A stretch of DNA of 62,765 bases, counting the filler, from Collodictyon triciliatum (taxonomy: Eukaryota): NCBI GenBank assembly GCA_043381765.1. It is 5 parts of 5 records of this genome, joined end to end, with 100 filler letters (N's around TTAATTAATTAA, not from the genome) between each part and the next. Parts side by side here need not be neighbours in the genome. Positions count along the whole stretch, not along the records: positions 8,776 to 32,966 come from JBHJMP010001256.1; 4 more parts are not named here. The stretch is one strand, 5' to 3'. The number at the start of each line of letters is the position of its first letter. Within the stretch, counting starts at the first letter, position 1. The notes beneath the pieces are model-generated. The model did not search any database. It had not been told where the DNA came from and saw only the letters and a list, made by a program, of their open reading frames with translations. The translations under genes and the position numbers were made by a program. Shown here piece after piece: positions 1-62,765 of this stretch.

Positions 1-458
1 ACAGCGCCTCAACCAGCCCCCCACCCCCGGCGATTCACTCAAATTTTTTTTTTTTTTATTTTTTTTTTTTCCTTTCTTTTCTTCTTTTTTTTCAGGAAAA
101 GAAGTTGAAAGTGATGAAAGGGGATGAAAAAGTTAGTTGGAAAGAGGAGGGACATGGAATGAAAAAAAAAGTATCAAAAAAGAAGAGTTTGATGCGCCTT
201 GTTAAATCAGCCCTGTTTCCATACGCGCTTTTCATGATTTGAAGTTCTGTTATAGATTTTTTTTTTTAACGCATTTTTTATTACAGTTTATTCTTTTCAC
301 TTTTTATTTTCACTTTTTCTATTCTTTTTCTATTCTTTTTCTATTCTTTTTCTATTCTTTTTCTATTCTTTTCCTTTTCACATTCTTTTTCTCTTTTGAT
401 TTTCTTTTCTATTCCTTTCTCTTCTATTCTATTCTTAATTCAGTTTAGTTTAGTTTAC

Positions 459-2316
459 ATGACTGGCACGGAGTCGAAGCAGCAAAAGCGGCAGAAAGAA
501 GACTTTGAGTCGGCGATGGATCAAGTATTAACTCAATTACACACAACTTCACACCATCCAGCACTCTTTCCCACTCGCCCTTCTCCATTTTAATTACGTG
601 CATAGCCTTTTCAAAAGCGTTCAACGCCAGCTGCAAATACCAGTCGGGTTATGAGTCGATTATGATTATGATTATTATTAAAGAACAATCCTCATCATAG
701 CCGCTATCATATTTGTTTAGCTGCAAACATCACAATGATGATATGCTTTCCTTCAGATCGCCCAGCTTTTCGAGGAACTGGACAGCCTCATCGCCAAAGA
801 ATTGAGCGTGCAAATAGATGCAATCATGGAGGCTGAGACGGGGCTTATCGATGAGGTATTGTCTCACAGAAGAGCCGGACGGAAGACTCGCTCAATCACC
901 CAACAAAACGTCAACAAACAAGCATAAAAAAATATAAAGGAAAAGATGGAAAAGAAAATAAATCGTATTAAAATAAAGACAGAAATTAAACAAGAGAAGA
1001 AGAGAAAAATAGAACAGGATCGACCGTGTGAAATGACCCATACAATCCAAACACCTATGCAGGTACGAAAAGAGAGACATCAGATTCAAAAGGAGCTTTC
1101 TGGCCAGGAATTAACACTGATGCATCACCACAGCTCCATTGGCCGCTTCTTTTCGCTTCCAAGAAAGAAAACAGTCCATCGTTCCCATCACCTTCAAAAT
1201 CAAGACCCGTACTCGTCTGTTTTCAACTACAATACTTTGAAGGCGTGTACTTCAACGGATGGTAAAAAGACACATCTTGCTCATGCAGACACCACACTTC
1301 ACATCATTCTTCATCTTCAAACAAGCATTGGTCGCAGCTTGGTAAATCCAGGCGATTGGCTCAGCTTTGGGTTCCGACCAGTGCGGCGAAGTGTCGAAAC
1401 AATCAACGACCCTTTTTTGGTTTTGGATTGTTCAGAAATCCCCCAGACATCAATGGAAACCATGACTGGACAGTACCTTAAAGAAGCTGCATCAAAGAAA
1501 GTGATGAAAAGAAACGGAGTCCACTTCCATGGGGCGTGGGGCATTGCTGTCCATCCAAAGTCGGGAAACCTGTATGTGTCAAACTATTCGGGCCACCAAA
1601 TCAGAATCCTCAGTCCGGACTTGGACAGCCTGGGATATCTCGGAGGGCCTTGTGGACGCAGCTACGATGTAAATACATCCAAAGTTTCCAGCGGAAGGGA
1701 AAGAGGACAGTTGAAGTATCCCGTTGGTGTCGTGTTTAGGCGCGATTGTTCACTTTTGGTTTCGGAGCATATGAACAATCGGGTGCAGCTGTTTAGCAGC
1801 GAGGGCCAATCTGTATGGGTTTCCGGGTCATCAGGGTCTGGCAACGGCCAGTTTTGCAATCATTATGGAATTGCCATGGACATGGATGGAAACTGCTACA
1901 TCAGCGACTGGGGGAACGAGCGGATTCAGAAACTGGACAGAGACGGCAAGTTTGTGTGTCTGATTGGTCCGCGCGGCTCGGCAAACCCTGCTCTCAAGTC
2001 GGATGGGCTGCTGGTCACGCAGTCGAGGACGCTGGTATCGGTCGGAATCGGAGCGGCTCTTGTCAACGAATATGAATTAGATGGCTCGCACATTCGCTCG
2101 TATCCGATTGCGCAGGTCCACGGCTACAGCTCGATATGTCATGGGCCGAATGGAGGTTACGTGTTGTCTGACCGGGACGGGAACCAGTTGCGCTTCTATT
2201 CGAGGTCCTTTGAGCTCATCAAGCAACTCAGTATTCCTCATCCCTCAAGCGTGGCCTACGGGCTCGATGAGAGGCTGTATGTCACATCGATGAACAATGT
2301 TATCTACGTGTTCTGA
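459..2316 (+). CDS. NHL-repeat beta-propeller protein with N-terminal helical/coiled-coil region (TRIM-NHL-like), spliced
   Basis: The C-terminal ORF has repeated NHL motifs (GAWGIAVHPKSGNLYVSN, GQLKYPVGVVF, GQFCNHYGIAMDMDGNCYISDWGNERIQK). Upstream exons MTGTESKQQKRQKEDFESAMDQ | PFQKRSTPAANTSR | IAQLFEELDSLIAKE...IDE | VRKERHQ join in phase 0 via GT-AG introns. The true start could lie further upstream. Confidence 0.8.
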
Positions 2317-2674
2317 TGTTAGGAGTACATTTTTTTTCTCTCTGTTCTTTTTCCCAAAGAAAAAAAAAAGAATAAACAATTAAAGGACTGGATTCGGATC
2401 TCAAATCAAACATATCTGTGTTAAATGAAGGGGTAATTAGATATCCTGTGGAATATTGAAAAGAAAGTGACGATAATTGTTATAGATTTAGAAGAGGGGG
2501 AAGTAAAAAAGCTCCACAGAGCAATCATTTATTCCCCTGTTTTTGAGTGTGCTTTTTTTCCCCCTCTTTTTCCTATGAACAGAGGTGGGTACTATTCGGT
2601 GTGGTAAATATAAGAACAAATCGGAAATGGTTTTGGTATCATGTCCGCAAAAGAATTCGCCCTTGGAAGGAAGT

Positions 2675-5461
2675 TTATTCAGTTAAATCCAGTGTCAAGC
2701 GAACAATCTACCAGACATTAAATCATATGGGGAAGTGAATGTTAATTGTTGCATCAATATATTTATAAGAAAAAAATGCTGCATGTCGGCTTCATATGTG
2801 CATAAACAAAACAAAACAAAAATAAGAAAAAACAGGAGAATGAGTTGGAGCAAATGTAGGGAGTAGCCAAATAGTTCAAACCTGCATCTTTGTCTCGGGC
2901 CCACCTTTGATGCCAGTCACATAACGCGCCTGAACAGGGACATTTGTAGAGCTGTCCACCGTGGTCTGCTGGTTCTTTTCCCTGTGTAATTTTGCATTAT
3001 GCTCTGCTTTTTAAGAGGGAACATGATGTATCTTGCATTATTTCACTCAGACAACTGGACGATGTCAAGTTTTGCTCATACTGTACATAGGCATACCTTT
3101 GTTCATAATGCTGGGTTGTATTTTCTCGTCGGAAGTGGCTTTTTCCAGTCTGGGTAGAGTGCGTTGCTTTGCTTCTTAGGTTTGTCTGTAAAGTTCGGAA
3201 AAGTATACGATTCTTAATTTTATTATATTTGTGTGCAAGACCGTTTCATATGTGCCCATTCATATTTATGAATTTCCTGAATGGAGTATAACCACAAAAA
3301 TTGTTTGTTATATGCCTGGTTATCATTCTTTTCACATGAAGTTTAGAAAAGAAAATATATTATCATGTGTCCACATACCAATTTTATTGCTCGTCTCCTC
3401 AACTCCCATTCGTTCCACTGATTATAAATATCGTTCAAAAATTAGTAAATATCTTTCAAACGAATCGCCTTGAAAAATTGTATTCATTTATAACTTATAA
3501 CAGACATAAAAAAGAGAGAAGATAAGCATATGTGTTTTACCGTATAATCTTTTTCGATGTATGATTCTACAAAATGCACAGGTGTCTCAGTAGATGCATC
3601 TGCCTTTGTTATCTGTTTGATTTATTCTATTTTATTTTTTGGTTTTCATTCAAAAAAGGCGAATGGAACTTAAATTATCAAACATAATCAAAATAGGGGT
3701 TTGTGAGTACAGAGTATTCGCAAATGTTTTTGCCATTGCATATTTTTGCTAGATATATATGCCAGAGGGAGAAGGAACAGGCTATTATGTTCCAAAATTG
3801 TGTGAATTCAAGTTTAGGCACACTACCCTGGATGCCAAGAGCGGATGGACTCCCTGGCGATTACGGCCATATTGCGATACGATTCTGAGTTGTGTAGTTC
3901 AAATTTTAGTGATATATATACTAGTGTCAACAATAAAAGTCTTTAAATTGTAATCATCTAGACAAATGCCAAACAACCAATGCCGCGTAATTTTCTGAAG
4001 CCACTTACGACATGTCAGGTATGTGTTTATGTAAGTCCAGTAAATGAATGAGCTCAGGAGCCTTTTTGGCCATATCAATCACACCCTGGAAATACCTAGG
4101 TTCAAAACTGTTTTAGAACGTGCCCCATTCCTTTGGAGAAAAAGGAAAGAAAACTCCTAGCAGCAAACGTTTGAAATACTCGAGTTGATTCAAAATCAAT
4201 TGATACGTGTAATTTCTTTCGATAAGAAAAGTTTTATTCAGCAGGAATCTCTACACTGGGACATGGAAAAGACGATGTGCATAAGAATGCTGGTACTGAT
4301 TGTTTTTTTTTTAAAAAAAAAATACTTTTCGGGGTCACGCTGAAAATCAGAGATGCCCTTCGAGCTTGTGAAGACAAAATGCATATCTTTGTAGGCAGCG
4401 ATACCTAAACAAATGATAAGAAAATATTAAGACTTCCATTAAAACATCGACATATAACACAAGTGGCTGTGTAACGAATAAATATGATAAAAACGAATAA
4501 AAGGGAAGATAATTTAAAAAAAAAAAAAAACAGGGAGAACGGTCGCTTTATTTTTCATAAATTTCACGTCCATATATCCTGCATTTTTATGTAACACACA
4601 ATTACATGTAAACACAGAAATTCATATATGGCATAAGTGTACCGAACATTCGATCTCCTGGAAGCGCCAGCCCCCCGCGGTGAATCAGAGTCCACGGACA
4701 GTATCCCTGGATTTAATTGTTTGGATTGGAATAACATATTATGTGAGATGAGACTTTGCATATTTTGGCTTTCGTTCATTCTGTAGTGAGCAGTACGATG
4801 ATAAATATACCACAGTTTGAAATGGATTAAATGATAAATGTGATGGAAAATTCGAAGTTGGCAGTTCAATAAAACAGCAGGCTGATTATTATGCTCAGAG
4901 AAGTAAATTTACTTTAAAATCTAATGGAATATCACGGAATTTGGGATGATTGCTTTGTGGGAGGATGATATCAACAAGCGGGGCTGATTCAATCGCTCTT
5001 GGAGTCTCATGTGGCGTTTGCGTCTCAACTACATATTTATTTATTTTATTTTATTTTATTTTATTTTTGCTTCAGTTGAATAAAAAAAAATATATATTGG
5101 GATAGTATTTCTGTGATTGATATTTATATTTTTTTATGTTTTGAACATTGTCTTATATTTGTATATATGCAACATTAAAAAATTTCATTATTACGAATGA
5201 TGTTGTATATGTATATTTATATAGTAACTATCAATAGAGGACAATAATAGAAAAGGAATGAAGATTGATATACATATCGTATCAATGAAAAGAATATACC
5301 TCTTGTTTCTGCGTGGACTCGTGCGACTCTTACGTCATCACTGATTAATGATGGCTTGAATGTTGCCTCAACTTTAAGGAGAGCATCAAGGACGCCATTT
5401 CGAATCTACACATCAGGATTTTGTGGCCTTTAAATCAGAGGAGCAGAAAAATTTGCACTTA

Positions 5462-5528
<67 letters not shown>

Positions 5529-8422
5529 ATAGATGGAACAAGATGAAAACGAATAATATGGCTGTGTATGTATATGAATAAATGTAACAGTGAAATCATC
5601 GATGTATGAAAACCTTCATCTTGTCGAATTCTTGCTTGATTTGAGCCCACAATCCAGCTATCGCAATAAATCTTGGCTAGGATATATGTAAACTTCATAT
5701 CTTTGTCGAAACATATTTATCATAAAGACAGGCATTATATCTTGATTGCTCTAGGTAAAATTAGCAAACTTGTTTACAAAAGAGCCGTTTTCATGTTATA
5801 TGTAACTATATTCTCTACTCATACTTTGTTTGATTTAGAAAGGAAAAAAGGGGAGAGTTATTACTCACAAAAACTTGGTCAGTAGGAACCGCAGACCGAG
5901 ATTTGACGATGGACTTCAACTCTGCAAGTCTTTGGGAATACTGTTCTTTGGCGTCCCATAACTGTGTCCGGATAGATGTTGCCTCTTGCTATAGCAATAG
6001 ATGATGGTTCGTAAAAAAAAAAAATTACTGATTTCATGTGTCCATTAAAACTTAACGGAAATAGATGATTTACTACTTGACCACAACTAGCTCATTTTAT
6101 TCGTATATTTTGTTTTAAAATTACATCATACATTCAAAGACATCAGGTATGAAAGGAATTGTCTTCGGTTGTTGAGTTCATCCTGCAGTTTTTGAATGGG
6201 TGCGCTGATTTGCATCTCGTTTCTGTGGACACTGGATATCACCTACACAAAACTTTTTGAGTGGAGAGAAATAAAGTGCGGTATGATTTTCCGGTAAATT
6301 CGAAAGGTTCCTTGGAATAAATTCTTTGGTTATTAAAAAAATAGAAATAATGTCAGTAATGTAACGAGAAGTGTGTTCATAGAGCATAATTTTAATCTTA
6401 ATGATTGAACAATATTTATACATGAAAAATATATGTCACACATATGGGATGAAGAAATCATGATAGGGTTTGGATGATAAAAACTATGAATTCAAATCCC
6501 AACTAACCGAAACGTAATCTTCCACTTGCTGCTCTACAATCTTTAAGAGGGCTTCAAGTCTTGTGCACACCTGCTCAGTCATTGAAGTGGCTTGCTTTGA
6601 AGCTTTCGGGTATGAAGATATTTTAATGTAGCAAACGAAAGGTTCATCTTGCTTTTTTCAATTATGATGGTGTTCAAGGATATTTTCTTTTTTTTTCTTT
6701 TTTCTTTTTTTCCTGGATTCACAATTTTTTTTTCCTTTATTCGATTCAAAGTGTAGCGAGATGGATTCACAATCTTACTATCATCGATTCCAGCGCCTCC
6801 TTGGCCAATATCCTTGTTGAAGAGTCGAATTCCAACCACAATATTTGTCAGTTCTGTAAGTTGTTGTTCTTTTTCTTTGTTTGTCATCTCCACAAAAGTA
6901 GGTAAATCTGACTGAGGGAAAACACTAGATTCAAGTGAAACGATGTGTTTCGTTAAAAAAAAATGAATATATCGAACAGTATTGTAGAAAAAAATTTTCA
7001 CAAGTAGAACAAGTTTGCATTAATCTGGTCAAAAATAGAGACCTGTAACACTAAATTCATTTAAAAATTGCAGTAAAAGCTCTTCATGATGAATGAAAAA
7101 AAAATATGACAGAAATAGGTCATGATTATTTTTTTTTATAAAAAAACCTCTCTAAGGCAGCAGCAGCTTCACGCACGACATCGATATCTGTGGGCGAACC
7201 CAACTCGCTTGTAACAAGCATAAATGTGATTATTTTCCGATACAATGCTGGACGGATATCCTCGGTTAGAAGAATAGAAAACAAAAGCAAGAGGATATTT
7301 TTACATTGTGTGATGTATCGATTTAAAACACAAAACGCAATCAATACACATTAAAATATCAAATAAATTATGTTAAAAATTCTTGATTTTTTGCAAATAT
7401 AAATATAGGACTTTTGCAATTGTGTTAGAAAAGTACCTTCTGATGTTCGCATTTTGGCCTCAAGAATTTCCTTCAACAGGGAGAAAATCTGCTTCGATTT
7501 TCGTTCCTTTTCATTTGCTTCAGCTTCCGTCTCTGTGATGTATGCAGAACCGTATGCCACTTGCATTTTGATTGTTGTCATTGCAGCAGAATTTTGGTCT
7601 TTCACCCGTGAGACACAAATCTATTGATTTTTTATTTAAAAATGAATAATCTCATAGAAGGATTAGCGTCATTTGGTAAATATTATCAGACAACATAAAA
7701 TTGCTGTTAGCATTGAACATAGGCATAATTAACAAAGGAAAATGGGTGCATACGTAGATAAATTGGTCAACGAATAAACATCTGGAAAAATATTTCAGGA
7801 AGGGAATCTGTTCGTTACCTGTACAAGTTTTTCCACTGCTGTTCCACTAAGCTCTTCATTCAGATTAAATTCCTTCCAATAAAACCGAATGAGTGAGTAG
7901 AAATCTCTGCTGAATTTTAGGTGTGTATGAGCTGGAAGTAAAAACAGAACAAGAAAAAGAACCAGGAACAAAACAAAACAATAAGAAAACATAACAAAAT
8001 AAAATATAACAAAATAAAACATAAGAAAACATAACAATAAAACATAAAATAAAACAAAACAAAACAAAACAATAAAAAAACATAAGAAAATACAAAACAA
8101 AACAAAAAAATAAAAAAATAAAACAAAACAATAAAAAAACAGAAAACAAAACAAAACAAAACAAAACAGAATAAAAAAAACAAAAAACATAAGAAAAACA
8201 AAATAAAACAAAACAAAACAAAACAAAACAAGATTGCTGGGAAACATCGAACAGAATATAACAAGATACAATATTGCCTATTATCAAAGAACAAACCGAA
8301 GATCTCTCCAGAACAACAGCCTTTAGCAGGAAAATGACCAAAGTCTCTTGGACGTGGATCCCATCGCGATCGCAACGCTCGATGATTTCGTTTACCATCT
8401 GAGACACAAGCTTCTCTGCCAT
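2675..8422 (-). CDS. CFAP206: Cilia- and flagella-associated protein 206 (multi-exon)
   Basis: Spliced exons give MAEKLVSQMVNEIIERC..., TIKMQVAYGS, LESVFPQSDLPTF...QLTELTNIVVGIRLFNKDIGQGGAGIDD, GYCPWTLIHRGGLALPGD, KAPELIHLL, TETPVHFVESYIEKDYTWNEWELRRRAIKLTNLRSKATHSTQTGKSHFRRENTTQ and a final exon IVRLTLDLTE*. These are characteristic CFAP206 motifs. Confidence 0.92.
6714..6773 (-). mobile_element. Short retroposed insertion, copy A (36 bp plus 12-bp TSD), CFAP206 intron
   Basis: TGGATTCACAAT at 6714-6725 and 6762-6773 flank the reverse complement of TCTCGCTACACTTTGAATCGAATAAAGGAAAAAAAA. Confidence 0.85.
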
Positions 8423-8675
8423 TTATATGCTCGTGTCTGTAATACTCTCAACTTGGACGTAACGCGTCTGAGGATAAGGTGGGAGTTAGAGACAAAAACA
8501 CGAAGGGCAGAGAGTGTAAGGCAGAGTGAAGAGTCGCTCGAAAGATTTGTGCATTTCTTTCTTTTTTTCTTTTTTTTCTTTCTTTTTTCTTTCTTTTTTC
8601 TTTCTTTTTTCTTTCTTTTTTCTTTCTTTTTTCTTTCTTTTTTCTTTCTTTTTTCTTTCTTTTTTCTTTCTTTTT

Positions 8676-8775
8676 NNNNNNNNNNNNNNNNNNNNNNNNN
8701 NNNNNNNNNNNNNNNNNNNTTAATTAATTAANNNNNNNNNNNNNNNNNNNNNNNNNNNNNNNNNNNNNNNNNNNN
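8676..8775. other. Artificial contig linker (N44-TTAATTAATTAA-N44)
   Basis: Six-frame stop spacer embedded in Ns; the same structure occurs four times. Confidence 0.95.
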
Positions 8776-9884
8776 CGAAAAGGTCACTTTACCACATCCC
8801 TTACAACACAGGTTATGCACCGAGACACACCCACGATCAAGACGCCAGCTGCCACCGACCCGTGAGTACAACAAACCACCAATAAGACGGAGCGAGCTCT
8901 TTGAAACAAATAAGATTAATAATAATAAAGGGGAATAAAAAAAAAAAGGCCTATCGGGCTCAAGCCATCAACCCACGGGTAGCAAGCTAATTATGAATAT
9001 AGTGTTCAGTTTTAGTTGCTCTGATTCATTCAACTGTTTCTTTTTCCCTATTCATTTACCTTTTCTTTCTTTCTTCATCTTTTTATCTTTTTTTTTTGCT
9101 TTTCTTTTTCTTTTCTTTTTTCTTTTTCTTTTTCTTTTTCTTTTATTTTTTCGGTCTCATTCAGCCTGTAAATGGATGTACTTCATAACAAAGGTTGTGA
9201 CGAACTTGGTTTTATCTCTTTCAAGGCACAACACTTTTTCTACAACGAAAGTGTACCAATATATATACCCATACATATACCATTTTATTGCACAGACAAC
9301 CATCGAATTTAATCTGGATTGACAAAAGCAAGAGCTTCGATGAATCTAAGAAAAAACCTGAATAATATAATAATATAATTAGTATAAACAATAAGGTTAA
9401 AAATATTCCAATAATCTCATTCTATTCCTGTAATCAATTTACATTTTTTTTCGTTTATGTAATATTAAATTCAAAAAGGACAAACAAGCCGTTGCCTTGG
9501 CCCAGACAGAACCCACCTTATAAACCTGCCACCAAACATACATTTCAAAAAAGCATACTATCCACACTTGCGGCAGTAATCACGTTGTTTGGGGCCGATA
9601 TGTTGACTTTCAGTCGCAATGGTTATACGGCTGTCCTTTCGAACTTGCCGAAACAGCTCTCAGGGTTTTGTCTCAAATCACTTGTAAAAAAAAAGTTGGT
9701 GTGTTTGTTTGCCACAATGCGTACATTTTGAGAGTCTCGGTGGATGCTTAATTTTACCTCAATTGATTTTGTGCAGTTGTTTTATATACATATTAAATTG
9801 ACTAATTGACTAATTGACTGAAGTTTTATTAAAATCGAAAACTCGGTAGTTTTCTAAAGGAAAAAATAAAACAAAGACTTTCAG

Positions 9885-11760
9885 ATGAAGAAGAGAAAAC
9901 GTCTTGAGTCTGAGAATATGAAGTCTGTAAAACCACACTATCCGAATGTGAAAACATCCCTAAAGTCGATTGTAAAGAATGCGGATGGCTATGACAAAAT
10001 CAACGACACGGTTTTATTGTGTCATAATTTGGTTACCGACAGTTATCTGTTTGCAAGATGTTACATATTGAAATCACAACAACTCCCAACAATCGATCAA
10101 AAGTGTTTTTTTGTACGCTTTAAAGACAGCCGGAATAGCTCCACAAGATAAACCCTCAAGTTAAAAAAAGAACACATATCAGTAAATACATGACTTTTTA
10201 TCTCAATGATTTTCGATTCCTTTTGTCTCGAGAAGAACGCTTTCCCTCGATTAGACTGACTCATCTATTACCGTAATTGGCGAAGCAAATGTTAACAGCT
10301 TATCATAATAACATTAAGGGACATTTTGTAAAGAGGTTACTGCGCTTTATAAATCAAACAGTTCCTAAAGATGAGAATATTACGGAAGCTATTAAAAAAA
10401 AAGGCAGACTTACGAAAGTTAAAAAGAAGTCATCTTCAAGAAACTCGAAATACCGGAACATTACAAAGGATGGGCTGCAATGCATTTGCATCATATCATT
10501 CCCAGCGATATTGTAAATGGTATCGAATATGACGTCAAACTCAATCCAAATAAGTACATTCCATATGTGATTTACATGAATCCCATTTTTTAGGACATTG
10601 GAACCAAACTGTTTCAACCAATCTCTATAAGAACTAACAATATACCATGTTATATTTTTCTAGATACTGCATGTTTGATAGGTATATTGGTATTATCTGG
10701 AAAGACGTTATTACCGAAGAATATACCAGGATGCATAGAGACCCTATGGGATAATTTCTTTGAAATGAAGAAGAGGGATTTTCATCAAAGAGACTACAAT
10801 TTTATATTCGTGATACAAACAGACGGCTTGGCGGTGTCATTATTGTTTGAAAAGAAAGCTATTTCAAATTCAAAATTCAAATATAACCAAAAAAACCCCA
10901 AGAATGTATTTATATAGATGAACTTTCCGAAGAGCATTTATCTTCATTAGCGAAAAAAAAATATAGTTAGAGTACACGCATGCAAGTTTATTTGGTTTAC
11001 ATGGTGGATGAGAAAGGTAAGAAATTACTTTACACGTCACACCAAACAAGACATGATAGCAAATCTCTTGAAAATCACAAAATACTCTTGCGCGAGAAAG
11101 AAAAGTGCAATCCTTTTCGGATATGCATGGTGACAGATTTACTAAATGCTGTTTCTTTTGGTCGCATGAATTTTGAAGAGAATCAGCGGTTTGAGACATC
11201 GAGAGTATCTTTAATCGATTTAGAGACAGAACTGAGTAAACATAATTCATGCACGGTCGATTATGAATAATTTCGGGAATATGTATCTATGAAATCAAGA
11301 TACCAGATAGAATTATCCAGGTTTTATAAACAAGTAACTTTTCGAAAGATGATAAGGAGACAGCATGTTAATACAAAAAGTAGAGAAGAATTCTTTATGG
11401 ACCGAATCGAAAAGACATTCGGCAAGGATGTTGTACTGGTGTATGAAGACTGGAGTAGAAAATCTCCGATGAAACCTTCTATGCCAACAATCGGAAGAGG
11501 ATTACGAAAAATACTATCCAAATGTTTTGAAACAGCTAGTGTAGATGAATTTAGAACCTCCAAGATGTGTCGCAACTACAAAAAGAACTGGAATATATGA
11601 AACCGAAAGGAAATACAAAAAAGGGTGTATAGATGTCTCATATGTAAAGAATGCAATCGCCCAGAAAGCAAACAAAGTGTATTCTTGACAAGGGACTTTA
11701 ACAGCGATAAAAATATACTCAAGTATTTTCAATCATTCAAAAAAAAAGCATACACCTTCC
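9885..11760 (+). pseudogene. Degenerate Fanzor1 (eukaryotic TnpB-like RNA-guided RuvC nuclease), frameshifted, intronless
   Basis: Broken ORFs over ~1.9 kb (~620 codons) read KTSLKSIV...INDTV...NLVTDSYLFARCYIL, YHNNIKGHFVKRLLRFIN, IQTDGLAVSLLF, YIDEL...NIVRVHACK (decayed RuvC-I), FGKDVVLVYEDWS...MPTIGRGLRKILSKCFETASVDEFRTSKMC (RuvC-II plus Zn finger) and VYRCLICKEC...TRDFNSDKNI (RuvC-III). Confidence 0.88.
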
Positions 11761-11774
11761 TCTAAAAAACAGGC

Positions 11775-11965
11775 TGTCGGGTCTTTCCTGGTAACCTTCA
11801 CCACTACACGATCTTTTGTGAAAAAAGTGGTGAGACCTTGGATACTAGCGGATCAGGTTTACCAAACTTTCGATTGGTATACCATCTCTAGTTGGAGAGT
11901 GTAATTAAAAGAAATCGTGACGGGTGATAACCGAGTTAATTTTTTAATGACTTTGCCAAAGTTGC
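11775..11965 (+). ncRNA. Candidate Fanzor omegaRNA scaffold / element right end
   Basis: It lies directly 3' of the Fanzor ORF. Stems: TCACCACT(11798-11805)/AGTGGTGA(11826-11833), ACTAG(11844-48)/CTAGT(11888-92) enclosing GGTTTACCAA/TTGGTATACC, a GGT-GATA-ACC hairpin (~11918-11938) and GACTTT/AAAGTT (~11949-11963). Confidence 0.55.
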
Positions 11966-12387
11966 AAGATGCACTGTTCAATCAAACGATATGAAGCGGC
12001 AAAAAAATAAAAAAAAATGATATAAACAAACAAAAAAAAAAAAACAACAAAAAACGATGAACTCAGCGGACGACATGCGATGCACAGAGGCCTCCTACAC
12101 GACCGTTTGTGGAAAATAAACCTGCAAAATATAATAAACAACAAAAAAAAAACCAGAAAAAAAAAAAACTTAACATAAAACTGCGGAATATCGCTCCAAA
12201 CCCAGGAAATACCGTGCGCAGTGCGGTGTGAAATATCCCGAAAGCTGCATATGATGTATTGGAGAATTGACTAAATGGTTCTAAAAGTATTGGCTTGATT
12301 TATTGACTATTAAAACAAAAAGGTGCGTTTAATAGCGCTAACACTTTCCTTTTCTCTTTCCCCTTTTGTTGCAGCAGGAAACGTGCG

Positions 12388-12439
12388 ATGAGCAAGGTTT
12401 GCTACCTTTGTTTGGTTTCAGATATTGCCCAACTAAATA

Positions 12440-12532
<93 letters not shown>

Positions 12533-23000: not shown

Positions 23001-26000
23001 TCTCTTCTGAGTTTTGTTTCTTGGCGTCATTAGCCCAAAAATTATCCTTTTGCTTCACGGTGGATGCATTCATTTGACTGGTATTGCCATCTTGCAGTGT
23101 ATTTGTGCTTGTACTAAGATTAGCGTTTGCTTGCTTCGGTGCAGGGTCTTGAGTTTCTGCTTGAGACGGAGACGACAGATTTATTTTTGCAGAAGTTTTC
23201 ACCCCAGACGAAGAAGTAAGTGATGATGCAGACCCTTCTTTAGCAACCAGAGGCACTTTTGTCGATGTGTTTCTGGAAGTCGCAACTTTTTTCCCAGCAG
23301 GCAAAGGTGCATCGTGCTCCTGTCCTTTGGCATCTTTTGTCTCTTTTGACAGTAAAGAGGGTGTTGTTCCATCCTTAGAATCAGAGGGATTCGAAGTAGA
23401 CGCAGTTGATTTGCTTTTAGAGTCATGATGGCTTAAGGGGCCCGAATGAATGACAGTGTCTGCAATTTCTTTGCGCCCTGAAGAATTGGAGGTCGTGGAT
23501 GGCGCAGTTTTCCCTGGGATGTAGCTCGTCGCAGAGTTGGAACTAACTGACTGACTATGTGAGGGAGGTTGTGTTGGACCCTGAGCCAAAGAGGAAGTAG
23601 AGGTCCCACTTGTTTGTGGGGTGGTTGATTCATTTTTGGGAGGTGAGTGGGATTTCACTCCCGAGGCCTTCTCCACTTTGGTAAGGTTTGAGTTTGGTTG
23701 TGAAACACTCGGGGTTGAGGGTGCTGCAGGGGTAGGTTTCTTTGAGGCACTGGAAGTGACGCGAGATGAGGTCGAATTTTCCGTCACTTGCTTGGGTTTT
23801 GCGGCATCTGGCAAAGGTCTTTCAGGGGCAGGTGTAGGGGCTTTGGAATCAGTCGCAGTATTTTGTGTGCTTGAATTCTGCTTTTTTGTCGATTGATTTC
23901 CAGATAATAGATTGCCCGTTGATGAGACCGTTGTAGCTTGAGTGGTATTAGGAGGTGTTGTGTATGATGGATTGGGAGGATAAGCTTCGTTCTTTTCAAT
24001 CTTATTCTTCCGTTCATATTCGTTCTTTTCAGCATCACGAGTTGAGTTGCTCCTGTCGCTTGATGTGTTTCCGGTAGATCCAGCGGAATTAGTTTGGGAT
24101 GAGGTTTTGTGTGGCTGATTCTGTATTTGAGGTTGTGTCTCAACTACAGATTGGTGGTTGCTTCTCTTTTTTGACGGTTGAGAGACAGGATGAGGGCTTG
24201 ATTGTTTCAGAACATCTGGTGCGTCGGGGTTTGGTTTGTTTGCTGAAACCTTTCCGCCATCTGGTATGGAGATATGGGCTTCTGGAGTTTTCTTTGAGTG
24301 TTGATGGCTTGTTACCGCTGCGGCGAGAATCTGTGATTGATGGGTAGCTGAGGTATTCGATGCGTGGGTCTGTGATTTTTGGAGTTCTGATGGTTGGTTC
24401 GTCCCTGTACCTTTTTCGGATGAGGAAGGTTTCTTCGGATGGTCTTCGTGTTTTATTGGCGAGGAGTCAGCAACTTCATCTGGTGGGGATACATTTTGAG
24501 AAGTTTGTTGAAGTTGAGGTGTTTCACTTGGTGGTGGGGGGCTGGGGTCCGCCGAAGTGGACTTACGGTTAACCTTGTAGCTGTTTGTTGAGCTCAAATG
24601 GTATGGGTACGAAAATTCTCCAATTAAGTTATCATGATAGACCCAAGGATTTTCTTTCTTTGTCATCCTCCACAAGCAAACGAATATCGATACACTTATA
24701 GCGATGAATAATCTGCGCAGAGCCTCTCCAAATGGAGTAGAAGGTATCCTGTCTGCACAATCCGCCAATAGGTCGTAGGGTAGCGTGGATACAATGGGAA
24801 TCACGGCCAAAACCTGATAATAGCGCAGATGATCAATGCCGGAGAAATCATCATATTCAATGTCTTCCTTAAATATTGGTGACCAAAAAAATGCGCGGTC
24901 TGATAGAATAAAATAGTGGGAATAATAATAAAACCTTGGATTGTGGGGAAATAATTATCAAATCCTTTTCAATTAAAGAAGAGTGAAAGTCAGGTGAGAA
25001 TGTCAATGACAGCGTGGTATGTTCTCCAGGGTGGAGGGTTATTTGGGTACAGTTTAAGACTTCGAATCCGTATGCCCCGCTAGATAAGTGAAATATGTAA
25101 AGATTAAAATGTCTGAAAATACTGAGATGGGACCAAGAACGTTTGTTTTTCTAATACATTACCATCCTTTTCCATCAATTTTTGCTGTTAGGTTTTGAAG
25201 AGGTAATTTCCCTGTGTTTCGAATTTGGACAGACTGCTTTTGGGTGATAATATTGCCGCATCCTTCACCTAATTTGAAAGAGTGTGTATACGTCAGTTCA
25301 GTCTTAGATGTCCTGTTTTCCGTTATTTTTTTTTCTTCCTTTATTTGTGTGCGGTACACAACTAAAGATACACTCACCTGAAAGCAAAAATTCTTCAGTG
25401 AAATTGAAACGAATCGATGATATAGTAGTGTTATCACCAAGAGAGAGAAATTCTAGGATTCCTTCACCGCCCTACAGGTTTTAAAGAAAAAGAGAAATAA
25501 GATAACAATAAAGTAGCCATCGTAACTGGATGGATATGATTTCAAATGAAGCTGTCGCTTGATTGATAACTAGGTATAAGCGAAGAATAAACAAATAAAT
25601 AATTGGAAATATCTGTGGAAACAAACTTCGCCACGAAGCTCAACAATTTCCAAGATGGTCAGGTTATTTTTTAAGTATAAAACAGCGTGATGAGTTTGAT
25701 TATCCGTTGGCTGGAAATATATAGGACCGAGTAGCGTATATTCTTGGGGCATTAGCACAACGCCCTATTTTTCAATTACAGATTTTAGGATTGGCCAAAA
25801 AGAAGAGTTGTCAAATCAATCACGACATGGAGAAATGTTATTTTCTCCTTCGTATCTAATACTAACCTCAGAGGCTCTTGGTGACATCGAAAAATAGTCC
25901 GACAACGGAGAGAAATGAAGCGGGAAAGTTTGGTTGGCACAGGTTGAATTCGGCGGAAAAGGTAGTATCTGCACGTGAATAGGGACATCGGACGGGTTTG

Positions 26001-26911
26001 ATATGGGTATGTATCTCTCCTCAACTGAACCAACCTGTAAAAATGTGTGTCGATGAGCCGGAATGTACTTCTTGGTTGGTATTCCAGTAGAATATACATG
26101 AAAGGCATATCAACGTACTTGTATTAGGCCGTAGTTGAATGTTGAATATGATGCATTGATGATTGAAGGTTTCATCAAAGATGCGTGGACGAACATTCTA
26201 AACCTATTTAATGGGACCAAGAGTGAAAAGATTATGAAAAGTCACATTCATATTTGTAAATGAGAAACTAAAATGAAAACTTGTTTATGTGTCTTGCATC
26301 CATATTCTTTAAAATTACATTATATTCGCGTCAGTGTGAACGGTGATATTTGCCACAATAAATGTTTCCCCAGAAACTTGGATGGAATCCCAGATTTTAT
26401 CTCTACGTTTAAGAGCCTACAAAAGAATGAATAAATTATGGAAAAGATTGAGCAGGTGATTACATAATAACCGTGATAGGGATGGATGAAAGTAGCTTTT
26501 TGCAATAAAAAGAAGAAAATGGTTGATATCTTACTTGATAGTCCCTCTTGGACAAGGGCTCTCCGACCTTGCTTAAGCTATTTTGTGCCGAGTAAGATGG
26601 TTCAATCATATAGTTTTTCTCAATTGACCCTGTAAACATTGATATTGAATTGTTATTTATTTGCTGGATAGAATGTTATATTCTCTTGGATGAATTTTTA
26701 TTCGACGAATTTTATTCCAACACCGCAAAATTATAACACATATGAGTGAGAAACCTCTAGACGGATCAAACTTCACATATCCAACCATAGCAGGGGCATT
26801 TGGCTCTATGATGTCGTTAGTAATCATCGGGATGAATCTTGGGTCTGATGAAATTATTGATGTAATAGTCACAGGCACCCTATAGTTTTCATTATTATTA
26901 TTATTTACAAA

Positions 26912-26942
<31 letters not shown>

Positions 26943-29900
26943 TCAAGCCTAGAATCTAACAGCTTCTTTGCTTGATTTAGTATATACATATACCACTGTG
27001 TTCACCTACAACTTTTTGACATTTGGATATTGAAAATTCAAATAATTTTTCACACAATAGTGAACATCATACGGTAGAGAATTCGATCCTTCCATTGGTG
27101 ATCTCAAAATACGCCCAGGGAATGATGGGCTGAAGCGAACCAGGTTTGGCTTTATGGACACACTACCGCTTAAGCCAAAGTATCTGACAGTGAACACAGA
27201 CTTCTCGAAGTTTGTGTTCATCGCAAACCTCAGTCCAAAGGACCCCTCTCTACATGATCAGTATTCAAAATGAACTGTCTGATATATCCTGGTGGCATAC
27301 AAATCGTACTTGCAATTATGAGGTCACTGGATAAGAACGAAGATTTACTTTGCAATAAGTTGAATCTCTATGTATTCGCTTCGGCCAGGAACTATCGACA
27401 AGTTCTCTAGTCTAAGGTAGTTCAATATGAATTTGTTTGTTTTCCTTTTTTTTAAAAAAATAATAATAATAATGTGTGTATGTGTATGGTTAAGGCGATA
27501 TACATATGAGCGCATAGTTACCGAGTGCAAAAATATGTTATAATATTATATAATTACTCATTCGAGAAGGTAATCTTATCATCATGGCTGTTGTTGTAAT
27601 CTATCCGATTTTCATAAAATCCTTTTGCCCTGAATTATTTTCGCAAATAAGGATGCTGTTTAATTATTTTGAAGATATTTTCTGAATAATTTCAATCAAA
27701 AGATTGGCATTCCAGTGGGAAGGCGAGAATCAAAAATTTAAAAAGAGTAGAATTAAACATATGTAATTTCATTGACCTTAGTGTCATATGTGGGCTAAGG
27801 GACTTCATTGATGTAATTGTAACTGGTCTGGGATTTGGATTCGTAATTTTGATCAAGTGGACATGGGGCTCCTTGGCGGTTATAGGGCCGACATCAATCA
27901 GGCTCCCCTATGAAATTTAATTAACACAAGTTTTTGATACCGTTTTCTAAAAGCAGAACATAAAGTATCATAACAATCGTTCCATCGTGTACCCTAGATT
28001 CTTGGCCGCTTACAGACACAGACGATAGAGACAGCGAACCAGGATAAAAGGTTGTGGATAATTCAAAGGTGGTTATATTGGTCACCACCACAAGAGATAC
28101 TGGTAATAAAACAAATGGAGATTCAACCCGAACGAGCAACTTAAATTGATTCTATTAAGAAAATAAAGGAATAATACGGTGTTTAGATTACTATTGAATA
28201 AATATTAAAAAGAGGAAAATATTCACAACAGTTCATTAAAAAAAAAAACAATTAATTTTCATAGGATATAATTCCTAAAGTGAAGAATGCTTTCATAAAA
28301 TTTTTGACTCACACAAATATCGCCAGGGTGTAATAAGATTTCGCTTGAAGGGCCAACCACATTCACAGTAGAGTTTATCGAGGAAACATCGAGAATAACT
28401 AAAGGGTGCTTGAAAGTGTGACTGATGATGGTCAACCTTTGGAAAGTAGTTTCCTGACCTCCAGCGGCGCTTATGATAGGGTCGGGTACTTGAACATCAA
28501 GTTTCCTAATATTAAGAAGCATTTGGTCAATGGCACAGTCTCACCAGAGTGTATTCAGATTTTTCTTCAGAAAGCAAAGATAAATATAAACGTAGGTCAT
28601 TGTCAATTGGGTTTATATCAGTATGAAGTGATTCGATTTCATATAAGAGCCAAACTTTTTCAACTGAAAGTTTTACATAAAATTAGATATGGGATTGACA
28701 AGTGTAGTCCACAAACCCATGAACAATCTTTCCACGATAGAACACTTCAATTTTGGATTTTGGGAGAGACGTGTCATTTGTTTTGAGTACAACCTGGTAT
28801 AACAAAGATAAAAAAAAATAATCATCCAACAGAAAATTATGTGTATATGAGCTTTACTGAATATATAGGATTCAACTACAGCTAAATGCTGTATTTATTT
28901 ATCTTTTAAAAAAATTATACCCGGCCATTGAATTCTCCTTCTGTTTTCCCTTGCATCACAACTTGTAGAACCTCTACTTCCTAGTAACAATATAATATAT
29001 ATATATATATTTGTTCAGGACTAGGCACAGCTACAAAAGAATTTACATATTTGAGATATTAAAATTGTTTACCTCTCCGGGTAGTAATGTAGCTAAATTA
29101 ATGTTTTGAAGATAAATGGAACCAGACGGAGGAGAAAGGAATGTCTCCTTGATTTGAATAGGCTATACATGACAAAAGAAAATCTGTTAACTAAAAAGAA
29201 AAAATAATACATACATTGATGACATGCCCACTTTCTTTTTCTTAGAGCATGGTATTAGTAAAATTGATGTTTGTCAACATACTTTGATTCCTGTATTCAT
29301 CAAGTAGAGAGGCTCTATTCTCTTTCCTTCGGGATTGGTGAGAGGTGCAAAACTGATCTCTTCGGGTCGTTTTATAATTGATCCTTAATGTTTAGCGGAT
29401 TAGTATGCTTAGTCTTCACCGCAAACACATAGACATAGATATAGACATAGATATAGACATAGATATAGACATAGATATAGACATAGATATAGACATAGAT
29501 ATAGACATAGATATAGACATAGATATAGACATAGACAGTAAATCCCGAGAAAATTTTAAACATAGAAATACACATATTCTACCACGAAGAGCCAACTGAT
29601 AGTCTAGACATACCTCGAGTGACCATAAAATCAACAGGTATTGTCATTTTGTGACGATTAGTGACTATATGAATATGTGCAGTATGTTTCCCGAGGGTTG
29701 TGGGGATTATGTCAACTTGGATAACGTATCGGGTAGAGTGCGGCGCGATTGTCTGTTAATTTATTTATTATTAAAAAGAAAAGAAAAGAAAATTGGTAAT
29801 AAATAAATAAGTTTGTCGGATTACACTTTCAAATTCCTCTTGTCATTTTATTACCCTTTTAGGTATAATTGTATACAGAAATGGTCGTTGTGTGGGTGTT

Positions 29901-31745
29901 TATGTCATACCCAAGTCTTCGGCTCGTGACTTTTTGGAGGACCATGTTGAATTAGAGAAAGTTGCACGTACGGGTCTGCTGAGGTAATATCCTTAACCTA
30001 GATAGTAGGGCGTAGTTGTTCTCGTATGAGTAGATGAAGCATAGGGGTCTATACACTCAATCATTTATAAAGAATATTTTGGGGTAAATGTTAAAAGAAA
30101 AAAAAACGCAATATATTGAAAATTCCATTTTGTGAAATGACCTGAAGATCGGTGTCGTAAGGGTTGTGAAGCGAAAGATACGTAGAAAACTTAGACCCCA
30201 GTATCACATTCAGATTAAGCAAAGGCGTTACTCGATATGGGTTGGCAATCCCATGAGCACGGACCTATCACAAGTTAATTGAGATAATACAATACTAGAC
30301 ACTTTCCATATTGTTATTATAAGAAAATTCTTAAATAGTCTGAGTGAATGGAAACAATAAATAAAAAAAAATTTAAATCGAATAAAAGAAAAAGAAGATA
30401 GGTTAAATTTCATAACACGTCTTTGTGTATAATTGAAAATTAAGATATACTTTAAACTCTAGGACTCCATAATTAGTACGGATGAAACCTTTCGAATCAC
30501 TTTGTCCCAAAACTTGTGGCAAGTGTATGATTTGGATGATAATATGTCCACGTGGTTGAATCATCTATATAAAGCGTAAACATTGAGATATAATTTGAAT
30601 TAATGGAATGATAATGGACTGAGGAAGAAACCCGTTTCAAAATACAATCATCGTATGTGAGAAGAAGAAAATCACCCTATCAAGCACTGTCGCATTGAAA
30701 TGGTTTGAGTCAAATGAAACATCTTTAAGGTTCACAGGGCGGTCTGATGAATTGATAATCTCAAGGGACTCTCCGACGGGAATAAATATCGGTCTGTCAT
30801 GACATAGAAGTAGAACATGGAGAAAGATATGTTCCTGAGACCGTGTGAATTTTGAAAAGCTCTTGATGCTTACAGAAATGAGGTAAAATTGTTATAAAAA
30901 AGGATAGAGGCAAACCTCTCCTTGAAATCCAAAACAGTAGGGGATAATTTGATTGTGTTCGGTGCCAATGGTAAGCTACTCTGATCTTCAGAGATCCTTT
31001 GATTTTGTCCACGTGTGAGTGGCAGATATTAATAAAGAAAAATCATTGCTACTTTGAATCGAATAAAGGAAAAAAAATCATTACTACTAGATGTTTTTAT
31101 GGTTTCACATACCATTTCTTCTGGGTGACATAGGATTGAAGAATTACAAGATAAAAAATAAGATTAGAATGTAAGGAAATACGTGTATTTCTGGTATTTT
31201 TATTCGAGATAAAAATTTTAGTGTTAATTTTTCTGCTCCGTGCTTCAAACAGATCAACCTTGATAATGGCAGGAAGAAATAGGGACAGATTTCATTCATA
31301 TGATAAGGATTAGTGGCCGTTCAGAACAGGTTTACCTCAAATGTTTGTGGAGCTTCATTTCCAACTTTCACTTCGATGGTTTCAGTATCACCTGCTTGGA
31401 TGGATGTAAGGAAGTAAGTGTTGGTGTCAACTTTTCAAGCTTCTTTCCCTTCCTTTCCATTTTTTTTTTTTTTTTGCAAACAAAGGGCCAGAAATATTAT
31501 ACGCTGGAAATAGAGAGGCCATATCATAATTAAATTGAGCTGCTGCGAACGGATAATGAGGGTTTCTTGTTGAAATATTAGTTTTGTGGCAGTAGTGAAC
31601 CTTGTGTTTGTTTGCCACGTTCTTGATCATTGTTTTTCTTGGATGTGCAGGCTCCAGTGTGCAAAGAATTAAACGCCACGAAAAAAAGCGCGAGGAAACA
31701 AAAGACTTTCCGTCCCTTTGTTTCTTTTCTTGAGTTCTTTTCCAT
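20008..31745 (-). CDS. TMEM131: TMEM131 (RW1)-like transmembrane protein: signal peptide, many small Ig-like-domain exons, TM helix, then a ~1500-aa low-complexity tail
   Basis: IKLSPTVLDFKERPIFIP, NPYRVTPL...LSLHNPYDTDLQ, SIKPNLVRFSPSFPGR, LYLKNNLTILEIVELRGEGGEG, IRNTGKLPL and LAVIPIVSTLPYDLLADC...LFIAISVSIFVCLW match the TMEM131 layout. The final exons are the 907-aa and 647-aa ORFs. The first exons are less certain. Confidence 0.82.
22131..22192 (+). mobile_element. Short retroposed insertion, copy C (23 bp plus TSD spanning a TMEM131 splice donor)
   Basis: ATGATACC-T9-AGTT (22131-22151) and ATGATACC-T6-AGTT (22175-22192) flank CTTTGAATCGAATAAAGGAAAAA. Confidence 0.85.
29428..29537. repeat. 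(ATAGACATAGAT)n 12-mer tandem repeat in a TMEM131 intron
   Basis: Directly visible; it produces the spurious poly-DI / SISM ORFs. Confidence 0.9.
31038..31088 (+). mobile_element. Short retroposed insertion, copy D (19 bp plus 16-bp TSD, 1 mismatch), TMEM131 intron
   Basis: AAAAATCATTGCTACT and AAAAATCATTACTACT flank TTGAATCGAATAAAGGAAA. Confidence 0.82.
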
Positions 31746-32701
31746 CTTGCTTTGATTAAGTTTCCTTGGAAGGTTTGTAACTCCGCTCTATACTTCCTTG
31801 AAATTTAGAGAGATGAGAAATAAAATCAAAGGGGTTGGAGTTTGGCCTTATTTTAGTTAATACAATCAAGCTAGATGAAAATCAGGGAGAGTATACAAAG
31901 TCTCATATTAAGGTAATAGGTCAAAAGAAAGATAGAAAAAGTGAGTTCTCTAAGGTTAAGAGAGCAGGTCGGGGACGTTGTTGTTTTCGCCCGGAAACGA
32001 GCATATGGAAACCTTCAGAAAAAGCATAATTGTTGGTTATGGCGAAAACATGACTGGATAAGCTGAAAAGCAGGAAGTGCGCCAGTTTCTTATTGCACTC
32101 GTTGTTTTTGTTTTCTTCGTGTTGTCTTTTCATATTTTTTTTTTGGTATCTTGTTTCTTCTCGTGCCGTTCTTTTTGTGTGGCTGAGTGCTACGGTCTTT
32201 TTTTTCTTTTTTTTCTTTTTTTTTCTTTTTGCTATAGGTTGGTTTGGTTTGGTTTTAGTTGCGAGAATGAGAATGAGTTAACCAGCTTCAAAAAGAAAGT
32301 GTGGTAAGCAGGGCGATAAAATAGTGACGAAACAGTATTAATACGTGGAGTGTGCGTTGCAACAGAGCAGGACACGAATAGCCAGCCCGCACGACGAGAT
32401 TAAGTCGGATCCACTAATCCACTCACCAGTAAATCGAGTTTGTTCAGAAAGAGACAATGGACGAAAAATAAAGAATATTCTATTTAATTTCTAAGAAATC
32501 TTACAAATGTGGATATTTCTAATCCGGTCGTTCGGTGGTCAATTTTAGATGGTCGTGGGACATCCGTGTTGGTGTTTTTGTTGACATCCACGCTTTCAAT
32601 CCCACGTATTCATAACATACCTGGATTATAGATATTAAAAGTATTTGCGAGTGTTGATGACAAAAGCACACGTCAGATATCTCAATTGCATTACAAACGC
32701 A

Positions 32702-32734
32702 TTTCTTTCCTTTATATGATTCAAAGTGCAGCGA
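32702..32734 (-). mobile_element. Diverged intergenic copy F of the same element (no clear TSD)
   Basis: TTTCCTTTATATGATTCAAAGTGCAGCGA matches copy A (TTTCCTTTATTCGATTCAAAGTGTAGCGA) at 26 of 29 positions. Confidence 0.7.
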
Positions 32735-32966
32735 AGTTATTCCATACAAAGGGGCGAGATAGGTGTGCATGGGAGAGAGCAAACGCGAGTAGGAGAAGAC
32801 ACTACGTGGAGGCGAATATCAAGAAATCAGTGATAGCGAGTTGGTCAGGTGCGCGACCCAACTGGTTGATTGGTTGCGTGGGTAGCAGGGGTTGGATATG
32901 CTGTGGGAGATATCTTACGACACATTCCCACATCTCTCTTCGCTTGCGGTCAGAGTAGCGAAGAAT

Positions 32967-33066
32967 NNNNNNNNNNNNNNNNNNNNNNNNNNNNNNNNNN
33001 NNNNNNNNNNTTAATTAATTAANNNNNNNNNNNNNNNNNNNNNNNNNNNNNNNNNNNNNNNNNNNN
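32967..33066. other. Artificial contig linker
   Basis: N44-TTAATTAATTAA-N44. Confidence 0.95.
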
Positions 33067-33327
33067 AACAACAACAAACAACAACAACAAAAAACAACAA
33101 CAAAAAACAACAAAAAACAACACCTAAAAACAACACCAAAAAACAACAACAAAAAAACACAACAAAAAAACAACACCTAAAAACAACACCAAAAAAAAAC
33201 AAAAAAAAAACAAAAAAAAAAAAAAAAAAAAAAAAAAGAATCCCATAACCCAACAGCATACAGGACAATAACCTGTCTACTTCCCCACCTAACAAAAAAA
33301 AAAGGGGAAAAAAAAACAACAGAAAAG

Positions 33328-34500
33328 ATGCTTCTCAACGTGAAGCACTTCAAGACGCTGCTGCTTGTGTGCAGCGGAGCCGCGCTTGTCTTTCTCCTCT
33401 TCTACGTGGAGTTCTTTTCGTCGGAGGACTGGATAGTGTACGAGGCCCACTGCGACGCAGAGACCGAGACAGACCAGAGAAACACATACACAAGCACAGG
33501 GAGGCAGCGACCGGGCCCGTTCGAATCAGCATTCGAATCAGCAGCCGAGAAGGCAGCCGCGGGAGGCGGAGGCGGAGGCGGAGGCGGAGGCGGAGGAAGC
33601 CAACCCGCAAAGCCGATCAGCAACACAACAATGACGTACCACTTTGATCTGTACCGCCTGCGCGTGGAAGGCTGCTGCTGCCCGCCGGTGGGCAACCGCA
33701 CGCTCCTGCCGCAGTGCTGCTCGGACTGCCAGCGCCAAGTACCGTACCCGGAGTGCTCCGACGAGCTCTGCGGCGTCCTGGGCACGCTGGGGATCCTCAC
33801 GGTGGTGGCGGCGTTCTGCGTGGTCCTCTTTGGCCTGGTCTCGCTGCTCCTGACCTTTGCGCGCCTGCGCCTCATCCACCAGAGGGACATCTTCTTCCCG
33901 GTGCGCGGCCTCTTCTGGGGGCTGGCTGCCGCCCTCAGCTGCGCCGTCTGGTTTGCCTGGCAGTACACCGGCGACCGGCGCGCAAAGCGCTATCTGGACG
34001 CCTGCCACTTCCCCGGCGCGTACACCGTCCGCGACAGCTTCCACTCCTCCCAGAACAGCAGCGTCCTCATCTTTGCCTTCTGCTTCTCTTTCTTCATGGC
34101 CCTCACAAACCAGCTCTTTGCCACCCGCCCAAAGTACGCCCTCATCGAGATGCAGGACCACTCCGACTCCAACCCGTCAGTGTCTGTCTTCATCCCTTTA
34201 TCTGTTAATCTATCAGACCCTTGATCTATCTCCGGGTTATGATGAGAAGCGTGTGTTTCTTTCTTTTTTCTTCTTTTTTTGTGAAAGTGTCCACCGGAAC
34301 AACATTGGGTGTTCGCCCTCTTCTTGTTGTGTGGTTGTGTGGAGTCATCGTCCTTTGTATCGTGACTCTGATTGAATAATAACAGTAGGTCGGATTTGAA
34401 TGCAAGGCTCATCGTCAGCGTCGATGTCAGAAGCACTCGGGATATAGACGGAGAGCATGTGGAGTTTGCTGGAGAAGACGTCGATTCGAAAGGGGGTTAA
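33328..34500 (+). CDS. Four-TM membrane protein with Cys-rich first loop (claudin/amastin-like topology)
   Basis: GC-rich 298-aa ORF with four hydrophobic segments, W after TM1 and a Cys cluster. A probable intron at 34176-34388 gives the tail ...NPSDLNARLIVSVDVRS...DSKGG*; the unspliced stop is at 34224. Confidence 0.7.
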
Positions 34501-35106
34501 TCAGCAGATATCGCTCCCCCACCCAAAAAAACTTTCCTCCAGACAGAAAACATCGATTTGGATGATTATTTTTATCATTTTTTCTTCTATTTTCCTCAAA
34601 TCTTTGGTACACAATGGATACTTTTCACATACACGCGATAAGAAGGCAATCATATATCCAATATATTTTTTTCTTAGAAAAAATTTAATTGACGAAGCCA
34701 AAGCCTTTGATTATGCAAAATTTCTTATAGACACAAAGATATAATCCACCTTCGGATTTTTTTTTTCCATCTCTCTCTCTCTCTCTCCCCACCCCTTTCT
34801 TTTTCCTTCTCCACTCACGCAATTTTTATCCCATTAGTACTTCAAATCAATTTTATTCAAAAAATAAAATAAAATGATGGGGTATAAGTCAACGGCAAAG
34901 TGCGCGATTTATTTTACTCAAGTTATACTTTTAATGAAGAAAAGGAAATGGATGTGGAAAAGCGATTTAGTACATAAAAGATAAAAATCGACAGAGTAAT
35001 ACGAATTTGAAATTAGGTATATTTTTTTTCCCAGAATAATAAACTGCCCCTTTCTACAAACCACATACTGGGATGAACATAAGCATTAAGGATTTTCTAG
35101 TGGATA

Positions 35107-38100
35107 TCAAGTCAATGGGTAAAGGTCTCGGAATTTAAAGTCTGGCGAATGGACAGACTTTATCCTATCTGAAGATATTTTTAAGGCAAGAATCCCGGTC
35201 TGATTCCTTTCACCAACTTCGAACCATCGAAGGGATGCAATATTACGAGACATCGAGCCGTGTGCTAGCCAGAGTGATTTCTGGTGCGATTTTTGTAGGA
35301 GCACATCACATCCATGCTGAAGTAACAAATACACTTCCTTTTCATTCCTCCATTTTGTTGAGAGCCCAGTTCTTGTGAAACAGCTTGGCTTTAAATCTCG
35401 TTCTGTGAATTATAAAATACAATATTTAAATAATTGATATGGCTTTTCTAAATACTCATTCACATAATCCATTTTAATGACACATATAAACCGTTCATTT
35501 TCTTATGTCACTGAATGGAAATTCAAAGACTTTTGAAAAGTAAATAGAATAAAATATCTGCCACCTTTCTCGGCATCCTTCGTTAATCTTTGGACTGAAA
35601 ATGGACGATTCCACTCTGTGGATTGTATCAGTTCTGTTCCATTGGGATACTTTGAATGTAACACAGTGAATATGTCCCTGTGCATAGCCATGTAATTCCA
35701 CCACCTGCTACCATGCTTTTGCTCTTCTGAAGCTATGGAAAACCACTCGACCGTATATGTATTTGGCTTGTCAACGCGATGAAGAAATCCAAAACCGCCT
35801 CGCCCGGTCTCTTGGATGAAATCCTGGAACAGATATGTCCGAAGTCCAATGTGATAAATGACGATATTTGATGACTGCATCTAATATTGAAAAAAAATAT
35901 TTTAAGAATAATCAAATTATTATATAGTCACAATCATAATAATTGATAGATTCATCCAAGTTGTAAAATTCCAAAGTGATTTTTTTTTTTGGATAGTAAA
36001 TCGGAACTGGAGGGGCGATAGTGTATTAACTTGAAGGCATTTCTATTATTCCTTTCAAAACTCGAGGAGTTATTGTGATCATGTGTTCTCATGTTGGATA
36101 AAATAAAGAAACTTGATTTCCCCAGAAAGATCCTCCAGAAGTTTTCCATGTTCCCTCAAAAGAAGCAACAGCTGCTGGGATATCATCAGTCATTTTGGAC
36201 TTTAAGTTATGTCTGGATAATCGAAGTCCTATCATATATATTTTTTTCGGGGAATATATTAATTGGTGGCTGTAGCATAAAGTTGCACTGTTGTACCCAG
36301 CAAAACTACCAATTTACACACAAACTAAGGTAAAAATAAATAAATAAACAAGATATGTTAATCAACCTGTAAAATTAGAACTTATGAGCGCCTGTGAATC
36401 TTTTAGCCATAACCCTTCACTATGTAATGGATGGGATATGTTAAATTGATGGTCGTCCGTAAATCGACCAAAAACAACATCCTTTCTTATCCCTAGAATC
36501 TTCCTTTTTAAATTGTAATGTTCGCCAAGAGCATAGAATCCCTTGATAGCGGTGCTTGAAGAGTAACCCGATTCCATGAAATAAATTGCGTCGGGTGATA
36601 TTTCCTTCGAAGAATTAGGTACATGACATTTTTATTCAACGTCCTCCATTGGTAAATAAATGAGAATCATATAGTCATAATATGGCTCTACTAAAGGATA
36701 TATAATTCGAATAATGCACGGCTACTTCGAAGTGAGTTTAAACTTTATAAATATGTAGTGTGAAGTTATACGAAAACTGTGAAAAAAAAACCTCTTTTTT
36801 TTCAGAAAACTTCAGACCAATCACACTTGCACCAAACTCCTGTATTAGTAAGGATGCTTCGCCCAACACCCAGACCCCATCAAGGGGTATGTCATACTCC
36901 AAAGTACCTTATTTCATATTCAATCGTAACTCAACTGCTCATATTTGAAAACGCTTCCTAGAATGTGTTATAATAATTCATTCTATCAAAATAACAATAA
37001 AAATATATACAAACCTGGTGGATTTAGTACACTTCGATAAAAAATGGGCATTTTGACATCACAGAAAATCTTTTTCAAGAGATTGTTGTTTGGCTCAGAG
37101 ACCAACTTGAAACCACAATTATATTCTTTTCTCCTGGTTAAAAATGCTATCCTGACATGAACATATTGTTTCGATATTTTCCCCTCAGCCAGATGCAACT
37201 CATCCTTGATATTCCCCATCCATGCAATTCGGTTCTTGAATTGTCGAACGTACAAATGCTGATTACTCTCCTTACTAGACCATATTCCACTCAACTAAAA
37301 TGCGTACAATTACTTTGAATCGAATAAAGGAGAGAAATGCGCACAATTAACTGGATAAAAGATAGAGGAAAATAGCATGATCAATCGAATTATACTCAAA
37401 AAATGCTTATAATCAAATAATAAGAACCATTTTTTCATTTGAAACATCCAGGGAATCTGTAGTATTGCTCCAGAATGACCGATAGTGAGTCCAAAATTTA
37501 TCGATGCATTTGTAAAAAAATTCGTATCTTTTCTTTTCTCTATGGGATTTCTTCTGCAACCTTAATTATTTTTAATATCTTGAGTTTTTCAATTATTCTC
37601 TCCCATCATAGATTTGTATGTCTTGATTATCTACTCTCTTCAAATTACTAAGTGGTATTAGGAAAGTAATGATGCTAACCCATACAGGAATATGATGATT
37701 TATTTTCAACAGCAAACATGAGCGATATATCCAAACCTCGGGTTATTTCGTGATAAAGGATGTGGAATATCTACGAGCCAGGGCTTTTCGGCCCCCTTGT
37801 CTATGGGACTGACAAAAAACATATGTGCATTATATATGCGCTGGTAATTCAACTTGTAGGTGTTAAGAATATCATGTGCAGCTTCACGAGGGAGGGTCTA
37901 TATATCTTTGTTTTAGAAAAGCGATGCCAAATGGCTTGGAGAGCATTTCATCAGCTGATTGATTGATGTAGGTTAAAAGAAAAAGAAAAGAAAGAGACCA
38001 TTTCACTTTCGAATTGAAGTCAAACGCCACATTTCAGTTAGTGCGTATGGCGTCACTTACATGAACTGATAATGGAGAACGCCAGTATTCATAAAGAAAT

Positions 38101-39375
38101 CCTAGCTCGCCTCCATCATATGAGCGAATCCATCTTGTGGCATTGATAATATTCAAGAATTCAGACTCACTCGGTGTCAGAACGATAACTGCAGGATTAT
38201 ACAAGTCACGAAGGAAGGAAATCTGAACCCAGCTTGCAGCTGGAGTGCTGACACTGGCAAAATTATCGAAACAATTCATGGATATAACGTCACTATCAAT
38301 CAAAATGATTCTTCGGTATTCTGTGAGTTGCCAGATGCGGAACTTTGTGTATGTTAAAACGTATCTCTTTGAAGAAAATTTGAATGCATGGAACGTATCA
38401 TCGGGGTTAGGATTTTCCACATATTCTATGCGCTTTGTTCGGATTCCGTTGAGATGGAATCCAGAGATATACTCAGAAGGTATATTATCCATATACAGGA
38501 CTATTCTATCGTAGGAAGATCCTTTTTTTTATAAAAAAAAAAAAAACGGAATACCGATTAAAAACTAAAGTGATGGTTGTGAATCCATAAATCTGTTTGA
38601 TGCATATTGCAATATGAGAATATCTTGATCAGCTTGGAAGGTATATGGTTTACAGGCAATTAATGGCTTCCAAAAAACAAGGTTAAATACTACAATTACA
38701 ACAATAATAAATCATTAAAATGGATGGAGCATAACATTGAAATAAATTTAAAGGAAAAAACGTGTCAAATAAAGGGTGTATTGACGAAGAACCTGTTCTC
38801 TTAATGGATTCCATCAAGACCTGAGCCCCAAACACAAAGTTTTTGGAGCCCAGAAAAGTGGCATAGGCAAAGGGTGACTTTTTTGGAACTTCGTTTTCAA
38901 CAAGGTTGCGGGTTAAAAACGAATACTGGCGGAGGGGATGATTTCTGGGGTGCGACAGATCGAAAACCCTCTGCAGATGGCCATATGGGTCAGTCAGACG
39001 GCTGTATGCGCGTGGGCCAAAGAAAAAGAAAAAGAAAAAGAAAAAGAAAAAGAAAAAGAAAAAGAAAAAGAAAAAGAAAAAGAAAAAGAAAAAGAAAAAG
39101 AAAAAGAAAAAGAAAAAGAAAAAGAAGGTCTTATTTTCATTTCCAAAACGCATCACCTGCTTCTCCACATAAGCAGATATCAACTGAATCGGCGAAAAGG
39201 GGATGCTTTTCTCTGGTGCTTTCGAGGCAGGCTCCTCTGCGTCTGTCGCGCCGGTTTCGACAAGCTCACGGCTGGCAACTCCCCCTTGAATGTACACATA
39301 CAAGGCAGACGCGCAAATGGTGGCCAGAAGCAGAGCAAAGATGCAAACCCGACGACTGCTCTTCATCCTCTTCAT
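35107..39375 (-). CDS. Type II membrane glycosyltransferase family 8 (glycogenin-like) with long C-terminal extension
   Basis: Signal anchor MKRMKSSRRVCIFALLLATICASALYVYI, then AYATFLGSKNFVFGAQVLMESI, TYTKFRIWQLTEYRRIILIDSD (DxD), YNPAVIVLTPS, SYDGGELGFL and EKPW. In-phase exons continue to a stop at 35107. Confidence 0.82.
37298..37349 (+). mobile_element. Short retroposed insertion, copy E (22 bp plus 15-bp TSD, 1 mismatch), next to a GT8 splice acceptor
   Basis: AAATGCGTACAATTA and AAATGCGCACAATTA flank CTTTGAATCGAATAAAGGAGAG. Confidence 0.82.
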
Positions 39376-40065
39376 CCTATCTCTCTCCTTTTCTCCTTTT
39401 CTCTCTCTCCCTCGGCCGGCCGCTTTCTGCGCTGAACCTAACCCTGCACTTACTCCACACAAACACCTCGGCAGCCTACACAACACGGCCTCGTTTTGCG
39501 GCAGCGAACCAGACGGAATGCTACAGAACAGCGACGATTACAACCCAACCCTTGAAGGCACCGTGACAGAAGCGAATCTGTCTTTTTCACGGCCCGTTTG
39601 ACCGGCTCGCAATCTTCAGAGCTGCATGGGGGAACTATCTTCGGTCGCTCCAAACCACAAACAATTGGAAATACCACCACAGCCGAAAGGCGCACAAGAG
39701 GAGGCGAGCGAGGAAAGACGGAAAGAGCCGGTTTCCAAATGTATAATTTCTGAATACGGAATATATACATATTTGAATCAATTTCTTGCAGTATATGCTT
39801 GGCCGTAGTGCAAACACACTATAATATTCAGTATTATATTTTTATATGTATCAATTTTGAAAACAGCCGCAACGGACAGTAACGGCGCCGTGTGCAATGT
39901 GGCGTAAGCATGCTATACCAGTCGCTTTTTCCACACCAAACACACACGACCAAACATATTCGCCCGCTGCTTCAAAGAACCCGCCACTTCTCCTGTCAAT
40001 CCTCTTCACACCCTCCGCTCCGCTCCACGCCGCTCACTCAGACTCACCCACAAGCATACACCTGC

Positions 40066-43000
40066 ATGGGCTGCGGACAAACCAAAGTCCGCCCGGCGCC
40101 TCCTCCAACCCCGCCCCAACCGCAGCAAACAAAGACACCGACCCAGGCAGATTCTCGGCCCCAGGAAAGCCAGAAAGCAGAGACTGCCGCAGATGTTCCC
40201 CAGCCCAACGCACCGAGTCAGGTCGAGACTTCACCTGTGGAAGAGTTCCGTCCTTCGCCTTCACCTTCGCCGACTCCAACACAGACATTGCCTGAGCCGC
40301 AAGGGAAAAGGCCCGGGCCAGAAAGCACGCTACAGACTTTCGCCGAGAGCACTACCATCGCGCCGCACACGTCGGAACAGCCTGCAGAGCAGAGAAGGGA
40401 TGAGCAGCTAAGCGAGGCAGTCGGCGACCCAAAGACTGCAGACGCAGATGGCCAGAAAATAGATGAGATGCAGCTGTCTGACAAACAGCAAAGCACAAAT
40501 CCGTCCCTGCGGATAGACGAGCCAAAGCCTGCCGATCCTGCTTCTATTCCGTCTCCGAATGTGGTGGAGAAGCGAAGGCTCCAGCGCATCATCTCTCGCG
40601 GCGAGTCCATGAAGAAGGTCTCTGTGAAACCACCCGATGCAGCAGACCTCGAAGAGCTGATTTACATCCGCGTCTTCTTGTCGTCCACATTCAAGGATAT
40701 GATGGAAGAGCGCAATGCACTCATCACTCGCACGTTCCCAGAACTCAGGGAAATTCTCGAAAATCGCGGAATCACAATCACAGAGGTTGATCTCCGCTGG
40801 GGCATTACCATCCAGGAGTCTCAGAACGGGCGGGCAATCACTCTATGTCTGGAAGAGATATCAAACAGTCAGTACTTTGTCTGCTTTCTCGGTGACCGCT
40901 ATGGTTGGATTCCCGACCGCTCTGACCCGAAGCAGTACAACCCCGAGCTCGACGTGTCGCATTCCTGGCTGCATAACTTCCCAGATATTAGCGTAACTGA
41001 AATGGAGGTAAGATACACAACATAAACAAAATAAAATAAAAAAACATCATAATAATGTAAACCATTGCTAAAAAAAAGAAAAAAAAAAGAGAACACTAAA
41101 TCATAATGGTTAAAACCTTGTGAACTTATAGACCCATCAAACTTTCGCTTTTTTTTTTAACCCCCTCCCCTACCTTTACCTAGATTCGATATGCTGCACT
41201 GAATCCGAATCCAATAGCAAAGAGAAGTTTTTTCTATTATCGCAAATCAGACGGCCGCAAAGTTGAAGAACCTCCAGGTTGTGCAGAGAAACAGTTAGCC
41301 CTTAAAGAGGAAATTAGAGAAAGATTCGAGGCCAAGGTTTTTGCCTCTGGGATTGAGCTGGCTGACTTTGTATTGGCTGATATCAAAGAAGGACTTAGGC
41401 TTGACTTTCCCCGTCACCATGAAGAAATCGACTCTGTAGCCCTGGAGCACATAGCACACAACCAATTCGGACTCAGCAGATTAGAGATCTTCCATGGCCA
41501 GCAAGAGCTAATCGACGAAATGACAGAGTATACGAAGCAGACCGAGCAAAGATACCCATATATCATTTCCGGTCCTCCTGGAATGGGAAAGTCAGCAGTG
41601 ATGGCCAAAGTCCATTCTCTCGTACCCAAAGAAGAGCGATTTATTCACTATGTTGGATGTAGCAGTGAAAGTGTCCAAGTTGAGTTTTTGATATTGCGCA
41701 TTTTGCGGGTTTTGGGCATTTCTCTGCCGAGTGGAGGTGATATTGATGTTGTCAGCGGCTTTACTCAAATCCTCTCAAAAAACTTCAAAGGAGACACGAA
41801 ATATGTATTATTTATTGATTCAGTCAACCAGCTAGAGGATGACGCCAGTCGCCCATTCGAGCTCAACTGGCTGCCAAAAGTTTTGCCCCATAATCTTCTT
41901 ATGGTGTTGAGCTGCACAGATGACCACCCCGCCATGCAGTCCGCCGAGTCACGCAATTGGAAATCAAGGAAGATTGGATTTCCATCGAGCACAGATGTGG
42001 ATAAAACCATCATAGATTGTCTATCTAAATTTTCTAAGCGACTTGTAGAGGAGCAAAAAACAATCCTGGTGAACGCAGAGCCTTGCCGCCATCCACTCTT
42101 CCTTCGCGTTGCAGTTAATGAATTGCGAATCTTTGGAAATTTTGAGCTTCTCACAAAGAAAATATATTCCATCATCGAAAATCCAACTGTTACTGAGCTT
42201 TACGGGTCCATAATCCAGAGATGGGTCGTGGACTACCAATCCGACACATACCCAAATATTGTTATCGATACTCTTTGCGCCATAGCTGTAAGCCGTGCAG
42301 GATTGAAAGAGTCAGAGCTTCTCCAATATGTAAAGGTACCTCGTGTGGAGTGGTTCCCATTCTTTGTTGCCTTGAAGAGCTCGCTCTTTTTGCAGCACGG
42401 CCGATACACATTTTCACATCAGCAATTAAGAGATGCTGTCTTTAACAGGTTCTTTTCCATCAAGGATGAAAATGGAGGAAGCTTTAAGAAATCGGTGCAC
42501 AAGAGGCTTGGAGGTTACTTTGTATCATGCTTGCCAAACATCGATGAAGACGAAATGGTGGAAGCGGCCTACCAGTTCTCATGTGGAGAGCTGTGGAGCG
42601 ACCTACGCGAATTTCTCATTCACTCTGATGTAATTGACGAGCTTCTAACCACCAACTGGAAGCTGGAAGTGTTGCAACATTGGCGAAACCTAGACCAAAA
42701 CGGCTACGACCCGGTCAAAGAGTACAACTCTCTTTTAGAAAATGAATGGAACAAGAACCGGGCTATCCGTGTTGCAAAACTTTACACTGGACTTGGTCGA
42801 ATTCATGATTCGATTCATCTGTACGAAATGATTTTGGACGATGAGGAGCGTTCCATTCTCGTGGAGCGCACTCCGGTCATCTACAACGATCTCGCTACTT
42901 TGTACAAAAAGATTGGAGAATTTCAGAAGGCGAGAAAGATGTACGAGCTCACCACTGAAATTATCAAGGTTCGAGATGATGAAAACAGGGACGACATGCT

Positions 43001-44072
43001 GTCCACTGCCTTGGAAAATCTCGCCATGGTTGTCTCGGAGACGGGTGACCATATACGGTCCTACGAACTTTATAAGCAGTCGTTGCAGATTCGAATGGAC
43101 AAGTATGGGGATTCACATCCAGACGTAGCAAACGTCTTCAATAATCTGGCATTGTTACTGAGTCGCCAGAAAAATTATGCACATGCTGTCGAGTATTACC
43201 AAAAGAGCTTGTTAATCATGGAGTCTGTATATGGAAAGGAACACGTTAATGTAGCCACCATACAAAGCAACATGGCGTCCATCTACCTCAAGACCGACAA
43301 GTTGGAGGATGCCTTGAAACTGTTTCATTCCGCTCACAAAATCCTGTCGAAGGCATTTGGAGAGGAAAATCCCGATGTCGGCACTATTTTGGACAATACT
43401 GGGGCTGTATATCGTAAACTCGGCCGCTTGAATGAGGCATTAGAATACCACAAGAGGGCAATAGGAATCTTTGAGCGGACCTTTGGTGGTGAGTACCACG
43501 GACTGTCCACCCCACTTTGCAATCTAGCGTTGTTGATGAAAGATGTCAAAAACTACTCGAAGGCTGAAGAGCTCTACCTCCGGGCCTTGCACATCGACCA
43601 ACTCAAGTACGGAATGGAACATGAGAACGTGGGGTCCATCCTGTCCAACCTTGGGGCGCTGCAGATGGCCCAGAGTAAGTATGCCGAGGCCCTTGAATAC
43701 TTCCGGCGGTCGTACGGCATTCGCCAGCGACTCCAATTCACAGACACTTCTGGGATGGTCGGGTGCATGATGAACATGGCAGCCATGCAAGCTCGCCTGC
43801 AGAGAAATGCCGACGCCATTGGGGTGTATACATCCGTGATACCAAAGATACAGGCGCTGGGAGCCACCTTTGACCGGGATTTGGCTGTGGTTTACCACAA
43901 TCTCGGGATTCTCTATTTCAATGAGCAGAAGGATTCCGATGCTCTTCTATGGTTCCAAAAGGCGCTAGACCTGGAGAAAGCAGTATTCGGAGAGGAGAGC
44001 GAGGAGGTGAAAGAAACAGTGGAATACATCGACGAACTCACCGACCCCGCCCCTGATGAGGAAGAGGGTTGA
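40066..44072 (+). CDS. DUF4062 + P-loop NTPase (NACHT-like) + TPR protein, nephrocystin-3-like architecture; exons 40066-41007 and 41184-44072
   Basis: N-terminal MGCGQTK acylation motif; IRVFLSSTFKDMMEERNAL...VDLRWG...LGDRYGWIP...SVTEMEI (DUF4062); Walker A GPPGMGKS; Walker B VLFIDSVNQL; about ten 42-aa kinesin-light-chain-type TPRs (HPDVANVFNNLA). Confidence 0.9.
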
Positions 44073-44358
44073 CAAGGTTATGAAAATATCTTGCCTTGTG
44101 CGCGAACAAAACTGATGCGAGAGATACCACCACCCAACCATCCAATTTTTTTCGTCGTCAACAAATCCTTCATTTATGAATAAAAAATAATAAGAGAAAT
44201 GAGAAGAAAAAAAAAGGGGGGAGCGAAGCATGAGAATACGGAGAGGCCAGAACAATGTTGACAAGTGTTTTCTGGTTGTTCCCATTTATTCCGACCTGAC
44301 AGCTCAGATGTCGAGGTGAACATCGTATTCCTCGGGGTCTGGATATTTGTATTTGGTG

Positions 44359-45039
44359 TCATGAAAGTGTAGAATGGTTGTTTCCAACGAATGCCAAATT
44401 GAATAGAGAATGATTACCGCTCGTGGCTCCTCCACTTTCGATTTTGCGCACTGCATCGACAACTTGCTTTTCCAGGCTATCTTGCATGTCCAATAATTCT
44501 AAACAAACAAACAAACAAACAAACAAACAAACAAACAAACAAACAAACAAACAAACAAACAAACAAACAAACAAACAGCCACAGTGAATGTTATGACAGT
44601 TGTGAGCGTCGTAGGATGACGCATTCATTAAAAAACAAAAGCAGGGAAAATTAAGATAAAACAGATGAAAATGATACCGCGTCTTCTGCCCTTGGCACAC
44701 GGGTTCAGCATAACAAACTGGGTTTCGTAACCAACACCGGTTTATAACATTTAGAAGTGTGATACTGCTTGGCCCAATATCATGACAAATCTTGAAAATT
44801 CATGTCAAATAAATTACCAAGGGAAGCAGAGACCGAGCCATTATGTACCCCTTTTCTGATATTTTGATTGTTGCGAATGTGAAAAAGGGCAGAGCAAAGA
44901 ATCCGATAACTGGCAACGCCCACCTAATGGAAATTAGATAAAAAAGTACAGACTTATTATAGGATGATCTGATTGATTGCTGGTTAACATCTGATATAGG
45001 ATATCGCACGCCTTCAACTTTGGAATTGTAAACCACGGT

Positions 45040-45093
<54 letters not shown>

Positions 45094-45099
45094 AAAAAA

Positions 45100-45146
<47 letters not shown>

Positions 45147-48100
45147 GAAGGTGGCATACTTCCAAGAAGGCTCAAGTAGAAAATGGACTATAATGAATCC
45201 TGCAATCATATACAACAAGTATACTATCGGAGTGACAACGATGCCGACCATAAGTTTGTAGCTCGCAACCTTAATTACATTGCTTCGTTAAAGCCGAAAA
45301 TTGCAGTGTCACACGTTCAAAAGTTCCTTGATTATAATGGATAATACTGAGCCATTCCCCCTCTTATGCAGTGGAACTATGGAACACAAACCACATCCTT
45401 TCCCTTGATCTTTACGTTGGAAGTGGCCTTTGCAAGCTTCATTTCCTTATCTAGAGTGCACATATTCGATAAGACATTTCCAACCCAAGGTAGTGCGCCA
45501 GATGTCTTGATTCACTTCGTATGTATACATAAAAGACAAAGAAACCATTCAACACCATGCTGCTCTTTCCATTCAACTTACAGGATAAATAGCGAGCTAA
45601 AAAGAAGATAGGTGCATTCAAGATAAATCCAGGAAGGGCCAAAATGCTGATGATAATGATCAACAAGAGGCTGCATAAAAATTTCGGTGAGTTTTGATAT
45701 TAAATTTGATGAAAAATCAATGGGGCATCTGTGATGAGTTAAAGCAGCATTTAACCGATCCTGGCGGGTAGTTATCGAATTCGTACCGATAGAAGAAATA
45801 GAAGAATGCAACACAATAGTTCTCAGTAAAGTCTTTTAATTGCCCTTGCTTCAGGCCATATTTTGTGAGGGTGTCATTAAATTCAAGGAGCCTATACAAT
45901 CTCAGTTAAATATTTACTTGACTGGGCGATAACATAACGCTAGTTTTATAATCCCGAGGGAATATTTGATTATCGTAAAATGATTGATTATGCCTTTTCT
46001 TGAGTTGTTGCATCTCATCCTGGGTTTCATCCTCCTTCAATGCAGTTGCTAGCATTCGAGTGAGCTGTAAATTAACATAAATGTATACTATCAGTTCCGT
46101 TGCCAATTTGGATGGTATATTTCAGCTACGGGCAAATATAGAGAAAGAAAAGAACATGATAGACCTTCCACATCAAATAGCATTTGTACAATCTACAATA
46201 AATAAAAAGAAAACAATAATGTAAAAAAAAAAAAAAAACACACGCTCGCTCGCTGGGCCGGTTTTAGTTTACGACTTGTGGCAGACTTGAAATGTTTTAT
46301 ACATAATAAAATGAACATGCACATGGTTAGTTAACGAGAAATTCTATAATAATACTAGCATAATAATATAGCTGAAGTTCCAAGACAGTAATATGTGCCG
46401 TTAATAAAGTGATTATTAAAAAAAAAAATTTAAATTTTGCCTGGTACAAGCGTCGGGCAAGATGCACAGCACATAAATCTTCATACGATGGCGCAGTGAC
46501 AGTGACTGATTCAAGTCCCTTCTTGGTCAACTCCAAAAGGCGGCTGAGGGCATTTTTTTTTTAATATTCAATCTGAATGAATGATTCATGTTACATAGAC
46601 GATCTATTAATATCAGACTTGTATGCGGCTCTTCTGTCGTTTGCGTACGACTGGACAAACTCTGAATCAGGAGTAATTTTGATGGGAGCCCCGAACTCAA
46701 TGACCACCTGATGTGAAATTTGCAAGATTGAGAGCAAATTTTTCCACATGACATAATTCCATATTTAAAATACAATTAAAACAAACGAAAAAAAATATAC
46801 AAACAAACAAGCAAACAAACATAAAAGATGGTCATCCAAAACGGAATATATTCTTTCCTTCTGTTTCAGCCCTAACTTCAGTCTGCACATATATAGGTGG
46901 GACATAAATATGACTTTCACCTGACTGCGGAATCGGTGGCCTTCAAAGTATGTCATTCCGCAGGGGACAATAACGGCATCGGTGTGGTACTTATCTACAA
47001 AGCCTAGAGACATCACAGCAATACCAGCTTTGAGAGGCAGAAGTTCCTAATATAGGATGGAAAATGGATTCTGATGATGAAGTACAGGCTGCTGGATTTA
47101 TAGTATATATAATCTCTCCAATCTCGTCTCGCATATCGGACTATCAATTCGTGTAATAATGAACATACGGTTCTATCGTGAGAACCTCCCTGTTATGGAT
47201 ATTTCAGTTCAATAAAAGTGTTCCAAGCAAACTTATTCATCATTACATTTTTTTTTCATTGGCAGGTACAATATGATTTCATGTAAACGTAAAAGCATAT
47301 ACATATATCCAATAGAACATAATTAGATGAGCACCTCTGGGAAAATTCCTATGCATCCATCAGTGGCCAAGCAGTTGTAAACCGAGTCATACAGCTGCTT
47401 CTGGTCGACTTTCTTGAGCAGCTTATATTTTGCATTATCCACGGGATGGTCGATTGCCTCACCCAGCTGAATTTCGGTATCAGAGATGAGCTTCTTGATC
47501 TATTTAGGGATAGATTGCAAGGCTTCATCAACACCAGTTTTGGTGATACTAGAAAAACTCCACTGCTTTGCGAAAATACAACACGGAGTGTTTCTTCAAT
47601 ACAGTCTAATATTAAAGAGGATAGTGGTGCGAAATCAAGCGACTAACGCGGCATGGCATATCGACAGAAGGAATCATAATTGAACCGCCCTCTTCACCCT
47701 CGCTGGTGAACTTTGTCCCTGTCCCGGTAACCATATCATTCTGCGCTGAGATAGTTCCTGGGGAAGTTGCATGGAAGCGTCAGTAGTTCGAAAATTACTT
47801 CTACAAAATAGAAGGCTTCTCTTGCACTATAGTAATGAGTTCACCTCTTATCCTATTCTCTTTATTTATATATATGTTTTCTACCTTCCTTCTTAGAAAC
47901 CCATTCACGGTGGGGAAGTATGAGAGAATAAATATGTACGAAACTCGAGCTCATATGGACATACCTGTGCCGGTTATTGCACTATCCTGCGGCCGAACCA
48001 CGGGGATTGCGTGCATGGCCCGGCCAAACCATCCAATCACGGGTCGCTTCATGGACTTTTCGGCTGCGAGAAAGCTGAGTGTTCTGTGATGAGGATGCAT

Positions 48101-48734
48101 ATGTGAGAAGCCGCCCTCTCACGACATTGTCGCATACAAGCGCCGTGATTCGAAAGCAAAGACCTCGGGCAGGAGACCAGCAGAACCATGGCGTCCACAA
48201 ACTGATTGAAGTGGTTTCCAGCTATGATTGCTCCGCCACGCGGAGGGATGTTTTCCAGACCGACGACTTCGATATCGCGAAAGAATATATTGAGGATGGT
48301 CTACGAGCGCATTTTTTTGGAGAGTTATTTGTATTAGAGGCCGGCCACCGACACACAAAAATTAAGAAAAAAAAAAAGAAGGGCTTTAAATGAGCGTTAA
48401 GCTTTGTGTTAGGCTTTCCCTTTCCTATGTGCTTCCCTCGTTTTTTATTTTCTGTTCTCTGATTATTTTCTTTCACAAAAAGAAAAAAGAAAAGAAAAAA
48501 GAAAAGAAAAAAGAAAAGAAAAGAAAAAGAAAAAGAAAAGAAAAAGAAAAGAAAAGAAAAAGAAAAAGAAAAAGAAAAGAAAAGAAAAAAAGAAAATGAA
48601 AAGGTAAAGGATGTGGAAGGCGCCTGTTCCGTTACCTCAAAGAAGAAGCGCAGAATGCGGTATTGTAGAGAAGGCGGGGGAAGCGGCTCGGTGCTGCCAG
48701 CCTCGAGATCAACCTTTCCCGCAGACGAAGTCAT
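44359..48734 (-). CDS. Glycerol-3-phosphate O-acyltransferase (PlsC domain; fungal SCT1/GPT2-like), multi-exon
   Basis: FFRDIEVVGLENIP...GNHFNQFVDA (HxxxxD), IPVVRPQD, GIFPE|GGSHDRT|ELLPLKAG, IVPCGMTYFEGHRFRS, VTVTAPSYE...ARRLY, LALPGFILNAP and VASYKLMV. Confidence 0.88.
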
Positions 48735-49709
48735 CCAACCTGTCAACCGCAGATAATGGACACGCAAGTTAGGCTCTGTGGACAAACACTTTGGGAGGAT
48801 GACAAGAGACAATCACCAGCTGGACAGACAAGTGAAAGGAAAAGGCAGAAAGTGGGCCACAAAAAAATCCGCAGGATGTGGGCCGCGTTGCTTCTTCCAT
48901 GTTTTTATCAACACCAAAGTATCTTTGTCTGTGCCGTGGTTCAAAAAACCTGTGCACTCTTTGTGATCGATCGCATCGATGGCATACAAACCAAGCACGT
49001 GCGTTATCGCAGGCTTTGCAGGAAAAGAGAAGGCAGAACACAAGCCAGCTCTGTGGTTTGGCATGTGGCTATAAATTCCGCAAATAGAAACAAATTAGAG
49101 CCCAGGATTTATGCCAATAGTGTAAATACTTCCAGGAACGTAAGTCGAAATATTCCACATATACATAAAGAATCCGTTTTGTCCTTATTCGGAAAGGACA
49201 AAGCTTTTTATTACCTTCACCGTCCCACGCGGTAGAAATATGCCTGAAGAGGAAAAAGATGTGCACGCAAGGTCATCCCAGCGAAGAAAATGGCGAGTGA
49301 GACAGCAAAGCGCTGTACTCGATCATCAAATAGTTTTCCTTGTTATTCGAGGTTGAGCTTGGGAAAGAGAGTCAACCGCAATTTTATCCCTGGCTGCCAG
49401 CACAGAAAGCAAGGGTGCTTGTGAGCGAATAACCGGCAGCCGATCAAGCGCGTCACCTCTTCGCTCTTTTTTACGCAGCTGGCTAGACACAGCTATGCAC
49501 CCACCCACAACACTTGATAAAATAAATAGGAACAAACGGGAAAAAGAAAAAAAGGAAGGAAAATATGCCACTTATTTCAAACGCAACCGCGAATGCCTAC
49601 CCCCAGCCCCCTCCCCCCCTTTTTTTTTTTTTTTCACAGCCTCTCCTAAAAAAAGGACAATATGATAAATTAAACAAAAAAAAAAAAAAATTTTTCTTTA
49701 TTTTAAAAA

Positions 49710-49809
49710 NNNNNNNNNNNNNNNNNNNNNNNNNNNNNNNNNNNNNNNNNNNNTTAATTAATTAANNNNNNNNNNNNNNNNNNNNNNNNNNNNNNNNNNN
49801 NNNNNNNNN
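49710..49809. other. Artificial contig linker
   Basis: N44-TTAATTAATTAA-N44. Confidence 0.95.
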
Positions 49810-49946
49810 AACAAACACCAGCACCCACCACCACATTTTTTTTTTTTTTTTTATACATAGCCTCTCCTCAAAAAAGCGAGGATATGATTCACCAAGCAAC
49901 AAAATGACATAATCTTCCTCTATTGTAGATAAAAAGGGCAGCTCCA

Positions 49947-52900
49947 ATGTCTTTGAAGGCAACTTCTGCAAACAAGGATGGATTTTCTTATGATAAATAC
50001 AATCGCGACCGTGAAGATAGAATGTCTCTTTCATCTACTATGTCAAGTAACATGCTGGATGTTGCGGACCTATCAAGTGTCTGGAATCGTAAGGAGAATA
50101 TCGAACAAGTAGACGAAAGGATTCATAAGCAAGTTGCTCTAAAGTACCAAATGGACAAATGGCTCCGATTCCAGGTTTTTTTTGTGAAATAAGGAACGTG
50201 TCTATTGTCTAATTTATCTAGCAACTCCGTCGACCCCTCCTCTTTTCTTTCCCCTATTTTTAAATAGTTTGATGAATCAAAATTACCTTCTAAATGTAAT
50301 ATGTGAATCACAGGACTCTGATGCAGAGCAGGATTTCGTGGAAAAATACTTTTATGGCTCCGTCATCATTGTTCGTGTTATTTGTCTGGTTGTATCAACG
50401 ATCCATTTGGGATTCTTCGTCATGGAGATTGCACAATTCACACAATGGTCTCTTGAAGCTGTCCGCTTCAGTATGGCCGGATTAACCGCTGTTAGCTTCG
50501 TTATTACCTTCCACAGGTTAGTTTTATTCCGCTTAAGTCATCTAATTTATGCTTCAAAATTAATGAATTTGTGATTGTAGGAGGTTTCGGGATATCCACT
50601 TGTACCTTCTAGTGACAGTTCTCTGGGTTGAACTCTTTGGGCTCGTACTTGTCAGATATTATTACGTTATCACATTGCCTGACAATGGTCTTATCTGGGT
50701 TCCAGACGCTCGTGGTGTATTCATCGAATTTATTTTCGGAATATATGCCACCTACACAACCCTGAGATTTCCTCTTCGCGTAAGACAATCCTAATCGAAA
50801 TTAAAAAGTTAAATTAAATTTTGTATGAGTAATTTCTTCTAAAAATATTTTCAATTATGGTTCTCTAAAGCCTTTTTTTTTTTTTTTTAATAATCCCACT
50901 ATCCATCACATCGCTTTAGATGGCAATTTTCAACGGCTGTGCTCTCCAAGTGATATACAACGTGGGGATGGCACTAACATATGATATGACACCTGGAGAT
51001 TACATCGAGAACAACATTTACTACCTTGGGATATCTGCTCTGCTTCTTCCAGTATGCTATGCCTCAGAAAAGCGCCAGAGAGTTCAAGATGTGAGATATA
51101 TGCATATGAAGACACATTCAGTAAATTGTCATAAAAATGTCATAAATGGATAAGGTGCTGAACATATCTTAATCAAATCCAATTTAATAATCGTCCAAAA
51201 TACAGGGACAACGCGCTGAAATTCTAATGCACACTGAAGAAGTAGCCAAGGAAAAGATGATAACTGTAAATCTGGCACACATAATTGAAAGGCCCATATG
51301 AAATAATGAAATAAAAAAAGCCGTAAGATTTCTACAATTAATAACTAAATATTATATTTCGCTCAGGAAAAATTACTGCTGAATATTTTACCCCGAAAGA
51401 TTGCTCGAAGGCTCATCGACGGAGAATCAGTAATTTATTTTATTGTTTTTGTAAAAATAAATAAAAATAAAGCAATAAAATCCCTATTCTAAACAAATCG
51501 TATCTTAAAAATTGAACAATTAAAGACGATATCGGACGGATACACACACGTTACGGTCTTGTTTGCCGATCTAGTTGACTGGACTCAAATATCCAACTCT
51601 ATGAGTCCAAGCGACGCAATATCTTTATTGAACGAAATTGTATCCACTTTTGACAGAATTGCATCATCATTCAAAATAGAAAAGATAAAAACCATCGGCG
51701 ACGGTATGCAAATACGTATTATGAATCATTGGAATAGTTGTCTTGAGCTTCCTCCCAAGGAAATTTATGTTCGCTTTAATCAAATTATTTTCAAAAATGA
51801 ATAGGATACTTAGCTGCGTCTGGGCTTCCTGATGAGATGGCCGCAGAAAAGAGTAGCGAGATAATGGCAGATTTTGCTATGGAAATGCTTCGCGCGGTAA
51901 TTTTAATGTTTAGTAGTGTTGCAGATGATTAAATAAAATGTGTCTCATCATGATGTATGCGATGGTTCCACATCATTTAAGCTTTAGATAATAATTTCAT
52001 AAAAATAGGTTGATGCCATCTCGACTATGAAGCGAAGAAAACTACAGGTAGCAATAGGCATTCACACCGGACCAATTGTGGCAGGAGTCATAGGTAATGT
52101 CTGGGGTGTTTCTTCCTTATTTTATCCTCAAAAAAGTGAGAGGTTTTCTCATTCGTTTATTTCAATCAATAGGAAAATCAAAGTTTCTGTATGACCTTTG
52201 GGGTGACTCTGTAAACCTAGGTTTTAATTGAAAGCTTTCCAGTATATTAATAAAAGCGTCATTTTTTTGTATGCAGCCTTCAGAATGGCTTTGTAATAAC
52301 AGACCGGCATGAATTTACAAATATTGGATTATTCAAATTTAATCGGATATTTTAATGATTTTGCTAATCCAGACATATGATAGCAAGTAGGATGCAATCC
52401 CATGGTGCCCCCGGTCAGATTCACGTAACAGAACAAGTATACAATCTGCTTTGCAATTCGTTTGATTTTGAAAAAAGACCAGTAATTTACGTGAAGGGAA
52501 AGGGGGACATGCAGACGTATTTTCTCGAGAAACGGTAAAATTGAGAAAACTGTTATTTGTGCATATACGAAATGAATTAATAAATTACTATGCTCATTTT
52601 CTTCTGAAATTTAATTTTGATATTGTAAATTGCATATTTACACTATCAAAATAGGAAAAACAGTAACGGAGAATACAACACCACTACAAAGTTTGAAATG
52701 ATGCAGTCCCAGGATGAGGACCAAGGGCTTGGAAAGCATTCGGCAAGTGATGAAGTAACTTATGAAGTATCTTCACTTCACGATGAAAAAATACAAAATG
52801 ATTCTAAATTAACAAGAAAGAGTAAAAAAACAAGAGAAGCTGTCACGAAGAAGGCTTTGGAACTAGAGAAGACCATATCCACCATAATATCCATGAAGTA

Positions 52901-53272
52901 TGGTCTTCTAAAGTTTCTGGATGCAGACCTTGAGTTACAGTTCAATAGAATGATTTTGGAGCAGCTACACGAAAATTTCTCCCGGATTGTATGCCTCTTG
53001 GTTTTTTTGGAACTCTTGGTTGGAATACATCTAGTTCAATTCGAGATAAAGCTCATGGAATCTTATTACATCGGTGTTAGCGCATGCATTTTAATTCAGG
53101 TATGGAATCTAGACACCAAACTTTTTTCATTCGATATTTATCAATTTACACTCACTAGATGGCAACAATTTTGCTTAATAAATGGAGGCCAGAACTGGCC
53201 AATCATCTGATGACAGCAAACATCGGCGTCATACATATGTGCTACATCGTGCTCTTTGGCTATTACAGGTTT
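49947..53272 (+). CDS. Membrane-bound class III adenylyl cyclase, 3' partial (TM cluster - catalytic domain - second TM cluster, cut by contig linker)
   Basis: EKLLLNILP, VTVLFADLVDWT, EKIKTIGDGY, IGIHTGPIVAGVIG, KFLYDLWGDSVNLASRMQS and VKGKGDMQTYFL. The Lys/Asp specificity residues indicate ATP as substrate. Confidence 0.9.
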
Positions 53273-53372
53273 NNNNNNNNNNNNNNNNNNNNNNNNNNNN
53301 NNNNNNNNNNNNNNNNTTAATTAATTAANNNNNNNNNNNNNNNNNNNNNNNNNNNNNNNNNNNNNNNNNNNN
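53273..53372. other. Artificial contig linker truncating the adenylyl cyclase
   Basis: N44-TTAATTAATTAA-N44. Confidence 0.95.
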
Positions 53373-53457
53373 AAACATTTCGTTGGGAGAGAAGAGAACG
53401 AAACAAAACAAAAAAAAAAAAAAATGACCAACTAAAAAAAAAAAAAAAAAGGAACAG

Positions 53458-53500
<43 letters not shown>

Positions 53501-53581
53501 AGAAAGAATTTTTGAACGCTTGGGTATTTTATATTTCTGAAATAGGTTAAATGGGTAAATTTATCATTTTTATACATTCAG

Positions 53582-56500
53582 ATGGTTGAAAATGGAAAGT
53601 CAGCCTCCTTAATACATAAATATCGCGATGAAATCGATCGCCTCTCTCGGCAATTGCAAGAATCAACTGAACTCCAGGAGCAAAGCGTTCAAGTGATGCG
53701 CTATTATTGCAATACGATTCTAATTATTTTGTTTTATTTTTGATAAAAAAGTCTATGTCATCTTCAATCTCGAATTGTTTTTCTTTAGAAAAACTGTTTA
53801 TCATCAACGCATGGTAGGATTTTAAAATACATTTATTCATATCAATAAATTCTCTACGAATAGATGAAAAGTCAGTACGAGAAAGCGATTGAAGAGTTGT
53901 ATTCAAAGGAGCAAGAGAAGAGGCTTCTTCAAAATTCACTGTCTCAAATGCAAGAAAAAGTGAAAGTTTATTCAAATGAATAGAAAGAATGAAATCCAAT
54001 TCGCACATAATGGCTCATATAATCAAATAATTTTACATGTTGCACATTAGTCGAATCATTCTGGATGGACAAGATATATTTTCTTGATTGAGGTAACAAC
54101 TAATTGGTATAATTTCACATTAGATGGAGGAACTTGGGATATCGTTAAAAGACCGTGAGCAGGCAGATTTCAATTTTATCTTGAAAAAGTGGCTAGAATT
54201 ATTTGAATAGCAAACTTTTAATATCTACCCGTCTCTTCTTAAACTCGACGTGGTGCTATTCATATACCAATTCTTTAAGTCATTTCCTTTCTTTCAATTT
54301 CAATAGATTTCTTTGACCCTGACTGATGAGTGTAGCCGACAGCAAATAGAATACCAATACGTGCGCCTCATTTCTTCATACACTCATACAATACTCGTGT
54401 TTCTCTTTATACAAACATTATTTTTTAACGTTGTCATTCTGGTTTGATGGTGTACACTCATATCGCTGAAGGGAGGTTAAAACACAAACGGTTTTTTTAA
54501 AATAGAGGATAGAGAGCTTGATTTCACAACATGAAAGAGAAAAACAGGTTGGTTAAGTCCGAATGAAAAAATCATCAATATATTATCTATTTAAAAGTCC
54601 ATGTCATTTTGCTCGCACAGGAGATTATTGAGCGAGCAGCTGAAAGGATTTTAGAGTTCGAAAATAAAAGTGCGCAACAGACAAAAACAATAGATGAAGA
54701 GGTTCGTAAAGATAAAAACAAACATACACATGTATATATCTGATGTACAGGTGAAATATTTGTATATAAACCCAAAATAAAGATTTAGTAAAAACAAGTG
54801 TGTTTAGACCAGCGATAATTTTTTAATTTTTTTTTATCGATTCCGACATTTTTCTGTGCTCTCAAATATCCTATAGCATAATCGATTGCGCTCCTTATCA
54901 AAGCCCTTGATTATGAGTAGATCAACATTTTCACGTGTTGGGATAGAAATATCCGACCAGGTCTTATTGAATCCCTTTTTTTTTTTTTATTTGTATCAGA
55001 AACCATTCCGTTTTATAAAAATCTTTCGGTAAAGTTCGCTTTTTAATTCCATACCATGTTGATTTTGCGCTAATATTTTCTTCTTTTTCACCAAATGCTG
55101 ACAAAGGTGTCCGAATGCAAGAAAGACTTGGTTGTCTTCAAACATTTCACCTTTGAGGCAATAGAATGGTCCAATGCAATAACAGAATCCATGCAGTATA
55201 TATTGCAGGGTGCGTTCTCGTCTTTTGAAGATATTTCTCAGAAATTCGATATTATCGACAGAAAAATAAGTCACTTGGAGACAAAATTGGCGAAGTTGGT
55301 ATTAAGGCTCAATGAATTTGTAGACGAAACTACTAGACTCATAATGAATACATTAGAAGAAAATCTTTGCAAAAACGTACATTCGAGAATGGCAACCGTG
55401 AAAAGAGAATATCAACTATCGATGGTGATTACGCTTATAAAGAGCATCGGTTCATCCTTTCATGAGAAAGATGAGAGCCTTTCTAGACTCTCATCCGAAA
55501 TTACCTTTTTGAAAGAGACACTTTGTGCAAAAGAATCTGAGGTCCAGATATCGAAACAGTTACATAAACAAGATGTTGATGAGCTTAATCGAAAGGTAGT
55601 AAGGTTGATGGATGAGAGGAAAGAAACAGAAAATGTCATACTCGGCTTGAAAAGAGAATTGGAGCGAACTAGCTTTGCTTTTTCACAACAAATCGAGCTT
55701 TTGAAATTACAAAATGAAAAAGCAGCAGCACTCTCGAGTCAAATCATCTCACTTCAGGAAGAGAACGAAAAAGTAATCAAAGAAAAAGACAACATAATTC
55801 GCGAGTTGAAGGAGGAAGTAGATGGACATAAAAAGGAAAACGAGGTTTGTGATGCGCGGCTGGGGAGGAGCTTAGTTGAATTTAAAGAAGGAATTGCATC
55901 TCTCGAAGTTGCTTTGGAAGAAGAAAAACGCCGTCATTTAGAACTTCATCTTCAAAACCAGAAGCTTCGAATCGAGCTCCGAGCTGCAGAACAATCATCG
56001 TCGTTAGAGAAAACCGTATTGATTCAATCCATAGTTGACATTGAAAAACGCCACGCCACAGAGTTGAAGAAAGCCAGGAAGGACTACGAAAGGGAAAGCA
56101 TTCGTTTATTGGAAGGAGAAGAAATGAAGTTGCACGAACTACAGAAAATATTGGATGTCAAAATTCAAGAGGTTCCTTCTCTCTTTTTTTCTTTTGTTTT
56201 TTGTTTTTCCAGTAAATCATATTTGCATTTTATCATATTAATTATATATATTTCCTGACACTTTCGATTAAGTCAAGGGTCTCAAATATGTTAAAGAAAA
56301 ATTAAGTGTGTGTCTTTTATATGTGATAGAATAAGATTTTGAACGAAAGAATCGATCTTGAAAGAAAAAACCACAAGAAATCTGTCTTGGACATGGAAGA
56401 GGTAAGTGTGCTCAAAGCCTCAATAAAGGCGATATAAATACCTTCTTTTGTACTGACACACGCGCCGTTATTACTATCTTGTCATTGTGTGGGTATTATC

Positions 56501-57813
56501 TGAGTCGCAATTATTGATTTGGGGGGTTTTTTTTAGGTGGGTGGAAGACTAGAAATTGCATTACAGAATTATAAAACACAAATGCAAAGGGTTTGTAGAT
56601 TTATTGATGGCTTTTTTTTTTGACATACTTTGAGCCTCATTTTAGTTGAGGATTTTTATCCATCGGAAAAAATAAAAATATATAGCGTTTTGTATCATTT
56701 TATTCCACTTTATATATATATATATTTGGTTATTCACACCATGAAATGAAAACACGATTCGAACGCATACAGAAAGATGAAGAGATTGGTCGTCTCAGCA
56801 GCGACCTGGAGAAAACGAGGAATCAAGAAAAGCAGGTTTGAAAAGAAACCCAGTGATTTATCTTCGAGAAATATATTGTATAGATTTACTTTTTTTTTTT
56901 TATTATTGTTTTTATTTTTGTGCGTGCTTCATTCTGAATAACTCCACTAACGTTGGTCAACCACCTGGTGGGCTATAAAGCGCTCTGCCAATCATTTAAA
57001 AGACATATTTTACGCAGTCGTGAGTTTTTTTTTTCTGACAATCTCAACATTCCTCACCTTTTATGTGCGTTTATTTTCAGATTACTTTATTCATCAACAC
57101 CAATCATCTCAAAATACAAGAAAGGAACCTTTCATATCGTCCGGATACATCTACGCAACCTCCCAAAACTACACACCCGACTCACTCGATTATCCTCCTG
57201 CATTATCTCCCGCTTGCTTTACCTTGCCATCTTCATCCAGGGGAAAAGCACTGAAACGAAAGAAACGGAGCTCCCGTTCACCACGCAGCCATTCATGCAA
57301 ACAGTATGTAAATCCGTACACGTTGAACAAGATATCACAAAAAGAAGAAAAAAAAAAGCGTCACATCTTCCCCGACCATTAAAATGATTCAAGTTCCTCT
57401 CTGTTGCGTTGAAATCCTCCAAACTGACGAGACCTTTTCCCTGCCTCTTTTTCTCTCTCAAACGCAAAATCATCACGCAACACGTCGCCCGGCACTCGCC
57501 ATAAACAACTGGTTTGACTGCGCATGCATTCATTCTCATCCGACACTCCAACGAAGCACAGAACATGCCAGGCCTGCCGAGAAGGTAAGCAGAGCTTCCA
57601 TCCACTCCGTTCGTGCGGCATTGCCCACCAAACCATACCATCACAACAAAGAAGCCCTTGGCCAGCAGCGCACGACTCACGCCTGATTATTCCTGCCCAG
57701 CGCGTTCCCTCAGCAATCAAAGCTCGTCCTGGGTGTCTCCCACTCGCCGCCGAACCCGCTCATCGCCTCGAAGCCTGAGAAAATATCGCCAATGCATCTT
57801 CCGCCCCGCGTGA
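53582..57813 (+). CDS. Long coiled-coil protein of unknown function, probably 5' partial; 3' end uncertain
   Basis: A series of phase-0 exons and a ~1.06-kb exon (ORF 55095-56258) rich in E/K/L heptads, followed by an S/R/P-rich tail whose splicing I could not resolve. Confidence 0.65.
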
Positions 57814-58375
57814 AATCCGTCGCGGAGCAGGAAACCGTGTTAGTGGCAAGCAAACCAGCCTCGGGAGTTGTCGGGAGCGAAGCAAATGCAAAAGGCCTTT
57901 GGTCTCCCCTGCTTGGCTTTGGTGGGCTTTTTCAGAGCGCAGAGTATGGCGGGAAGTGAATTACGGCGGCGCAGGCTTTTCCGCTTTTTGCTGGTGCGAA
58001 TGACCCTTTCGTTATTGTTTCAAATATTATTCATATCAAGTTGTTAATTGGATGACTGCCTGGTGGTGAAAGAATCAGAATTCTACTCTGCTGTGTCCTA
58101 CCAGGAAGCCCGGCCTGTATCTTGCATCGGCTCTTCGCAGGGGTGGTTCGGTGTGATTATGGTTCACTTCTGTTGGGTCAATAAACAATAAGAGTCATCT
58201 GAAATTAAGATTTGAAGGATGGGGGTATTCGTGTAGGATATAAAATAGAATATATATTCAAGCGAGATTGAGGGTTAGTCAAGAAACGGCGGCGGTGGGC
58301 TTTAGTGTTTGCTCCATTTCCTTTCCCTTTTTCATTTTTTTTTTTTTTGTCTTTATTGAAATCTGCTTCACTTGC

Positions 58376-60331
58376 TCACTGGGGAAATAGGATGTAATGT
58401 GATGTTATTGAGAGTGAAAAGATTGGTGTGTGTGCGGCAAAGGCCATCAATGGGCTAGAATGAGTCTGGAAGTATGGCAATCTGTGGCAGTTGATGTGTT
58501 TGTTAGGGTTGGTACAAGGTTCATTTCTCAACAAATGCATAAACAAAAATGGGAAGGAAAAGGTATTTCGGTGGAAGGGGGCGATAAAATGTGAGGTTTT
58601 CTGGCCTCGCTTACATTCATCTTCTGCATTTTGATGCGAGTGAGATATTTGGAGTAGAAAATCGAGAAAAGAGTATGGGTATCGATCTGCATTGATATCA
58701 AATGATAAGTGAGGTTGCATGCCGTGTGGTAAAAAAAAATAAATAAATAAAAAAATAAAAAAACAATTTAATATTAATATTTTGAGACTGTCATGTTTGT
58801 CAATAGTAACATTATATTTTAATTACAGTGAAAAAATAATTACATATCCGTTCTTGCATGATATTTCTCTTGTCTTGGGAAAGTTAGTCCATAGCTCTCT
58901 GAAGTCATCCAGGTTGTACCTGGCAACCATGTTAATCTTCCTCGCCTCGCGTTCGTATCTCAAGAAAAGATTGGATTTTTGGTCGAGCTGTCGTGCAAAA
59001 TGACAGCATCATTTCGGTGAAGTTAAATAAAAAAAAAAAAAAAGGTTAGTCTAACGCTGTGGAACTTCATCAAGATCGTCATTGGATGATTAATAGATTC
59101 TTTCAAAAGCGAAAGAAAAAAACAAAGAAAATATCGTACACTATTTTCTGAAGCGTATATTTGGGACAGGGATTCCATCTTCAGGATATTAATGGGGATG
59201 GTAGTCAACTATTTTTGAAGGTAAGAGTAAGAACCAGTAACTTGCTTTTTCTCTTAAATGGCATACATATAAAAAGATAGATATTATATTAACACAAACG
59301 CTATTGAAGCTGACGTTCAAGTACGTTAGGTTGGTCAAGGCAGATAGCTGTTCCGGAATAGAACTCAGCTGCAAAAGAAAGAAAGCAAATATATAAGTAA
59401 GAATCATGCAGCGAGTAAAGTCAAAGCTACATGTATGTCTGTGACCTCATGAGTGGTTGAAACCTTGTTTCCTGTGAAATCCAGATGATTGAGGCTCATC
59501 AAGGCCGAGAAGGTAACCGGGATAGCGGACAACTGTAATTAACAAGATAATAAAAGCAAGGAGCAAATAAGTGCAGAACGAAAGCAACCGAAGGTAAGCC
59601 AATTAAGTAGAATACAGACACGATGGATAACAACAGTCATCAGAAATACGTAACAAATATAGATATACCCCATTTTCTAAAATCTCAAACTCTTTGAGGG
59701 CAGATAAAACGGTGATGTTCTCTGGAAGGGTTTCGATCTGCATATATATATTCGAAAAATGCTCAGAATCCAACAAGCACAAACTATTCATCACGTCCAG
59801 ATGTCAACAGAAAATGGGTTCAGATACAGATCATAATGATAATATGAAGAAGAAGAAGAAGAAGAAGAAGAAGAAGAAGAAGAAGAAGAAGAAGAAGAAG
59901 AAGAAGAAGAAGAAGAAGAAGAAGAAGAAGAAGAAGAAGAAGAAGAAGAAGAAGAAGAAAGAAGAAGAAAGAAGAAGAAAGAAGAAGGAAAAAGAAGAAG
60001 AAGAAAGAAGAAGAAAGAAGAAGAAAGAAGAAGGAAAAAGAAGGAAAAAGAAGGAAAAAGAAGGAAAAAGAAGGAAAAAGAAAGAAAAAGAAAGAACCCG
60101 GTTGCAGCTGATGCTTAGGCTGGTGAGATTGGTGAGCAAGAGCGTGTAGAAGGGAAGAGTCGTCAGGCGGTTGGGGACGGTCAGGTGCAGACTGTCGAGC
60201 TGCTCGAAGGCGATCTGCCGGTGTTTGTCCTCATAGGTCGGCACAGTTTCGGGGAAATCCGGTGTGTACTTTGGAATCTGCGCAGGATCCTCAGGACGGG
60301 GCGCTCTGGTGTGTGCAGACTCGTCGCTCAT
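58376..60331 (-). CDS. Leucine-rich repeat protein (five 23-aa LRRs); 3' end uncertain
   Basis: LTTLPFYTLLLTNLTSLSISCNR | IETLPENITVLSALKEFEILENG | LSAIPVTFSALMSLNHLDFTGNK | LSSIPEQLSALTNLTYLNVSFNS | LTTIPINILKMESLSQIYASENS | LDQKSNLFL... Confidence 0.85.
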
Positions 60332-61775
60332 GTCGGGTGGAAAGTGGCCTTTTTGCTCACACTTTGGGGGAAAAGAAAAAGAAAAAGAAAAAGAAAAAGA
60401 AAAAGAAAAAGAAAAAGAAAAAGAAAAAGAAAGAGAAAAAGAAAAAGAAAGAGAAAAAGAAAAAAGAAAAAAGAAAAAAATAAAAGAAAAAGAAAAGAGA
60501 AAAAGAAAACAGAACAGAAAAAGAACAGAAAAAGAAAAGAAAAAAAGAAAAGCAATAAAGCGCAGTTTAGTTATTTTTCGTGAAATATGTCGCTCTACAC
60601 TGATACTTGGTTGCTACTTGCTAAAGTTTGTTTTGTTGTTGCTATTGTTGATGGTTGAAGCAGGTAACAAATAGTCAATTTGTGTAGACGCAGCCTCTGC
60701 ATTCAGAGATTGCCGAGAATCGAAATGAAGAGAAAAGAAAAGAAAAGAAATGAAAAGAAAACAAAATAAAATAAAAGAAAACAAAATAAAAGAAAAGAAA
60801 AGAAAAGAAATGAAAAGAAAAGAAATGAAAAGAAAACAAAATAAAAGAAAAGAAAAGAAAAGAAAAGAAAAGAAAACAAAACAAAAGAAAACAAAATAAA
60901 AGAAATGAAAACAAAACAAAACAAAACAAAACAAAAGAAAACAAAACAAAACAAAAGAAAACAAAAGAAAACAAAAGAAAACAAAAGAAAACAAAAGAAA
61001 AGAGAGAACACGGGGGAAAGTGTGCGAACGAGCAGGCCGATCAGCAGAGCGAGTGGCATTTCACTGCAACAAGCACGAGTCTGGCGACATTGTGTCTCGC
61101 AAGTGAGCTACACAGCAAAAGCCTGAATGCCATTGGTTTGGTCGCTCCATCTCGGATTATCGGCGGATCAAAATCGGCTGCGTGGATTTGTGATAGGAAG
61201 CGTTGATCGAGCGTGGCGTTTTTCGGGGATTCAGCACTTGTGGTTGTTTTGTGATTTAAGGGATGTCAAGATTAGCGAATAATGGAGAATTGACATCGGA
61301 TGTATAAATATGATGATGACAGGAATTCCAATTATAGTCTGTTAACATAATAAAATTCGCATATGGGTGTTGAGCTATTCTCGCCTTGTGGCTTAATATG
61401 TCGAGACAGGAATGGATAACATATGCAAATATTTCTTTGAAAATCTTCTTTTGTCTTGTTCGACATGTTTAGTGCATTTGTGGATGTAGTTTCAATTTGG
61501 TTAAAGATGATCCAATTATGGACTATATTATCAAATGTGGAAATTATGCGCCTCTGAGGCAAGACAAGCGGGTCGCAATCCGATTCTTCTGCGCCATCCA
61601 ACACAAAAATACTCCAGTTTAAAGAAAAACAAAAAACAAAAAACAAAAGAGAGGCAACAGAACGAGAGAAACAAAGAGTGAGAAGAGAGACGAGTGATTC
61701 TGCCATATTTTTTATTACGTTTATTACCCTCCATAATATCAAGAGCCCGAATGTAGGAGGGTCACGCAAGACGGA

Positions 61776-62685
<910 letters not shown>

Positions 62686-62733
62686 GTTTCGACATTAATC
62701 TCGATAATTTGATTGCTCCTTTTTTTAAAATAA

Positions 62734-62765
<32 letters not shown>

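Follow-up and report, generated by a model that had tools for sequence, protein, structure and literature searches.

Five insertions of only 19–38 bp, found in the 62,765-nt stretch of DNA analysed here (the window), are very probably extremely 5′-truncated copies of a non-LTR retrotransposon that is L1-like, of the endonuclease type and poly(A)-tailed, and that belongs to the host, an intron-bearing freshwater eukaryote. They hold only the last 16–27 nt of a 3′UTR of roughly 93 nt and therefore appear to be extremely 5′-truncated products of target-primed reverse transcription. The L1-like family is new, the mechanism is known, and the insertions are unusually short.

The inserts share a 16-base motif, TTGAATCGAATAAAGG, which forms the last 16 nt of the 3′UTR of the element and has five exact matches in the window, a pseudo-scaffold whose contigs are joined by N44-TTAATTAATTAA-N44 linkers. 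The inserts at these exact matches are referred to as copies 1, 2, 3, 5 and 7 (Table 1), and two further matches with 2 mismatches start at 30373 (+) and 32709 (−). In a control with 100 shuffles, allowing up to 2 mismatches, the mean number of matches was 0.14 and seven were reached in 0 of 100. The five exact matches agree with the initial annotation of this DNA, according to which a core followed by an A-tail recurs at five sites. The match at 30373–30388 has 2 mismatches and lacks a flanking repeat (score 6, i.e. null level), and it is probably a chance match. Microsatellites are plentiful in the window. When the window was searched for further insertions that are short-range or A-tailed and have duplications, only the TTGAATCGAATAAAGG family was found, the remaining matches being microsatellites or 10–13-mers located kilobases apart, at chance expectation. 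Neither duplication-flanked copies shorter than 16 nt nor tRNA genes or Rfam RNAs were found in the window.

Table 1 Coordinates and parts of the micro-insertions and related features in the window. All positions are counted from the first nucleotide of the window; the last column gives the exact match to the 16-base motif.
Feature	Position	Strand	Target-site duplications	Parts and remarks	Exact motif match
Micro-insertion 1	6714–6773	−	6762–6773 and 6714–6725; 12/12 bp; ATTGTGAATCCA	extra T 6761; 27 nt of LINE 3′UTR end 6734–6760; A8 tail 6726–6733	6734–6749 (−)
Micro-insertion 2	14296–14367	+	14296–14312 and 14351–14367; 17/17 bp; AACAATCATATTTTCTT	19 nt filler 14313–14331; 16 nt LINE end 14332–14347; A3 tail	14332–14347 (+)
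Micro-insertion 3	22131–22192	+	22131–22151 and 22175–22192; 21 vs 18 bp; ATGATACC-T(9 vs 6)-AGTT, T-run of 9 vs 6	18 nt LINE end 22152–22169; A5 tail 22170–22174	22154–22169 (+)
Micro-insertion 5	31038–31088	+	31038–31053 and 31073–31088; 16 bp, 1 mismatch	16–19 nt LINE end (31051/31054–31069); 3-nt ACT microhomology; A3 tail	31054–31069 (+)
Micro-insertion 7	37298–37352	+	37298–37314 and 37335–37352; 17 vs 18 bp, 1 mismatch and 1 indel	16–19 nt LINE end (37312/37315–37330); 3-nt ACT microhomology; degenerate AGAG tail 37331–37334	37315–37330 (+)
Longer LINE copy	32702–32966	−		ORF2 end and 3′UTR; 90.8% identity over 271 bp to L006	
Host intron of copy 3	22014–22181	−		GT..AG; spliced out in RNA contigs, runs X1 and X2	

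The analysis shows the structure of the insertion sites, the sequence identity between the inserts and the 3′ end of an element with ORF2, and the position of copies 2 and 3 in introns. Unrelated direct repeats of 12–21 bp bracket all five short copies, as the initial annotation had described, and a local alignment of the flanks reached a score of at least 12 in 5/5 copies compared to 3.5% of 5000 random window positions, which presumably represent for the most part tandem repeats from microsatellites. Each of the five duplications begins with A, although the sample is small, the 3′ end of the inserts is constant and the 5′ end differs between copies, in line with what had been proposed beforehand. 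A-rich tails are present in all five copies (Table 1) and as A10 in the metagenome locus L006. The 5′ junctions show microhomology (copies 5 and 7), filler (copy 2) or one extra base (copy 1); when the filler of copy 2 was compared to the window and L006, the search returned a single 10-mer match and nothing informative. In four of the five copies the 5′ ends are clustered within 4 nt, corresponding to 16–19 templated nt (n = 5, one window). Such clustering is tighter than expected of random truncation, and a pause site or a discrete RNA could be its cause.

The source of the inserts was traced by scanning metagenome contigs for the motif followed by AAA, which returned 20 loci, and only L006 proved to be a true relative. 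The other 19 loci are unrelated matches, including four identical loci (L005, L007, L013, L018), and the same applies to all 6 loci from genome contigs, five of which represent one conserved bacterial coding stretch from Bacteroidota genomes, as well as to the single locus from viral contigs. L006 comprises 1055 bp ending ...CTCGCTACACTTTGAATCGAATAAAGG(A)10, so that its 3′ end consists of the 27 nt of copy 1 followed by the A10 tail. It is 100% identical to the five inserts in alignments of 20–36 bp, with 36/36 identical positions for copy 1. Upstream of the tail, an ORF at 549–1157 (−) matches zf-RVT (PF13966; 32.4 bits vs a cut-off of 27.5). Judged by this match, it encodes the C-terminal part of a reverse-transcriptase ORF2, the zf-RVT domain, with which the ORF of the element ends. 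The zf-RVT domain is also matched by P0017, P0003, P0004 and P0006.

The close family yielded C-terminal fragments only, without a reverse transcriptase (RT) or endonuclease domain, and the window itself likewise contains no such domain of the LINE; longer relatives of either the L006 ORF or P0019 were not returned by a word-index protein search, which is weak evidence. The APE and RT architecture of the element therefore rests on relatives with an identity of about 25–30%. In an all-against-library search we found 14 relatives, four of which, with a length of 1226–1275 aa, contain Exo_endo_phos (4/4) together with RVT_1, and three of these four match zf-RVT below the cut-off. P0011–P0014 carry RVT_1 and are about 25–30% identical to the close family and colinear with it over about 425 residues; two fragments of the close family, P0019 and P0017, align colinearly with residues 772–1196 of P0011, whose best solved relative is human LINE-1 ORF2p (3.4e-57).

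A longer copy of the LINE is located at 32702–32966, and the initial annotation, which listed a short diverged copy at 32702–32734 (−), has to be corrected here, as the alignment to L006 spans the entire region. This copy measures at least 265 bp, its 5′ side being lost at position 32967, where contig break and linker lie, and it has a degenerate tail and the core TTGAATCATATAAAGG. By tblastn, residues 196–244 of P0004 match window positions 32966–32820. It is an older copy of the LINE. It lies at a contig break, outside recognised exon structure, and 18–19 RNA contigs pile up on it.

All five short copies had been assigned to introns, which we could show for copies 2 and 3 and which is likely for copy 1. 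Copy 3 lies antisense to its host gene in an intron of which RNA contigs skip 168 nt (CT..AC on the + strand; one contig per run, X1 and X2), and the filled site was also seen in one DNA contig (run X4). Its duplication contains the 5′ splice site AAG|GTATCAT, which is therefore now present twice, and the 42-nt segment between the two 5′ splice sites is in frame and stop-free. Copy 2 is inserted in sense orientation in a short-chain dehydrogenase gene, in an intron flanked by conserved exons of this gene, about 24 nt past the 5′ splice site. Copy 1 lies on the same strand as its host gene and begins about 5 nt past a GTAAG that resembles a 5′ splice site, and its intronic position is likely on this sequence context. 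Both orientations relative to the host genes thus occur, as previously stated. The verified host introns are short (about 170–225 bp). For copies 5 and 7 the assignment lacks RNA cover and Pfam support: among the contigs compared with 19800–32960 no RNA contigs covered parts of 25946–30774, and the ORF pieces near both copies gave no Pfam match over the cut-off, the weak match to TMEM131L Ig-like (18.6 bits vs a cut-off of 27.8) being about 5 kb distant from this region. Empty sites were not seen in read contigs (19800–32960 only), the cover being too thin for this to count as absence.

The identity to the 3′UTR, the L1-type relatives and the junctions support the proposal of the initial annotation that an APE-type non-LTR retrotransposon produced the insertions through target-primed reverse transcription. 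For the enzymology, the reason for the early stop and the selective filter we infer the following. The endonuclease of the element would nick the target, and the freed 3′ end would terminate in T, as suggested by the duplications all starting with A. After pairing with the poly(A) tail of the LINE RNA, this end would prime reverse transcription, which would stop or switch after just 16–27 nt of the 3′UTR. The short cDNA may then be joined to the second target end via ACT microhomology (two copies) or the 19-nt filler (one copy), and a staggered second nick would give rise to the target-site duplication of 12–21 bp. Within this gene-dense stretch, short introns are likely to tolerate only such tiny insertions, and longer copies are probably located in repeat-rich, assembly-breaking DNA, like the copy at 32702–32966.

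Of the three options raised beforehand, extreme abortive reverse transcription of the LINE has the best support. We consider it unlikely that the 16–27 nt micro-insertions are the main, discrete product of the element rather than the extreme of a continuous range of truncations; such a product could be caused by a very early template jump or by sliced or decayed tailed 3′ RNA fragments serving as templates. Somewhat less probable still is that the inserts are LINE-mobilised retrocopies of a discrete small RNA instead of aborted copies of the full-length RNA. Such an RNA might derive from the 3′ part of the LINE transcript through RNAi/piRNA slicing or decay, or it might be a tail-only parasite with transcription of its own. 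This would fit with four of the five inserts starting inside the 4-nt window, with the lack of inserts shorter than 16 nt and with the abundance of RNA contigs over the LINE 3′ region (18–19 at one position). It would also fit with the absence of a predicted stalling hairpin; the 3′UTR fold shows no significant structure (z = −0.43), and the idea that a hairpin blocks the enzyme is therefore without support. However, one insert has 27 nt and another combines 16 nt with a foreign 19-nt filler, and thus there is no single 5′ end; moreover, junction microhomology blurs the exact 5′ ends, and 16–27 nt are too short for a promoter-bearing unit.

It is highly improbable that the inserts were longer 5′-truncated LINE insertions which were shortened afterwards by deletion in short introns, even though the verified hosts are all short introns and the sole long copy lies outside recognised exon structure, because the upstream duplication adjoins the truncated 5′ end in 5/5 cases with both duplication copies intact, and a deletion would need to end exactly at the boundary between element and duplication five times. 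Of the earlier suggestion of length-purging in short introns, a survival filter thus stays plausible, while a later internal deletion does not agree with the intact duplications that abut the 5′ ends. The probability that, instead of an insertion, a conserved regulatory or polyadenylation element of introns or a mere chance repeat accounts for the motif is practically negligible, since, despite the AATAAA inside the motif and two or three copies near 5′ splice sites, the duplications are mutually unrelated, both orientations relative to the host genes occur, the inserts agree base for base with the 3′ end of an element bearing ORF2, and only 0.14 matches to the motif are expected by chance.

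As the mechanism is textbook target-primed reverse transcription, what makes the insertions interesting is how their lengths are distributed, not a new principle. Insertions left by a recognisable retrotransposon family can measure only 19–38 bp, which is far below the reporting size of repeat finders, and five of the six copies in the 63-kb stretch are of such size. If the whole genome were alike, a sizeable share of retrotransposition would go uncounted in compact, intron-rich genomes. Effects on genes are possible, since copy 3 doubled a 5′ splice site and sense-oriented copies place AATAAA within introns. If the micro-insertions were indeed a discrete product, there would be thousands of sub-40-bp insertions, mostly intronic and invisible to repeat annotation, some of which would duplicate splice sites and some plant AATAAA signals.

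Compared to their nearest full-length relatives, members of the present family show about 25–30% identity in the C-terminal region, and no family name was found. In a literature search that was not exhaustive and was limited to main texts, we found no LINE family making mainly sub-30-nt insertions. SINEs have a promoter-bearing head from tRNA, 5S or 7SL RNA and a defined 5′ end, and SINEs and other tail-sharing non-autonomous retroposons carry the 3′ tail of their partner LINE and are mobilised by its machinery. The present inserts carry a LINE 3′ tail as well; unlike SINEs, they have no head and no tRNA or Rfam match, and their 5′ ends vary. We therefore rejected an identity as SINEs, the inserts being LINE tail only (16–27 nt), without a Pol III promoter-bearing head or defined 5′ end.

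The resemblance to L1 extends to the C-terminal zinc-binding domain of ORF2 and to APE and RT in the distant full-length relatives, with human L1 ORF2p as the best match. Of 99 engineered human L1 insertions, 76 were 5′ truncated, and truncated junctions had microhomology of at least 2 bp; in these experiments, the 5′ junctions of truncated insertions carried either microhomology or untemplated bases, and the target was TT/AAAA (PMC11702581). Like truncated L1 copies, the present inserts have a fixed 3′ end, a poly(A) tail and A-starting duplications of 12–21 bp, and microhomology or untemplated filler at their 5′ junctions. They differ in length, as the engineered L1 insertions have a median of 712 bp (PMC11702581) and five of the six copies in the window hold only 16–27 templated nt. 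Closer in size are human disease insertions that depend on the L1 endonuclease and consist of poly(A)/poly(T) only or of little besides the tail, and which are read as severely truncated retroelements; the poly(T) tract in NF1 exon 25, for example, “may represent a severely truncated” Alu, L1 or processed pseudogene (PMC3219598). Those tail-only cases are rare and single and their source is not identifiable, whereas here a tag of 16–27 nt assigns the inserts to one family, and such tiny copies make up the majority in the present window.

Exact matches to the 16-mer TTGAATCGAATAAAGG occur five times in the window, whereas dinucleotide-preserving shuffles (n = 100) yielded a mean of only 0.14 matches with up to two mismatches and in no case reached seven, which bears out the repeated core described in the initial annotation. 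All five exact copies carry an A-rich tail at the 3' end in element orientation and are flanked on both sides by direct repeats, which are unrelated between sites. When the 45 bp upstream were locally aligned with the 45 bp downstream, each of the five scored between 12 and 17, a range entered (≥12) by 3.5% of random window positions (n = 5000), which we take to be mostly microsatellites; the two sites with two mismatches scored 6, i.e. null level. The proposed location of the five copies between unrelated direct repeats was thus confirmed. A scan of the whole window for short-range direct repeats returned, besides these flanks, microsatellites and some tailless 11-13-mers, and revealed no second family of micro-insertions.

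Motif sites in the window and anatomy of the micro-insertions (templated, LINE-derived nucleotides other than A).
Site	Core position	Strand	Match	Templated nt	5' junction	Tail	Direct repeats
Copy 1	6734-6749	-	exact	27	one extra T	A8	12/12 bp
Copy 2	14332-14347	+	exact	16	19 nt filler	A3	17/17 bp
Copy 3	22154-22169	+	exact	18	no other feature	A5	21 vs 18 bp, T-run length the only difference
Copy 5	31054-31069	+	exact	16-19	3-nt ACT microhomology with duplication	A3	16 bp, one mismatch
Copy 7	37315-37330	+	exact	16-19	3-nt ACT microhomology with duplication	AGAG	17 vs 18 bp, one mismatch and one indel
Motif scan	30373	+	2 mismatches				
Motif scan	32709	-	2 mismatches				

Metagenome contigs were scanned for the 16-mer followed by AAA, which returned 20 loci, 19 of them unrelated matches. 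The single related contig, L006 (1157 bp), ends in reverse complement with ...CCTCGCTACACTTTGAATCGAATAAAGG followed by A10; it is 100% identical to the five short copies over alignments of 20-36 bp and 90.8% identical to 32702-32966 (-) over 271 bp. Since this alignment extends as far as the linker at 32967, the stretch 32702-32734, initially read as a diverged short insert, belongs as the tail to a longer copy (at least 265 bp) that has lost its 5' portion at the contig break. L006 has a 3'UTR of about 93 nt, preceded by an open frame that carries a single frameshift when compared with P0017, an intact relative; this frame matches the Pfam domain zf-RVT (32.4 bits, cut-off 27.5). The window itself contains no reverse transcriptase or endonuclease ORF but only the end of ORF2 (32820-32966), and neither a tRNA gene nor an Rfam family. 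The fold of the LINE 3'UTR was not significant (z = -0.43). Many RNA contigs map to the 3' region of the LINE, where 18-19 are stacked at a single position; we conclude that the family exists in multiple copies, is transcribed, or both. The 19-mer ACTTTGAATCGAATAAAGG, found in five genome contigs of Crocinitomicaceae, Lishizhenia and other Bacteroidota (L021-L024, L026), was rejected as a coincidental, unrelated match; its context is nearly the same 140 nt at all five loci and looks like a conserved coding stretch, so context checks are needed when large collections are scanned with short motifs.

A HMMER search of 1.84 billion representative proteins recovered 14 relatives in two groups, namely close C-terminal fragments (59-98% identity) and four proteins of 1226-1275 aa (about 30% identity). 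All four long proteins contain Exo_endo_phos and RVT_1, and three contain zf-RVT below cut-off; the best solved relative of one of them, P0011, is human LINE-1 ORF2p (E = 3.4e-57). The close fragments P0019 and P0017 are colinear with P0011 residues 772-1196. For the close family itself, the searches yielded C-terminal fragments and no RT or APE domain.

Separate contigs are joined in the window by four identical synthetic spacers, N44-TTAATTAATTAA-N44 (8676-8775, 32967-33066, 49710-49809, 53273-53372), the 12-mer of which seems to place a stop codon in each of the six reading frames, and by an N277 gap (12533-12809); the window is therefore a concatenated pseudo-scaffold, in which neighbours across a spacer may not be adjacent in the genome. 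Several contigs end in low-complexity runs, and long microsatellites are unusually dense (12440-12532, 18924-19027, 19690-19771, 29429-29535, 59846-60073, 61856-61955), with (TAT)n, (GGTAA)n, (GA)n, a 12-mer repeat, ATAGACATAGAT, (GAA)n and (TTA)n as units. Two adjacent long ORFs, one with DUF4062 (39883-41022, +) and one with AAA/NACHT-like and TPR_12/TPR_10/Nephrocystin-3 TPR domains (41184-44069, +), look by sequence like a nephrocystin-3-like gene.

The assignment of the inserts to introns holds for copies 3 and 2. In two runs, RNA contigs are spliced across 22014-22181 (GT..AG, minus strand), which places copy 3 in an intron, antisense to its host gene. As the duplication of copy 3 (micro-insertion at 22131-22192) includes the 5' splice site AAG|GTATCAT, this site is now present twice; it is the upstream donor that the RNA contigs use, and the 42 nt between the two are in frame and stop-free, so the downstream one is a potential alternative donor whose use would add 14 residues. 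The copy 3 filled site is also present in a DNA contig (run X4), and no empty site was seen among the contigs aligned to 19800-32960. A two-exon coding region of very large size (20008-24954, -), of low complexity and rich in Ser/Thr/Pro/Gly, has no Pfam match; RNA from two runs shows it to be transcribed and spliced. In a short-chain dehydrogenase gene, copy 2 lies in sense orientation in the intron that follows the YAASKAG-encoding exon, about 24 nt past the 5' splice site. Copy 1 starts about 5 nt after GTAAG on the host ORF strand, which suggests that it is intronic as well.

The five inserts are best read as products of target-primed reverse transcription, as initially proposed, the element at work being L1-like, which fits the tails, duplications, 5' truncation and C-terminal zf-RVT. 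The element would copy the 3' end of its RNA at a nicked target, primed on the poly(A) tail, copying would stop after 16-27 nt, and the 5' end would then be joined via microhomology or filler. All five duplications start with A (ATTG, AACA, ATGA, AAAA, AAAT), which would leave the nicked strand with a terminal T that could anneal to the tail. No source of the copy 2 filler was found in the window or L006, nor did any duplication-flanked copy turn up whose templated part is shorter than 16 nt. Because four 5' ends fall within 4 nt of each other, tailed 3' fragments of LINE RNA are kept alive as alternative templates. Shortening of longer copies by later deletion is argued against by the intact duplications adjoining the truncated 5' ends. 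Under target-primed reverse transcription, the presence of five micro-copies but a single long copy is probably due to selection acting against long insertions where introns are short; the window is gene-dense, and the long copy sits at an assembly break.

The C-terminal domain, tail, duplications and truncation are those of poly(A)-type endonuclease-dependent LINEs, a known kind of element, and the length profile of the inserts is notably extreme, which needs to be confirmed with the whole genome. A non-exhaustive full-text literature search found no LINE family reported to produce mostly copies under 30 nt. In human disease alleles, tail-only insertions are read as severely truncated retroelements (PMC3219598). 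In a study of human L1 (PMC11702581), engineered insertions have a median of 712 bp, about thirty times the lengths found here, and 5'-truncated insertions show microhomology or filler at the 5' junction, as in copies 2, 5 and 7.

Follow-up and report, generated by a model that had tools for sequence, protein, structure and literature searches.

Fanzor1 proteins are RNA-guided DNA nucleases borne by transposons. Their distribution is wide, taking in fungi, protists, arthropods, plants and giant viruses (PMC10432273). The solved examples, SpuFz1 from Spizellomyces punctatus (8gkh), PpFz1 from Parasitella parasitica (9cf0) and GtFz1 from Guillardia theta (9cer), are proteins of approximately 620–650 residues. 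Their RuvC motifs are G-x-D-x-G-K, a Glu located before the TNB zinc finger, and R-D-x-N (PMC11423790). In Fanzors a Gly or Pro replaces the canonical RuvC-II Glu and a conserved Glu occurs further downstream (PMC10530073). Bao and Jurka summarised Fanzor1 as D-X(125,275)-[TS]-[TS]-X-X-[C4 zinc finger]-X(5,50)-RD, and described carriage of the gene by Tc/mariner-type elements, PGv-1 and PUl-1, in large DNA viruses and protists, together with the non-autonomous families PUl-4 and CMe-1A that hold Fanzor1 only (PMC3627910). In TnpB and Fanzor systems the guide RNA is specified by the 3′ end of the element (PMC10432273). A literature search for Fanzor1 pseudogenes found nothing on that combination.

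The window, the whole stretch of DNA analysed here, comprises 62,765 nucleotides, filler included, from Collodictyon triciliatum. Positions 9885–11826 on the plus strand, approximately 647 codons, very probably represent a neutrally decaying Fanzor1 pseudogene belonging to a DNA repeat, of some 2.3 kb or longer, that exists in many copies. A frameshift-aware alignment with P0163, an intact 648-residue environmental protein from a metagenome, extends from the ATG at 9885 to 11826 with 368 of 640 aligned residues identical (57.5%); the same approach with another relative, P0004, gives 241 identities over 590 positions. No gap in the colinear alignment with P0163 is of intron size, and tblastn segments also cover the relic. 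The intronless, frameshifted frame described in a first-pass annotation is therefore correct, as is its start at 9885, but the end that it gave, 11760, is too early since the relic continues to about 11826 and the repeat to about 11867.

Ten frame changes relative to P0163 occur, near positions 10101, 10162, 10421, 10897, 10962, 10990, 11577, 11624, 11721 and 11738. Three in-frame stops are present, TAA at 10274–10276, TAG at 10591–10593 and TAA at 11268–11270, where P0163 has Tyr, Glu and Lys, respectively; the TGA at 11598 and the TAGs at 10918, 10948 and 10968 lie off the reading path that P0163 defines. The one uninterrupted frame of about 600–650 codons expected of a working enzyme is thus missing. 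The start codon and basic patch M-K-K-R-K-R (9885–9902) give the same first six residues as in P0163, and by reference to other Fanzors (PMC10530073) this patch is a candidate nuclear localisation signal.

The relic is closer to Fanzor1 than to Fanzor2 or TnpB, and the similarity is full-length. The read-through translation of the C-terminal half (P0001), used as a phmmer query of the PDB, matches the Parasitella Fanzor1 with an E value of 3.5e-6 and that of Guillardia with 0.0079. At E ≤ 0.01 a profile constructed from P0001 and nine relatives picks out no PDB sequences other than the solved Fanzor1 proteins, three distinct ones: PpFz1 (3.4e-66), SpuFz1 (1.2e-62, profile positions 13–592 of 623, which is nearly the full SpuFz1 length) and GtFz1 (2.6e-54). 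No Fanzor2, TnpB or Cas12 chain in the PDB reaches that threshold with the family profile, and P0163 as a lone query matches the same three proteins. Judged on sequence, the assignment to Fanzor1 by descent is firm, and the identity first proposed for the locus holds. Pfam and NCBIfam gave nothing significant on window pieces and read-throughs, the best match being Cas12f1-like_TNB with an E value of 0.14. The Pfam TNB model itself reaches its cut-off in one of the five relatives scanned (P0008, 28.8 bits). What prokaryotic TnpB (IS200/IS605, IS607) and Fanzor2 have in common with the family is a RuvC nuclease interrupted by a TNB domain of the zinc-finger type.

The similarity to catalogued proteins is well above anything chance would give: P0163 was matched by the relic with an E value of 2.2e-81 among 5.8 billion proteins. 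In a library of 1.84 billion proteins P0003 was matched at 2.8e-57, and there were 1249 matching proteins at E ≤ 1e-3, 357 at ≤ 1e-10 and six at ≤ 1e-30. A separate search for near relatives added only two fragments, of 55–58% identity. Relatives on metagenome contigs reach 43% at best among the matches listed, and most of these loci belong to the same giant-virus group. In a tree of 75 rows the window sequence pairs with P0163 inside a group, a weak one with an SH-aLRT value of 87, that also holds giant-virus Fanzor1 genes; the new Fanzor lineage suggested at the outset is not supported as worded.

The relic has a lineage-specific insertion of 33 residues, 3′ of the RuvC-I hairpin (11112–11210, plus strand). 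It is common to P0163 and P0003, which both encode it, so the stretch is coding; P0004 and the remaining relatives in the alignment lack it, and it is the sole large difference in length from P0004. The insertion lies elsewhere than the gap at which the profile skips approximately 110 residues of PpFz1, which we take to be the putative FRI insertion of that protein.

The motifs occur where the first-pass annotation placed them. RuvC-I is reduced to IVRVHACK at 10963–10986 (plus strand), encoded by ATA GTT at 10963–10968 then AGA GTA CAC GCA TGC AAG, R-V-H-A-C-K, at 10969–10986, and is flanked by the frame changes near 10962 and 10990. The catalytic Asp has become His (CAC, 10975–10977), as first read. 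The motif in relatives is G-x-D-P-G-K, and P0163 does carry the GVDPGK from which four single-base changes had been counted. The other DNA copies, however, read G-[VM]-D-A-G-K-F, and compared with these the window shows three amino-acid changes (G>R, D>H and G>C) and one that is silent.

The canonical RuvC-II position (11445–11447, plus strand) is Glu in this copy, in Y-E-D-W-S, as opposed to Gly in relatives (Y-G-[DN]-W-S). Eight of ten aligned rows have Gly here and P0003 has Asp; the Glu of the window and the Asp of P0003 are taken to be secondary changes. The rearrangement of RuvC-II that characterises both Fanzor 1 and 2 is evident, with the downstream Glu kept in the window. This relocated catalytic residue, at 11547–11549, is part of VDEFRTSKMC (11541–11570, plus strand), which also retains T-S and the first Cys of the zinc finger. 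It corresponds to E193 of P0001 and is invariant in all ten aligned rows.

The TNB zinc finger (11568–11653, plus strand) keeps three of its four Cys. It had been noted as retaining its cysteines, which is true of those three; the frame change near 11577 removes the second member of the first Cys pair, and the frame is restored near 11624. Other copies have one additional base after 11579 and one base fewer at 11623. RuvC-III reads R-D-F-N at 11691–11702 (plus strand), its Asp at 11694–11696. The motif of Bao and Jurka, kept whole in all the full-length relatives aligned, is broken in the window, where the first Asp is His and one of the four Cys is gone, although the T-S and R-D elements survive; the window copy is on that account a relic of the Fanzor1 family and not a functional member. 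It differs from the solved Fanzor1 proteins in being a pseudogene and in having His where they have the first catalytic Asp, whilst its relatives are similar to them in size and have Gly at the canonical RuvC-II site.

Contigs 85–99% alike over positions 9600–11867 were recovered from four public sequencing runs, 358 in X1, 335 in X2, 36 in X3 and 125 in X4. With hundreds of such contigs the window copy is one of a multi-copy repeat. Some variants in X1 and X2 have G-[VM]-D-A-G-K at RuvC-I, TAC at 10274–10276 and GAG at 10591, the last read, in place of TAG, in a loose end in X2. Position 10276 is C, giving TAC, in every covering contig of X1 to X3 and in most of the X4 depth. Because no X1 or X2 contig has the window's own base at this position, the exact locus was not independently re-observed. 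The suggestion that better copies exist is supported in part, by these variants with the catalytic motif and free of two of the stops, and by the intact P0163 in a metagenome.

The repeat has a 5′ leader, 9600–9884 on the plus strand, conserved in other copies. Contig depth is already high in the first bin (9600–9680) and two records, 2 and 8, extend 80 letters to the left of 9603, placing the true left end at or before approximately 9523. Within the leader a stretch of 110 nucleotides bounded by GT..AG (9740–9849, plus strand) is missing from some X1 and X2 contigs; the joint 9738>9849 is seen in both, and a second, 9663>9849, is also of the GT..AG type. The stretch may be a 5′-UTR intron or an indel between copies, and that X1 and X2 are RNA is a guess. 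On the right, 11700–11867 (plus strand) comprises the 3′ end of the gene and approximately 40 nucleotides beyond, including a hairpin at about 11808–11846, and reaches the repeat edge at about 11865–11875. Contig depth falls to approximately zero after 11867.

Could the gene be alive, its apparent breaks being due to introns, to programmed frameshifting, to a variant code or to errors of sequencing? We consider this very improbable. The window is draft sequence in which runs of N occur near the locus, at 8676–8775 and 12533–12809, Fanzor genes can have introns (PMC10530073), and nine of the ten frame changes lie within 12 nucleotides of a homopolymer run, of which the relic has 17 of five or more bases. 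Homopolymers also concentrate sequencing errors, and a few of the ten frameshifts could be errors of assembly. Against this, four long host ORFs in the window (462–962 residues) contain 43 such runs yet are unbroken, with the caveat that this control is biased, the ORFs having been picked for being open. The alignment with P0163 leaves no intron-sized gap, the catalytic Asp was changed to His by substitution and not by an indel, and at exactly these sites other copies read differently. A variant genetic code was rejected: each stop aligns with a different residue (Tyr, Glu and Lys), so no recoding, and no single reassignment, fits all three, and host ORFs of up to 962 residues are open under the standard code. 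Replacement of the first catalytic Asp, with the Glu and the last Asp still in place, would also be compatible with domestication, that is with an inactive TnpB/Fanzor derivative employed by the host as a nuclease-dead, RNA-guided DNA-binding protein. Such a protein needs an open frame, which ten frameshifts and three stops deny it, and the Asp is kept in other copies; we give this explanation almost no credence. The first reading of this copy as dead is upheld by the same ten frameshifts, three stops and Asp to His change. The relic is non-functional and, as a decayed member of a family that is both known and widespread, unremarkable.

A different question is how the gene came to be here. The nearest labelled relatives, L001 and L002, are on contigs of giant viruses, 254 kb and 82 kb long. 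In each a DDE_3+HTH transposase gene lies immediately upstream of Fanzor1 in the reverse orientation, inverted repeats of 32–33 nucleotides enclose the entire unit, and the Fanzor1 gene adjoins genes for ribonucleotide reductase or capping enzyme. A homologue of this transposase occurs in 58 of 160 loci examined. The relic might then be what is left of a giant-virus segment that integrated, or of a mariner-type element carried by a virus, and not of a transposon that multiplied in the host, an explanation that overlaps with ours as to what the gene is. In its favour are the position of the window and P0163 pair next to the tree clade holding L001 and L002 (support 87), the viral gene neighbours of those two, the 298 of 325 candidate stretches in IMG/VR that encode relatives, and the AT-richness of the relic, with a G+C content of 34% compared to 44–58% in the host ORFs. 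However, identity to the viral genes is only 42–43%, and no viral hallmark or transposase family was detected in a six-frame Pfam scan of 5000–9900 or by Pfam on the long ORFs tested elsewhere. The repeat unit is also short, ending at about 11867, and its occurrence in hundreds of contigs is the pattern of a dispersed repeat. Viral debris appears unlikely, though less so than a living gene, and we favour the decaying, multi-copy repeat.

A repeat search of the window for TIRs gave low-complexity pairs only, a local alignment of the right end with 9150–9900 scored 23 (shuffled mean 18.3, maximum 28), and blastn-short of 11800–11900 found no match in the window. The six-frame Pfam scan of 5000–9900 gave no transposase relic, and the L001 and L002 transposases searched against the whole window with tblastn achieved a best E value of 0.061, at a distant site. 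As no TIR, TA target-site duplication or transposase was detected in the window, we infer mobility of the relic from copy number only. The viral relatives L001 and L002 pair Fanzor1 with a transposase, as PGv-1 and PUl-1 do, and the window differs from these in the features just listed. Its unit, of Fanzor1 only, is likened to the PUl-4 and CMe-1A of Bao and Jurka (2013) by description, not by sequence.

An intact ancestor would have been a protein of approximately 650 residues, directed to the nucleus by the N-terminal KKRKR patch. Bound to an omegaRNA that the 3′ end of the element would supply, it would cleave TAM-flanked targets complementary to the guide by means of a putative RuvC triad of the Asp in G-x-D-x-G-K, the Glu just before the zinc-finger TNB and the Asp in R-D-x-N. 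Such cutting may help the mobile element to persist. By analogy with described systems (PMC10432273), 11700–11867 would be the site of the omegaRNA scaffold in an intact copy; the repeat ends approximately 40 nucleotides past the gene relic, leaving room only for a scaffold that overlaps the gene. The predicted fold of 11690–11880 is not notable (z-score −1.53, with 16 of 200 shuffles folding equally well), and the search returned no Rfam match and no tRNA. The omegaRNA, the TAM, the role of the localisation signal and the type of carrier transposon are thus presumed from related systems. This copy is incapable of the ancestral function on account of about ten frame breaks, three stops, the Asp to His change and the lost zinc ligand.

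A lone dead Fanzor1 copy carries little weight, as decayed transposon genes are to be expected. Its interest lies in what it points to. Numerous copies are present in the host, or in close relatives sampled by the public runs, and part of them still have the catalytic motif; the intact P0163, at 648 residues, is directly testable. That giant-virus mariner-like elements hold the nearest labelled relatives bears on the movement of these nucleases between viruses and hosts. Taken together the observations raise a possibility that we regard as doubtful but worth stating: a Fanzor1 family that is still active in a freshwater protist, multi-copy, transcribed, with the 5′-UTR intron spliced, the catalytic triad kept and the 33-residue insertion present, at most 58% identical to any catalogued protein, and sister to the mariner-borne Fanzor1 of giant viruses. 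If true, such a sister family would point to virus–host exchange and offer a new programmable nuclease.

The window surrounding the relic looks eukaryotic. Its nephrocystin-3-like ORF falls among both bacterial and chordate clusters of the ESM Atlas, a mixture that says little about host taxonomy. Among the ORFs are a partial Bax1-I match resembling a single exon and a gene, divided between two ORFs, that encodes DUF4062, AAA and nephrocystin-3-type TPR domains, and long microsatellites are also present.

The Fanzor1 relic can be read on the plus strand from an ATG at 9885 to approximately 11826, about 647 codons, only with repeated frame changes. A purpose-written, frameshift-aware protein-to-DNA alignment guided by P0163, an intact environmental relative of 648 residues encoded on a 2610-nt metagenome contig, gives 368 identities over 640 aligned residues (57.5%). 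It places ten frame changes (near 10101, 10162, 10421, 10897, 10962, 10990, 11577, 11624, 11721 and 11738) and three in-frame stops (TAA 10274, TAG 10591 and TAA 11268). With a more distant relative, P0004 (634 residues), and a heavier frameshift penalty, 241 of 590 residues are identical and the frame changes number four, with the path meeting more stops. The lesion count varies somewhat with the guide protein and the frame is broken with either. Neither alignment shows an intron-sized gap; the sole large length difference from P0004, 33 residues at 11112-11210, is encoded in P0163 and P0003 too. The first-pass annotation had described an intronless, frameshifted frame of about 620 codons, and this description holds for the longer path. 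Opposite the stops P0163 has Tyr, Glu and Lys and, since three different residues are replaced, codon reassignment is ruled out. Host open reading frames of 462, 687, 955 and 962 residues are open under the standard code in the window.

Nine of the ten frame changes are no more than 12 nt away from a homopolymer run of at least five bases, where slippage mutations and sequencing errors both concentrate. The four unbroken host frames hold 43 such runs against 17 in the relic, a control biased by their having been picked for being open, and assembly error could still account for a few indels in the relic. The substitutions (the three stops, Asp to His, Gly to Arg and Gly to Cys) are independent of this caveat. 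The present copy is non-functional DNA, and the earlier judgement that it is dead is borne out by the stops, the frame changes and the loss of the catalytic Asp.

That residue belongs to the RuvC-I position, I-V-R-V-H-A-C-K (10963-10986, plus strand), where CAC at 10975-10977 encodes His, as first proposed; all nine aligned relatives covering the site carry Asp within G-x-D-P-G. The other two motifs named at first pass are indeed retained on the same strand: V-D-E-F-R-T-S-K-M-C (11541-11570) keeps its Glu, which all 10 aligned rows share, and R-D-F-N (11691-11702) keeps the last Asp. The three sites correspond to the Fanzor1 triad as laid out in PMC11423790, with Asp on a β strand, Glu on a loop right before the TNB domain and Asp on a helix. 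At the canonical RuvC-II site the relatives read Y-G-[DN]-W-S, to be compared with the inert Gly or Pro described there for Fanzors, which have a relocated Glu downstream (PMC10530073). The zinc-finger cysteines were also said to be retained; three of the four are left.

Pfam and NCBIfam leave the relic pieces unrecognised. P0001, the read-through of 10971-11765 with stops as X, matches the Parasitella (E 3.5e-6) and Guillardia (E 0.0079) Fanzor1 proteins in the PDB. Among 1.84 billion representative proteins it has 1249 matches at E≤1e-3, 357 at ≤1e-10 and six at ≤1e-30. At E≤0.01 a profile built from P0001 and nine relatives matches only three distinct PDB sequences, those of the three solved Fanzor1 proteins (E 3.4e-66, 1.2e-62 and 2.6e-54), and no Fanzor2, TnpB or Cas12 chain; the SpuFz1 match covers profile positions 13-592 of 623. 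P0163 alone matches the same three. We regard these comparisons beyond Pfam and NCBIfam as decisive for the predicted Fanzor1 assignment. Fanzor1 is reported from fungi, protists, arthropods, plants and giant viruses (PMC10432273) and to comprise four clades (PMC10530073). The relic is a decayed new member of a group already known and widespread. Our literature search found no paper on a Fanzor1 pseudogene; the supplementary catalogues of these two articles may already list the host.

Relatives are numerous. A scan of IMG/VR gave 298 from 325 candidate stretches, the best at 42-43% identity and many on contigs of giant-virus MAGs. A metagenome scan gave at least 345 from 595 candidates, among the matches listed mostly of the same group. 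Protein searches come closer: P0163 is 58% identical over 97% of P0001, P0164 and P0165 52-53%, and fragments 54-58%. A rapid tree made with IQ-TREE from 75 rows (the window, 23 of 80 viral loci and, from P0003-P0059 and P0163-P0165, the 51 proteins of at least 230 residues, shorter ones being dropped) pairs the window with P0163 (SH-aLRT 99); the tree is unrooted and without labelled Fanzor1a-d references. The pair adjoins, with weaker support (87), a clade of P0164 and P0165 plus a starred group of P0004, P0005, L001 and L002. At least 4-5 changes of the viral label are required on this tree.

L001 and L002, giant-virus loci on contigs of 254 kb and 82 kb, carry composite elements of about 3.3 kb (2506-5821 and 2499-5821, respectively). 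In each a DDE_3 plus HTH transposase of 343-346 residues on the minus strand precedes Fanzor1 on the plus strand, and the pair is flanked by terminal inverted repeats of 32-33 nt, 97-100% complementary, the right one beginning 16 nt past the Fanzor1 stop. Across the inner edge of the right repeat lies a short GC hairpin. Among the neighbouring genes are those for the small chain of ribonucleotide reductase in L001 and, in L002, for an mRNA capping enzyme with guanine-N7 methyltransferase. A homologue of the transposase occurs in 58 of 160 fetched loci, a count from two overlapping locus sets with many truncated loci. The elements share the Tc/mariner-plus-Fanzor1 layout described by Bao and Jurka, who also describe Fanzor1-only non-autonomous families (PMC3627910). 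Neither a transposase relic nor a terminal inverted repeat was found in the window, and its unit looks Fanzor1-only.

The relic belongs to a multi-copy repeat family. From four public runs, contigs of no less than 85% likeness were placed on 9600-12000. The organism runs X1 and X2 contribute 358 contigs (59 at 99% or above, 80 at 95-99%, 131 at 90-95% and 88 below 90%) and 335 (42, 78, 121 and 94); the freshwater metagenomes X3 and X4 contribute 36 (1, 7, 19 and 9) and 125 (8, 14, 48 and 55). Contigs cover the sequence from 9600, the first bin, as far as 11867, beyond which depth is about zero. The repeat accordingly has its right edge at approximately 11865-11875, some 40 nt past where the gene relic ends; its left edge is somewhere left of about 9523.

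At three of the lesions other copies differ. Position 10276 is C (TAC, not TAA) in every covering contig of X1-X3 and in most of the X4 depth; the relic's own base is absent from all contigs covering it, so the locus is without independent confirmation. TAG 10591 is GAG in one X2 loose end, and RuvC-I reads G-M-D-A-G-K-F or V-G-V-D-A-G-K-F in three loose ends of X1 and X2. One base more after 11579 and one fewer at 11623 in other copies fit a short frame excursion in the relic's zinc finger. Near 11580 two X4 contigs of the family read Cys-Cys-Asn and then TGA where P0163 has Cys, the fourth residue of the first pair; the explanation is either decay of these copies at this site too or an uncertain consensus letter (agreement 0.97). 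This TGA counts against a live family, as does the failure of every search to turn up a fully intact copy of this close family. In some contigs of X1 and X2, 9738 or 9663 is joined to 9849, both skipped stretches being bounded by GT..AG. If these runs are RNA, the joints would be a 5′-UTR intron with alternative donors. An indel between copies is equally possible, because the RNA status is only guessed and other nearby joints are without GT..AG.

By homology, the intact ancestor was most likely an omegaRNA-guided double-strand DNA endonuclease whose RNA scaffold would have overlapped the 3′ end of the gene and ended at the element's right edge, the guide being taken from the flank, the arrangement described in PMC10432273. 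The relic's M-K-K-R-K-R start, the same in P0163, is a putative nuclear localisation signal that fits those at the N-termini of Fanzors (PMC10530073). The 3′ region is no more stably folded than shuffled sequence (z -1.53), and no Rfam family matches it.

The window looks eukaryotic on account of a DUF4062/AAA/TPR gene, a Bax1-I match, long microsatellites, swings in G+C and a weak FAP206 match. The first is a nephrocystin-3-like gene (39883-44072, plus strand) of two open reading frames in different frames 158 nt apart, encoding DUF4062 followed by AAA_22/AAA_16 and by seven stretches of TPR_12; its TPR_NPHP3 score is 118.6 bits, above the cut-off of 100. The Bax1-I match is partial, with a single-exon look. 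G+C ranges from 27% to 59%, with bins 16001-18000 and 20001-22000 at 58.7% against 27-35% in adjacent 2-kb bins. A Ser/Gly/Pro-rich frame of 687 residues (20008-22071, minus strand) in the second is followed by a Ser/Thr/Pro-rich one of 955 (22087-24954, minus strand), both without a Pfam match. In a six-frame scan of the left flank the flagellar-associated FAP206 match (about 5900-6100, minus strand; E 0.0037; 17.1 bits, the cut-off being 33) is the sole possible hint bearing on the description of the host as a flagellate. ESM Atlas was uninformative on the host. The 462-residue frame (928-2316, plus strand), with NHL-repeat and SMP-30/gluconolactonase-like matches, is single and uninterrupted, unlike most other genes in the window. 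Paired 44-nt N runs with exactly 12 bases between occupy the part junctions (8676-8719/8732-8775, 32967-33010/33023-33066, 49710-49753/49766-49809 and 53273-53316/53329-53372), and a single 277-nt run lies at 12533-12809; N runs may be gaps or masked stretches. Those at 8676-8775 and 12533-12809 lie within or beside microsatellite tracts and flank the relic at distances of about 1.1 and 0.7 kb.
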